Shown: positions 1 through 64,000 of the stretch, piece by piece | Layout: each line of letters opens with the position of its first letter | Numbering within the stretch: position 1 is the first letter of the stretch | NCBI RefSeq assembly: GCF_018977255.1 | Contig: NW_024704744.1 | Location: 80,228,001 to 80,292,000, forward strand | From: Callorhinchus milii | Lineage: Eukaryota | Reading direction: 5' to 3' | DNA length: 64,000 bases | Position numbers and translations under genes: made by a program | The notes under the pieces: model-generated | Seen by the model: only the letters and a program-made list of their open reading frames with translations | What the model was told of the DNA's origin: nothing | The model's database searches: none

Positions 1-344
1 GGCACTGCGGGGGTGGGGTTGGGGCTGAGGGTAAAGGCATTCCTGAAGCTGGAGACGCAGTGAAATTAGTGGAATTTCAGGCCCTGAGGGAGGGGAGATC
101 ACCATTTTTTTTTAAAAAATCACATATTCAGGTTAGAGCTTGAAGAGAGACTGTGGAAGAGAGTGAGAGAGAAAAGCATGGAAAAGAGAGCGAAAGAAAC
201 CGACAGAGAGGAAGTCAAAGAGGGCATGAGGCAGAGAGAGACAAAAATGGACTTGGCTAAAATAGCTCAGTAAAAATGGGGTGGGGAAGATTAGGTCAAA
301 TCTCTCCAGAGAGGTACAAACAGCTAAGAGATATACACAGAGTG

Positions 345-800
345 GTGCAGTACAGAGGGATGCACAGACACACAGAGATATAGTACAGTAGAGGGACACA
401 CACAGAGAGGTACAGTATAGTACAGAGGGATATACACACACACACACAGAGGTACAGTGTAGTACAGAGGGATACACACACACACACAGAGAGGTACAGT
501 GTAGTACAGAGGGATATACACACACACAGAGAGGTACAGTGTAGTACAGAGGGATACACACAGAGGTACAGTGTAGTACAGAGGGATACACACACACACA
601 GAGAGGTACAATGTAGTACAGAGGGATACACACACACACAGAGAGGTACAGTGTAGTACAGAGGGATACACACACACACAGAGAGGTACAATGTAGTACA
701 GAGGGATACACACACACACAGAGGTACAGTATTGCACAGAGGGATACACACACAGAGAGGTACAGTACAGAGGGACAGAGACAGCCAAAGAGAGGCACAG
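345..800. repeat. Minisatellite, about 36-40 bp unit GAGAGGTACAGTGTAGTACAGAGGGATA(CA)n
   Basis: About 10 tandem units with a variable CA tract; source of the spurious Cys/Val-rich ORFs 133-849. Confidence 0.9.
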
Positions 801-1294
801 GAGAGAGGGAGAGAGACAGCCACAGAGCTACAGTGGTTATATATAACAAATCCTGGACTCAGGGAGGACAGAGCTGATAACGGTCGCGAGTCTCACCCTC
901 TCTTAGTCCAATCTGTGTCTCTGACTGTCACTCACTGTCTCCCGTTCCTCTGTGTGTGTGTGTGTGTGTGTGTGTGTATCTGTGTCTCAGTCTCTGTGTG
1001 GGTGAGTGAGTGAGTGGGTGATGTTCGGGCTGTGTGTGGCGATCTCTCTGTGTGTCTCTCTCTTACTAACCTCAGGGCCAATGTTGGAGCCGCTCCCTCC
1101 CTCCCTGTGAGTGAGTGAGTGAGTGAGTGTGTGCCCAGAGAGCCCCGCCCGCTGCACCACAGCTTAAAGCTGCACAGTGTGCAGAGAGTCCCAACGTGTG
1201 TCCACACACACACACACATATATACATATATATATATATATGTGTGTAGTGCGTATCGTGTTTGTGTCTGTGCAAAGTGCACATATCTGCAATG

Positions 1295-1592
1295 CTTGAA
1301 GAAAGCGCAAAATTCTGCAGATGCTGGAAATCCGAAACGCGAAAAGCGCTCTCTCAAACGCAAGGATTATTATTGCGTATCGAAAGCAGAAGTGGCTGGG
1401 AACGCTCCGCAGACCGGGCAGCACCGATGGAGCAAGTGCGTCAACTTTCGGGGGGGGGGGGGCCACGACCCTTTTTGCCAAGAACCCTGCATTCTGACGA
1501 AGGGCCGTGGACCCGAAACGTTGACTCACTTTGCTTTCTCCACAGATGCTGCCCGACCCGCGGAGCGTTCCCAGCCACTTCTGCTTTTGTTT
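1295..1592. mobile_element. Palindromic non-autonomous Penelope-like terminal element with a hammerhead-like core
   Basis: Inverted arms GCAGAAGTGGCTGGGAACGCTCCGC (1387 onward) and GCGGAGCGTTCCCAGCCACTTCTGC (to 1584). CTGACGA-AGGG..CCC-GAAACGTT at 1494-1522. The TGCAGATGCTGGAAATC head is shared with the copy at 58683. Confidence 0.65.
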
Positions 1593-1759
1593 ATAATGCA
1601 TTGTGTTTTTGCACGTGTGTCGTTTGTCTATGTAGTGAATGTATGTGTTGCACACAGTGTGAGTGTATTGTCTGTGTGTGAACAGTGTGTATGTACTGTG
1701 TATACATTTATTGTGTGTATGTACATGGAAATGTGTGCGTGTGCTGAATAGTGGGTGTA

Positions 1760-3063
1760 CATTGAGCTGGGGCTGCGCTGGGAAGCACTGGGCTGGAGTC
1801 ATGTTAAGCTGGAGTTGGTGAGTTGGAGTTAGTATGAGCTGGGGTTGTGCTGGGAGGAGCTGGTAATGTGCTGGCGCTGTGCTGGGAGGAGCTGGACTGT
1901 GCTGGGAGAAGGTGGGCTGTACTGAGAAGAGCTGGGCGGAGCTGGGCTGAGAGCAGGGGGGGGCTGTGGGGAGCTGGACTGTATTGGAAGGAGCTGGGCT
2001 GTGCTGGGAGGAGCTGGGCTGTATTGGGAGGAATTGGGATATACTGGGAGGAGCTTTGGTGTGCTGAGAAGATCTAGGCTATGCTGGCAGGAGCTGGGTT
2101 GGGGCTGTACTCGGAGGAGCTGTGCTGGGGGGAGCTTGGCTGTGCTGGGTTGGGAGGGGCAGTGGTGGGCTGAGCTGTGCTGGGAGGAGGTGGGCTGTGC
2201 TGGGAGGAGCTGTCTTGTGCTGGGAGGAGCTGGGCTGGGAGGAGTTGTGCTGGGTTGGGAAAGGCTATGCTGGACGAGGAGAAGCTGGATGTATTCGGAG
2301 GAGCTGGGCTGTGCTGGGAGGATCTACGCTGTTCTGGCAGGGGCTGTACTCGGAGGAGCTGAGAGGAGCTGGGCATGGGCTCTACTTGGAGGAGCTGGGC
2401 TGTACTGGGAAGAACTCGACTGTGCTTGGAGGAGCTGGGATGGGCTGTTCTGGGAGGAGCTGGCCTGTGCTGGGAGGATCTGGCCTGTGCTGGGAGGAGC
2501 TAGGCTGGGGCTATGCTGAGAGAAGCTGGTTGTGCTGCGAGTTGCTGGGCTGTGCTGGGTGAAGCTGTGAGTTGCTGGCCTGGGCTGTGCTGGGCGAGCT
2601 GTGGTGGGGCTGTATTGGGAGGAACTGGCCTGTGCTGGGCGGGGCTGGGCTCTGCTGGGAAGAACTGGGCTGCGCTGGAAGGAGCTGGGCTGCGCTGGGA
2701 GGAGTTGGGCTTTTGCTGGCAGGAGTTGGGCTGGGAGGAGTTGGAATGGGCTGGGAGGAGTTGGGATAGGCTCGGAGAAGCCAGGGCTGTGTTGGGAGGA
2801 GCTAGGGTTGTGCAGAAAAGAGTCGGGATGGGCTGGGAGAAGTTGGGATGGGCTGGGAGAATCTGGGGCTGTGTTGGGAGAGCTAGGGTTGTGCAGAGAA
2901 AAGCTGGGCTGGAAGAGCTGGACTGTGCTGGGAGGAGGTGGGCTGTGCTGGGTAGAGCTCGGGCTGTGCTGGGAGGGGCTGAGCTCTGTTAGGAGGAGCT
3001 TGGCTGTGCTGGACTGGGAGGAGCTGGATGTATTTGGAGGAGTTAGGCTATGCTGGGAGGAGC
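1760..3063. repeat. G-rich satellite (GGGCTGTGCTGGGAGGAGCT-like, about 20 bp), part 1
   Basis: Degenerate tandem units of GCTGTGCTGGGAGGAGCTG. Confidence 0.9.
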
Positions 3064-4578
3064 TCCACCCTCATACACCGCCTCTCCGTTTTACTCAATC
3101 TACGTGGACCTGCCCTTGCCTGGTTCGATTCCTATCTCTCTCACCGTCTCCACTTTGTTGCCTCTAATGGTTTCTCCTCCAGCCCCCACACTGTCACGTC
3201 TCGTGTCCCCCAGGGCTCTGTCCTTGGCCCTCTCCTCTTTAATATCTACATGCTCCCCCTTGGTGACATCATCCGCAGACATGGGGTCAACTTCCAAATG
3301 TATGCGGATGACACCCAACTGTGGAGTCCTGTAGCTCAGTGGTTAGAGCACTCGCTTTGCAAGCGAGAGACCTGAGTTCAATTCCAGGCAGAGGGCGAAA
3401 CCTTGAGCAAGTTTCCTTACTCCACACAGAGCCTAATAATAAATCCCTCCAAAACCCAAAACAATAATAAATTGGTCATTTTCAATCTATGACTGTTTGT
3501 GGGACATTGCTGTGCGCAATTGGCTGCCGCGTTCGCCCACAAATATACAGTCAATTCACTTTACAGTGTGTTCTGTGAAGTGCTTTGGGACGTCCTCCCG
3601 ATGTGAAAAGCGCTATATCAAATGCAAGAATTATTATTGTTATTATTATAACTATCTTTCTGACTCCATCCTCAACTCCAGGACCACTGCTGTCCTGACA
3701 GACTGCTGTCAGATATCAAGTCCTGGATGAGGGCAAATTTCCGACAGTTGAATGTGTACAAGACTGAGGCCCTCCTGAATGGCTCACACCAGCGCCTCAA
3801 TACCTCAGCCTCTGGCAGCATCAACCTCCATGGTTGCACACTACAACTCACCAAACCAGTCAGGAACCCAGGTGTCTTGTTCGACCCTCAACTGTCTTCT
3901 CCCTCACATCCAAGCCATGACCCACTCTGCCTTCCCTCACCTCCGTAACATCGCCCGACTCCGCCACTACCTCACCCCTCAGGCCACTGGAACTCTTGTT
4001 CGTGCCTTCATCACCTCCAGGATTGACTATGCAAACGCTCTGCTTGTCGTCCTTCCCAACTCCTCCCTCCACAGGCTTCAGATAATCCAGAACTCTGCAG
4101 CCCGTGTCCTCTCCCGCACCAAACTCTGTGACCCCATCTCCCCCATTCTCACGCAACTCCACTGGATCCCTACCCTTCAGAGGATCCAGTTCAAGATCCT
4201 GGTCCACACCTACAAAGCCCTCCATGGCCTCGCCCCACCCTACCTCTGCGAACTCCTAACCCCCTACCAACCCGCCCATTCCCTCCACTCATCCGGCCCT
4301 GGTCTGCTCCACGTCACCCGACCCACCCGCCCCACCATTGGCAGGAGAGACTTCAGCCACTCTGCCCCCAACCTCTGAAATTCCATCCCCCAATCACTCC
4401 GCCTCACCCCCTCCTTAGTCTCCTTCATGTCCCGCCTCAAGACCCTCCTCTTCGATGATACCATCGGCCACCCCCTCACCCTCAAACCCCAGCTCAGGTC
4501 TGAAATGCTGTACTCTGTCCAGCGCCTTGGGACGTCCTCCCGACCTGAAAGGTGCTATACAAATGTAATCTTGTTGTT
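3064..4578 (+). mobile_element. 5'-truncated L2-clade LINE (RT C-terminal part and 3' tail), interrupted by a SINE
   Basis: RT motifs [12 protein letters not shown] and YADDTQL, then FITSRIDYANALL and LHWIP..RIQFKIL; frameshifted; ends in a (TTG)n tail near 4570. Confidence 0.9.
3321..3649 (+). mobile_element. Full-length tRNA-derived SINE with a Deu-like central domain and L2-derived tail
   Basis: A box TAGCTCAGTGG, B box GAGTTCAATTCC, Ala(TGC)-like anticodon arm, core GCTGTGCGCAATTGGCTGCCGCG, tail GGGACGTCCTCCCGA...AAATGCAAG(ATT)n similar to the L2 tail. Inserted in the L2 just after YADDTQL. Confidence 0.9.
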
Positions 4579-5992
4579 GTGGGCTGTGCTGGAAGGAGAT
4601 GAGCTGTGCTGGGAGGAGGTGAGTCTGTGCTGGGAGGAGCTGGTTTGTGCTGGGAGGAGCTGTGCTCGGTTGGGAAAGGCTGTGCTGGACTGGGAGGAGC
4701 TGGATGTATTCGGAGGAGCTTGGCTGTGCTGGGAGGATCTATGCTGTTCTGGCGTGGGCTGGAGCTGTACTCGGAGGAGCTGGGCAGGGACTGTACTTGG
4801 AGGAGCTGGGCTATGCTGGGAAGAACTGGACTGTGCTTGGAGGAGCTTGGATGGACTGTTCTGGGAGGAGCTGGCCTGTGCTGGGAGGAGCTGTGGTGGG
4901 CTGTGCTGAGTGGAGCTGGCCTGTGCTGGGAGGAGCTGTGGTGGGCTGTGCTGGCAGGAGCTGGACTGTGCTGGGAGGAGCTGTGCTGAGTGGGGCTGTG
5001 CTGGGAGGAGCTGTGCTGAGTGGGGCTGTGCTGGGAGGAGCTGGAGCTGTGCTGGGAGGAGCTGTGTTGTGAGGGGGTGGGCAATGCTGAGTGGAGCTGT
5101 GTTGTGAGGGGGTGGGCTGTGCTGGAAGGAGCTGGGACTGTCCTGGAAGGAGCTGTGTTGTGAGGGGTTGGGCTGTGTGAGAGGAGCTGGGGCTGTGCTG
5201 GGAGGAGCTGTGTTGTGAGGGGATGGGCTGTGCTGGGAGGAGCTGGGGCTGTGCTGAGTGAAGTTGTGCTGAGTGGGGCTGTGCTGGGTGGAGCTGTGCT
5301 GGGAGGAGCTGGACTGTGCTGGGAGGAACTGTGCTGGGAGGGGTTGGGCTGTGCTGAGTGGAGCTGGGCTGGGAGGGAGAGGGCTGTGCTGTGAGGGCTT
5401 TGCTGGGAGGGGGAGGGGCTGTGCTGGGGAGGGGGAGTGGCTGAGCTGGGAGGGGGAGGGGCTGTGCTGGGGAGGGGGAGGGGCCGTGCTGGAGGGGGAG
5501 GGGCCGTGCTGGGGAGGGGGAGGGGCTGTGCTGGGAGGGGGAGGGGCTGTGCTGGGAGGGGGAGGGCTGTGCTGGGAGGGGGAGGGGCTGTGCTGGGGAG
5601 GGGCTGTGCTGGGAGGGGGAGGGGCTGTGCTGGGAGGGGAGGGGCTGTGCTGGGAGGTGCTGGGAGGGGAGGGGCTGTGCTGGGGAAGGGGAGGGGCTGT
5701 GCTGGGAGGGGAGGGGCTGTGCTAGGAGGGGGAGGGGCTGTGCTGGGAGGGGGAGGGCTGTGCTGGGAGGGGGAGGGGCTGTGCTGGGAGGGGAGGGCTG
5801 TGCTGGGGAGGGGGAGGGGCTGTGCTGGGGAGGGGGAGGGCTGTGCTGGGAGGGGGAGGGGCTGTGCTGGGGAGGGGGGGCTGTGCTGGGGAGGGGAGGG
5901 GCTGTGCTGGGAGGGGGAGGGGCTGTGCTGGGAGGGGGAGGGGCTGTGCTGGGAGGGGGAGGGGCTGTGCTGGGGTTCAGTGGAGCTGGAGT
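4579..5992. repeat. G-rich satellite part 2, grading into (GGGGAGGGGCTGTGCTGGGA)n and abutting the calpain ATG
   Basis: Tandem units become homogeneous at 5420-5975; dense G-runs. Confidence 0.9.
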
Positions 5993-6020
5993 TGGTGAGT
6001 TGCAGTCGGTGTGAGGTGGG

Positions 6021-9000
6021 ATGAGCGGAATGGCACTGGCGATCCAGCGCTCTCGGCAGCGGGACGCGGGGTTGGGCTCTCGGGGCAATGCGCGGCGGTT
6101 CCTGGGGCAGAGCTACGAGGAGCTGCGGGACCGCTGTCTGCAGACGGGGGTCCTCTTCCAGGACCACAGCTTCCCCGCCGCCCCGGACAGTCTGGGCTAC
6201 CAGGAGCTGGGCGGCCACTCACACAAAACCCGGGGGGTGGAGTGGCAGCGCCCGCCGGTGAGACACTTCTTTTTTTTGCATTGAGATGACTCCGACTCCA
6301 CAGCTCAGCGTCTCCCCACCACCACTCCACCCCACCACCACTCCCCCACTCCCCCACCCCACTCCCCCACTCCCCCACCACCACCCACTCCCCACTCCCC
6401 CACCACCACTTCCCCACTCCCCCCACCACCACTCCCCCATCCCCCACTCCCCACCACCACTCCCCCACTCCCCACCACCACTCCCCCACTCCCCCACCAC
6501 CACTCCCCACTCCCACCACCACCCATCCCCCACTCCCCACCCCACCACTCCCCCACTCCCCCACCACCACTCCCCCACTCCCCCACCACCACACACTCCC
6601 CCCACTCCCCACCACCACTCCCCACTCCCACCTCCCCACCACCACTCCCCACCCCCACTCCACCACCACCACTACTCCCCCACTCCCCCACCACCACTCC
6701 CCCACTCCCCCACCACCACTCCTCAGCCCCCAGTCCCCCACCACCACTCCCCCACCACCACCACTCCTCACCCCCAGTCCCCCACCACCACTCCCCACCA
6801 CCACTCCTCAGCCCCCACTCCCCCACCACCACTCCCCACCACACTCTCAGCCCCCACTCCCACCACCACTCCTCAGCCCCACTCCCCCACCACCACTCCC
6901 CCACCACCACCACTCCTCAGCCCCCACTCCCCCACCACCACTCCCCACTCCCCCACCACCACTCCTCAGCCCCCACTCCTGCCCGGAATATCTCTCTCTC
7001 TCTCTCCCCCACACACCCAGGGCTGGGCAGCTGCTGTCTGTGGTCTCTGACCCTCACGCTCTGTGGTCTCTGACCCTCACGCTCTGTGGTCTCTGACCCT
7101 CACTCTCTGTGGTCTCTGACCCTCACTCTCTGTGGTCTCTGACCCTCACTCTCTGTGGTCTCTGACCCTCACTCTCTGTGGTCTCTGACCCTCACTCTCT
7201 GTGGTCTCTGACCCTCACTCTCTGCGCCTCTGACCCTCACTCTCTGTGCCTTTGACCCTCACTCTCTGTGTTTGCAGGATCTGTGCTCAAGACCCCGGTT
7301 TATTATTGAAGGAGCCACCAAGACTGACATTTGCCAGGGCTCCTTGGGTGAGTGACAGCCCAGTCTGGGGTCTGAGAGAGGCACCAGCTGTGTGTGTGAG
7401 TGAGAGAGAGTGTATGAGTGAGAGAGAGTATGAGTGAGAGAGAGTGTATGAGTGAGAGAGAGTGTATGAGTGAGAGAGAGTATGAGTGAGAGAGAGTATG
7501 AGTGAGAGAGAGTGTATGAGTGAGTGTGAGAGAGTGAGTTTTTTTATGTGTGTATGTCAGTGTGTGTGTGTTTGAGAGACAGTGAGTGTGTATGAAAGAG
7601 TGAGTGTGTGAGAGATTCAGAAAGAGTAAGTGAGGGACAGAGTGTGTGAGAGAGGGCGGGTGAGAGTGAAAAATAGTGTGAGAGACAGACAGAGTGTAAG
7701 AGAGTCAGATACAGTGAGGGACAGAGAGTAAGTTTGAGAAAGACTGTGAGGGAGAGAAAGTGTGGTTGGCAAACAGTAGAGCTTGCCTGGCAAGGACAGG
7801 TAGTGATGGGGGTGTAGAGTTTAGAGTAGGTGAGTACGTGGGTAGTGGAGTGTGCGAGAAAGAGTGTGTGAGTGAGTCACTGTTAAGACTATAAGACGTA
7901 GCAGCAGGAGTAGGCCATTTGGCCCCTCGAGCTTGCCCCCGCCATTTAATAAGATCATGGCTGATCTTCTAACCTAATTCCATTTACCCGCCCTATCCCC
8001 ATATCCTTTAGATATATATCAACCTCAGTCTTGAATAAAGCTCTCTGAAACGCCACTCTGCGTGAAGGGTGCAGTTATTGTTATTGTGTGTGGCCACTAT
8101 CGGTAGAGGAGACACTAAACTGGTTAGGTGAGTGTGTTCGCCCTACTGTCAGTCTGCTCCTGTGAAAGACTGCGAGCACACACACACACATTTTCAGCTT
8201 GTTTCACTCTGTGACTGCGTGGTAACAGCACAAACCTGTGGAGATCTGTGGAGTGAAAGTTGAGCGACTCCTCCCTCGCTCTCTCCTTTTCAGTGCTTCG
8301 CTGTGAGAGCTTTACAAGGCGGACAAGTTGGGGCTGACTCACTGTTAATTTGTTGGCTTTACTTTGCTCACTGAGGACACCGCCCTAGCTGCAGGCTGTT
8401 CTTTCTACTCACAGCCTGCTCTGGCTGAGACCAGAACAACATTTAAATTGGATAAGTATATCAGAGAGAGGGAATGAAAAGGGCACATGGAAAGGGATTA
8501 CAGTGGAGAGCAAGCACCAGGACGCAATGGGCTGAATGGTGTAAAGGTACTGTGGTGTGACTGTGTGTTTTGGTGTAGGGGATTGCTGGCTCCTGGCTGC
8601 CATCGCGTCCCTGACTTTGAACAAGGAAGTGTTGGACAGAGTGGTTCCCGATGGACAGAGCTTTGATTCGGGCTACGCTGGAATCTTCCATTTCCAGGTA
8701 ATGGCAGAACTCTGAACCGCAATTAAGTATTTTTTTTTGATCAGCCAGGTGTCTGACACACACGGAAACCCATCACCATGATCACCCGGTGTTTGAACAC
8801 GCAGAAACCCATCACCCTGCTTAAGAATATCCAAACCAGACAGATTTCCACATATTTATGCCACTTACATATCGAAATGGATGCACACTCTCTCCCTGAA
8901 GGGACGCAACCTGCTTCCCTGATCCCGGAGAATGTTAGGCTCAGGTTGGCAAGAGCCAAGGCTTGGGGACCCCAGAGTCTGCTGGAGTCCCCAAAGCTAA

Positions 9001-12000
9001 AATTGCATAGTGTGCTATTGAGAGCACTGTCTGACAAGTTTCCCACTGCTTGTCCAGCTAGGACCACCCTACCTATTAGTGGGAAGAATCCTTTTCTTCA
9101 GTGACCAGTTTGCCCCTTCCAAAGTCCTGCCATAAGCCAGGCTAGTCTTGTCATCAGTAGTGCCTTGGAGTGCTGCAGACCCATCTGGCCCAGGAACTGG
9201 TTTGGAGATTGTCACAGAGATTTGATTCTAATGTTCTATTGCCAAGCACCACCTTGGAGCCAGTTCAACTTCAAGGACTCCCCGCACCAACCAAAGGATA
9301 GTCACTTGTTGACTAGTTGCTTATAGCTGATTTCCCTCTGCAGTGCAGCCACTGTGACCTTGATGGTAGCCAGCTGAGATCAGCAAATTGGCACAGAGTG
9401 TACCTCGTTCCCTCATTGTCTGCCTGGCTCGGTTGGTTTCACACTCGCCTTTAAATAATAATCCTAGCATTTGATATAGTGCTTCTCTTGTCACTGAGAG
9501 TCCCAAATTGGTTGTGTGTTTTGTGAGCGAAAATGTGGCAGCCAATTGCAAATAGCAGTGTCCCACAAACAACTGTGGATTGAGTGACCAATTTTTTGGG
9601 GGATGAATGGATTATTACCCCAAGAAATTGATCCGCCTATCAACTAACAACCGGGTTCCTACATATTGCATGATAAAAAGGCATGTAGAATAAAAAATCT
9701 TGCCTGAAGTTTCACTACGCCCAGGAAACAAACCAAATTCCTCTTGCTTGCAAGGCAAGCTCACTAACCACTATGCTCCGTTGAGGGTTGTGGATGCCAC
9801 ATCCGGTCTTGAGCTCACAGCCAGGCTGACATTGAGTAGGTTGCGAGGTGGGGATGGGTGAGGTGAATGCTGCATTGTCAGAGGTGTCAACCTTCAGATG
9901 GGACTTTAAACTCTGCATCATACTGTTCAGAGGAACGTTAAAAGATTTCGCAATCCTAATGGAAAAGAAAATACATTTTTCTACGGAAAAAGCTGTGGAA
10001 TGGTCAAGGTGGTTTCTGCTGTTCTAGTGTGTGTCAACAGTGCACATCAACAGATTCGACCGCTCCCCAAACATGCTCTCTGGGCTTACTCACACAGTGT
10101 TCCAAGCTAACGCAGCCTCTTGTCAGTAAAAGCAAACTAGAGTGGTTTTACAAGTGTCAGGCGATGTAAAGAATAACTAGCACAGATTGTACTCTGAGTC
10201 CCCGATAAGTGTTGCAACTTAGTGTGCAGTACTAGTGCATGTGGAGCAGAGTTGTTGAGGAAATGGCCCAAGTTGAGATGAGATTGTCGTCCCCACTCAG
10301 AGAGTGCCTGCGGTGTCAGCCCTGCCAGTAAGTCTGTTGGCTGTGATCCAAGTCTTTGATGATGTGCCAGAGTTTGCAAGACTCGAATGTGGCATTCATT
10401 GTACTCTGGAATGCCCACTACACACCAGCCCCAGCCTACTTTGCGCTCTGCTGTGCCAGTCATTAGTTTTTACGATGTTTTGCAGTGAACAAGTTCCTGT
10501 TTTGAGGAGTTATTCAAAGATTGTGGTCTCAGTGATATGAATCAAACAACCTGGCTTCAGGGTAGTAATTCTTAATGCACGACAACCATACGAACAGGAG
10601 TAGGCCATTCAGCTCCTCGAGCCTGTTTCAATATTCTATTAGATCAACAACAACAAAATTACATTTGTATAGCGCCCTTCATGTCGAGTTCCAGAGTGTG
10701 GGGACGGAATGGCAGAAGGTCCGCCCGCCAATGGTGGGGTGAGCGAGACGGGGGATGTGAAGCAGGCTGGAACCCGCTGAACGGAGGCAGTGGGCAGGAT
10801 GGTAGGGGGTTAGGAGGTCACAGAGGTAGGGGGGAACAAGACCATGGAGGGCTTTAAAGGTGAGGACCAGGATCTTGAACTGTATCATCTGTGTGATGGG
10901 GATCCAGTGGAGTCGGGCGAGGATGGAGGTGATAGTGTCATGGAGCCTGGTGCGGGAGGATACTGGCTGCAGAGTTCCAGATGATCCATAGCCTATGGAG
11001 GGAGAAGTTGGGGAGGCTGACAAGCAAGGAGTTTGCATAGTCAAGCCTCGATGTAATGAAAGCATGCATGAGGGTTTTAGCGGCCTGCAGTGTGAGACAG
11101 TGGCGGAGCCAGGCGATGTTGCGGAGGTGGGGTAAGGCAGAGCGGGCCATGGCACAGGTGTAGGGTAGAAAGGACAGTTGAGGGTCAAACAAAATGCCAA
11201 GGTTCTGGACTGGCTTAGTGAGGTGGAGTGTGCAACCATGGATGGTGATGCTGTCAGCGACTGAGCTGTGGAGGCGCTGACGGGATCCAATCAGGAGAAC
11301 CTCGGTCTTGTTGATGTTCAACTGAAGAAAGTTAGCTGTCATCCAGGACTTGATGTCTGACAGACATTCTGTTAGCACAGCAGTGGTCCTGGAGTCAAGA
11401 GTGGAGGCAGAGAGATACAGTTGGGTGTCATCTGCATACATGTGGAAGTTGACCCCATGTCTGCGGATGATGTCATCAAGAGGGAGCATATAGATACTGA
11501 AGAGGAGGGCACCAAGGATAGAGTCCTGAGGAATGCCGCATGAGACAGGGTGGGGGCTAGAGGAGAACAACAAGATTACATTTGTATAGTGCCTTTCACG
11601 TCAGGAGGACGTCCCAAGGCGCTGGACAGAGTACAGCATTTCAGACCTAAGCTGGGGTTGGGTGGGGGGGTAGGAGGGTGGCCAATGGCATGGTCGAAGA
11701 GGAGGATCTTGAACCGGGACTTGAAGGAGGCTAAGGAGGGGGTGAGGCGGAGTGATTGCGGGATGGAACTCCAGAGGTTGGGGGCAAAGTGGCTGAAGGC
11801 TCTCCCGCCAATGGTGGGGCGGGTGGGTTGGGGGACGTGGAGCAGGCCAGAGCCGGCTGAGCGGAGGGAATGGGCGGGTTGGTAGGGGGTTAGGAGGTCG
11901 CAGAGATAGGGTGGGAAACCATTTGTGGAGATGAAGTGGAGGCAGTGTGAGAGGTACGATCTGAACCAGTCAAGTACAGAGCTGTGAAAGTTGAGGTGAG

Positions 12001-15000
12001 AGAAGAGTCAGTGGATAAGGATAGAGTGGTCAACGATGTCTAAGGTAGCAGAGAGGTCAAGGAGTATGGGGAGGCAGAGGGAGCCCTGGTCACAGATGGA
12101 CAGCATGTCATTTGTCACTTTGACCAGGGCTGTTTCTGTGCTGTGGACGGTACGGAAACCCAATTGGTGGGGTTTCAGAAGGGAGTGGCCAGAGAGGAAG
12201 GAGCAAAGCTGGGAAGCAACGTCTTGTTAATGGAGTTTGGAGATGGGGCGGTAGTTTGAGAGTAGGGAGGGTTTTTTAAGGACAGGAGTGATGATGCCTT
12301 TTTTAGTGGTGCGGGAATAGTACCAGTGGACAGGGAGAGATTTATGATGTCTGCGAGTAGAGGGGCAAGGAGGTGGAGCTGGGAGGTAAGGAGTGGGGTA
12401 GGGATGGGGTCGAGGGAGCAGGTAGTTGGTTTCATGCCGGTTATAATGGTAGTGAGAGACAGGTTCGAAGGTGTGGAGGGAGGGAGGGATGGGAGAGGGA
12501 GATGGGGAGGGTGTAGTAGATGGAAGGGCAGAGGCAGCTGAGTGGATCCCCTCAATTTTGGATTGGAGGAAGTTCAGCATCGCCTTGCAGGTGGCATTGG
12601 AGTTGAGGATGGGCGAGGTGTGAGAGGGTGGGCAGAGGAACCGGTTGGTGATGGAGAAGAGGAATCTAGGGTTGTCTTTGGCCTCCAAGACTGTGTTGGA
12701 GTAGAATGACGATTTAGCAGAGGCGAGGGCGGAGTGGTTGGATTTGGTAAGATCCAGCCAGATATGCCAATGGACCGTTAAGTTGGATTTCAGCCAGGTG
12801 AGTTCAGCGGCATGCAACTGTGCCTTAAGGGAGCGGAGGTGGCTGTGTACCATGGTGACTTACGTGAATAGGAGACGGTTCGTGAAGAGAGGGGAGCAAG
12901 GGAATCGAGAGTGGAGGAAATGGATCTGTGGAGAAGAGTGACTGAGGAGGATAGGCCATTGCGGAAGGAAGCCCAGAGGGGAAGGAGTTCAGATGACTCC
13001 AAGGCAGCCGAGAGGGAGGGGAGGGAGATTTGTTTTCCAGCTGATCATGGCTGATCTGTACCTCAACTCCAATTATCGACCATTGCTCCATAATTCTTGA
13101 AACCCTTACCTAACAAAAATGTATCCACCTCCGTCTTGAAAATTTGAATGGATCCAGCATCTACAGCCTTTTGGAGGAGAGGGTTCCAGATTTCCACTAC
13201 CATTTACGTATATATTTTAAAAAAAAGCTTCCTGATTTCACTCCTAAATGGCGTAGCTCTAATGTTAAGATTGTGCCTCCTTGTTCTGGATTCCCCCACC
13301 CGAGGAAATAATTTTTCTGTAGCTACCTTATCAAATCCCTTCATCATTTTAAACGCCTCAATCAGATCACCTCTCAAACTTCTAAACTCAAGGAAATATA
13401 AGCCAAGTTTATACAACCTGTCCTCATAATTTAACTCTTTAAGCTCTGGTACCATTCTGGTGAACGACAAACCCATTCCCAGGTTTGAATGAAAAAAACC
13501 TCACTGAGCCTCGCAGCACCCACATTAGCAAATATTTCTTGAATTGAATATTATAATAATAATAGTAATAATAATCCTTGCATTTGATATAGCGCTTTAT
13601 AATGTCATTAAGACGTCTCAAAGCACTTCACAGAATATATTGTAAAGTGAAATTGACTGTATATTTTGTGAGCGAAAATGCGACCACTAATTGCGCACAG
13701 CAGTGTCCCACAAACCGTCGTGGATTGAGCGACCAAATTGATAATTATTTATTTTTTAAGGGATTATTACCCCCAGAAAGCGACCCACCAATCAACTAAC
13801 AACCAGGTTCTTACTTGCTGTCAGGGGCAGAGAATCAACCCACACAGATCTTGTCTGAAGCACTGATTGTCCAGCTCCTTGGGACATCCTCCCGACATGA
13901 AAGGCGCTATACAAATGTAATTTGGTGGTTGTTGTTAACCCTGCTAGTCAAAGCCCTAATAGGTAAGGTGGTCCTAGCTGGACAAGCAGAGGGTGAGCTT
14001 GCCAGACAGTGATATCAATGGCAAGGGTACTGCAGTACCCCAACGCACACTCTGGAGTCCCCAAGCATTGGCTCTCGCCTACGTGTGCCTAACACTTTAC
14101 GGAATTAAGTAAACAGGATGCATCCCTCCGTTCCAACAATCTATCTCTGGAATTTCCATGTGTAGGTGGGATGCATGAAATTCTCAGTTTGGTTTGGATA
14201 CTCTTAAGCACGGTGATGGGTTCCTGCATGTGTCAGACACCTGGCTGACCTCCCCCCAAAAATCGCTTCTCAGGTTCATTCTGGTCTCTCCTGGTCCTGG
14301 GAATAGGTGGTGCAACGTGACTGATGGTGTGATGGACGATAAGTTGATGGGTCGGATGATGGTGTCTCTGATTGACTAACTGACTGATTGTCTCCTCTGG
14401 TCTCTCCTAGTTCTGGCAGTATGGGGAGTGGGTGGATGTGGTGATCGATGACCAGCTGCCCACCAAGGATGGAGAGCTAATGTTTGTCCACTCGGACGAG
14501 CAGAATGAGTTCTGGAGCGCGCTGCTGGAGAAAGCTTACGCCAAGTAGGTCACTTCATCACTGATGTCTCTTGCTCAATATCAGCAGCACCTTCATAAAA
14601 ATAATAATGATCGTTGCATTTGTTACAATGCCCTTCATGTCGGGAACAAGTCCCAAAGCGCTTCACAGGATTTACTGTGGGGAGGAGTGACTGCAGAAAC
14701 TCCCTTCTCTTTTGGAATAGTGTCATGGAATCTTTAACGTACTCCTGAGCAGGCAGTCGGGGCCTCAGTTTAACGTCATCTCATTGAAGGACGATGCAAC
14801 ACCCCCCCAGCACACCATTGGAGTGTCATCTTAGGTTATGTGAGTTCAAGCCCTGACGTGAGCCTTGGACCTACAACCTTCTGACTCAGAGAAGAGTGCT
14901 ATCACAGCGCAAGGCTGAGACTTCATCAGCACTCGCCATCCTTTACACAGAACCCCCTGCCCCAATTTACATTTATATAGAGTCTTGCATGTCAGGAGGA

Positions 15001-16576
15001 TGTCTCAAAGCACTTTACGCTGCTCACTGGTTACTTCACACTCGAGCTGGGACTTGGGAGCCAGGGGTGTGTGGGAAGGGAAAAGATGACTGACGGGTAC
15101 AATCAAAGAGGTAGATCTTGAATGAGGGGAGGGAGGGAGTCAGAAAGACTAAGGGTGGAGTTTCAGAGAGTGGAGCTGAACGCCATCTGAGTGAAAGGTG
15201 TAACCAGTCAGTAGAGTTGGAGGGCGTTGAAGAAGTAGGATCGAGCGAGATTGGAGGCATTTAAAGGTGAGAACAAGGATCTGCTTTATCTCGATCCGCT
15301 GGGGGAATGGGGAGTCAGAGAAGCCTAGCAAGGGTGGGGTAATAGGCTTGTGAAGGCTGGTGTGGGAGAGGACATGGGCGAGCAGGGTATTAGCGTAGTG
15401 AAGCCTGTTCATGATGTGAGGTTTCGGTGGCTTGAGGGAAATCAGTAATTACTAATTACACTTGTAACCATTTCTCGATGCTTCCACCCAGTATTGTTGT
15501 GGAATCCCGTAACGTAGTAATTTGCACCCTCACCACAAGTGAGAGGACTCAGATTTCATTCCCGGGCAAGGTGAAACCTTAGGCAAGTTTCCTTGATCCA
15601 AATGCCTTTGTTCACCTAACATATAATAATCCCTCAAAAACAGTTTGGTCAGTGAATCCATGACTATTTGTGGAACGTTGCTGGGTGCAATTGGCTGCCA
15701 TATTTCACGCACAAAATTCACTTTTCAATATATTCTGTGAAATACTTTGAGACATCTCAACTATGTGATGAGGCGCTATATCAAATGCAAACACCAGCTT
15801 AGCCCCCAGTGTGTCTTTATAGACTTCTCTATCAGGATTCACATTTCCTGCTTGTTCCCACATATACTATATTCCAAAACGCTATCAACAATGATATACC
15901 AATCAGTGAATTCACGATCGATCGCTGCAATGACAATCTCAAAGACAGATGCTGCAATTGCAATCCCAGTCAATTGCTGAAATCCCTTTCACTGAAATAA
16001 CGTGACCGTGCTGCTTTTTACAAAGAATGTACAGCACGGAAAAGGACCGCTCGGCCCAACCAGTTTGTGCCAGGACTGCTTGTGCTTTGCGTGTAGCATG
16101 CTGCGTTGTGTGTAGCGTGACCTGTGTATTTTTGTTACACAGGCTGAATGGATCGTATGAGGCTCTATCGGGTGGATCGACGACCGAGGGGTTTGAGGAC
16201 TTCACGGGGGGCGTGTCAGAGTGGTACGAGCTGAACAAGGCCCCTGCGGACCTTTTTCACATCATCGAGAAGGCGCTGAAGAGGGGCTCACTGCTCGGCT
16301 GCTCCATCAATGTGAGTAGCAACCTCAGAGCACAGAGACCCTGGGGGTGGCACGGCGACCCTGGGGGCACACAGCGACCGGTGGGGGGTGGGAAGGTCAC
16401 ACAACCATCCAGTGCCTTGGACACCTTCTGAGTGCACAACTAAGCCCAGCCCCTAGTTCTGGCACGCAAACCTTCACTCGCAGACATTACTATACACCCT
16501 GCACATGGTGGCACACGTTACCGTACTCTGCACATGGTGACACACACACGTTACTGCTGTGTACTCGGCACATGGT

Positions 16577-16613
<37 letters not shown>

Positions 16614-19600
16614 CCATGGTCATGTTGCTCTGCTCTCAGATCACGAGTGCATCAGAGACCGAGGCGATCACCCCCGAGAAGCTGGTGAAAGGTCACGCCT
16701 ATTCCATCACTGGAGCACAGGAGGTGGGTACTCGCTTGCTGATACACTGCCCCACACGGCGGGGGGGGGCAAACGGAGGGTAATACGTTGGGGGGAGGAG
16801 CTTTGGAAGCTGGGTCAGCCAACAGAGTGAGTGAGAGGCATGCAGAGATCTGCAGAGGATCAGTACAGATGAGGTGTGATCAGAGAGCACAAGGAGGGAG
16901 AGAGAATGAGGGGGAAGAGTGAGGGAAAAGAGAGAGTGGCGAGGAGAGAAGGGGAGAGCGCCAGCGAGATGGAGGAGGGCGCCAGCCAGGCAAGGGGGGA
17001 GGGCGCCAGCCAGGCGGGGGGGGAGGGCGCCAGCCAGGAGGGGGGGGAGGGCGCCAGCCAGGAGGGGGGGGAGGGCGCCAGCCAGGCGGGGGGGGGAGGG
17101 CGCCAGCCAGGCGGGGGGGGGAGGGCGCCAGCCAGGCGGGGGGGGGAGGGCGCCAGCCAGGCGGGGGGGGAGGGCGCCAGCCAGGCGGGGGGGGGAGGGC
17201 GCCAGCCAGGCGGGGGGGGAGGGCGCCAGCCAGGCGGGGGGGGAGGGCGCCAGCCAGGCGGGGGGGGAGGGCGCCAGCCAGGCGGGGGGGAGGGCGCCAG
17301 CCAGGCGGGGGGGAGGGCGCCAGCCAGGCGGGGGGGCAGGGCGCCAGCCAGGCGGGGGGGGCAGGGCGCCAGCCAGGCGGGGGGGCAGGGCGCCAGCCAG
17401 GCGGGGGGGGCAGGGCGCCAGCCAGGCGGGGGGGCAGGGCGCCAGCCAGGCGGGGGGGCAGGGCGCCAGCCAGGCGGGGGGGGCAGGGCGCCAGCCAGGC
17501 GGTGGGGGAGGGCGCCAGCCAGAGATGGTGGGGGGGGGAGGGCGCCAGCCAGAGATGGTGGGGGGGGGGAGAAGCGGAGAAGGGGGTGGAGGGGTATTAG
17601 AAGGTGGGAAGGCGGCAGAGGCAGTCCTGTGCTGATGGGATGCCCTTGTCTCAGGTTCGGTTCCGCGGGTCCCAGGTGCAGTTGATCCGGATCAGGAACC
17701 CCTGGGGGCAGGTGGAGTGGACGGGAGCCTGGAGTGACAGGTGAGTGAGTTACTACCGGAAGAGAGCGGACCGGGGTAGGTAAGGGAGGGGGCTTGAGGG
17801 GGGGTGTCTGTCTAGCAGGGGAGGGATCACAGTGCTAACGTGTAGTTTATATGTGAACCAGCTCCTCGCATTGGAACTCAGTGTCACCACAGGATGCAGC
17901 CGATCTTCGGAATCGCGCCGAGGATGGAGAATTCTGGTAAATAATAATCCTTGCATTTCATATAGAGCCTTATCACATCGTTGAGACATCTCAAAACGCT
18001 TCACGGGATATACTGTGAAGTGAATTGACTGTATATTTTGTGGGCAAAACATTGACAATGAACAATCCTAGATAACAATCCTAGATAACATTTGTTAAAT
18101 AATATTCATAAATAACATTAATAAAATAATAATCCATGCATTTGAAATAGAACTTTTTACGTCTTCTAGATATCTCAAAGTGCTTCACAGAATATACTGT
18201 AAAGTGTTACATTTGTGGGTGAAACACAACAGCTACAAATAGTCGTGGATTGAAGTGACCAATTTGTTATCGTATTTTTTTCTTGAGAGTTTATTATCAG
18301 GCGTGTGGGGTAAGGAAACTTGCCCAAGGTTTTGCCCTGTCAGGAATCGAACACAGGTCTCTCGCTTGTGAGGCGAGTGCTCTAAACGCTGAGCTACAGG
18401 ACTCCATTAATAAGCGAATATTGGTGGTAGTGAGAGAGGGAGAGAGTGGAAGGATGGCAAGTGCAGTTCAACAAAGCCAAGCTTGAGTGTCTTCTTTCCC
18501 TTCCTGCTTCTTGTTTCTTTCGTTCCCCTGAATTCCTGTCTCTGCTGGAGATCGCAAATCTGGGAGCTCAGTGGGGAAGTTCTAGAGGCAGAGATGAGCA
18601 AAGGGGCTTGGATATAATAATGATAATCCTTGCATTTGATATAGAGCCTTATCACGTCGTTGAGACATCTCAAAGAGCTTCAGATTATATTGTAAAGTGG
18701 ATTGACTGTATTTTATGGACGAAATGCAGCAGACAATTGCGATAGCAATATCCCACAAACAGTCATGGATTGAGTGACCAAATTCTTATGTTTACTAGGT
18801 TCCTACTTACTGCTAGGTAAACAGAGATGTGTGGAATAAGGAAACTTGCCTAAGGTTTCGCCCTGCCTGGGAATCGAACCCGGGTCCTCTCGCTTGCGAG
18901 GCGAGCGCGCTAACCACTACGCTACACGACTAGTCCCAAGGCCCGTGGATGTGTGAGTGAAACATCTCAATGAAAGCGTGTACCCAGGTGCAGAGAGCAA
19001 ATGGAAAGCTGGGATTCATTGTGAGAATAGAGAACCAGTGAAGTAGTGGGTGAGGTCATACAGTAATCTGGTGAGGCCACACGTACACTGCCTACATGTG
19101 TATTTTGGCTCTGTAGAGAGTGCCGCATGTGTTCACGAGGATATCAGGGTATTAGGGAGGGAAAGGTTCATTATTGTGAAAGGCTGATCTTCCGTTCTTA
19201 CCCTCCCTGGACCACTCTCCTGCCCGGCAGTGCTGGACAATACATAACTCATGTTTTATTGGCTGATTGTCTCTCAGGATGTCGTTCTCGGACTTTAAGA
19301 GGCACTATTCTCGGGTTGAGATCTGTAACCTGACGCCTGACACCCTCACCTCCGACAAGATCCTCAAATGGAACTGTGCCTTGTTCAGTGAGAGCTGGAG
19401 ACGTGGCTCCACAGCTGGAGGCTGCCGGAACTTCCCAGGTACAGGACAACCACTGCCTGTCCAGGCTCCCCCCTTCCCCCCCGAGACCATGGTCTCGCCC
19501 CCTCGTCCTCCCTCCCGAGACCACAGCTGCCCCTCCACCGAGACGCACCCCCCCCCCACCTGCCCGAGACAGCAGCTGTCCCCCCGCCCGAGACCGCGGT

Positions 19601-22600
19601 GAGCACCCTCATATAATCAATCGTTCTCTCTGCCCCTCCAACAGCCACCTTCTGGATGAACCCCCAGTTTAAGATGGTGCTGGAGGAAATCGACGATGAT
19701 GGACGAGGGGAGGACGGCTGCAGCGTCCTGGTGGCTCTGATCCAGAAAAACCGAAGGAACCTGAGGAAGATGGGCGAGGACATGCACACTGTGGGCTTCG
19801 CCATCTATGAGGCACGTCACTGTCCAGCCAGGGTTCAGAGCATGACGCAGACCAGTAGTAATAGTAGTTACGCTGCAGTTGAGTGTGGTGTGGTTAGGTT
19901 CTACTTAAGTTGTAGTTGAATAATGGTGTGGTTGAGTTACAGTGTAGTTAGTTTCCAGTTGAGTTACAGTGTAGTTAGGTTCCAGTTGAGTTACCTTCAT
20001 TAACCTGCGGGAGATCAAAGTCATAGATGGTAATTGGGGTATGGTGTAGTTACAGTATGGATCACTGTATGGATACACTAACTATTATTCTTTTCTCTGC
20101 AGGTCCCTGATGAGGTATGTTGGTTGCCATCTGACTCCTGTCTACGATCACTGGTCTGAGATTTAACCCTTATTTTTACTAGGTTCCTACTTACTGCTAG
20201 GTAAACAGAGATGTGTGGAATAAGGAAACTTGCCTAAGGTTTCGCCCTGCCTGTTTGACTGTTGGAGGAATGAAGGGGTTAGGTCGAGGGCCAAGCACTT
20301 CCTTACCCGATGTCACCAGTTGGGTGATATTTCACCTTTGTAGTATAGTCGTTCCTCATCCCAGGTCCCATATCCATGCCAGTCAGCCTCCTGACCTCTC
20401 TCCCTACTCCGCTACCGCTGCTTTTGTTCGGCTTGCTCTGCCCTCCTGCTTGACCCTCGTCCCTTCTACTCCATCATCGGCAGCCGCACTTTCAGACACT
20501 ACCCTCCAAAACTTTGGAACTCTCCCCCAAACCCTCCACCTTGCCCCCTCCTATCCCTCTTTTAGATCATGACTGAAGACCTTCCTCTTCAACTATGGTT
20601 ACTGTCACTTCCTTTCCCTCCCCTGTGTCGGCGCTGGGCTCCATCATTGCTAAACGCACCGAGATGCTGTCCTGTTTGAAAGGGCGCTATATAAATGCAA
20701 GTCATCATTGCTGTTGTTCCTGTGTATCATTTCACACTCACAGGGGTGAGACGTGAGGTGCCAATTATGCCATAGCAGAAATGGTCTGTTTGAGCGTGGA
20801 TTACATCATCTGGCCGACGTTGGGCTGGTGATGTCGGCGGGGGCTGTGGGCTGGTGGTGCCAGGGGGTGCTGTGGGCTGGTGATGCCGGCGGGGGCTGTG
20901 GGCTGGTGATGCCGGCGGGGGCTGTGGGCTGGTGGTGCACCTCCTGTCTTGTTCTCAGGGCTCAGAGTGCTATGATTGTCGCCTTCTGTACTCGGTGACC
21001 ATCCCATGTCCCTTCCTGTCCTGACAGTACAAAGGGGTCACAAACGTGCACCTGGAGAAAAGCTACTTCATAACACATGGATCAAAAGCACGATCCGAGA
21101 CCTTCATTAACCTACGGGAGGTCTCAGCCCGGTTCTGCCTGCCCCCCGGAGAGTACCTGGTTGTCCCCTCCACTTTCGAACCCAACCAAAATGGGGACTT
21201 TGCTCTGCGCGTCTACACAGAGAAACGGGCTGACACTCAGTAAGTAAATGGGGGAGAAATTGGTGTGTTGGAAGGATTCTGGGTGCGTTGGGGCGGCGGG
21301 GGGTGTCTAGGAGATAATCACTAAGAATGTGATGGGGTTGGAGGGGCTGGGCGACATGTTTTGGGGTGTCCCAGGTGCCGGGGCTGTTCCCAGACTCTCG
21401 CATACACTCACTGTGGGACATTAAGGCTCTCACATACACTTACTGTGGGACATGAAGCTCTCGGATACACTCACTGTGGGACAGCGAGGCTCTCTCTGAT
21501 TAATATCGTGTCTGAGGTCAAAAATTCTCTGTTCCCAGCACAATGGACATTGACCAGGTGTATGCAACCTTCGATGATGAGGTACTGTGTATGTCTACGT
21601 GTGCGTGTCTCTGTCTGTGCGTGTATCTCTCGCTCTGTGTGTGACTGTCTGTGTGTGTGTCTGTCTGTGTGCCTTTGTGTGTGTGTGTCTGTCTGTCTCA
21701 GAGTCTTTGTTTCTCAGACGTCTCCCCTTGTTTCAGGTTGATGTTCAGGAGTCCGATGTGAGCAGCAACTTCAGGAGTATGTTTGAAAAACTCGCTGGAG
21801 AGGTCAGCTCCCTTGAAGCGTCAACCTCCCCCCATCACTCTCAGCCTCTTGCACTCAATCTTCCACTCACCCTCATCCCCTCACACTCAACCTACCCCAT
21901 TCACTCTCCTCCCAATTCGCCCTCCGTTTCGCCCATTTACCCTCGTCCTTCCCTCCATTGCCCTCCCTCATTGCCCTCACCCCCCCTCGTCTTCACTCCT
22001 CTGTGTTCATGCCCTTTGACTGTAATGTGGGGGCGCAGGTTCAGAGGATGATGATAAGCCAATAGTGGTGGTTTTGGTTGTCAGAGCCGGAGACACTGAT
22101 GGGGCCAAGAACTGCTTTCCATCTCGTCCATATTTAATTTTAAGAAATTTTGTCTCATCCAACTAATGTTTGCTTCTCATCTGCTTAGGACAAGGAAATC
22201 TCGGTATTCGAGCTCCAGAAAATACTGAACAAAATCATGTCCAAACGTGAGTATCCGTGGCAAAGGCCATCCCAGACATCAGTCCACCATTCACATTCAT
22301 CTTTAATCATCAATAATCTCCCATTACCATTCTTTGTCAATGGGTCACAATCCTGAAACTCTATTTAACACATCATCAGTCTGGTTCGGTCAGAGGAACT
22401 CTTGCCTTTGAGTCAGAAGATTGTGGGTTGAAACTGCATCTCAGGGACTTTGAGATCAGTCCACACTGACAGTATTAGTGCAGTGCTAGGGATGTCCTGC
22501 ATTATCAGAGGTGCCATCCTTTGGACAAGACGTTAAAATTGTGTGGCACTACTTGGAAAGAAAAAGGAGTTTCTCTCTGTGTCTGGCCAACAATCTCTCC

Positions 22601-24241
22601 CCCCACCCCAAAAAAAAAAATTGGTCATTGACTTCATGGCTGTTGGTGGGATACTGCTAACCCCTCCTCTCCACAGGCACTGACATCAAGACGGATGGAT
22701 TCGGGCTGGAGTCGTGCCGCAACATGGTGCATCTGGTGGACGTATCTTTCTGTGTGCTGGGTGGGGGGGGGGGGTGGCCTAGGCGTGTGTGGGTACGCGC
22801 GTATATGCCCAGGGCATGGCTGGGGGAGCTGTTGGCACAGATTGATTTTCTTTAAGTACTTTGAAACAGAAAGACGGGAACGGAAAGATGGGATTGGTGG
22901 AATTCCAGAAACTGTGGAACAAGGTGCAGAAGTTCCTGGTGAGATCACGTCGCTCTGAGTTCATCTCATCGCCCTGGCTTCTCACCACCGCTTGGTGTGT
23001 CTGCATGCGTGGGGAGGGAGAGAAAAGAGAGTGGGCAGAGAGAAAGAGAAGTGGTGGGGGACGGAGGGGACAGAGAGACAGAGGGCGGATAGAGAGAAAT
23101 GAGGGAGAGAAAGGGAGGGAGTGGGATATGGGTGAGAATGGGGAGATATGGAGGGGAGAGAGTGCGGGAGGTTGGAGGTGGGATGCAGAGGGCAGAGAAC
23201 TGATGCTGGTTTTTATATTACAGAAAATCTATAAAAATAATGACCTGGATCAGTCGGGAACAATGAACTCGAGTGAAATGAGAGTGGCTGTGGAGGAGGC
23301 TGGTGAGTCAGAGCCCAGTGATTCTCATACAGAAACACCAACACATTCACACAAATGCTAATATAATAATAATCCTTGCATTTGATACAGCGCCTTACCA
23401 GGTCTCCGAGACGTCTCAAAGCGCTTCACAGAATATACTGTAAAATTAATTGACTATATTTTGTGGGCAAAATATGCTCACGCAGCCCAAAGTGTCATCC
23501 TCACGCTCCTCTGTCATCCTCACATTCATCCCACAGATTCACACACACCCTCACTCTTTTCTCTCCAGGTTTTCACCTGAATAATAAACTCTGTCAGATC
23601 ATCGTTTCTCGTTACTATGACAGTGACGACCTCACCCTGGACTTTGATAACTTTGTTTCCTGTCTTGTCCGCCTGGAGCTGGTGTTCAGTAAGTGACCCA
23701 TTTCCACCTGTTGTAGACTCAGGACTCCCAATTCCACTCAGCACAGAGTGGAGATTCCAAATCCCACTCGCCATAGGATGGGGATTCTGTGGGATGGGGA
23801 TTCCCAATCAGATTTGGCACAGATTTGGCATTCTCAATCCCATCCAATGCAGTGAGCAGAATTCTGTGGGGGTGGGGAAGGGAGGGGGTTGGGGCTACTT
23901 ATCAAAGACGCAGTCGGTCGAAGGACTCAGCTGGTTGGTAGGGGGGGTGCCTACATAGTCAGTTGGAGGGCAGAGAGCAGCGTCAGGCTCTGACTGCTTT
24001 AACTTTTTTTTTTGTAGAGTTGTTCAATTCTCTCCCCAAGGATGAGGAAGGATTCGCTCAACTCAGCATCCTGCAGGTGAGACATCAAGCTGCCTGCACC
24101 CCAGTCTCTCTCTGTCCCTATCTCCACACGTGTTTCGCTCCCCATTCCCACGTCTACCTCGCTGTTTGTCTATCCTTTTGCCCATGTTTGTCACTAAACC
24201 TAGGCATCTCTCCACAGTGGCTCACAATGGTATTGTGCTGA
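6021..24241 (+). CDS. CAPN2: Classical calpain large subunit, calpain-2-like, about 702 aa, 21 coding exons
   Basis: Exons 6021-6257, 7278-7347, 8579-8697, 14411-14544, 16143-16311, 16640-16723, 17655-17740, 17862-17936, 19278-19438, 19645-19811, 20103-20114, 21028-21239, 21539-21581, 21737-21802, 22189-22246, 22677-22741, 22870-22938, 23224-23302, 23569-23688, 24018-24076, 24218-24241 join in frame (2109 nt). Catalytic triad QGSLGDCW, KGHAY and RNPW; C2-like domain ([23 protein letters not shown]); penta-EF hands ([24 protein letters not shown]). [12 protein letters not shown] is CAPN2-like. Exact orthology (CAPN2, CAPN8 or CAPN11) needs a tree. Confidence 0.9.
6315..6980. repeat. C-rich low-complexity array (CCACCACTCCC)n in calpain intron 1
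   Basis: Visible tandem degenerate units; G-rich on the minus strand. Confidence 0.9.
7036..7270. repeat. 22-bp minisatellite CTCTGTGGTCTCTGACCCTCAC-like
   Basis: About 10-11 tandem copies running up to the exon 2 acceptor. Confidence 0.9.
8740..9330 (+). repeat. Unclassified dispersed repeat family, copy 1
   Basis: GAAACCCATCAC..GCTTAAGA(A/G)TATCCAAACC..GCTTGGGGAC..TTGTCCAGCTAGGACCAC recurs at about 13940-14250 (-), 44480-44900 (+) and 46245-46520 (+). Confidence 0.7.
10645..13030 (-). mobile_element. Degenerate L2-clade LINE ORF2 with a nested 5'-truncated L2 at about 11563-11915
   Basis: [29 protein letters not shown] and NYRPISKL motifs with frameshifts; two L2 3' tails (about 10645-10690 and 11563-11630). 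Confidence 0.9.
13040..13462 (-). mobile_element. CR1-clade LINE 3' fragment
   Basis: [31 protein letters not shown], a typical CR1 ORF2 C-terminus. Confidence 0.85.
13550..13815 (-). mobile_element. SINE (3' part)
   Basis: (ATA)n-ATCCTTGCATTTGATATAGCGC tail and Deu-like core in reverse. Confidence 0.8.
13940..14252 (-). repeat. Unclassified dispersed repeat, inverted copy of 8740-9090
   Basis: Its reverse complement matches TCAGCCAGGTGTCTGACACA...CCCATCACC and GTCCAGCTAGGACCAC. Confidence 0.7.
16955..17570. repeat. GC-rich minisatellite (GAGGGCGCCAGCCAGGCGGGGGGG)n in calpain intron 6
   Basis: About 25 units of 22-24 bp with variable G-run length. Confidence 0.9.
18126..18406 (-). mobile_element. 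tRNA-derived SINE
   Basis: Reverse complement begins GGAGTCCTGTAGCTCAGCGTTTAGAGCACTCGCC. Confidence 0.8.
18614..18930 (-). mobile_element. tRNA-derived SINE
   Basis: A and B boxes (GTAGCGTAGTGGTTAG, GGGTTCGATTCC) on the minus strand plus the L2-type tail. Confidence 0.85.
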
Positions 24242-24575
24242 ATTGTCTCATGGACCAGGTCTCTTCAGTAAGATACTGGAGATAGGAACACAGCTGAGTA
24301 CTGGAGCCTCTGCTTATTGCTGTCTTGTTCCCATCTCTGACCCCAATCAAGTACTGCTGGGGCTCTTTTGGTGGGGGCGATGCTCTGTGCCTTACTGATC
24401 ATTGGGGTTGATCTCAGCGGGGGGTGGTGGTGGTGGTTCCTTTCATTACTGATTGATTACTGGCTCAATCTTTGTGTGTGTGGGGCGGGGGTGGCAGGGC
24501 TCCATGTCTTATTCCTCTCTTAGTTCTGTAATGTGGATTCCGTGCTGCCATTGGTGGTATTTTTACATGATGCAA

Positions 24576-24581
24576 ATTAAA
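24576..24581 (+). terminator. Candidate calpain poly(A) signal ATTAAA
   Basis: About 335 nt after the stop codon, followed by GT-rich sequence. Confidence 0.45.
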
Positions 24582-25095
24582 CCATTTTGGTGATGAAGCT
24601 TTTCCCATTGTGTGTGTGTAACATGATTAAGGATTACTTACCGGAGAGTGCATCTAAACTGTGCTGGATTGACAATGTATGTCCTTTACTCTGTATGTAA
24701 ACCAACTGCTGCTTTGACCAGAAGCTTGGAGAGGAAGTGAAGCTGCACATATTTTATATATTACACTCATTTAATATTTTACACACATTTCCCATCCAAG
24801 TTGGAACTGACCCCAAATATAATGGGAACATCCCATGGTGGTACTGCAGCCAGATAGAATAGGCACAACAAACAGAAGGATAAACTCACGTAGAAAAATC
24901 CTGCAACAAAATGATGAACATCAAGGGGGAGGATGGCCCCTGGAATGTTAGAGAGGATTTATCTCCTCTCTGGGGAGAGGGAACTGGAGGCTCCCGGGAT
25001 CAAGCTCCATGTAACCTGAGCCTCTGTTACCACCATGACACTTGCTGTCTGGCGTGGGTACAGCTGGTACCCTGATGTGGGATTCAGGCATTCTG

Positions 25096-28000
25096 CTATT
25101 TACACATTACCTGCTCTCCTGCAGAGGGTGAGAGAGAAGGTAGGGAGAAATAGAGAGGAAAGTAAAGGGGGGTGGGAGAGAGAACAGGGGAAGTTTTGTT
25201 AGTAGACTGCAGGAGTCAGAGCGCACACGCTGGGCAGTCAGAGATGATGGGATCGTCCTCAGTGTCTCCAGTCACTGGGCTTGGAGACCTCGTGGTCAGC
25301 TGCTGATGGAATGAATGGATGGAGGCCAAGTTGTCAAAGCTGCTGCTGTTGCTGTCACTCCACGTCCAGGACCTGCAGAGCTGAGCAAGGAGGAAAGTCA
25401 GACAGGGGACTCTGGCCAGGCCATGCAGTGATAGATATTGCTGCGTGGTATGGGCTAGTTTTGTGGCCCCGCGCTGTTGTGTCACTCACCTCTGCGTTGT
25501 TTTATGAGTGCTGCCCGGCGAGCTCTGACTTCCTCACTCAGCGTCTCCACCATTCGGTCGATGCAGCTGTCCAGCACCACGGAGCGTGTCTGCGAACAGA
25601 TTGGCTGCCGGCACATCGGACATTCCTGCTTCCGTTTCCGCCACTCCTCGATACAGTGGCTACAGAAGCTGTGTGAGCAGTTGAGTGTCACCGCCTGTGC
25701 GAAGACACTCCTGTGAGAACGGAAGACGCGCACACAGAAGAAGAGACACACACAGCACGAGAGAGAGAGAGACAGGCACCCACAAATAGTGCAGGAGAGA
25801 CACACAGACAGAGAGCCGCACACAGACAAAGAGACACATGAGAGCCATGCGCACACACACACACAAGAAAGATTTGAACCACAAAGTGAGTGAGAGGATC
25901 ACTCGTAAACACAAAGCAAGAGAGATATATACACACACACACAGCTGGAGAAATGCACACACAGCCTTTACCTGGATGAAGTGCTCGGAGCAGATGATAC
26001 ACTGCAGTTCATTTTCCAGCACGTCTGTGATCTCAGCGATGGCTTCCCGTCTCTGTGCTTGCTCCTTCTCACTCTGGAACACCAGAATCCAATGTCAGCC
26101 TTGTGCCCCCTACACACACACTGGCCAGCTTCCCCCCCATTGCCAGCAGCCTCCTCATACCCCCCACTGCCAGCCCCCTCCACATATCCCCACAATGCCA
26201 GCCCACTCCACATACCCCTCCCACTGCCAGCCCCCTACACATACCCCCACCACCCATACGCCCCCCACCACCCATACACCCCCCACCACATTGCCTCTCC
26301 CCCACATTGTCTCTCCACACCCAAACCCTGTTCCACCTATAGCGACACCCAGTAACCCCCACACCCACCCTGCCACATCCACACTGCCTCCCCCCACACC
26401 TGCACCGCCCACCCCCACAACAGCATTGCCCGACCACACCTGCACTACTCCCCTACCCAGACCGGAATCACCTTCCCCCGCTCCCTGTGCTGGATACTGA
26501 TCATCTGATGATGTTACCTTGCTCTCCTCCAGCTCCCGGTCCTTTGATTTAATGATCTCCTCCAGCTCCCTGCGCTGTTGCTGTAGAGCTGCTTCCAGTT
26601 CCTGATGTTGTCCCAACAAAAATAGTATCAATACCCCTTCACACAGCATGTGCCAGCCTCCCCACCCCATGGAGTGTGCCAGCCTCCCCACCGCACGGTG
26701 TGCCAGGCTCCTCACCACACACTGTGCCCATCTCCTCACCACACAGAGTGCCTATCTCCTCACTACACAGTGTGCCCATCTCCTCACCACACAGAGTGTG
26801 CCAGAACCCGCCCTTACACCCGTGAGGGAAAAAGGAAGAGTCAAATATATTTCAGGAGGGGAGGAAAAACTCAGAACTGTGGAGAGGAAGTAGCACAGAT
26901 TCATTGGTTGTGAGCAGCTGTGAGGTTGGGGATTGGAAAGAACTGGAACAGGCTATGTTCATTGGAGTAGAAGTGAAGAGTGGACATCCAGTTAATAGCA
27001 ATAATGAGACTATACACACACACGCGCCACACAACCTCACCTCCAGCTCTCGCTTCTCTGAGCCGGACCTCTCTCGCTGCTCCAATCTGTGCCTCCTTCT
27101 CTGTCTCTGCTCCAAGTTTGGCTTCTCTCTCTCTCGCTGCTCCATGCTGGGCCTCTCTCCCTCTTGCTGCTCAGCACTGGGCCTCTCTCTCTCTCGCTGC
27201 TCCGCACTGGGCCTACCCCTCTCTCGCTGCTCCAGGCAGGGCCTCTCTCTCTTGTGCTGCTCCAGGCAGGTCCTCTCTCTCTTGTGCTGCTCCAGGCAGG
27301 GCCTCTCTCTCTCTCGCTGCTCAGCACTGGGCCTACCACTCTCTCGCTGCTCCGGGCAGGGTCTCTCTCTCTCTCGTTGCTCCGTGCTGGGCCCCTCTCC
27401 CTCTTGCTGCTCATTACTGGGCCTCTCTCTATCTTGTTGCCCCGTGCTGGGCCTACTCCTCTCTCGTTGCTCCGGGCAGGGCCTCCCTCTTGCTCGCTGC
27501 TCCGCAATGAGACTCTCTCTCTCTCGCTGCTCCGCAATAGGCCTACCCCTCTCTTGCTGCTCCGTACTGGATCTCCCCCTCTCTTGCTGCTCCGCAATGG
27601 GCATTCCTCCCACTCGCTGCCTGTGTTCCATCTTGCGCTCTCTATAGCATTGTCCCCATGGCTCTGTTGCCATGCTGTCCTGGCTTGAAACTCTCTGGTG
27701 AGTTGGTGGCAGTGCAGCCTCTACACTGGTCCCTGGCATCTCGCCAGCTGCCATTGGTTGGGTCAGTTCACATCTGGACTCTGAGCTCTGGTCCCATTTT
27801 TCACACCTGGAGTCTGTGCTGCAGGACGATTTTTCCTTACATCTGGAGTTCGAGCATCCGCTCTGCTCCTCGTTCCTGGAATCTGAGCTCCAGTCTTCCT
27901 CACAGGACACTCGTGGCACTTTCCATTTTGGATGGGGTACCTCCTCCCGACTGTGCTTGCGTTTGGTCCGGCTGCAGTGGCTGCTGCGGTTGGAGTCCTC

Positions 28001-29314
28001 GCTCTCCACTGGCGCCTGCCTGTCTTGTATTAACTGGTACTCATACTCAGCTCGCTCCCTGCCTTCCAGAGGAACACCCAACTGCAACCGGTCCCCCTCC
28101 TGCACCACGTGCGGCACCAGAGGCTCAATCAGCACACCATTGATCCGCACTCCGTTCACGCTCTGCAAGATAATAATAATCTGGCATTTGATACAGCCCC
28201 TGCAATATCCAAAGGTCTCAAAGGGCTTTGCATGGAATTGCTGTCAAGTTTAGTGATAGTGTAGTCACAAACAAATATAACAACCATTAAATTAATGACC
28301 TATTTATCGGGGGGGGGGGGGATTGTTAGCCAGGACATCAAGAGAAACTCCCTTCTCGAATAGCGCTATAGATCTTTAACATCCACCTGAACAGGTAGAT
28401 GGGGCCTCGGATTAACGTCTCATCTGAACGACAGCGCCTCCCCACCAATGCAGCACAACGTCAGCACTGGAGGGTCAGTCTGGACTTTGATCTTAAAAGT
28501 CATGATGTCGCGTGGAGAGAGCTGAACCCGGTATCCAGCCCAATGCTACAGATGTCCTGGGCGTACAGAATAGAAACCCGAGGAAGGTAGACACAGAGTG
28601 GGAGTAACTTATACTCACTGTTTGGCAAAGGCCAAGACAAGTTCTGAGGACGGGGCTGAGGTCCTTACCCCCCCCCCCCCCCTCCCTTACCTTGTTATCG
28701 GTCACTGTCCACTGCCCATTTGACGCCAGGCGGAGTGTGCAGTGGTTCCTGGAAATCATCAACGGACAGGTCTTCGCAAACAAACGGTAGGTGACATTCA
28801 GCCCTCTGCCAAGTGTTACCTGAACACAAAACGTTAAGTCGCAGTAACAATAATAATAAAGCTTTGCATCTGACACACACCCTTATCGAGTCGTTGAGAC
28901 GTCACAGAGCGCCGCGTTGGGGTTTCAGTTTAGACGACGGTGCAGTTTCGAGTCTGACGTCTGGGGCTCAGACCCACAATCTTCTGCACTCGGGGGGTGG
29001 GGGGAGGGAGGGGGGGAAGGGGAGGGGGGGGGAGGGGGGGGGAGAAGGCCGCTCCCACTGCGCCAACTTCACCTCCAGTGTGTGGGCTTCACTTCCCACA
29101 GCGGGAGAGAGAGAGACCTGGAAAGGCAAGTGCCCGGACAGACAGACAGACAGACTGACTCAGGCTCCCTCACTGTGTCCATGTCCCCCCCCTATGTGTG
29201 TACCTCTTCCCTCGGGCTCAGTAAGAGTCGCTCCGTGTTTCCCGGTTCCACTCGCTGTAAAAACCAAACGCTCTCCGGCCCCCCGTCACCTCCCGGGCGC
29301 CTCTCCGCCGCCAT
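25096..29314 (-). CDS. RNF8: E3 ubiquitin ligase RNF8 (FHA plus RING), about 590 aa
   Basis: Exons 29314-29204, 28819-28691, 28162-27041, 26601-26518, 26073-25972, 25694-25490. The terminal exon is probably 25118-25096 (alternative 25372-25296). FHA motifs VTLGRG, CPLMISRNHC, DNKSVNGV, LQLGVP..AEYEY; RING LENELQCIICSEHFIQAVTLNCSHSFCSHCIEEW..CPMCR. Confidence 0.92.
27070..27600 (-). repeat. Coding 30-bp tandem repeat (EQRERERPSA-like) in RNF8 exon 3
   Basis: About 17 in-frame units, e.g. EQQERGRPIA, EQRERERPCL. Confidence 0.9.
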
Positions 29315-29329
29315 CCCCGAGCCCTCCAG

Positions 29330-29600
29330 CCTGACCACCGAGCCCCGAATCACCATCCACCCCAGTCCTCCAGGCTAAGCGTCGAGCCCCGAATCATCCA
29401 CCCCAGACCTCCAGTCTTAGCGTCGAGCCCCGAATCACCATCCACCCCAGTCCTCCAGGCTAAGCGTCGAGCCCCGAAACATCCACCCCAGACTTCCAGT
29501 CTTAGCGTCGAGCTCCGAAACATCCACCCGAGCCTGAGCACCAGCCCGAAATCAACAAGTCCAGCCCTGTGTCACACACCGAATCATCCACCCCAGCCTG
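29330..29600. repeat. About 40-bp tandem repeat just upstream of the RNF8 ATG
   Basis: AGCGTCGAGCCCCGAATCA(CCA)TCCACCCCAG repeated about 5-6 times. Confidence 0.8.
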
Positions 29601-31369
29601 AGGGTATCAAACAACAACAATCCTTGCAGTTGCGTTGTGAGGCGTCTCAAAGCGCTTCGCAGGATTGACTGTATTTTGCGGGTGAAACACGGCGCACTAT
29701 AGTGTCCCACAAGCAGTCGTGGTTTTGAGTAGCCAAAATATTTTTTGAAGGGATCATTACCCCAGAAAGCAATCTGCCAAACGACTAGCAACCGGGTTCC
29801 TATTTAAGCCTGGCAAACAGGTGTGAAGGGTAAGGAGACTTGCGTAAGGTTTCGTCCTTGCCAGGGAATTGAATGACCAAATAATGGCTGTGGGTGGGTA
29901 AGTGTGGTCTACTCGGCTGAAATGGCCCCAAGGTGATAGGCTTGACAACAGGATGCCAAATCAAAATCAAGTCCGGCACCCACTGTGACAGTCTTTACTC
30001 CAGTTCCTCATTTAGGCGGATCTGCAGCATTCTGGGGCACAGACCAGCCAAACTGGTTCATCACCAGGACTTAGTTTTAGTTTGCTTTTCACCCACAGGT
30101 GTATCACAGCTTCAGTCTTCTCATTTGACCTCCACATACACACACCAAACACCGGCAGACTTTGGAAAGCAATCATAAGCTGTACTCTGGTTGATATCTC
30201 TCCCTAATTCGAGGATACTGAGGCCATTTGTAGCCCAAGATGGGATCAGTAACTCGAGGGTGGAGTCTGGGACCAATCGCAGGACTAGGGAGCGCCACTC
30301 ACTGAACAATTGGAGCTGTAACCAATTGTAAAGTCGCCTGAAGAATGGCCCATTGGGACAGAACAATGACATTGACAGTACTGAAAACCATTTGTACACA
30401 TTATATCTGTGCTGCTCTGTCCCGTTTACCTGTCTTTTCCCTTACACCCCTGCAAAATGATCTTTTAGATACCTTGATGTCAGCCTGGCTCAGTCAGCAG
30501 CACTCTCAACAGAACCAGAAGATTATGGCTCAAGCCTCACGTTGGGACTTTGAACTCACATAGTAAAGGCTGACACCCCAGTGCAGTGCTGGGGCTGTGT
30601 TGCATTGCCGGAGGTGGTGTTCTTCAGATGAGACATTAAGACAGAGGTTCTATCTACCTGTTCAGGTGGATTTAAAAGATCCCATTGTACTATTAGAAAA
30701 GAGAATGATTTCCCATCATCCTGGCCAATAATCCCCCAAATAAAATTGGTCATTCACTTTATAGCTGTTTGTGGGCATTGCCTTTTGTGGGTTTGTCAAT
30801 CTGCTTAAACCCCACTCCTTTACCTGCCCTTTGCTCAGCTGACTCCAGCTCCCCATGTCCTTTATCCCTTTCACTACATCATCAGCGGCTGTGCTTTCCG
30901 CCTCTAAGCCCCCAAAACTCTGAAACTCTCTGGATCAAATCCTCTGCCTCGCCCTCACGCCTGAAGACCTTCCTCTTCATCCACGCTTATGGTCACCTCC
31001 CTCTTGTCCTTGGCTCGGTGTCAAGCTCTACCACTGTCAAGCACTCCCGAGATAATAATCCTTGCATTTGACAAGCGTTGCATTTGATATCATCGCTGAG
31101 CCGGAACTAAGAGTTCCACATACGTGCGTCACATACATGCGAAAACTTCCCATGTGTCTGGAAGGAAACGTACTGCTTGTCCGGCTCGGACCGCCTTACC
31201 CATTAGGGCTTTATGGTGCAAGGCTATCAGAAGCTGAGTGGGAAAATACCCAGTGACTGGACATTAACACGAGGCTGACGCTTGACACAGTAACAGTTTG
31301 GGCAACGTCAGGTGAAGCCTGACTGAGCCCACAGGGCAACAGCCACACACCATCCTCCCTGCCCTGAGC

Positions 31370-31760
31370 CCGGCTCTGGGGCGAGCGATCAGCCACTCGC
31401 GCTCTCGGGATGGACTGGTTGGGTCTGCGGCTGGAGCTGAACCCTATTGGCGGGCGGTGGTCCCCACGTGATTCAGGCCCCGCAGCCAATCGGCTGAGAG
31501 CAGGAAAGTTTCGGAGGGTTTTTTTTTCTCCCCTGAAGTTTGTCGGGGGATCCGATCTCGAGTGCCGGGAACCTGCCGTTCCCCCCCCCCCGGAGCTCGC
31601 GGGAGCTCACCGCGACTCACCGGCTCGCGGTTCCCCGCTTCATTTTTACCGTTGGTTTCGGGCGACAAATTTTGGAGAAAAAAAAGTGCAACTTCCTGGT
31701 CCGGGTTTAGGGCACTGACAGCTGTCAATTCCGGGAGAAACCAGACCCAAGATTCCGGGA
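31370..31760 (+). promoter_or_regulatory. CpG-rich promoter candidate for the MGAT2-like gene
   Basis: CpG-dense; ATTGG 31446, GC box GGGCGG 31452, E-box CACGTG 31465, CCAAT 31486. Confidence 0.6.
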
Positions 31761-31896
31761 CCCTACCCCTGGACAAACAAACCCACCTCCCGGGTGCTCC
31801 AGGGTGGGATGCGGATGGTGGGCTTGGGCAGGACTTTGAATCAGTTGAGTTGGGATTAAAACGGTATTTGCACAGGAGAATTTCCAGCAGAATTTT

Positions 31897-31928
<32 letters not shown>

Positions 31929-32182
31929 CCTTGCATTTGATGTAACGTCTTATCACCTCGTCGCGACGTCTCAAAGTGCTTCACAGGATTATACTGTAAA
32001 TTGTTTTTGACTGTGCATTTACAACGGAGTTTGTTTGTTTATGCTATATATTTACACAGAATTGTAGCAGATTTACACCGAGATTGTGATAGATTGACAC
32101 CGTGATTGCGGAAAGAATTACACGCAGGGATTTTAGCAGATTTCCACAAAGATTACGTCCAGAGTCGAGGTGTGATCTGAAA

Positions 32183-33445
32183 ATGAAGTTCCGGGTTTAT
32201 AAACGGAAGATCCTAATCTTGGCATTGGTTGTTTGTCTGCTTTTGTTGCTGATTTGGAATCGGTTGCATTGGGATACGAGGGAAGTTAACACTCGTTTCG
32301 ATGCAGCTTTGATGGTAGAAGAGAAAGAAAGTGGGACTCCCAAATCCTCTCAGGAGCTCGAGTCTTTACCCTACAACAACCCCTTGGAGCTGAGAAATGC
32401 CGTCTATCAAAATAACTTGCAATTAACAGTGCTAAACAGGGAGAAGTTCCACCAGCAGCCAGAGTTGGTGCTGGTGGTGCAAGTCCAAGGTGGGACGTCT
32501 AACCTCCGGATTCTGATCGAGTCGCTGCAGCAGAGCCCGGACATAGACCGAGTGCTGCTCATCTTCAGCCTGGAGCAGCTATCCCACGATATTACTCACC
32601 TCATCCAGAGGGTCGACTTCTGCCAGGTGCTCCAGATCTTCTTCCCCTACAGCCTGCAGCTATATCCTTTGGAATTCCCTGGTCAGGACCCACAGGACTG
32701 CCCCAGAGATATTTCCAAAGAGGAGGCGCTCAAGAGAAGGTGCAAAAATGCAGATTATCCTGACTCTTTTGGACACTACCGGGAAGCGCAGTTTACCCAG
32801 TCCAAGCACCACTGGGCGTGGAAGCTGCACTTCGTATGGGACCATGTCCTGGTCAACACCAACTATACTGGACCAGTCTTCTTCATAGAGGAAAACAACT
32901 TCCTGCTCCCAGACTTCTACCATCTTTCCAAGTTAATGACTGACCTACAGAAACAGAAATATCCCGATTGTCACATACTGAGCCTGGGCAGCCATGAGCC
33001 AGCTGAGCTGGACTCAGATGTAGCCAGGAAAGTGGACATCATGGGCTGGACAGCCACCAAACATAAAATGGGTATTGGCCTAAGCAGAGAGGTGTACAAC
33101 AGTATCATGCAGTGCCTGAGTGCATTCTGCACCTATGATGACTACAACTGGGACTGGACAGTGCAGCACATCTCTGCCCAGTGTCTGTCTCGGCCGCTCA
33201 AGGTAATGGTGCCCAGGTTAGCTCGCATCTACAATATTATGGACTGTGGTGCCAAAGAGTGTGACCTGGGTACCAAGGAAAAGAACATGCGGAGAGTACT
33301 GGAGTCTGCCCGCAGGAGCTTGTTCCCCACTTCTCTAAGCATTGGGCTCAGCCAAATCGCTGTCCCTCAGAGGCCTCACACTAAAAACGGGGGCTGGGGT
33401 GATGTGCGGGACCACAGCCTGTGTCAGAGCTATTCCAAGCTGTAG
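32183..33445 (+). CDS. MGAT2: MGAT2-like (GnT-II, GT16 family) type II Golgi membrane protein, 420 aa, single coding exon, with a degenerate metal/donor site
   Basis: N-terminus MKFRVYKRKILILAL plus a TM segment; FCQVLQIFFPYSLQLYP.EFPG.DP.DCPRD, YPDSFGHYREA, FCTYDDYNWDWT, NGGWGDVRDHSLC. Likely a paralogue rather than the orthologue. Met 32183 matches the family start. Confidence 0.88.
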   Translation: MKFRVYKRKILILALVVCLLLLLIWNRLHWDTREVNTRFDAALMVEEKESGTPKSSQELESLPYNNPLELRNAVYQNNLQLTVLNREKFHQQPELVLVVQVQGGTSNLRILIESLQQSPDIDRVLLIFSLEQLSHDITHLIQRVDFCQVLQIFFPYSLQLYPLEFPGQDPQDCPRDISKEEALKRRCKNADYPDSFGHYREAQFTQSKHHWAWKLHFVWDHVLVNTNYTGPVFFIEENNFLLPDFYHLSKLMTDLQKQKYPDCHILSLGSHEPAELDSDVARKVDIMGWTATKHKMGIGLSREVYNSIMQCLSAFCTYDDYNWDWTVQHISAQCLSRPLKVMVPRLARIYNIMDCGAKECDLGTKEKNMRRVLESARRSLFPTSLSIGLSQIAVPQRPHTKNGGWGDVRDHSLCQSYSKL

Positions 33446-33649
33446 ACAGCGCAGGAGAAAACAATTCGAGGAAAGAGCCTGAGCAATAGCCATGGCTTTC
33501 CCTCTTCTAATGTGTTAAAGTTGTTTGAGGGGTGGTGTTTTAATGTGGTGCCAAAGAATGGGGTTTAAGGGGAGTACTACAATATTTGCTATGATGCCAT
33601 GTGGTAGTGTTTACTTTCCATATTCAGTGAGTGGAAGCAGTAGTCAATG

Positions 33650-34345
33650 ATCAGGTTGGGTGAGTTGGTGGCGGGGTTGAGGGTCACTGCCTAGGTTGGG
33701 TGGGTCCGTACCTGGGTTGGGGTCTGAGCCTGGGTTGGGTGGGTCAATGGCGGGTTTGCGTGGGTTGGCGGCTGAGTTGAGGGTTGGTAGCCAGGTTGGG
33801 GTCGGTGCCCAGGTTGGGTGGGTTGGTGGTGGGCTTGATGGGCGGGGCGGGATTGGGTGGGTCGGTGGTGGGGTTGGGGTCCGTGTCCGGGTTGGGTGAG
33901 TCGGTGGTGTGGTTGAAGATCGGTGCCTGGTTTGGGTGGGTCAGTGCCCGGGTTTTAATAACAACATAAGAACATAAGAAATGCTAGACAAAAAAAGACC
34001 CAAGGTCCATCTAGTTTGCCTTCCACCTTCCATATATGCACATATGTCCCAAACTACCTATGTACTATATCCCATAATGTTATTTCTTAAAAGAAAACTG
34101 TGTTTGAAAGATTGAGTTGGGTGGGTCGGTGCCCGGGTTGGGTGGGTCGGTGCCCGAGTTAGGTGAGTCAGTGTCCAGGTTGGATGGGTTGGTGGCTGGG
34201 TTGGGTGGTTCGCTGGTGGGGTTGGGTGGGTCAATGCCCGGGTTTGGTGGGTCAGTGGCGGGTTTCAGTGGATAGGTAACCGGGTTGGGTTGGTCAATGG
34301 CGGGGTTGGGTGGATTAGTGGGAGGGTTGGGTGGGTCAGGGGATG
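33650..34345. repeat. (GGGTTGGGTGGGTCGGTG..)n G/T-rich array, interrupted by a CR1 tail fragment (about 33962-34110)
   Basis: Visible degenerate units; the insert matches 46660-46735 and starts with ACATAAGAACATAAGA. Confidence 0.8.
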
Positions 34346-34437
34346 ACAGGCAAGGCCATTACACTTGTGGGGTAGACAATTATTTACTGGTGTGCTCAGA
34401 TGAGGGGAGACGATAATTTAACATAATGTATTGAGGA

Positions 34438-34523
34438 AATAAAGCCGAAATATCTGACGGTATCTTGCCAAATTTGTACTCAGAGAATTTAAATCAGATG
34501 TAATCTCTTTCATTGATAATAAA
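34438..34523 (+). terminator. Candidate poly(A) signals (AATAAA at 34438 and 34518) for the MGAT2-like gene
   Basis: Two canonical hexamers about 1 kb after the stop codon. Confidence 0.5.
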
Positions 34524-34949
34524 GCAAACGTTTATATGTTTTCCAAATATCTTTGTGATGTGCAGGGGTGATTATTGAGGTGGAAGCGATGTAACTGCAC
34601 CAGTGGTTATAACACTCTCAATTACTTACCATCAGTGACATTTGGTGCTGTTAGCAAAAAGCCAATGGTGGGTTAATGATAACTCGAGCGCTGTCAGCAG
34701 AACTTGGGTTCTTCACTTATCCTGTGACTGAGGAAGATGGAGATGATTCCTAGTTCCCACCGGTCAATATCTGGATACTGGCACCTCAGATCATTGTCCA
34801 CTCGCCTACAGAATACGGTCACTGCTCTTTACAGTAAATCCTGTGAAGCACTTTGAGACATTGTTCCAACATAAAAGGTACTGTATCAAATGCAAAGATT
34901 ATTATTATTATTTGATGTTGCGTGACTATTATGGTGGTTGTCATTAGGA

Positions 34950-35830
34950 AGTGACAGCTAGTGACAGTTGGTGCTGGTTAGTGACAGTCAGCAGTGATGG
35001 GTTCTAGTTAGTGACAGTTGGTAGTGGTTAGTAATAGTGATCAGTGATAGTCAGCAGTGGTGTATGATGGTTAGTGACAGTCAGCAGTGATGGGTTCTAG
35101 TTAGTGACAGTTGGTAGTGGTTAGTGATAGTGATTAGTGACAGTCAGCAGTGGTGTATGATGGTGAGTGACAGGCAGAAGTGGTGTATGATGATTAGTGA
35201 CAGTCGGCAGTGGTGTATGATTAGTGACAGTCGGCAGTGGTGGGTGATGGTTAGTGACAGTCGGCAGTGGTGGGTGATGGTTAGTGACAGTCGGCAGTGG
35301 TGGGTGATGGTTAGTGACAGTCGGCAGTGGTGGGTGATGGTTAGTGACAGTCGGCAGTGGTGGGTGATGGTTAGTGACAGTCGGCAGTGGTGGGTGATGG
35401 TTAGTGACAGTCGGCAGTGGTGGGTGATGGTTAGTGACAGTCGGCAGTGGTGGGTGATGGTTAGTGACAGTCGGCAGTGGTGGGTGATGGTTAGTGACAG
35501 TCGGCAGTGGTGGGTGATGGTTAGTGACAGTCGGCAGTGGTGGGTGATGGTTAGTGACAGTCGGCAGTGGTGGGTGATGGTTAGTGACAGTCGGCAGTGG
35601 TGGGTGATGGTTAGTGACAGTCGGCAGTGGTGGGTGATGGTTAGTGACAGTCGGCAGTGGTGGGTGATGGTTAGTGACAGTCGGCAGTGGTGGGTGATGG
35701 TTAGTGACAGTCGGCAGTGGTGGGTGATGGTTAGTGACAGTCGGCAGTGGTGGATGAGTTAGTGACAGTCGGCAGTGGTGGGTGATGGTTAATAACAGTT
35801 TGGGTGATGGTTAATGCCAGTTAATGATGG
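34950..35830. repeat. 30-bp minisatellite TTAGTGACAGTCGGCAGTGGTGGGTGATGG
   Basis: About 18 identical units at 35221-35760 with degenerate flanks. Confidence 0.95.
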
Positions 35831-35937
35831 TGATTAGGGACCATTGGCGGTGTAGGTGAGCGACAGTTGCAGTGGAGGTGAGTGAGTTGGAGGAGGTTAG
35901 TTACTGCTGTACAAATGCAAATTGTTGTGGTTGTAAC

Positions 35938-36645
35938 TGACGGTTGTGGACGGTTAGTGACGGTTGTTGACGGTGCTCGTTGTTGGTGACAGTCAGTCAC
36001 TGGTGACTGACGGTTGTGGACGGTGCTCGGTGACAGTCACTGATGGTGACTGACGGTTGTTGACGGTTGGTGACGGTTGGTGACGGTTAGTGACGGTTGG
36101 TGACGGTTGTTGACGGCTGTTGACGGTTGGTGACGGTTGGTGACGGTTAGTGACGGTTGGGTTGACGGTTGTTGACGGTTAGTGACGGTTGTTGACGGTT
36201 AGTGACGGTTGTTGACGGTTAGTGACGGTTGTTGACGGTTAGTGACGGTTGTTGACGGTTAGTGACGGTTGGTGACGGTTGTTGACGGTTAGTGACGGTT
36301 GGTGACGGTTGGTGACGGTTAGTGACGGTTGTTGACGGTGTGACGGTTAGTGACGGTTGTTGACGGTTAGTGACGGTTGTTGACGGTTAGTGACGGTTAG
36401 TGACGGTTGGTGACGGTTGTTGACGGCTGTTGACGGTTGGTGACGGTTGTTGACGGTTAGTGACGGTTGTTGACGGTTAGTGACGGTTGTTGACGGTTAG
36501 TGACGGTTGTTGACGGTTAGTGACGGTTAGTGACGGTTGGTGACGGTTGTTGACGGCTGTTGACGGTTAGTGACGGTTGTTGACGGTTGGTGACGGTTGT
36601 TGACGGTTGGTGACGGTTGTTGACGGCGACTGACGGTTGATGACG
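35938..36645. repeat. 10-bp minisatellite TGACGGTT(AG/GT/GG) directly upstream of CMTR1
   Basis: About 65 tandem decamers. Confidence 0.95.
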
Positions 36646-36653
36646 CATGCGCA
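36643..36653 (+). promoter_or_regulatory. NRF1-like site ACGCATGCGCA at the CMTR1 promoter
   Basis: Near match to GCGCATGCGC about 90 bp upstream of the ATG. Confidence 0.5.
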
Positions 36654-36734
36654 CTGGCAGCGGGGCCTGGGCCTGGGCTGGTTTGCGGCCTCGCTCCCTC
36701 ACGAGCCCCTGTGAGCCCGGCACCAGCCACAAAG

Positions 36735-39700
36735 ATGAAGCGCAGGGCCCCGGAGGCGAAGTTGGAGCGGCCGGAAAGCAAACTGCAGCGCATAGAGGAA
36801 CTGGGCCTCAACCTGAGCTCAACATCGGACGAGGAGGCGCTGAGCGGCGGCGGAGGAGAGAGGAGCCGAGGTCGGGCAGGTGAGAGAGGCCGAGGGTGGG
36901 GCGGCTGAGGGCAGCGAGAGAGCGGGAGGCCCGGTAACAGCCCAGAGCCTGTAATACACTGTGCTCGGTAACAGCCTGTAATACACTGTACCCAGTAACA
37001 GCCTGTAATACACTGTGCTCGGTAACAGCCTGTAATACACTGTGCTCGGTAACAGCCTGTAATACACTGTGCTCGGTAACAGCCTGTAATACACTGTGCT
37101 CGGTAACAGCCTGTAATACACTGTACCCGGTAACAGCCTGTAATACAGTGTACCAGGTAACAGCCTGTAATACACTGTGCTCGGTAACAGCCTGTAATAC
37201 ACTGTGCTCGGTAACAGCCTGTAATACACTGTACCCAGTAACAGCCTGTAATACACTGTGCTCGGTAACAGCCTGTAATACACTGTACCAGGTAACAGCC
37301 TGTAATACACCGTACCCAGTAACAGCCTGTAATACACTGTACCAGGTAACAGCCTGTAATACACCGTACCCAGTAACAGCCTGTAATACAGTGTACCCGG
37401 TAACAGCCTGTAATACACCGTACCCAGTAACAGCCTGTAATACACCGTACCAGGTAACAGCCTGTAATACACTGTACCCAGTAACAGCCTGTAATACACC
37501 GTACCAGGTAACAGCCTGTAATACACCGTACCCAGTAACAGCCTGTAATACACTGTACCAGGTAACAGCCTGTAATACACCGTACCCAGTAACAGCCTGT
37601 AATACAGTGTACCCGGTAACAGCCTGTAATACACTGTACCCAGTAACAACTCAGAGTCTGTATTACAGTGTACCCAGTAACAGCCTGTAATACACTGTAC
37701 GCAGTAACAGCCCATAGCTTGTAATACACTGTACCCAGTAACAACCCAGAGTATGTGATACGGTAATGTAGTGGTTAGCGCGTGAGCCTAACAAGCGAGA
37801 GAACCCGGATTTGATTCCCAGACAGGATGAAACCTTAGGCAAGTTTCTGTACTCCACCCACCTCTGTTTACCTCGCAGTAAGTTAGTCAATTGGCGGAAT
37901 GCTTTTCCCAGGATTATAATCACTTCTAAAACTAGTACTAACAATTTTGATCACTTAATCCAGGACTGTGTGTGAGACACTGCTGTGCACAATTGGCTGC
38001 TGCATTTCACCAAAATGTACAATCAATTTACTTTACAGTATGTTCTATGAAGCACTTCAAGACCCTGTCACCCCCGCTATACACTGTACCCCCTTATAAC
38101 CCGGAGTCTGTAGTACACTGCTTGTCCCTTGTGCCCTCCGTTCCATCATCAGCGGTCACGTTTTTTACCAATACGTCCTGAAACTGTGGAACACTCTCCC
38201 TCAATCCCCCATCTTGCCCATTCCTTCCCCCATATTCCAGTCACACCTGAAGACTTTGCTTCAACTGGTATCCAGTAACAGTCCAAAGCCTATAATACAC
38301 CGTACACAGTAACAGCCTGTAATACACTGTAACCGGCAACAGTCTGTAATATCCTGTGACCAGTAAGTATACACCTAGAGCCTGTAATATCCTGTGATCG
38401 TAAGAACAGAGACCTTGTCATATCTCTGGTTGAATTGCAGGGCCTGCGATATTCCGGGTAAGAATCTGAAGTCTATTATCCACGATGACAGCCTGAGAGA
38501 TACATGTTAAACTGGACCAGTGGTTTCAATGTGGGGCGGGCAGTGAGAATTCAAGAACTGCAGGTGGCTTGCCCCTGTGGAGGGGGTGACTGCAGACAGC
38601 TTTTCCTGGGTGGGGGTGAGGATCAGAGGATGAGGTTAGGGGTAATGTAATGTTTCAGCGCCTTGGGACGTCCTCCCAACGTGACAGGCACTATACAAGT
38701 GTAATTTTTGTTGTTTGTTGTTGTTAATATGTGTTCCCTCTCTATGTTTAGCAGAATTCACCAGCAGTGATGATGAGGATAGTGACAGTGAGGGGGGCAG
38801 ACCCTCATTTGGTGGCCCCACTGGTTTTTCGGACTTTGGTCTTCGTTCGCTACATGATGGTTCTGCAGAAGACCTGCAGGAAGAAGGGCTGTCCAGCAAG
38901 TTCTCCATGTACAACAGCTTCTCCCAAAAATTGATGGTATTATGAGCCAATCAATGTTCAAGATTCTGCTGCGGAGCTTATCTTATTTTACCTTGCACCT
39001 CGGAAGGGGAAAGGGGGTGGAGAGTAGGAAGGGGTTCACCCAGCACGGTTGTTAGGCAATATTGGTGGATCTCTTTCCAGAGGTAATAATCCCTCCAAAA
39101 AATCCACGACTGTTTGTGAGACACTGCTGTTTGCATTTGGCTGCTGTGATTCACTCACAGTGTATACAGTCAATCCATTTTACTCTGTGTATTCTGTGAA
39201 GAGTTTGAGAAGTCTCAATGATGTGATAAGGTGTGATATCAAATGTATGGATTATTATTAATATTAAAAATAGTCAGACTTTTAATTAAAATTCCTGGAC
39301 AATTTATTTACATGTATTTCCATTACATTATTTACCAAAAAGGTTAACTTATTTAACAAAAATAGTCACGTAGGTAAAAAAAAAATCAATAAAATTGCCT
39401 TTCATGTCGGGATGATGTCCCAAGGGGCTGGACAGTCAGGGATTTGGGCCTGAGCAGGGGAGGGTTGGGATCAGGGTGGGTGGAGGGTAGGAGGGTGGCT
39501 GAAAGCACAGTTGAAGAAAACAATGCCTTTAATACTGTTAGGGATTTAAACAATGTGTCAACATAAGTGTGTGTGCTGGAGTTTGTCAACATCAATATAG
39601 ACGATAAGTTTTTTTTAGCATTAATGTGTAAAGAAAGGATCGGGACTTCACCTTTTTATTGATATAAGCAGGATGTCAGCATAAACGGGTTCGAGATAAG

Positions 39701-42700
39701 TGGGTAGTACTCTATAATAATACTCACATTTGATAGAGTGCTTTATCGTGTCGTTGATATGTCTAAGTAAGTTTTACTATTACTGCTGTTTTCCCAGAAT
39801 TGTTCCACAAACAGCTATGAAGTGATTGATTATATTTTCATCTAGGGAATTGTTGACTAAGACACTGTGAGAAACTCCCTTCTCTTTTCGAATAATGTCG
39901 TGGTATCTTTTACATTCATCTGAACAGATAGATAGGACGTATTTTAATGTCTCATTAGAATGTCTCCTTCTAATGAGACATTAAAATACGTCCTATCTAT
40001 CATCAATGCAAGTCCCCCCCCCCCATCCCCAGCACTGCATCGGAGGGTGGGCTTAGACTATAAATTCAATAGTTGAGTCACTAGGCTTGTCATGTTTCTG
40101 TTTTTAGATGAAGATGGGTTACCGTGAAGGTGCAGGTCTGGGTAAGTTTGAACAGGGCCGGAAGGACATTGTAGAAGCCTCAACACAGCGAGGCCGTCGA
40201 GGCTTGGGGCTGAAGCTGAAGGTGTTTGACCGAGAGCTGAATGTGCAGTGGCAGGATGATGGGCAGAAGTCTGACAATCTCAGTGTGGCTTCCTCCAGTT
40301 TTCTGGTGAGTCCTTGTGCACATGAAGGGGAGGAGTGTGTTTATACGTGGGTTTGGTATGCCCCTTCACATGTGAATAGGTGACGGCTGACTCCATGCAA
40401 TGTGGTTTTGTTTATTGACTGACTGGTTGATGGGACAAATGGTTTACTGGTTAGTTGGTTGGTCTGATGGTCGATTTTTCCACTTTCTGATTGGTCAGGC
40501 TGGCTGTTCGTTTGGTCTACTGGTTAGTTGGCTGGCTACTTGGTTGGTTGGCTGGCTACTTGGTTGGATGGCTGGCTGACTGACTGGCTGGTTTGAGTAT
40601 TTTTCAGACACTTGCGGCCCTTGTGTGACATGTTCTGCCTTGGTTTGCAGCCCAGTGTATACGAGCAAGTGGATTGGTTTCCTGAGTGCTCTGTGCCAGT
40701 GCCGGATCTAGTGGAGCTGCGGGATTGGATGGTGATCGGAAAGGTACAATGACTGGGAAAGTAGGGGGCTAGGAGAAGTTAGGCTTTGCTCTTGTATTAT
40801 GTTGAGAAAAGCCTAGCAAAATATCTAACTCTGGTTATGTCACTCAATAGCGCAAAGAGGAGATCGAGGATGAGACAGAGTTCTGTGCTGGAGAGTTGCT
40901 GAAGAATATGCTACGGTGTAAGGTTGGTATGTGACTGGAGATTTCTTCAGACAGGGAGAGGTGGGTGGAAAGGGCTTACAGAACATTCTCAGCCCCTCTC
41001 CATTCCAGAATCATCTGCCTGATACGTGTAGTGTTGGGTGTGTCAGAGGACTGTAGAGCTGAGATTTGGTAGTTTGGGCTCATCACATTAGCGAGTGAGA
41101 TAATTACCAATGGGAGAGGAACATGGATATGCCACTGCCTGAATTTTGGATACTCTTTCAATGTTCTGATTTTAACTACCGTGGAGTCATAGGGGGCAGA
41201 GTTCTAATTATCCGGAAGTAAATTCATTTATCTATTATGCATGTTTTACTTAGTATGAAGTTATTTGAAGTTGAGGTACAGATCAGCCATAATTTTATAG
41301 AATGCTGGAACAGGCTCGAGGGGCTGAATGGCATACTCCTGTTCCTATGTTGGTTTATTTGTATTATATTTAGTGTGTGTGTATATATATTACATATCTA
41401 TGGATAAAAGTATGTGGGGGAAAGAGCTATAACTACCTTGAAGGGGGAGAGGTGGGGGAGATGTAACTATACTAGATTGGCTGAGCAGTGGAGATATGTT
41501 ATGACAGGAGCTGTGTCTGGGGTTGTTGTACTGTGTTGTGGGTGCAGTAAAACCCCCGCATATTCTGCATCTTGTCTGTGATTTCAGACTGTGTTTGACG
41601 AGCTGGAAGGAGAGGAAATGCGTCGGGCCCGAACCAGGTCCAACCCCTATGAGACCATCCGTGGTGTGTTTTTCCTTAACAGGTATTAATGCTAGCTCAG
41701 AAATAATTTTGGCTGCCTACCTCCCTGCCTCCTTCCCTTCCTGGGTTTGGGACCATATGTGTGTCATTGAACCGTCTTAAAATTCTTCATATAGTTTACT
41801 ATAGAGTGTACTGTACTTACTGACTGTAATTCGTAGGCAAACTAAATACTGTTTATATTCTGTGAGCGTGTGTGTCTGTGTGTCGTGGGTATGCGATTTT
41901 GGGTGTGGGGGTTGTCTTTATGAGTGTGCATTTGTATGAGGCTCAATCGCATGTGTGTGTGTGTGTGTGTGTGGAAAGCGTTAGTTCACCCAGCTCTGTA
42001 ACTTACCTTTTCTTTCTCTCCAGAGCTGCCATGAAGATGGCAAACATTGACCATGTATTTGATTATATGTTCACAAATCCAAAAGACTCAAACGGGGTGA
42101 GTGTTTCTCCAGCAACCCTGCAATTGTGCTTGTATCAACCAGCCTTTACCAAGTCCCACAATTAAGGGGCTCCAGAGTCTTACTCGGATTATTGACCAGG
42201 ATACTGGGAGAAACTGCCTTTTCTTTTCGAGTAGCAAGTCATCATCAATTTGAGATCCACTTAAGAATAAAAGTAAGAGGTTAGGAGAATCTTTTTGCAC
42301 AGACGGTTGTTAGGACATGTGATCCCAAAGCAAATCTGCTGGTTGAAGCAAAATCTATAATAGCTTTTAAAAAGGAATTAAAGATTCGAAAAGGAAAAAT
42401 CATAATAGGGTGTGAGGGAAAGGGCAGGGGAGAGGACTAAACAGATTAATCTTTCAAAGACACGACCTAGATGCGATGACCTCCTGTGTATAATATTATG
42501 ATTCTGACTGTGTGTAATTCAGTTAACCTTGAACCTGCCTGTCTCACCATATCTGCACATGAACTGTGTGCCACAGTGTCGCTCGCTTATTCGCTCTCTT
42601 GGTACCCGAATGTTTTGTGATTGTCTGTTCCCTAGAAACCGCTTGTTCGGGATAAGGACGCAGAGTTGCTATATTTTGCTGATGTGTGCGCGGGTCCTGG

Positions 42701-45700
42701 AGGATTCTCTGAATATGTGCTGTGGCGGAGGAGGTGGAACGCCAAGGGCTTTGGCATGACACTGAAGGGACCCTGCGACTTTAAGCTGGAGGATTTCTTT
42801 GCCGCATCCAGTGAGATGTTTGAACCCTACTATGGTAAGTGGTGATGGCAGCAAGTCAAGGTTGGCCACAGAGCACACAACTGTGTGAGAAACAGCCCTG
42901 GTTCCAACCACCTGTCTCTGTTTTCATAGTTTTCAAACCCATCCTTCAATTATTTTCCCCAGCCCATTTCAATGGGCTTAGCTCCCCTGATATCTTTTAC
43001 TTGATTCTATATGGTCTTATCCTTTGCCTAATGTACATCCTCTCTGTTTTCCCTGCAAGCTTTGTGAACCCTTTTCTAAATTTTACCTTTAAGTTACTGT
43101 TTTGGAGTATGTTTCTTTGATTTGCCCCTGCCGGACCTCCCTCCACAAGCTGCAGGTCATTCAGAACTCTGCAGCTCGTGTACTGTCCCGCACCAGGCTT
43201 TGCGACCACATCACTCCCACCCTCGCTCGCCTCCACTGGTTCCCCATCCCCCAGAGGATCAAATTCAAGATCCTCATCCTCATCTACAAGGCCATTCACA
43301 GCATTGCTCCCTCCTACCTCTCCGACCTACTATACCTCTACATACCTGCCCGTACCCTCCGTTCCTCTGGCACCGGTCTGCTTCACATCCCCCGCCCTAA
43401 CCGCCCTACCATCGGTGGCCGGGCTTTCAGCCTCAGCTCCTAGGCTCTGGAACTCCATGCCCCAGTGCCTTCGCCGCCTCCTCCCTTTCCTCCTTCAAGG
43501 CCGGTCTCAAGACCTTTCTCTTCAACCGTGCCTACACCTCCCCTCTTGACTCTCTACCCCCTCCTCGCTCCCTCCCTTCCCTCCCCTCAGCCTGACCATT
43601 TCCCCCCTGCTCGGGTCCCGACCCAACTGTCCAGCGCCTTGGGACGTTCTCCCGACGTGAAAGGCGCTCTATAAATGCAATCTTGTTGTTGTTGTGGACT
43701 TAGGCTTAGAATAATCAAATGTTACAGTCTAGAGACAGACCATTTGGCCCATGATGGTTTTCTCCACATAAGCCAATCTAATTCTTCTTTCCTGTTTGCT
43801 ACCCATACCCTTCTCAGCTTGTTATGCATGCTTTGAGTAATGTTTTTGAAAGTTGCGTATATCTCTTTGGCTTATTTATCCCTGAGTAGTTTGAAGGAAC
43901 AAGGAAGGTCCCACTTATTGAATTCTTGGAGTAAAATGCTTTTAATAATATAACCAATCCTAGTGGTTTTACTCTATACTGCAATCTTCCCACTCTTGTG
44001 TGATTTGTATGTGGTTGTTTACCAGGTGAAGGAGGAGTGGATGGGGATGGTGACATCACACGGCCAGAGAATATCAGTGAATTTCGGCGTTTCGTGCTGG
44101 AGAATACTGAGCGAAAAGGTGTGCACTTCATAATGGCAGACGGGGTAGGTGTGTGAGCGACCAAGCCAGTCTTGCTTTCTGTTAATGATGTCAGGTGAGA
44201 GGGCAAGCTCTCTCCTGCAGAAACATAGCAGAGTTTGTGAAAGAGAGGGAGAGCAAGCAGGCTCCTGTAGAAACACAGTACAAAGAGAGAGAGAGAGCAC
44301 TCCTGTTATGGCAGGAGTGCTCCCCCTCTCTCTCTCGCTTGAGAGAGAGAGGGTGAGTGCTCCTGCCGTGACACAGAGCAAGCTAGAACGATTGCTCTTG
44401 ACAGAGAGAGCATGCAAACTGCTGTGACCTAGACAGAGAGCCTGCCCTGACCAAGAGAAAGAGAGGCTGCTCTGATAGAGACCAGAAACCATTGTGGATA
44501 CTCAAGAGTATCCAAACCAGACTGAGTTCCATGGATGCCACTTACAAATGAAATATTCCCTGTGTTTGGAATGGATTGTGCACTCTCTCCCTACAATAAT
44601 GTACCCTGCTTATGTAATTCGGACAGTGTTAGGCGCAGTTCGGCAACATCCAGGGCTTGGGGACACCATAGTGTGCATTGGGATACCGCTAGAGTTTAAC
44701 CAGCATTGAAAGCACTGTCTGGCAAGCTTCTCACTTGTTGTCCAGCTAGGACCACAGTACCTGTTAGGGCTTTGCTATGCAGGAGCAAATTGGGAAAAAT
44801 TCCTGCCCCAGTGACCAGTGTCCTGTCAACAAGCCAAGCTGGCTGGCTTCTTAGCAAGCAGCCCTGGAGTACTGCAGACTTGTCTGGTTCAGGAAACAGA
44901 GTATGCGTTAGGATAAATATAGAATTTAACCAGCGAAAACTATGTAGCTTGCTGTCTGGCATGGTTCCGCTGTTTGGAACTGAGTGGGAAGAATCCCTGC
45001 TCCCAGTAGTACAGGCCAATTCCTACCAATGAGCTAGGCAAGATCCTGCTGCAATAGAGCCGACAACTGCTGAGTACAATCCTGTAGTAATGCTGCAGAA
45101 ATGCTGAGAGACAGCTCATGTTCCACATTTCTCGCTGTATTTATCCCGTGTGTGACCTGCTGACATCTCGCTTTCATCCTCTTTCACTCTTTCTCTCCTT
45201 CCCTTTTGTCTAGGGTTTTTCTGTGGAAGGACGGGAGAACCTACAGGAGATTCTTTGCAAGCAACTACTACTGTGTCAGTTTCTGGTGGCACTGAGTATC
45301 CTCAGGACAGGTAATAAACCCAGGATTTACTTGCTCAGCTTTTGGTTTACAGCCAGACTGCTGTCACCAATTAACCCCGGTTGTTGCAGTAACTGCTTTT
45401 GAGTCCATTTGGAGTAACAACTTGCATTTTTATAGCACCTTCATGTGAGGTAGCATCTCCGAACACTTGACACCGAGCCAGGAGGAAGACAAAATAGAAC
45501 TAAATGGGTTTAAAAGATCATATGTGATCTAATAATATTGTACAGGCTTGATGGTGATGTTCCCGGGTTCCTATGTCCCGCTGTGTAATAAAATAAATTT
45601 ATGTTTATAAATAGTGCACCCCTGGTGGATGTCACAAAGTGGTTAACAGCACTGGCTTGGCATCCACGCTGGAGTTTGGTAGCCGAAGGGGGTAGGGAGG

Positions 45701-48700
45701 GGGAAAATGACCAAAAGCACGTCAAAGAGATTTTGAGACTGATCTTAAATTAAAGAACCCAAGACAAATGGAAAGGGGGTGTGGCCGAAGTTGAGTTGTA
45801 ATGTATTAAGCCTTCACTATCTGCTGCAGGCTACCTTGGGTCTGTGGTCAGGGATGTAAAACCTTTTCTTTTTCTGCCACAGGCGGTAATTTTCTGTGTA
45901 AAACCTTTGACCTGTTCACGCCATTCAGCGTGGGGCTAATTTACCTGCTGTACACCAGCTTTGAGAGAGTCTCGCTGTTCAAACCAGTAACCAGCCGTCC
46001 AGCCAACTCCGAACGGTGAGTAGCAAGCGTCTCATTCTCCCCACTGCACAATGGATATGTATGTTTGCCTGCAGCCGAGCATAAACTGCAGATTGTTACT
46101 CGAAGAGTTATGGGGGATATAAGAAGAAATGTTTTCAAGCAGAGGTTTATTAGATTATTTAAAAATTATTTAGATATGTATTTGAAAAAGGATATAAACT
46201 CATACTATAATGTGAAAGGAAAGAGCAGAATACATAAATGACTGACACAGACAGAAACCCATCACTGTGTTAAAGAGTAAGTAAATCACATAGAGCTCTA
46301 AATATGTGTGCCACTTAAACTTAAACATAGAAATTTCCCAGATTCTGGAGAGTATTAGTATTGCTTACCTAATTCTGGAGTATTAGGCTCAGATTGGTTA
46401 GAGCTTAGGCTTGGGGACCCCAGAGAGTGAATGGACCCTAGAGTCTAACCAGCTAATACCACATAACTGAGAACATTGTCCAGCTAAGACCACTCTATCT
46501 GTTAAAGCTTTGGCTTCCAAGGCTAATCCTTGCCCCCAGTGACTGATGTGTCAGCTTGGCTCTGGTAGCCTCTGAATTAGTAGGTTGTGGATTCAAGTCC
46601 CACCTTGGGGCTAAGCTGACACTCCAATATATATGTCCACCTTCCTGGCAGTTGCATGCACATATATCCCAAACCACCTATGTACTACATCCATAATGTT
46701 ATTTCCTAAAAGAAAACTATCTGTGTTTGAAGGAATCAACATTTCCTGCTTCAACTGTCTCCAGAGAGAACCTGTTCCACAGGTTTACTATTTGCTCACT
46801 GAAATATTTTTTCCATATTCTTTTAGTTCAGAATTTACTCCCCTTCAATTGCAGGCCGTATCCTTTGGTTTTATTATTCTGGACTAGTTGAAACAGCCTG
46901 TCATGAGCTACACTGTCTAGCCCGTTTAGAATCTTAAAGACAGGAATCATATCGCCTCTCAGTTCTCTCTTTACCAGCATGAATATGCCCAATTTACTTA
47001 GTCGCTCCTCATAGTTTGGTCCCTCAATCATTCTGGTTGCCCTCCTCTGAATCCTCTCAATTTCTCCCATATATACAGCGGCAAGATGACCCCATTATTT
47101 TAACTTGCTATTGATCTTTTGATACATCTCAACGTCTGGTTTGTTTTACTCACTGCCACAGAGCATTTTTGCTGTCAAGCAGAACCCCCTGGTCCTTTTT
47201 ATTTTCCATACATATCATTTTCCTTCCATTAAAATAATAGTCCCTGCCTGGATTTTTTTGTCCCCAAGTGAAGTAACTACATTTTTCCACAATTAATTTC
47301 ATCTGCCACCGACTGGTCTGCCCAATTCCCAAGTGTGTTCAAATCCTCCTGTAACCTATCATGATCAGCTTTGCAATCTACCACCTTCATTAGCTTGGTA
47401 TCATCTGCAAACTTAGCCACAGTGCTTTTGACTCCTAATTCCAGATCATTTATAAAAATATTAAATAAAAGAAATTCCAAAACAGACCCGTGTGGAACTC
47501 CACTAGTAACATTTTCCCAGTCTGATGACATTCCCTGTACCACAACCTTCTGGGTTTCTCTGGTCAATCAGTTGCGTATCCATTGTAACATCATTCCACT
47601 GATTCCCACTTTATTTACTTTCAGTACCAGCCTCTCAAGAGGAACTGTATCAAAGTCCTTACTGAAATCCAGATATACAACATCCATAGCCTTCCCCTTA
47701 TCAAGCTCCCTTGACACACCGTTAAAGAAAAACAGTAAATTGGATTGGCAAGACCACCGCTTCATGAATCCATATTGGCTATAATTTATGATTTTATTTT
47801 AGTCCAGGTGCACCATGATTTTATCCTTAATAAGAGTCTTCAAAATTTTACTCACACTGGACGTTAAACTTGCTGGTCTGTAGTTTCCTGAGTCACTTTT
47901 GTTTGCTTTCTTGAAAATAGGAGTAACATCTGCCTTTCTCGAGTCCCCCGTCACGTCTCTGACATTCAGCGATTTTTGAAAGATTTGTGCCAGCATTTCT
48001 CGACTTTCTCCCTTAGTTCCTCAAGAATCCTCGGATACAATTTATCCGGCCACTGAAATTTATTTACCTTAAATTTCACAGCTGTTTGGAAACCATGCTG
48101 GTAGTGATCTGAATAGTGTCGCAACTTTCCTCTGCGACATCCTTGTGTTGTCTTTCCGGATCAGATAGGTTACCCATCTTCTCCTTAGCCTGTGCAACAT
48201 TATTTGCCATGTCCTCTCCCGAACCCACCTTCAAGATGCTGGCCAACAATCCCCCCAAATAAAATTGTTCACTCGCTTCATGGCTGTTTGTGGAATATTG
48301 CTGTGCCCAACTGGCTGCCACATTTCATCCACAAAATATAGTTAAAAAACACTAAAGTAAATCCTGTGAAGCGTTTTGAGGCGTCTTGTCGACGTGTTAA
48401 GCTGTATCAAATGCAAGGATTATTATTATTATGATCTGCCCCTCCAAGTCCTTCCGATGAGCCAGACTAGCTGGTCTGTCATCAGTGGTGCCCAGGTGTA
48501 CTACAGACCCATCTGGCACAGGAACCAGACCACTGAGATTGCCACAGTGGGTTGATTCAATTCCAATAGTAGGTAAGAGTAGATAAGGTTAACTTCACCG
48601 GACCATTAGCACCAGCATCAAATGCAAGAATAATAGATATGAAGTCTAAAATGTGTGGTTGCAGTCAGGCTATCCATTGGAGCTGTGACTTATTTAGTGG

Positions 48701-51700
48701 GTGGGATCACTGTTTTGTGAAGCCCATACATTTCTGATCCTCTGTGCCACGCTGCTCCATGTTTGAGTGCACATTGGAACGTGCTGCTCTCTCTGCAGGT
48801 ATGTGGTGTGTCGGGGGTTGAAACCAGGGATCGATGCCGTTCGGGACTATCTCTTTACTGTGAACCAAAAACTAAACCAACTGAAGGACACAGACCAGGA
48901 TGTGAACATGGTCGTTCCGCTGCACGTACTAAAGGGCAACATCGACTTTTACACAAACATCGTCAAATCTAACGAGAGGTGTGCCCCCATGCAGCGCAAG
49001 CACAAACTCATGCCTCCCTCCCTCCTTCCCCTCTCCCATCACTCCTGCCCCCAGCTGGCCCTCCCCACCCCAGCATGCGTTTGCAGCCCCCTCCCCCCCA
49101 CCACAGTCACACACCACGCAGACAGCTGGCCCCCTGTCCCACGCACAGTAGATGTCTGGCCCTCATGCTGCACTGCGTCTGGCCGCTATTCTAGGCAGCG
49201 AGCGCTGGGCATTTCAAGTTTAGAAATTTTGTGTGTGACATTTCTCCTTTCTCCTCCAGTCTTGTAGCAATGCAAATCAAAGGTTTGGCAAAAATCCATG
49301 CCTTCATTCGAGATCCGTAAGTATGCCCACTTTCCATTGCTGTTGGCGGTGGGGGGGGCGGTAGGATTTTCCTATTTATTATAATTATGGTTGCATAACC
49401 TAAGAGTCGTGTACAGCATCATATAACACACTAACAGCACACTAATTAGTTAAGAAGCACTGATCAGGTTATCACTCCCAATTTCTGACCGCTGTTTTGT
49501 TAATGTTGTTGTGTTATTTAATTTCACACACAGGAACCTGAACGAGACACGACAGGCAGATATCCGCAGAGACTGCCTCGCACTGTGGACAGTGAGTACC
49601 AGCGGGTTGTTGTGGGGATTGTGGAACTGTTGAGCATTGGGACTGACCTGATGGACAGTGATAATTGTTTGTACGTTACTATGTTCCACTCTTTATCTAA
49701 CAGAATTCAAAAAATAATTTGCACACTCGATCCACGACTTTTTTTGGACACCCCTGTGTGCAAAGGACTGCCATATTTCACCCACAAAATATACAATTCA
49801 CTTTACAGTATATTCAGTGAAGCTCTTTGAGATGTCTCGAAGATGTGACAAGGCGCTGTATCAAATGCAAGGATTGTTATTATTATATTATAGAATTCCA
49901 AGATAGTCTTTGTTTCCAGGGTGTCAGTCCTTCCTATGTGTGTAATATTTTCCAGCTCTATTAACCAGCCGCAGCCTAATCTCTGACTTGGGTTTACTGC
50001 TTATTGCCCATTCATTCTGCTCTACCAACAATAACCAATTACATTTGTATAGCACCTTTCACATCCATCAGAGAGGCTGAGTTGTTCTTTCTGGGACCTG
50101 ATTAACGTGACTGATTTTATCCAGAGTTTTCAGTACTGTACTAGGGAAGTAGGTTTGTAGCCTACAACTGGAGAATTAGTCATTCCTATTTCTACAAATA
50201 GGGCATGACCAATTAACTTTGAGGCTTGTTGGTCAGAACGTGGGAAGAAACTTTTTTTTTTTGCTTTGTGTCCTCCTGTTGTTCAGCATTGTGAGATTTT
50301 CTTTTGAAGTGCTGTACAACTGCTTGTTGTAGCACTGCATTACTCTTCAGCCTGGCGTTCTCTCTAATTTCTGCCATTTGTTCTAACATCACAGATTCCA
50401 GATAAGGCTCGAGTCACCCCAAGCACATCTGATCCCAAGAGGAAATTCTATGAGCTTATCCAGGTGAGTGAAATGTGAAAAACAACACAATGATATGGTT
50501 GTCTGTGGATAACTGCAGAGGTGAGTTGTAGATTTGTTATCAGTGAGCAGAGTGTTATTGAACCACAGCCATGATCTCAGATCACTCACTCATGTCAACA
50601 CAGCTCACTTGGTAGCAATCTTGCCTCTAGGCCAAAAGATTATTAACTTCCATTTGAACTCGTGGTTCAGGTTGACACTCCAGCGCGTTACTGAAGGTGG
50701 GGGGAATGCTGCATTGGTGGAGGTGCCATCCTTAGAGTGAGCTTTTAAACTGAGTACCTGTTTGCCTTTCAAGTGATCATTAAATATACAGTAAACCCTT
50801 GGCTATCCAGATCCCCACTATCCAGAGTTCTGAATTAGCCAACAAGATCAGAAAAAAAATTGTAATTCCTCCCACTAAAAATTGATTCTGCACGCTAAAA
50901 GTCCTGCCCGCGTTTTCAAACTCCTGCCAGTCCATGTGATGCCCACAGCTTTACCCTCAATGGTTTAGCCCCGGGCCTCAATGGAGCTGCACTGAGTCAG
51001 TGGTGAGTACAACTTTGTTTTGTTTTGTTTTGGGGAAGGTCTAATTTATTTAGAATTCTTTTTAAATATTTGGGAGCATTTATTTTTACTTATTTTATTT
51101 ATTTTAAATGTCAAATGTAACGATTAGCAGCTGGTCGGATAATCTGGCTTGCCCGACCAAATCCCCCCCCCACCACCAGTAGTCTGGTTAGCCGGGGTTT
51201 AGGGTATTGGAAAAGAGAAAGGAGTTTCCCACCATGTTGTGACTACAATCCTCCAGTTAGTTGGTCATTCTCTTTTTATGGAACCTTCGCAGTGTGTCAT
51301 TTGACTCACAATTCCTACAAATATAATCACTACACTTAATAGTGAATCACTTTGGGACACTTTAAAATGCAACTTCTACTTTCTAGGGTTCAGACCCCGA
51401 AACCTTCAGCTACAAACCTACGTTGCTCGTACCGAAAACGCTGGACAAAATCAGTCACGTGCTGGACTATAGGTGCATGGTGGCCGGAGGGGAGCAGTTC
51501 TTTCTGCTGGGGTTAGGGGTGAGTATGTGAGACACAGCCTTTGTGTATTAATATAGCATTCGAGGACGAATGCTAATGTATGGATCAGCATGTGAGATAC
51601 AACCTTAGTGTATTAATTCTACATTACTCAGGAACTAATGCTAGTGGTTACTTAGGCAAACCGTTATATGTTAATATTACTGGACTCAGTGACTGATGTT

Positions 51701-54700
51701 GCGATTAGTCAACATTAATATTTCAGATTCGATGGCACTCTCATCTCGGGTGAATCAGAAGTTTGTAGTTTCAAGCCCCACATCGGAACTTTGAACTCGC
51801 TGTCCAGGCTGACACTCCAGTGCGGTGCTGCATTGTCATAGGTGCTGTCCAGATGAAATGTTAGACCGAGGTCTCATCTGCCTGTTCAGGTGGACATTAC
51901 AGATCCCACTCCAGCACAGAGCAACCCTCCCTCCCACTCTAGGCTCTGTTCGAAAAGAGAAGCTTGTTTCTCCGTTCTGCTGGCCAGCAATTCAGATAAA
52001 CATAGCTGTTTGTGGGATGTGTGCAAATTGACTGCCACGTTCATTTAAAAAATAGTCAGTCACTACACTTTACAATAAATTCTGTGAAGTGTTTTGGAAG
52101 GTCCTCCAAAAGTGAAAAGAGCTGTAAATGTAAGGATTATTGCCATTCTGTGAATGATGTTGGAATTAGAGTAAGTTTTCGTGTTACTCTGATCAGGCTT
52201 TCTATAGCTCCCGGTACTCAGGGGTATCACATGTACCTTCCTCATACTTATTCCTCTGGAGGTATTAGTACTGCATTTGTGACCCTCATTGTGACAGTGG
52301 TGCGGGGCGGGTAACCAGTCTGCTCTGTGGTTCAGTGTTAAATCTGTTTTTGTTTTTATGATCAGAAGTCTCAGATCTATATATGGGATGGAAGTGTGTC
52401 GATGCGATGGAAAAAACTTGAGAACTTTAAGACTGAGTTACCTAGAGAAACACTACTCTTTGTGGAGATCATACAGGAGCTGAAAGGAGAGGTGAGAGTG
52501 ACTACTCTTAGTGTAAACCATACATACAGCTCCAGTCATCTATGCTGCAGCGTTGGGCACGGTCTGTGCTCTGTGCTGGAAGGCGGGGAATGGGTGCTCT
52601 GTGCTGGAAGGCGGGGAGTGGGCGCTCTGTGCTGGAGGGCGGGGAGTGGGTGCTCTTTGCTATAGGGCGGGGAGTGGGTGCTCTGTGCTGTAGGGCGGGG
52701 AGTGGGTGCTCTGTGCTGGATGGGCAAGGAGGGGGTGCTCTGTGCTGGACGGGCAAGGAGGGGGTGCTCTGTGCTGGAGGGGCAGGAATTGGGTGCTCTG
52801 TACTGGACGGGCAAGGAGGGGGTGCTCTGCGCTGGACGGGCAAGAAGGGGGTGCTGTGTGCTGGACTGGCAGGGCGGAGGAGGTGCTGTGTGCTGGACGG
52901 GCAGGGCGTAGGGGGTGCTGTGCGCTGGAGGGAGGGGGTGCTGTGCGTTGGAGGGAGGGGGTGCTGTGCGCTGGAGGGAGGGGCAAATCTGATATTTCCC
53001 TTATGGTTTTAGGGAAAAGCTCAGCGCCGGATCAGCTCTATTCATATCCTTGACGCACTGATTCTGAATGGGACAGACATCCGGGTTCAGCATTTTAACC
53101 AGCGGTAGGTGCAGCCAGGAAACTGGCATTGAGGATTATGGTACTGCCTCAGGGGGGCCTTTAGATAGTAGGACCGACTCATTCAGCCAACACCTCCCAG
53201 CAGTGCAGAGGTACTCCAGTAGAACCCACAATCTTAAGACTCTGAGACGAGAGTGCTACTAACTGATGCAGGCTGACACCCACACAGCACCATAGGATAG
53301 CCAGCATTGCCACCAGTGTATCTAGAGTAGTCATTGTGGTGGAATAATCACTTATGTGTCTCTTTGTGCCCAGGATCCAGATGGTGGAGAAGTTTGTGAA
53401 AGCCGTCTCGAAGCCTAGCCGCTCTGACATGAACCCCATCAGGTAAGTCCTCTGAGGGCAGACTGCCAACCCATTCATGCTGCCTGTGTTTCTTGCTATT
53501 TGACTGCTGTGTGCTGATGTGACCGTTTGTCTTTGCAGGGTCAAAGAGGTGTACCGGCTGGAGGAAATGGAGCGAATCTTTGTCAGGTAAGAATGCTTTG
53601 CCAAATGACCAATGTGCGAGCTGGTTTTTGGGTGGGTGTGGGGAGCTAGTTTTTGGGGGAGCCTATGGGGGGAAGCTGGTTTGGGGAAGTGAGGGAGCGA
53701 GTTTGGGGCTGTTTGCAGGCGGTCAGGGCATATACAAGTGTTACTTTATTGGATCTGAATTTTTCACCCCAGGTTAGAAATGAAGATTACTAAGGGATCA
53801 GGTGGAATGCCTCGTCTGTCGTACACAGGCCGCGATGACCGTCACTTCCTACCCACAGGACTCCACATTGTAAAAACTGTGAATGGTAGGAGCATTTTCG
53901 AATTCTGTTGCAATGTGGGGAGGTCATCAGCCGCCTGCCTGAGTTAGAAGGGAGGCAAAAGATTGAATTATGAAGAGAAACTTCAGAAGTTAGGGCTACA
54001 TTCTTTTTCAAACATACCCCTTTGACCACGCTTTCGGTTATCTTTCCTTTTCCACTTCACTCGGCTCCCACTCCCGGCTTGGGTGTCCGTCCAGCACTGT
54101 GAAGCACTTTGAGATGTCCTCCCAAAGTGAAAGCAGCTATATAAACAGTATGTTGTGATGTATTCATTCATTTGAGCTGAGTTGTTTAAGAGTGACTTTA
54201 GTAGCTTTGACAAGGTAATAATAATAACAGAAATCACTGGGAACACTTCTTATAATAATAATATTTGCATTTGATATACGGCTTTATCATGTCTTCGAGA
54301 CGTCTCAAAGCGCTTCACAGAATATACTGTAAAGTGAATTGACTATATTTTGTGGATGAAACGTGGCAGCCAATTGGCACAGCAGTGTCCTATTAACAGT
54401 CGTGGATTTAGTGACCAAATTATTATTTATTTTTTGAAGGGTTTATTACCCCCACAAAAGCGATTCGCCAATCAACTAATGACTGGGTTACTACTTACTG
54501 CGAGGTAAATCAACGCGTGTGGAGTAAGCAAACTTGCCTAACGTTTCGCACTGCCGGGAATCGAATCTAGGTCTTCTCGCTTGGAGGCGAGTGCTCTAAC
54601 CACCAAGCTACAGGACTCCACAGTCCTGCGGATTAAATAACAACAACTTGCATTTATATAGTGCCCCTCACGCAGGGTAGCATCCCAGAGCGAGTAAGAG

Positions 54701-56271
54701 TTTACCACTGGTCAGTGAGCAAGTACCAAATATAAGAATTACAAAAAAGGTTTAAAAACAAGGTTAGAAAAATATCATTCCACAGAGGGTGGTGGGAATC
54801 CATAATTGAGGTAAACAGGTCAGTCATTTTAAAAGGAAATTCAGTATGCTAGCGGAGGAATGTTATGGAGTCTGGAGTTTCAGAAAGAGAGACGGATTAT
54901 ATTTGATAGCTCAGGTGGAGAAAAACAACAGTGCTGACTTGATGGGCCAAATGGCCTTTCTCTCTGCTGTAGCATTCAGTGATTGGTTTGGCTCTCAAGT
55001 GTGTATTGCCTCCCTCCACAGATCCCTGGACAATGGCGTACAGCAAGACATCAAAACGCAAATACTTCTACAACATAAAAACAAAAGAGTCAACTTACGA
55101 GCTTCCCCCGGACTCCATCACACCGTTCCAGTGAGTAGCCTCACGAGTCACTCCATTCATATTCAGAATCTTGCACCCAAGGGACACGAGCTGACATCAA
55201 TCGCCACCTCTTTCACCTCACTCTACCCAGTTCATGAGTCTCATTTTATCCACCGGGGGAAAGGAAAAGGTGAAAGGCCAAGGGGATCCATTGAAAGCCC
55301 AATCCAGAGCCTTTTGTGGTTAACTAACTGAGCTGATACTGTCTGTGCCAGAAGTGCTGGCTATCCACGCCACCAGCCCTCGGTGTACAGATGTCAGCTT
55401 GGCTCAGATGCTAGCATTCTCACCTCTGGGTCGATCTCTCACTTCTGATTGTGGATGGAAGCCCCATGTGGGGATTCTTGCTCAACAACAACAATAAGAT
55501 TACATTTGTATAGATTGATTAGGTGTGCTGAGTGGCCTGTTTCCATGCCTATCACTCTATATAATTATGTCATTTCCAAAGATGTGACTGCTCACAGTTG
55601 GGCTGACACTTCACTGCAGTGGTGAGGGAGCATACGTGGTGGGAGGTCTGTCCTTCAAGTGAGATTTTAAAAGTAAGCTCACGTCTGCCTTTACAGGTGG
55701 TTGCTAAAGCACCTGTGACACAGGAATTTCCCTCAGTGTCCTGGCCGGCATTGCTACTGATAAGGTAGTTACTCATTTCATGCCTGTGGACTCTGGTCCA
55801 CATACAAATAGGCTACTGGTGTGCACCCTACTAGACAGCACCACACTTAACATCAACGAGACAAATGGGAAGGGATCTCATATATTATTAAAGGATGGAT
55901 AAATTGGATGGGCTGTTTCCACTTGTTGCATAATCCACAAGCACAGGGCATAAATATGATAGTAGTTGATCAGGTGTGCTGAGTAGCCTGTTTCCATGCC
56001 TATCACTCTACATAATTATGTCATTTCCAATGATGTGATTGCAGACGCTTTTAAGTTATGGGTGCTGTAGAAAATGTAAGGATCATTAGAATTGAAGTGA
56101 AGACTCAGTTTTCCTGTGTCTTTTTTTCTGAACAGTGTCTGCCACTTTGAACGACTCTTGTGGGCCTGGGAAGAAGGGGTTCGTGTCCACGACTCTCAGA
56201 CCCGATGTGATTCAGAGAAGCTTTCCAAAGAGAATGTACTGTCCTTCATTCGGCTCCATTACCAACCATAG
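36735..56271 (+). CDS. CMTR1: Cap-specific mRNA (nucleoside-2'-O)-methyltransferase 1, about 865 aa, 23 coding exons
   Basis: Exons 36735-36879, 38752-38936, 40108-40305, 40651-40743, 40851-40922, 41588-41682, 42024-42096, 42636-42834, 44026-44144, 45214-45310, 45883-46015, 48799-48978, 49260-49316, 49534-49591, 50395-50463, 51387-51518, 52366-52491, 53013-53104, 53374-53442, 53539-53586, 53773-53885, 55022-55130, 56136-56271 join in frame (2598 nt). G-patch ([18 protein letters not shown]), SAM motif [18 protein letters not shown] tetrad (AAMK, MADG, CKTF, NSER), C-terminal WW-like domain. Confidence 0.96.
36932..37750. repeat. 27-bp minisatellite GTAACAGCCTGTAATACAC(T/C)GT(G/A)C.. in CMTR1 intron 1
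   Basis: About 30 units with a few recurring variants; degenerate copies at 38270-38400. Confidence 0.95.
37757..38062 (+). mobile_element. tRNA-derived SINE (diverged)
   Basis: GTAGTGGTTAGCGCG..GATTTGATTCC head, Deu-like core and tail. Confidence 0.75.
43125..43693 (+). mobile_element. 5'-truncated L2 LINE 3' end
   Basis: [30 protein letters not shown] and a (TTG)n tail. Confidence 0.9.
46640..48075 (-). mobile_element. Degenerate CR1-clade LINE ORF2 (RT)
   Basis: [47 protein letters not shown]; multiple frameshifts. Confidence 0.92.
52560..52985. repeat. G-rich minisatellite (GTGCTCTGTGCTGGA(G/C)GG..) in CMTR1 intron 17
   Basis: About 14 degenerate 28-30 bp units. Confidence 0.85.
54252..54622 (-). 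mobile_element. Full-length tRNA-derived SINE
   Basis: Reverse complement GTGGAGTCCTGTAGCTTGGTGGTTAGAGCACTCGCC through to the (ATT)n tail. Confidence 0.88.
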
Positions 56272-56890
56272 CCCTCTGTGAGCTGTGCCCGGAGCACATC
56301 AGCTGTAATCCATTTCAGCATTGTGCCGCTCAGATCATGGATCCTGCTGTGTGTGACTGAGGGCTTGGCCAGGCCTGCCGGCTGGGGGTGCCCATCAGTC
56401 ATTTGGTGTTGGCAGAAAGACTCTTTCTCTGATCTCATTTACTGAACATCAGCCTGACCGCTCGAGCCCCTGCACAGCACCGAACGTCCATTAGTGCAGC
56501 CTGTGGTGGACTGCGCGGCCGGATCGCGCTCCAAATGTCAGGCTCTCGAGGCTTTAGGTGCTTCTGTGAATGTTGCATCCCCTCCTCCTCTTCAAAGGCT
56601 TCACGTGAATCTCCCAGAACCTCTGCAAGTAGTCAGACTGTGCAAGAGTTTGATATGGCGGATGGCCGTGGCAGCACAAGCAGTGGCGGGAGAGTGCCAT
56701 ATACCAACTGGAACACACACCCTTCCTCGGGAGGACAGTTTATTTTAGTTTTATTGCCTTTATGTTGGGAGGATGCTGTTTTCTCACTACAGTTCAGGGT
56801 TCAGAGTCCTATTTATGATGTAAGACCTATTTTCTGCAGATAAATAATGTACCTATATCTGTTTCAGTTTTGTAAACACGAACAGCACAA

Positions 56891-56946
56891 AATAAATGTA
56901 AGTTTATGTAAATATTTAGTGTTGTGTAATCTCAGCACAGAATAAA
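56891..56946 (+). terminator. CMTR1 poly(A) signals AATAAA (56891, 56941)
   Basis: Canonical hexamers in an AU-rich 3' UTR. Confidence 0.6.
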
Positions 56947-57912
56947 TGCGGATAACATTTTCCGTAACTTACCATTCCTCTGCTGTGTGTGTAAAGTTTC
57001 TATGGGTGTGGGTTGTGGAAGTGAGCAAGAGCCATTATGACAGCTCACCTGGGAGTGCTGTACAAGCAGTGCAGAAGGAACTTTACTCTGTAGCTATCCT
57101 GAAACTGCCAGCAGCCAACCTGCAGGTAGGGAGTGTTAGAATTGACTTCCCACCATCTAGGTTGTGGAGCTTCCAGATAAGAAGGGCAACAGAATGAGGG
57201 GTGCTTGAAGCGACAGAAGAGTTCTACTCTGTACGTGACCTTCACTGTACCTGACCTGGGAATGCTTGAGGGGACAGTACAGAACTTTACTCTGTGCGTG
57301 AGTTTTGCTGTACCATGATAATTTTGAGATATTACAGAGCTCAACTCTGTACCAAAAGCTGTTTGTTCGCAAGAGATTCTCAACAGTTAGTTATTTAAAT
57401 TCAGTTGATTTTATTTACATATTTGCTGATGTCCTTCAAAAAAAAACAGAATTTTCTGCTGAATGTCTTTTTATTGAGGGTTTGAATTTGCATGCAGTGA
57501 TTGCCAACATATGATATTTGATTTTCTCAACAGTGATCCATGTCGCCAGATCTCCTGTTGGCCCAAATCTGGATGGCATTGGGCTCAAATCCCATATTGA
57601 GACTTTGAACTCGCAGTCTTCCTGATGATCCAGTGCAAGTCTGGGTGTGTACTGCATTGTAAAGGGTGTTGTCCTTCAGGTGAGATGTCATCCTTCAAAT
57701 TAGATGTAAAATCCAAGTCCCATCTGTGCTTGTTCAGATTAAGATTCCAACAGCACTCTAGACAAATTGGTCATTCACTTCATATTTGCGTGTGGGATCT
57801 TTTTGGTGCAAATTTGCTTACAAATATACAGTCACTACATTAGCAGGTTCATTTCCTGCGAATCACTTTGACTGATGGGAATGCTGGTCTGTGAGGCTAT
57901 TATAGTAAATGG

Positions 57913-60393
57913 CTACAGTCCCCAGCAGAGGTAGAGCAGCAAGAAGAGGCTGAGCAGAGCTAGGGACAGCACCATGTTCCTCCCATTTTCCTTCCTCAGA
58001 GACCACAGCTCATGTTCTGTGGGCAAAAAAAGCAAGAGGTTGGTAACCACACAGCTGCTGAAGTGCATCTGGCAGTGAGGGGTAAATCATTCATACCATA
58101 TCTGGAGACTCTCTCCTTCAACATGGTCTTCTCATCTTGCAGGGACTGTCTACAAATGAATGAGAAAGAGTGAGCAGCAGATTCCAGGAGAGAAACATCC
58201 ACTGTGAATATGTTGCCTCTGTGTGCACCAACACCTCCTAACTCCACACCAGCAAACTCTTTCCCCCGCCTCCCGAGCCCACCTGCTCTCCATGGACAGC
58301 TCCTCCCTGTGCAGCTGCCAGTCTATTGTCTCCAAGTTCTCTTTGCATACAGCCAGACGTTCCTCCAGTGCATCAATCTGTAGAAGTCAGAACATGGGAA
58401 TATGAGCAAAGAGCTGTAGCAATCTGCCCACTGACAGGCTGGAGTGCTGCACAGGTACTTCAGGTGTGCTGTATTTGTATCTAGTATGTGCCACATGTGT
58501 ACGTTATGTGTTCAGCTCATGTCTCTGTGCATGCTATGCATGTAGTAGCAATTCATCACTTTACTTGCATACAGTTGAGTGTTGGGAACCAGGATATGGC
58601 AGGGAATATTTGGAGAATCACTGCCGGGCAGGAGATATATGATAATAATCCTTGAGTTTGGTTTAAAAAAAACACAAAATATTGCAGATGCTGGAAATCT
58701 GAAAACAAAAACAGAAGTTGCTGGGAATACTCAGCAGGTCAGACAGCATCTATGGAGAAAGGAAAGGGAGTCAACGTTTCAGGTCCACAACTCTTCGTCA
58801 GAAATGGGGCATGTTAGGAGGGAGAGGCTTTGGGGGGGCTGAGGGCTCTGGTTGGTGGCTGGAGGGAGGGTTGGGGCTATGGGGGGTCTGGGGTTAAGGG
58901 GGGTCTGGGGTTATGGGGGGATCTGGGGGTTTGGGGCTATGGAAGGGTTGGGCTTATGGAGGGATCTGGGGGTATGGAAGGGTTGGGGTTATGGGGGGAT
59001 CTGGGGCTTTGGGGCTATAGAAGGGTTGGGGCTATGGGGGGTTGGGGGCTGGAGGAGGGAATTGGGGCTATAGGTGTTGGGGCTGGAGGGGGATTTGGGG
59101 CTATAGGTGTTGGGGTTATGGGGGGGTAAGGGCTATAGGTGTTAGGGCTGAAGGGGGATTTGGGGCTATAGGGGTTGGAGCTATGGGGGTGTTAGGGCTA
59201 TAGATGTTGGGGCTGGAGGGGGATTCGGGGCTATGGGGGGGGGGGGTTAGGGCTATAGGTGTTGGGGCTGGAGGGGGATTTGGGACTATAGGTGTTGGGG
59301 CTATGGCGGCTCTGTGCCCCAATGTGTGGGTTGGGTCTATGGCGGCTCTGAGCCCCAATGTGTGGGTTGGGTCTATGGGGGTTCTGAGACCCAATGGGCG
59401 GGTTGAGGTTCTGAACCCCAATTAGGGGGTTGGGGCTCTGAGCCACGATTGGGGCTATGGGGAGTTGGGGCTTTAGGCGTTGGGGATGGAGGGGGTGTTT
59501 GGAGTTATGGGGGGCTTGGGGCTGGAGGGGGGGTTGGGGTAAGGGGGGTCTAGGGTTATGGGGGGGTCTGGGGGTTTGGGGCTATGGAAGGGTTGGGGTT
59601 ATGGAGGGATCTGGGGGTATGGAAGGGTTGGGGGCTATAGAAGGGTTGGGGCTATGGGGTTTGGGGGCTGGAGGAGGGGGTTGGGGCTACGGGGGTTTGG
59701 GGGCTGGAGGAGGGGGTTGGGCTATGGGGGTTTGGGGGCTGGAGGAGGGAATTGGGGCTATGGGGGTTTGGAGGCTGGAGGAGGGAATTGGGGCTATGGG
59801 GTTTGGGGGCTGGAGGAGGGAATTGGGGCTATGGGGGTTGGGGCTGTGGGTGTTGGGGCTATGGGGGGGTGGGGCTGTGGGGGTTGGGGCTGTGGGGGTG
59901 GTTGGGCTATGGGGTTGGGGCTGTGGGGCTATGGGTGTTGGGGCTGTGGGGGGTATAGGTGTTGGGGCTGTGGGGTGGGGTTGGGGCTGTGGGGGGTATA
60001 GGTGTTGGGGCTGTGGGGGGTATAGGTGTTGGGGCTGTGGGGGGTATAGGTGTTGGGGCTGTGGGGGGTATAGGTGTTGGGGCTGTGGGGGTGGGGTTGG
60101 GCTGTGGGGGGTATAGGTGTTGGGGCTATGGGGCTGTGGGGGGTATAGGTGTTGGGGCTGTGGGGCTGTGGGGTGTTGGGGCTATGGGGTTGGGGTGGGT
60201 GGGGCTTTGGGGCTATGGGGTTGGGGCTGTGGGGCTGTGGGGCTGTGGGTGTTGGGGCTGTGGGGCTGTGGGGGTGTGGGGCTGTGGGGGGTATAGGTGT
60301 TGGGCTATGGGGTTGGGGTGGGTGGAGCGCTGGGGGTTGGGGTTCGGGGCTTACCGCTGACGTCACTGTACCACGTGGCTGTTTCTTCCCCAT
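57913..60393 (-). CDS. CCDC167: Coiled-coil domain-containing protein 167, 96 aa, 4 exons, C-terminal TM segment
   Basis: Exons 60393-60355, 58377-58283, 58149-58097, 58016-57913 give MGKKQPRGTVTSAIDALEERLAVCKENLETIDWQLHREELSMESRQSLQDEKTMLKERVSRYEHELWSLRKENGRNMVLSLALLSLFLLLYLCWGL. Tail-to-tail with CMTR1 as in mammals. Confidence 0.9.
58665..58806 (-). mobile_element. Penelope-like terminal fragment with a hammerhead-like core
   Basis: Same family as 1295-1592; the minus strand reads CTGACGA-AGAGTTGTGGACCT-GAAACGTTGACTC. Confidence 0.6.
58830..60345. repeat. G-rich array (GGGGCTATGGGG / GGTGTTGGGGCTGTGGGGGGTATA)n in CCDC167 intron 1
   Basis: 1.5 kb of dense G-runs. Confidence 0.92.
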
Positions 60394-60414
60394 CGCTGGC
60401 TGCCGGTGTCCCGA

Positions 60415-60515
60415 GACCTGCGCAGGCGTCGATCTGCTGTGTCTGTCTGCGCAAGCGCAACTATTGGCCGTATTGTGTCGGTGCAGCGAGAATGACACAG
60501 TGCGCTTGCGCGGCT
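60415..60515 (-). promoter_or_regulatory. CCDC167 promoter: NRF1-like sites and a CCAAT box
   Basis: TGCGCAAGCGCA 60448, TGCGCTTGCGCG 60501, ATTGG 60463; CpG-rich. Confidence 0.55.
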
Positions 60516-60548
60516 CCCTGTCAATCATCGAGACATAGAGTCGTACAG

Positions 60549-60866
60549 AGAGTGACAGTCCCCGGAGAGTGACAGTCCCCGGAGTGTGACAGTCCCCGGA
60601 GAGTGACAGTCCCCGGAGGGTGACAGTCCCCGGAGAGTGACAGTCCCCGGAGAGTGACAGTCCCCGGAGTGTGACAGTCCCCGGAGTGTGACAGTCCCCG
60701 GAGAGTGACAGTCCCCGGAGTGTGACAGTCCCCGGAGAGTGACTGTCCCCGGAGAGTGACTGTCCCCGGAGAGTGACTGTCCCCGGAGGGTGACTGTCCC
60801 CAGACGGTGACTGTCCCCGGAGGGTGATTGTCCCCAGACGGTGACTGTCCCCAGACGGTGACAGTG
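60549..60866. repeat. 17-bp minisatellite GAGTGACAGTCCCCGGA upstream of CCDC167
   Basis: About 18 tandem units. Confidence 0.93.
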
Positions 60867-61257
60867 CCAGTGATACACAGTGACACAAGCAGATTGACAC
60901 ATTGAGAGTGACACAGAGTGATAGTCCACAGAGAATGAAACACAGAGAACGATAGTCCACGGATAGAATGACAGAAAGAGTGAGTCCACAGTAATAGAGT
61001 CCAGTCCACAGAGAGAGTCCACAGAGAGTGACACAAAGTGTCACAGAGCAAAACAGTGTCACAGAGAATGACTTGAGTTACATGAGGGGCAGCAAAGGAG
61101 TGGCGACTTGATACCTTCACCTGCGTGGAGTGTGTTGAGGAGTCCCACATTTTGGAGGCTCTGTGCCTTATTTTTTTTGTCATTGTGTTTTGTGTTGTTA
61201 TGGGGTTACAGCAGCCAGCAGAGGGAGACAGACCCGGACACCCAGTGTCAGGGGCAA

Positions 61258-61407
61258 GTAATAATAATAATAATAATCCTTGCATTTGATATAGCGCTTT
61301 TCACGTCGGGAGGACGTCCCAAAGCGCTTCACAGAACACACTGTAAAGTGAATTGACTGTATATTTGTGGGCGAACGCGGCAGCCAATTGCGCACAGCAC
61401 TGTCCCA
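61258..61407 (-). mobile_element. SINE 3' half, near-identical to 3500-3649
   Basis: Its reverse complement matches the Deu-like core and tail of the 3321 copy with few changes. Confidence 0.85.
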
Positions 61408-63579
61408 AGTAGCCAGCAGATGGAGTCAGAGGGCTGTTGAGGCGCCATGTGAAGATATTCGTAATACTGTAATTGTAATCCAGTTTACCTTTAGCTCCCT
61501 GCATGTCAAGAAGATATGTCAATGCACTCTGAACAGCTTCCTGGGCACCCGAGCTGTGTGTGTGGGGTGGGGGTGCGCGGGAGCAAAAAATTGTGTTTGG
61601 GGGTGAGGGGAGGGGACCAAAAGCAATGTCGAAGAGTTAAGCCCCTTCTGCTTGACCAATTTGGGGTTGCTGCCCATTCCCTGTACTCTCCACACCACAT
61701 TTTGTATCCTACATCTCTCACCTCTGCAACTCCCTCCCTCTGCCTCTCCATCTTATCCCCACCTCCTAATAAGTCTCATGGTAAAACTTGCCTCTTCAAT
61801 GCGCCTAGAGCCACCTGTCTTTTCCCTCCTGCTCACCTCGTCCCCCTTGCTTGGGATCCAACCCTGCCCTTGAAAACTGCTCCGAGTTGTTAGCCTTACG
61901 CTACATGAAAGGTTCTATTTCCATGCATATTGCTGAGTTTATAGTCTGGCTAACAATCCTCCTGTAGATTAATTTCTCATTCACCTCACGGCTGTTTGTG
62001 AGCCTGTGCTCTTTTTAAATTGCAACAAAACCAGTCACTACATTTGACAGCAATTACTGTGCAGCGCTTCGAGACATTCCATTGGGAGCAGGCACTGTTA
62101 AAAATGCCAGTTCTTCAGCTACTGTGTGCTGCCTGGACCGTCTGATTGATATTTGGTCTCTCCCTGATTGCTGCTCATGTCCCAGTTAATGAGCTCACTC
62201 TCACTCTCTTGCTCGTGCTGCAAGCAGCAGCGGCTCTTTTACCCAATTGATTTGAAGGATTAATCTGTTTCCTCATCAGTCTGTTTGATTTGCACTCAGA
62301 GCGGCCGAGACGAAGCTCTCCATTTAATTGCTAACATTAGTCTTCGGTTTGATTTGGTTTCTGAGCCTCGACAGTGGAGGTGGAGCTGTCTGAGACTGTG
62401 GGAAGCACTTGTGCCTCATCTCCATAATAGGCCTCCTGTCTGTTGTCAGACTCATTTATCCCTATTTTCTGAAAGATTCCAGCGCACAAACTGTCAACCG
62501 CTGAACTGGAGCATTAACCCTTGCTGGTTCATTCAGCACTTTGCTGCCTCAAACAAAATAAAATATAGCCCACATATCGGTGTACAAATTATATTTGTGC
62601 AAAACCTGTGCATAAATGACAACCGGCTCAGTTGGTAGCCTCTAGGTCAGAAGGTTGTGGGTTCAAGCCTTGCATCGGGGACACAATTGAGGCTTGATGC
62701 TCCAGCGCTGTGATGAATGTGTGCTGCATTATCAGAGCTGTCTTACTTTGGACGTCTAAAGATGTCCAAACCAAGGTCCTGACTGCCTGTCCAGGTGAAT
62801 GTTAAAGATCCTATGACCCGATTTGGGAAGAGAAGGAAGTTTCTCCTGGGGTCCTTGCCAACAATCCCCCAGTTAAATTGCCAATTGTAATTTAATTAAA
62901 AAAGTGGAAGCAGAAAGTGTTGTTTTCAAGAAGAAATTAGATATTATTTTCTAGCAGAAATCTATCTCGGGATACAATATATAGTTTAGGACATGATCTG
63001 TCAAGTGACTGCCAGGATGATGGAAAGCGAAGTGGATGGACCTTGGTTTTCTTTCACCTAGCAAATTCTTACATTCTTAATTGGGTGTTTGTGGGACATT
63101 GCTGCGTAATTTGTAATTGAACACAGAAGCCAAATACACAATCACTACACTGCATAGGAAAAGCTTGTGAATCGTGTTCAATATAATGTGCTACATCAAA
63201 TGCAAGGATTATTGTTATTCGTGTCTGTTTTACTGATTAAGCACAGAGGGAAAAGGATACAGGGAAAAGGATGCCTCACTGCCTGGTGGTGCAGGAGGTA
63301 GAGACAGACACATCTGACTATATTTCTGGATAATTTTTAATAAAAGATACTTGGTTTAATAACAGAGAGAGTTTAAAAGCTCCTGACCCTGTCTAGCGAT
63401 TGTGCTTTAGTTTGTATTACAATACAACAAATAACAATGTCTCTGGGGGACTCCAGGCTCTGACTGAACTGGTTTCATTCATTCTGTAATCAGACTCGGA
63501 GTCCAGAGAGAAGCACAGCCCGAGCACAGCCATTCTGTCACACTCGTACGTCACATACCCAGGAGTGTTGGACACACAG

Positions 63580-64000
63580 TGTTTCTTTCTCTCACACACA
63601 CACACAATCTCTTGTCTCTGACTCACACAAAGTCTCTCTGTCGTTCACTCCCACACATTGTCTCATTCAGCGATTCTCACACTCACAAGCCAACCGTCTC
63701 TCACACCGCATATATATGTTCACACACACACACAAACACACTTTTCATGTTTTTCATGTTCGTGTGCAGACACATGAACAGTCTTTCATATATATTCTCT
63801 CACACACACGGTCTCACACACTTACTAATGCATATATATTCTCCCACATAAGCACACATTCTGTCTCATTCACACACTTACCCTCCTTCACTCACTCTCT
63901 TCCACTCACCTATTCTTTCAAACAGTCACTAACTCATTCCCTCGCTTTCATTCACTCACTCGACCACTGACCAACCCACCCACTCATTCTCTCTCTCAAA
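63580..64000. repeat. CA/CT-rich low-complexity sequence
   Basis: Degenerate (CA)n and (CACT)n. Confidence 0.7.

Follow-up and report, generated by a model that had tools for sequence, protein, structure and literature searches.

What does a second MGAT2 do once residues of its metal and donor site have been replaced and those of its acceptor site kept? The question is raised by an MGAT2-like paralog of Callorhinchus milii, a single-exon open reading frame of 420 aa that belongs to the si:ch73-91k6.2 clade and lies on the forward strand at 32183..33445 of the window (the whole stretch of 64,000 nucleotides analyzed here). A sequence-only reading had described an uninterrupted 420-aa frame with a transmembrane anchor, and this description is borne out: the list of open reading frames and the translation contain no interruption at 32183-33445 (+), and a type II transmembrane anchor is predicted at 32210..32266 (+; aa 10-28), a stretch with a hydropathy of 2.7 over 19 aa that forms a helix in the predicted model. 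The product matches the PF05060 MGAT2 profile over positions 1-349 of 349 (E 2e-135) and aligns with human MGAT2 (5VCM) at E 3e-118. All motif changes named in the sequence-only reading were found in their places, as were the retained YDDYNWDW and NGGWGD motifs, and the cysteine framework that it proposed holds for nine of ten cysteines, the exception being C283 (human numbering), which is Tyr, as in horn shark. At this site (32960-32971, aa 260-263) both chondrichthyan copies have C286 without its usual CxxC partner, and W235A and S314A are also common to the C. milii and horn shark proteins. Human numbering follows P0112, a primate protein of 447 aa; its R198, H221, E224 and D347 carry the same numbers in PMC7014118 and PMC7185993.

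The changed codons recur in other samples. Contigs of runs X1 (31936-33640) and X7 (31971-33568) span every one of them without conflict, and the only coding variants relative to the window are a silent site (33061) and E359Q (33257); this comparison used four of 18 matching runs, from other studies. The UniRef entry A0A4W3GSQ7 (Callorhinchus milii, 'si:ch73-91k6.2') is the same protein save E359Q. An assembly error was rejected as the source of the motif changes, the same codons being present in other samples and in the database protein P0002. The gene had been credited with a CpG promoter of its own; a separate CpG-rich stretch does lie upstream, with a CpG observed/expected ratio of 0.69-0.92 across 31000-32500 vs 0.40 for the window, distinct from the CpG stretch at the RNF8-like first exon, and its part at 31000..32182 (+), which carries two CCAAT-type boxes (~31445 and ~31487), remains a candidate promoter and 5' UTR. 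Four upstream ATGs fall within the presumed 5' UTR (31809-32043), the in-frame one at 31940 being followed immediately by TAA, and a TAA microsatellite lies near 31900-31930. Directly 5' of the start codon, at 32179, runs X1 and X8 have a two-base insertion that is absent in X7, a UTR polymorphism altering the start context. No splice joint was found in 30900-33640 among the compared runs, which are only guessed to be RNA. Poly(A) signal sequences are present as had been noted, in the form of two AATAAA hexamers at 34438 and 34518 (34438..34523, +), candidate signals ~1 kb downstream.

A search of the C. milii genome for a second copy with the canonical EEDH motif found one: there are two MGAT2 matches, the window gene and, on contig C9, an ORF of 445 aa in which QVHNR, SHD, EEDH, HNMG and RIFH are all intact. 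This canonical copy confirms the paralog status that had been given to the window gene and rules out that the latter is the sole MGAT2 of the genome. In the window, calpain exons (Peptidase_C2, Calpain_III and EF-hand, of a classical calpain; 14411-23358, +) lie upstream of an RNF8-like FHA/RING gene (25485-29320, -), and the MGAT2-like gene sits between the latter and a G-patch/FtsJ/WW gene (40108-55131, +), two genes that point apart; CCDC167 is found downstream in the neighborhood. These neighbors come from domain matches for 354 of 741 frames, picked by complexity and position, in the C. milii genome only. From their domains, we take the two flanking genes to be RNF8 and CMTR1, which presumably stand in tandem in human without such a gene between them. 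An MDGA-type MAM exon lies ~36 kb beyond the stop codon of the MGAT2-like gene, and another ~323 kb from the canonical copy, which is flanked by an LRR1-like gene and a PIH1-domain gene. Because both MGAT2 copies sit near an MDGA gene, on different contigs, the two pairs suggest an origin by whole-genome duplication (ohnologs); the two loci presumably match human 6p21 and 14q21. The two C. milii proteins share 49% identity, with dN 0.48 and saturated synonymous sites, values that reflect a long-term average only, and a recent retrocopy or young duplicate is ruled out by this identity, the saturation and the depth of the clade. The single coding exon of both copies is in line with PMC3548309, where human MGAT2 is listed among orphan retrogenes. 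Elsewhere in the window there are reverse-transcriptase fragments of LINE-type repeats (47280-47798, -; 3779-4378; 10679-12853), in part RVT_1 profile matches, the remaining ones judged from translations.

In trees of 40-42 rows hand-picked from database matches, canonical and MGAT2-like proteins form two jawed-vertebrate clades, each with a support of 98-100, and lamprey falls outside both. The comparison with vertebrate MGAT2 that had been proposed thus recovers a separate MGAT2-like clade with the C. milii protein inside it at 100/100, and still at 99/99 without the donor columns; C. milii and horn shark are sisters (100/95). The C. milii gene is a member of an old jawed-vertebrate MGAT2 paralog. 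As a reference for intact proteins we used 160 rows, drawn from the best 120 of 433 and the best 120 of 842 matches together with four representatives and the C9 copy, and left out nine visibly changed proteins (C. milii, P0003, P0089, P0178, P0179, P0184, P0324, P0325 and P0331). The sequence-only reading had counted H262N among the active-site lesions, but N stands at this position in 106 of the 160 intact rows; H262N is therefore the normal state of the MGAT2-like clade and was discarded as a sign of enzyme death. H125, R127, D154, D261 and H374 are all kept in 105 of the 106 N262 rows and in 53 of the 54 rows that lack N262. Leu in place of the SHD His occurs in lungfish and coelacanth as well. 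Judged by their motifs, two GT16 genes that look functional seem to be present in lungfish, coelacanth, sturgeon, gar and most teleosts; zebrafish has an intact-looking MGAT2-like gene and a canonical Mgat2 (P0153, P0057), whose entries both give 59,305,174 as the length of the longest contig, so that the two perhaps lie on one chromosome. Among the matches listed there was one shark ortholog, that of horn shark, and no amniote ortholog; a search of shorter proteins for truncated shark orthologs gave 11 matches, none above 48% identity, and in the ESM Atlas the frog protein matched MGAT2-family clusters only.

Five motifs on the donor side are altered in C. milii. QVHNR reads QVQGG (32480..32494, +; H125Q, N126G and R127G), with loss of the phosphate-binding Arg, which we take to be R127, and SHD reads SLE (32567..32575, +; D154E), presumably at a uracil contact. 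LEEDHY reads IEENNF (32885..32902, +), so that EED becomes EEN by D261N and a metal ligand is lost, next to the clade-normal H262N; HNMG reads HKMG (33062..33073, +; N318K), with a basic residue at a position that is invariant in the intact clade; and RIYNIM (33224..33241, +) has H374N and G376M, H374 being what we assume to be the C-terminal metal His. R127 is Arg in 159 of the 160 reference rows and Lys in one, and Gly in C. milii; H374 is His in all 160, and Asn in C. milii. Half of the broader donor set stays unchanged, namely the five residues Q123, Q229, H233, E259 and E260. Also retained are the acceptor exosite loop with R198, D217, H221 and E224 (32705..32785, +; aa 175, 194, 198 and 201) and YDDYNWDWT (33134..33160, +) with Y344, W346 and the catalytic base D347 (aa 324, at 33152). 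The site roles that we attach to H125, D154, N318, H374, D217, Y344 and W346, like the number of the conserved Arg that contacts the alpha-phosphate, are our assumptions about MGAT2. According to PMC7014118, a conserved Arg contacts the donor alpha-phosphate in GnT-II and D347 is the catalytic base, contacting the alpha1,6-mannose; the last Asp of the DxD-type EED motif is described there and in PMC7948508 as a metal ligand, and R198, H221 and E224 as an exosite for the terminal GlcNAc in PMC7185993. Mn2+ use and the exosite in MGAT2 are also covered in PMC13383617 and PMC12448869. Set against what an active GnT-II has, the C. milii protein lacks the EED Asp, the alpha-phosphate Arg and the C-terminal metal His, and has the base D347 and the exosite. 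In other GT-A families, water can stand in for a missing C-terminal His (PMC7185993).

The losses are lopsided. Across the 96 columns that are invariant in the 160 reference rows, C. milii changes six of nine donor/metal positions (H125Q, R127G, D154E, D261N, N318K and H374N), none of seven acceptor positions and six of 80 others (p 1e-4), a clustering on donor and metal residues that goes beyond chance, as the sequence-only reading had proposed, in a test that is partly circular for this single protein, the donor column list overlapping the observations of that reading. Further changed copies, taken from a representative search (best 150 of 1108), include the frog Hyperolius (donor 7/9, acceptor 0/7 and other 11/80 changed), the pipefish Entelurus (3/9, 0/7 and 6/80) and P0184, which groups weakly with lamprey (5/9, 0/7 and 14/80). 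Pooled over these three, the excess of donor changes has p 1.6e-6 against other columns and p 1.6e-5 against acceptor columns. Two Nerophis pipefishes change four and two of nine donor positions, the second non-significantly (p 0.22), and no acceptor position in either. Horn shark is intermediate (4/9, 0/7 and 8/80), with D261 and N318 kept and R127K, and its protein may still be active. Acceptor positions are lost in the caecilian Rhinatrema (donor 6/9, acceptor 6/7 and other 29/80, together 41 of the 96 invariant columns) and in the teleost copy P0089 (donor 4/9; acceptor 2/7, H221 and D347); the role of the gene, if any, is therefore dispensable. C. milii, frog, Entelurus and P0184 all have changes at R127, D261, N318 and H381, and six columns are changed in at least three of these four lineages where 1.1 would be expected (p 0.00025). 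The pipefish loss is independent, because in the tree the changed copies fall within a group of intact ones from seahorse and Syngnathus. For frog and chondrichthyans, the free tree joins their copies (99/92); grouping the amphibians with lungfish and coelacanth is rejected with all columns (p 0.038) and not rejected once donor columns, caecilian and P0184 are removed (p 0.153), and the two losses may well be independent. A moray-eel MGAT2 of the canonical clade, P0054, has D154E, E260D, N318K and H381Y, which are similar changes in milder form. As the alignments and trees stand, the disarming is lineage-specific and recurrent, within an old paralog whose catalytic motifs are intact in most bony fishes.

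Because donor residues are lost while the exosite and D347 are retained, we lean towards the view that the C. milii protein is a folded Golgi pseudo-enzyme, probably still under selection to bind the GlcNAc-Man3GlcNAc2 acceptor but no longer transferring sugar to it. Deprived of donor-side residues for metal and phosphate but with those for the acceptor kept, this second MGAT2 would bind the GlcNAcMan3GlcNAc2 intermediate in the Golgi, and conversion of the bound intermediate by canonical MGAT2 would be slowed or channeled, tuning N-glycan branching. Preservation of the fold, which the sequence-only reading had expected, agrees with an AlphaFold2 model (pLDDT 85.2; TM 0.90 to 5VCS, by target), a predicted GT-A fold like that of 5VCM and 5VCS. 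Complex prediction with the canonical copy scored 0.00 in two runs with alignments unused, which speaks neither for nor against binding.

Could the gene simply be a redundant ohnolog in slow decay, released from catalysis, with weak selection against misfolding holding the frame and no present function? The MGAT2-like clade is the faster one (67.5% identity between C. milii and horn shark vs 80.9% for the canonical proteins), the caecilian copy is far decayed, the matches listed include two copies from chondrichthyans and none from amniotes, and release from selection may have been recent. When the intact C9 coding sequence was mutated at random (3000 runs, indels ignored), a median of 0.42 changes per site was reached before six of nine donor codons differed, by which point ~12 stops had arisen and 56% of codons had changed; one run of the 3000 was free of stops. 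Because ~12 stops are expected, yet the C. milii ORF has none, neutral decay fails to explain its pattern. Slow decay also sits poorly with the 74 of 80 other invariant columns and seven of seven acceptor columns that are kept, with intact ORFs of like pattern in frog and three pipefishes, and with a GC content by codon position like that of the canonical copy, and we regard it as unlikely.

Rather unlikely, too, in our estimate, is that the protein serves, without catalysis, as a scaffold, chaperone or inhibitor through protein contact with MAN2A, MGAT1 or MGAT2 and keeps its acceptor residues for folding or by chance. Such a role would suit the anchor and predicted fold that C. milii retains, and the literature offers precedents in the assembly of MGAT1, MGAT2, MGAT3, MGAT4B and MAN2A2 in Golgi membranes (PMC6453868) and in the inhibition of MGAT1 by the luminal domain of MGAT4D (PMC4572887). 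It is at odds with the behavior of R198, H221, E224 and D347, residues that C. milii, horn shark, frog, three pipefishes and P0184 keep and that disappear freely from other GT16 proteins with a dead donor site. R198, D217, H221 and E224 are all kept in 49 of 87 distant GT16 proteins with an intact donor site; among 16 donor-dead ones (nine with letters at all four columns), only three vertebrate-like proteins keep all four, and D347 is retained in three of the 12 distant ones. Because the exosite and D347 are often lost in distant GT16 proteins, the acceptor residues are not simply structural; D217, D343 and W346, kept nearly everywhere in GT16, may be. The acceptor retention over background is modest, at a pooled p of only 0.037, which leaves some room for a scaffold. 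The twelve distant proteins (P0281, P0285, P0289, P0291, P0298, P0300, P0312, P0313, P0315 and P0317-P0319) lack at least three of five donor residues and usually also the exosite and D347, and are possibly further pseudo-enzyme groups. A protein-contact role also recalls COSMC, which according to PMC7185993 lacks DxD and xED, whereas the C. milii protein keeps D347. The catalytic base, together with E259, E260, H233 and the exosite, would also serve an altered enzyme that is metal-independent or uses another donor, with Lys318 (Arg in amphibians) taking over the phosphate in the manner of GT14. Metal-independent GT-A enzymes have Arg or Lys instead of DxD (PMC7948508), and C. milii has gained a Lys at 318 and lost R127. 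We consider this quite unlikely, since the phosphate Arg is gone (Gly in C. milii, Ser in frog and P0184, Ala in pipefish) and the replacements, which differ between lineages at N318 (K in C. milii, R in frog and caecilian, S, A) and at D261 (N, G, A), fit released constraint better than new shared chemistry.

If the acceptor is indeed bound, as in the pseudo-enzyme that we favor, the gene would be a naturally occurring dominant brake or chaperone at the one step committing N-glycans to the complex type, and its changed copies a natural mutant set that separates donor chemistry from exosite recognition. More tentatively, the ancestral job of this undescribed second jawed-vertebrate GT16 gene might include retaining the hybrid N-glycan intermediate independently of catalysis; in chimaeras, in amphibians and in pipefishes (and in a lamprey-side copy) it might have been reduced, separately each time, to a Golgi lectin controlling the hybrid-to-complex step by binding glycan, not protein. 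Where MGAT2 deficiency is modeled in zebrafish or medaka, the effect of an mgat2 knockout could be masked by the intact second copy. GnT-II is described as the sole GT16 member in most metazoans in a review (PMC7014118); here vertebrates have a second member that is intact in most fishes and has been disarmed several times in a lopsided manner. We found no paper on a second vertebrate MGAT2 in the open-access literature, and subscription papers or supplements may cover it.

Dead glycosyltransferase paralogs are known (COSMC, MGAT4D), and the gene is already annotated in databases as an MGAT2-like enzyme. Its nearest relative in kind is MGAT2/GnT-II itself (GT16, PF05060; 5VCM, 5VCS), which it resembles in its predicted fold (TM 0.90), in 45-48% identity, the type II anchor, the single coding exon, the exosite R198/H221/E224, the base D347 and nine of ten cysteines, and from which it differs by EEN, by the replacement of H125, R127, D154, N318 and H374 and by a separate clade and locus. 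With bony-fish si:ch73-91k6.2 it shares the clade (100/100), the UniRef name, N262, H294 and K316; unlike the N262 rows, in which H125, R127, D154, D261 and H374 are kept in 105 of 106, C. milii keeps none of the five. COSMC/C1GALT1C1 (GT31) is likewise a dead GT-A paralog kept as a non-catalytic partner (PMC7185993), but a chaperone without DxD and xED, whereas the C. milii copy retains the catalytic-base Asp, D347, rather than having lost both motifs, in a loss that is patchy across lineages. The close evolutionary precedent is MGAT4D/GnT1IP, also an ohnolog of a branching enzyme and, according to PMC12616123, active in medaka and inactive in mouse and mammals. MGAT4D belongs to a different family (GT54), and the analogy is functional only: it has lost its lectin domain and acts through protein contact, whereas the C. 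milii MGAT2-like protein has lost its donor site and keeps its acceptor site.
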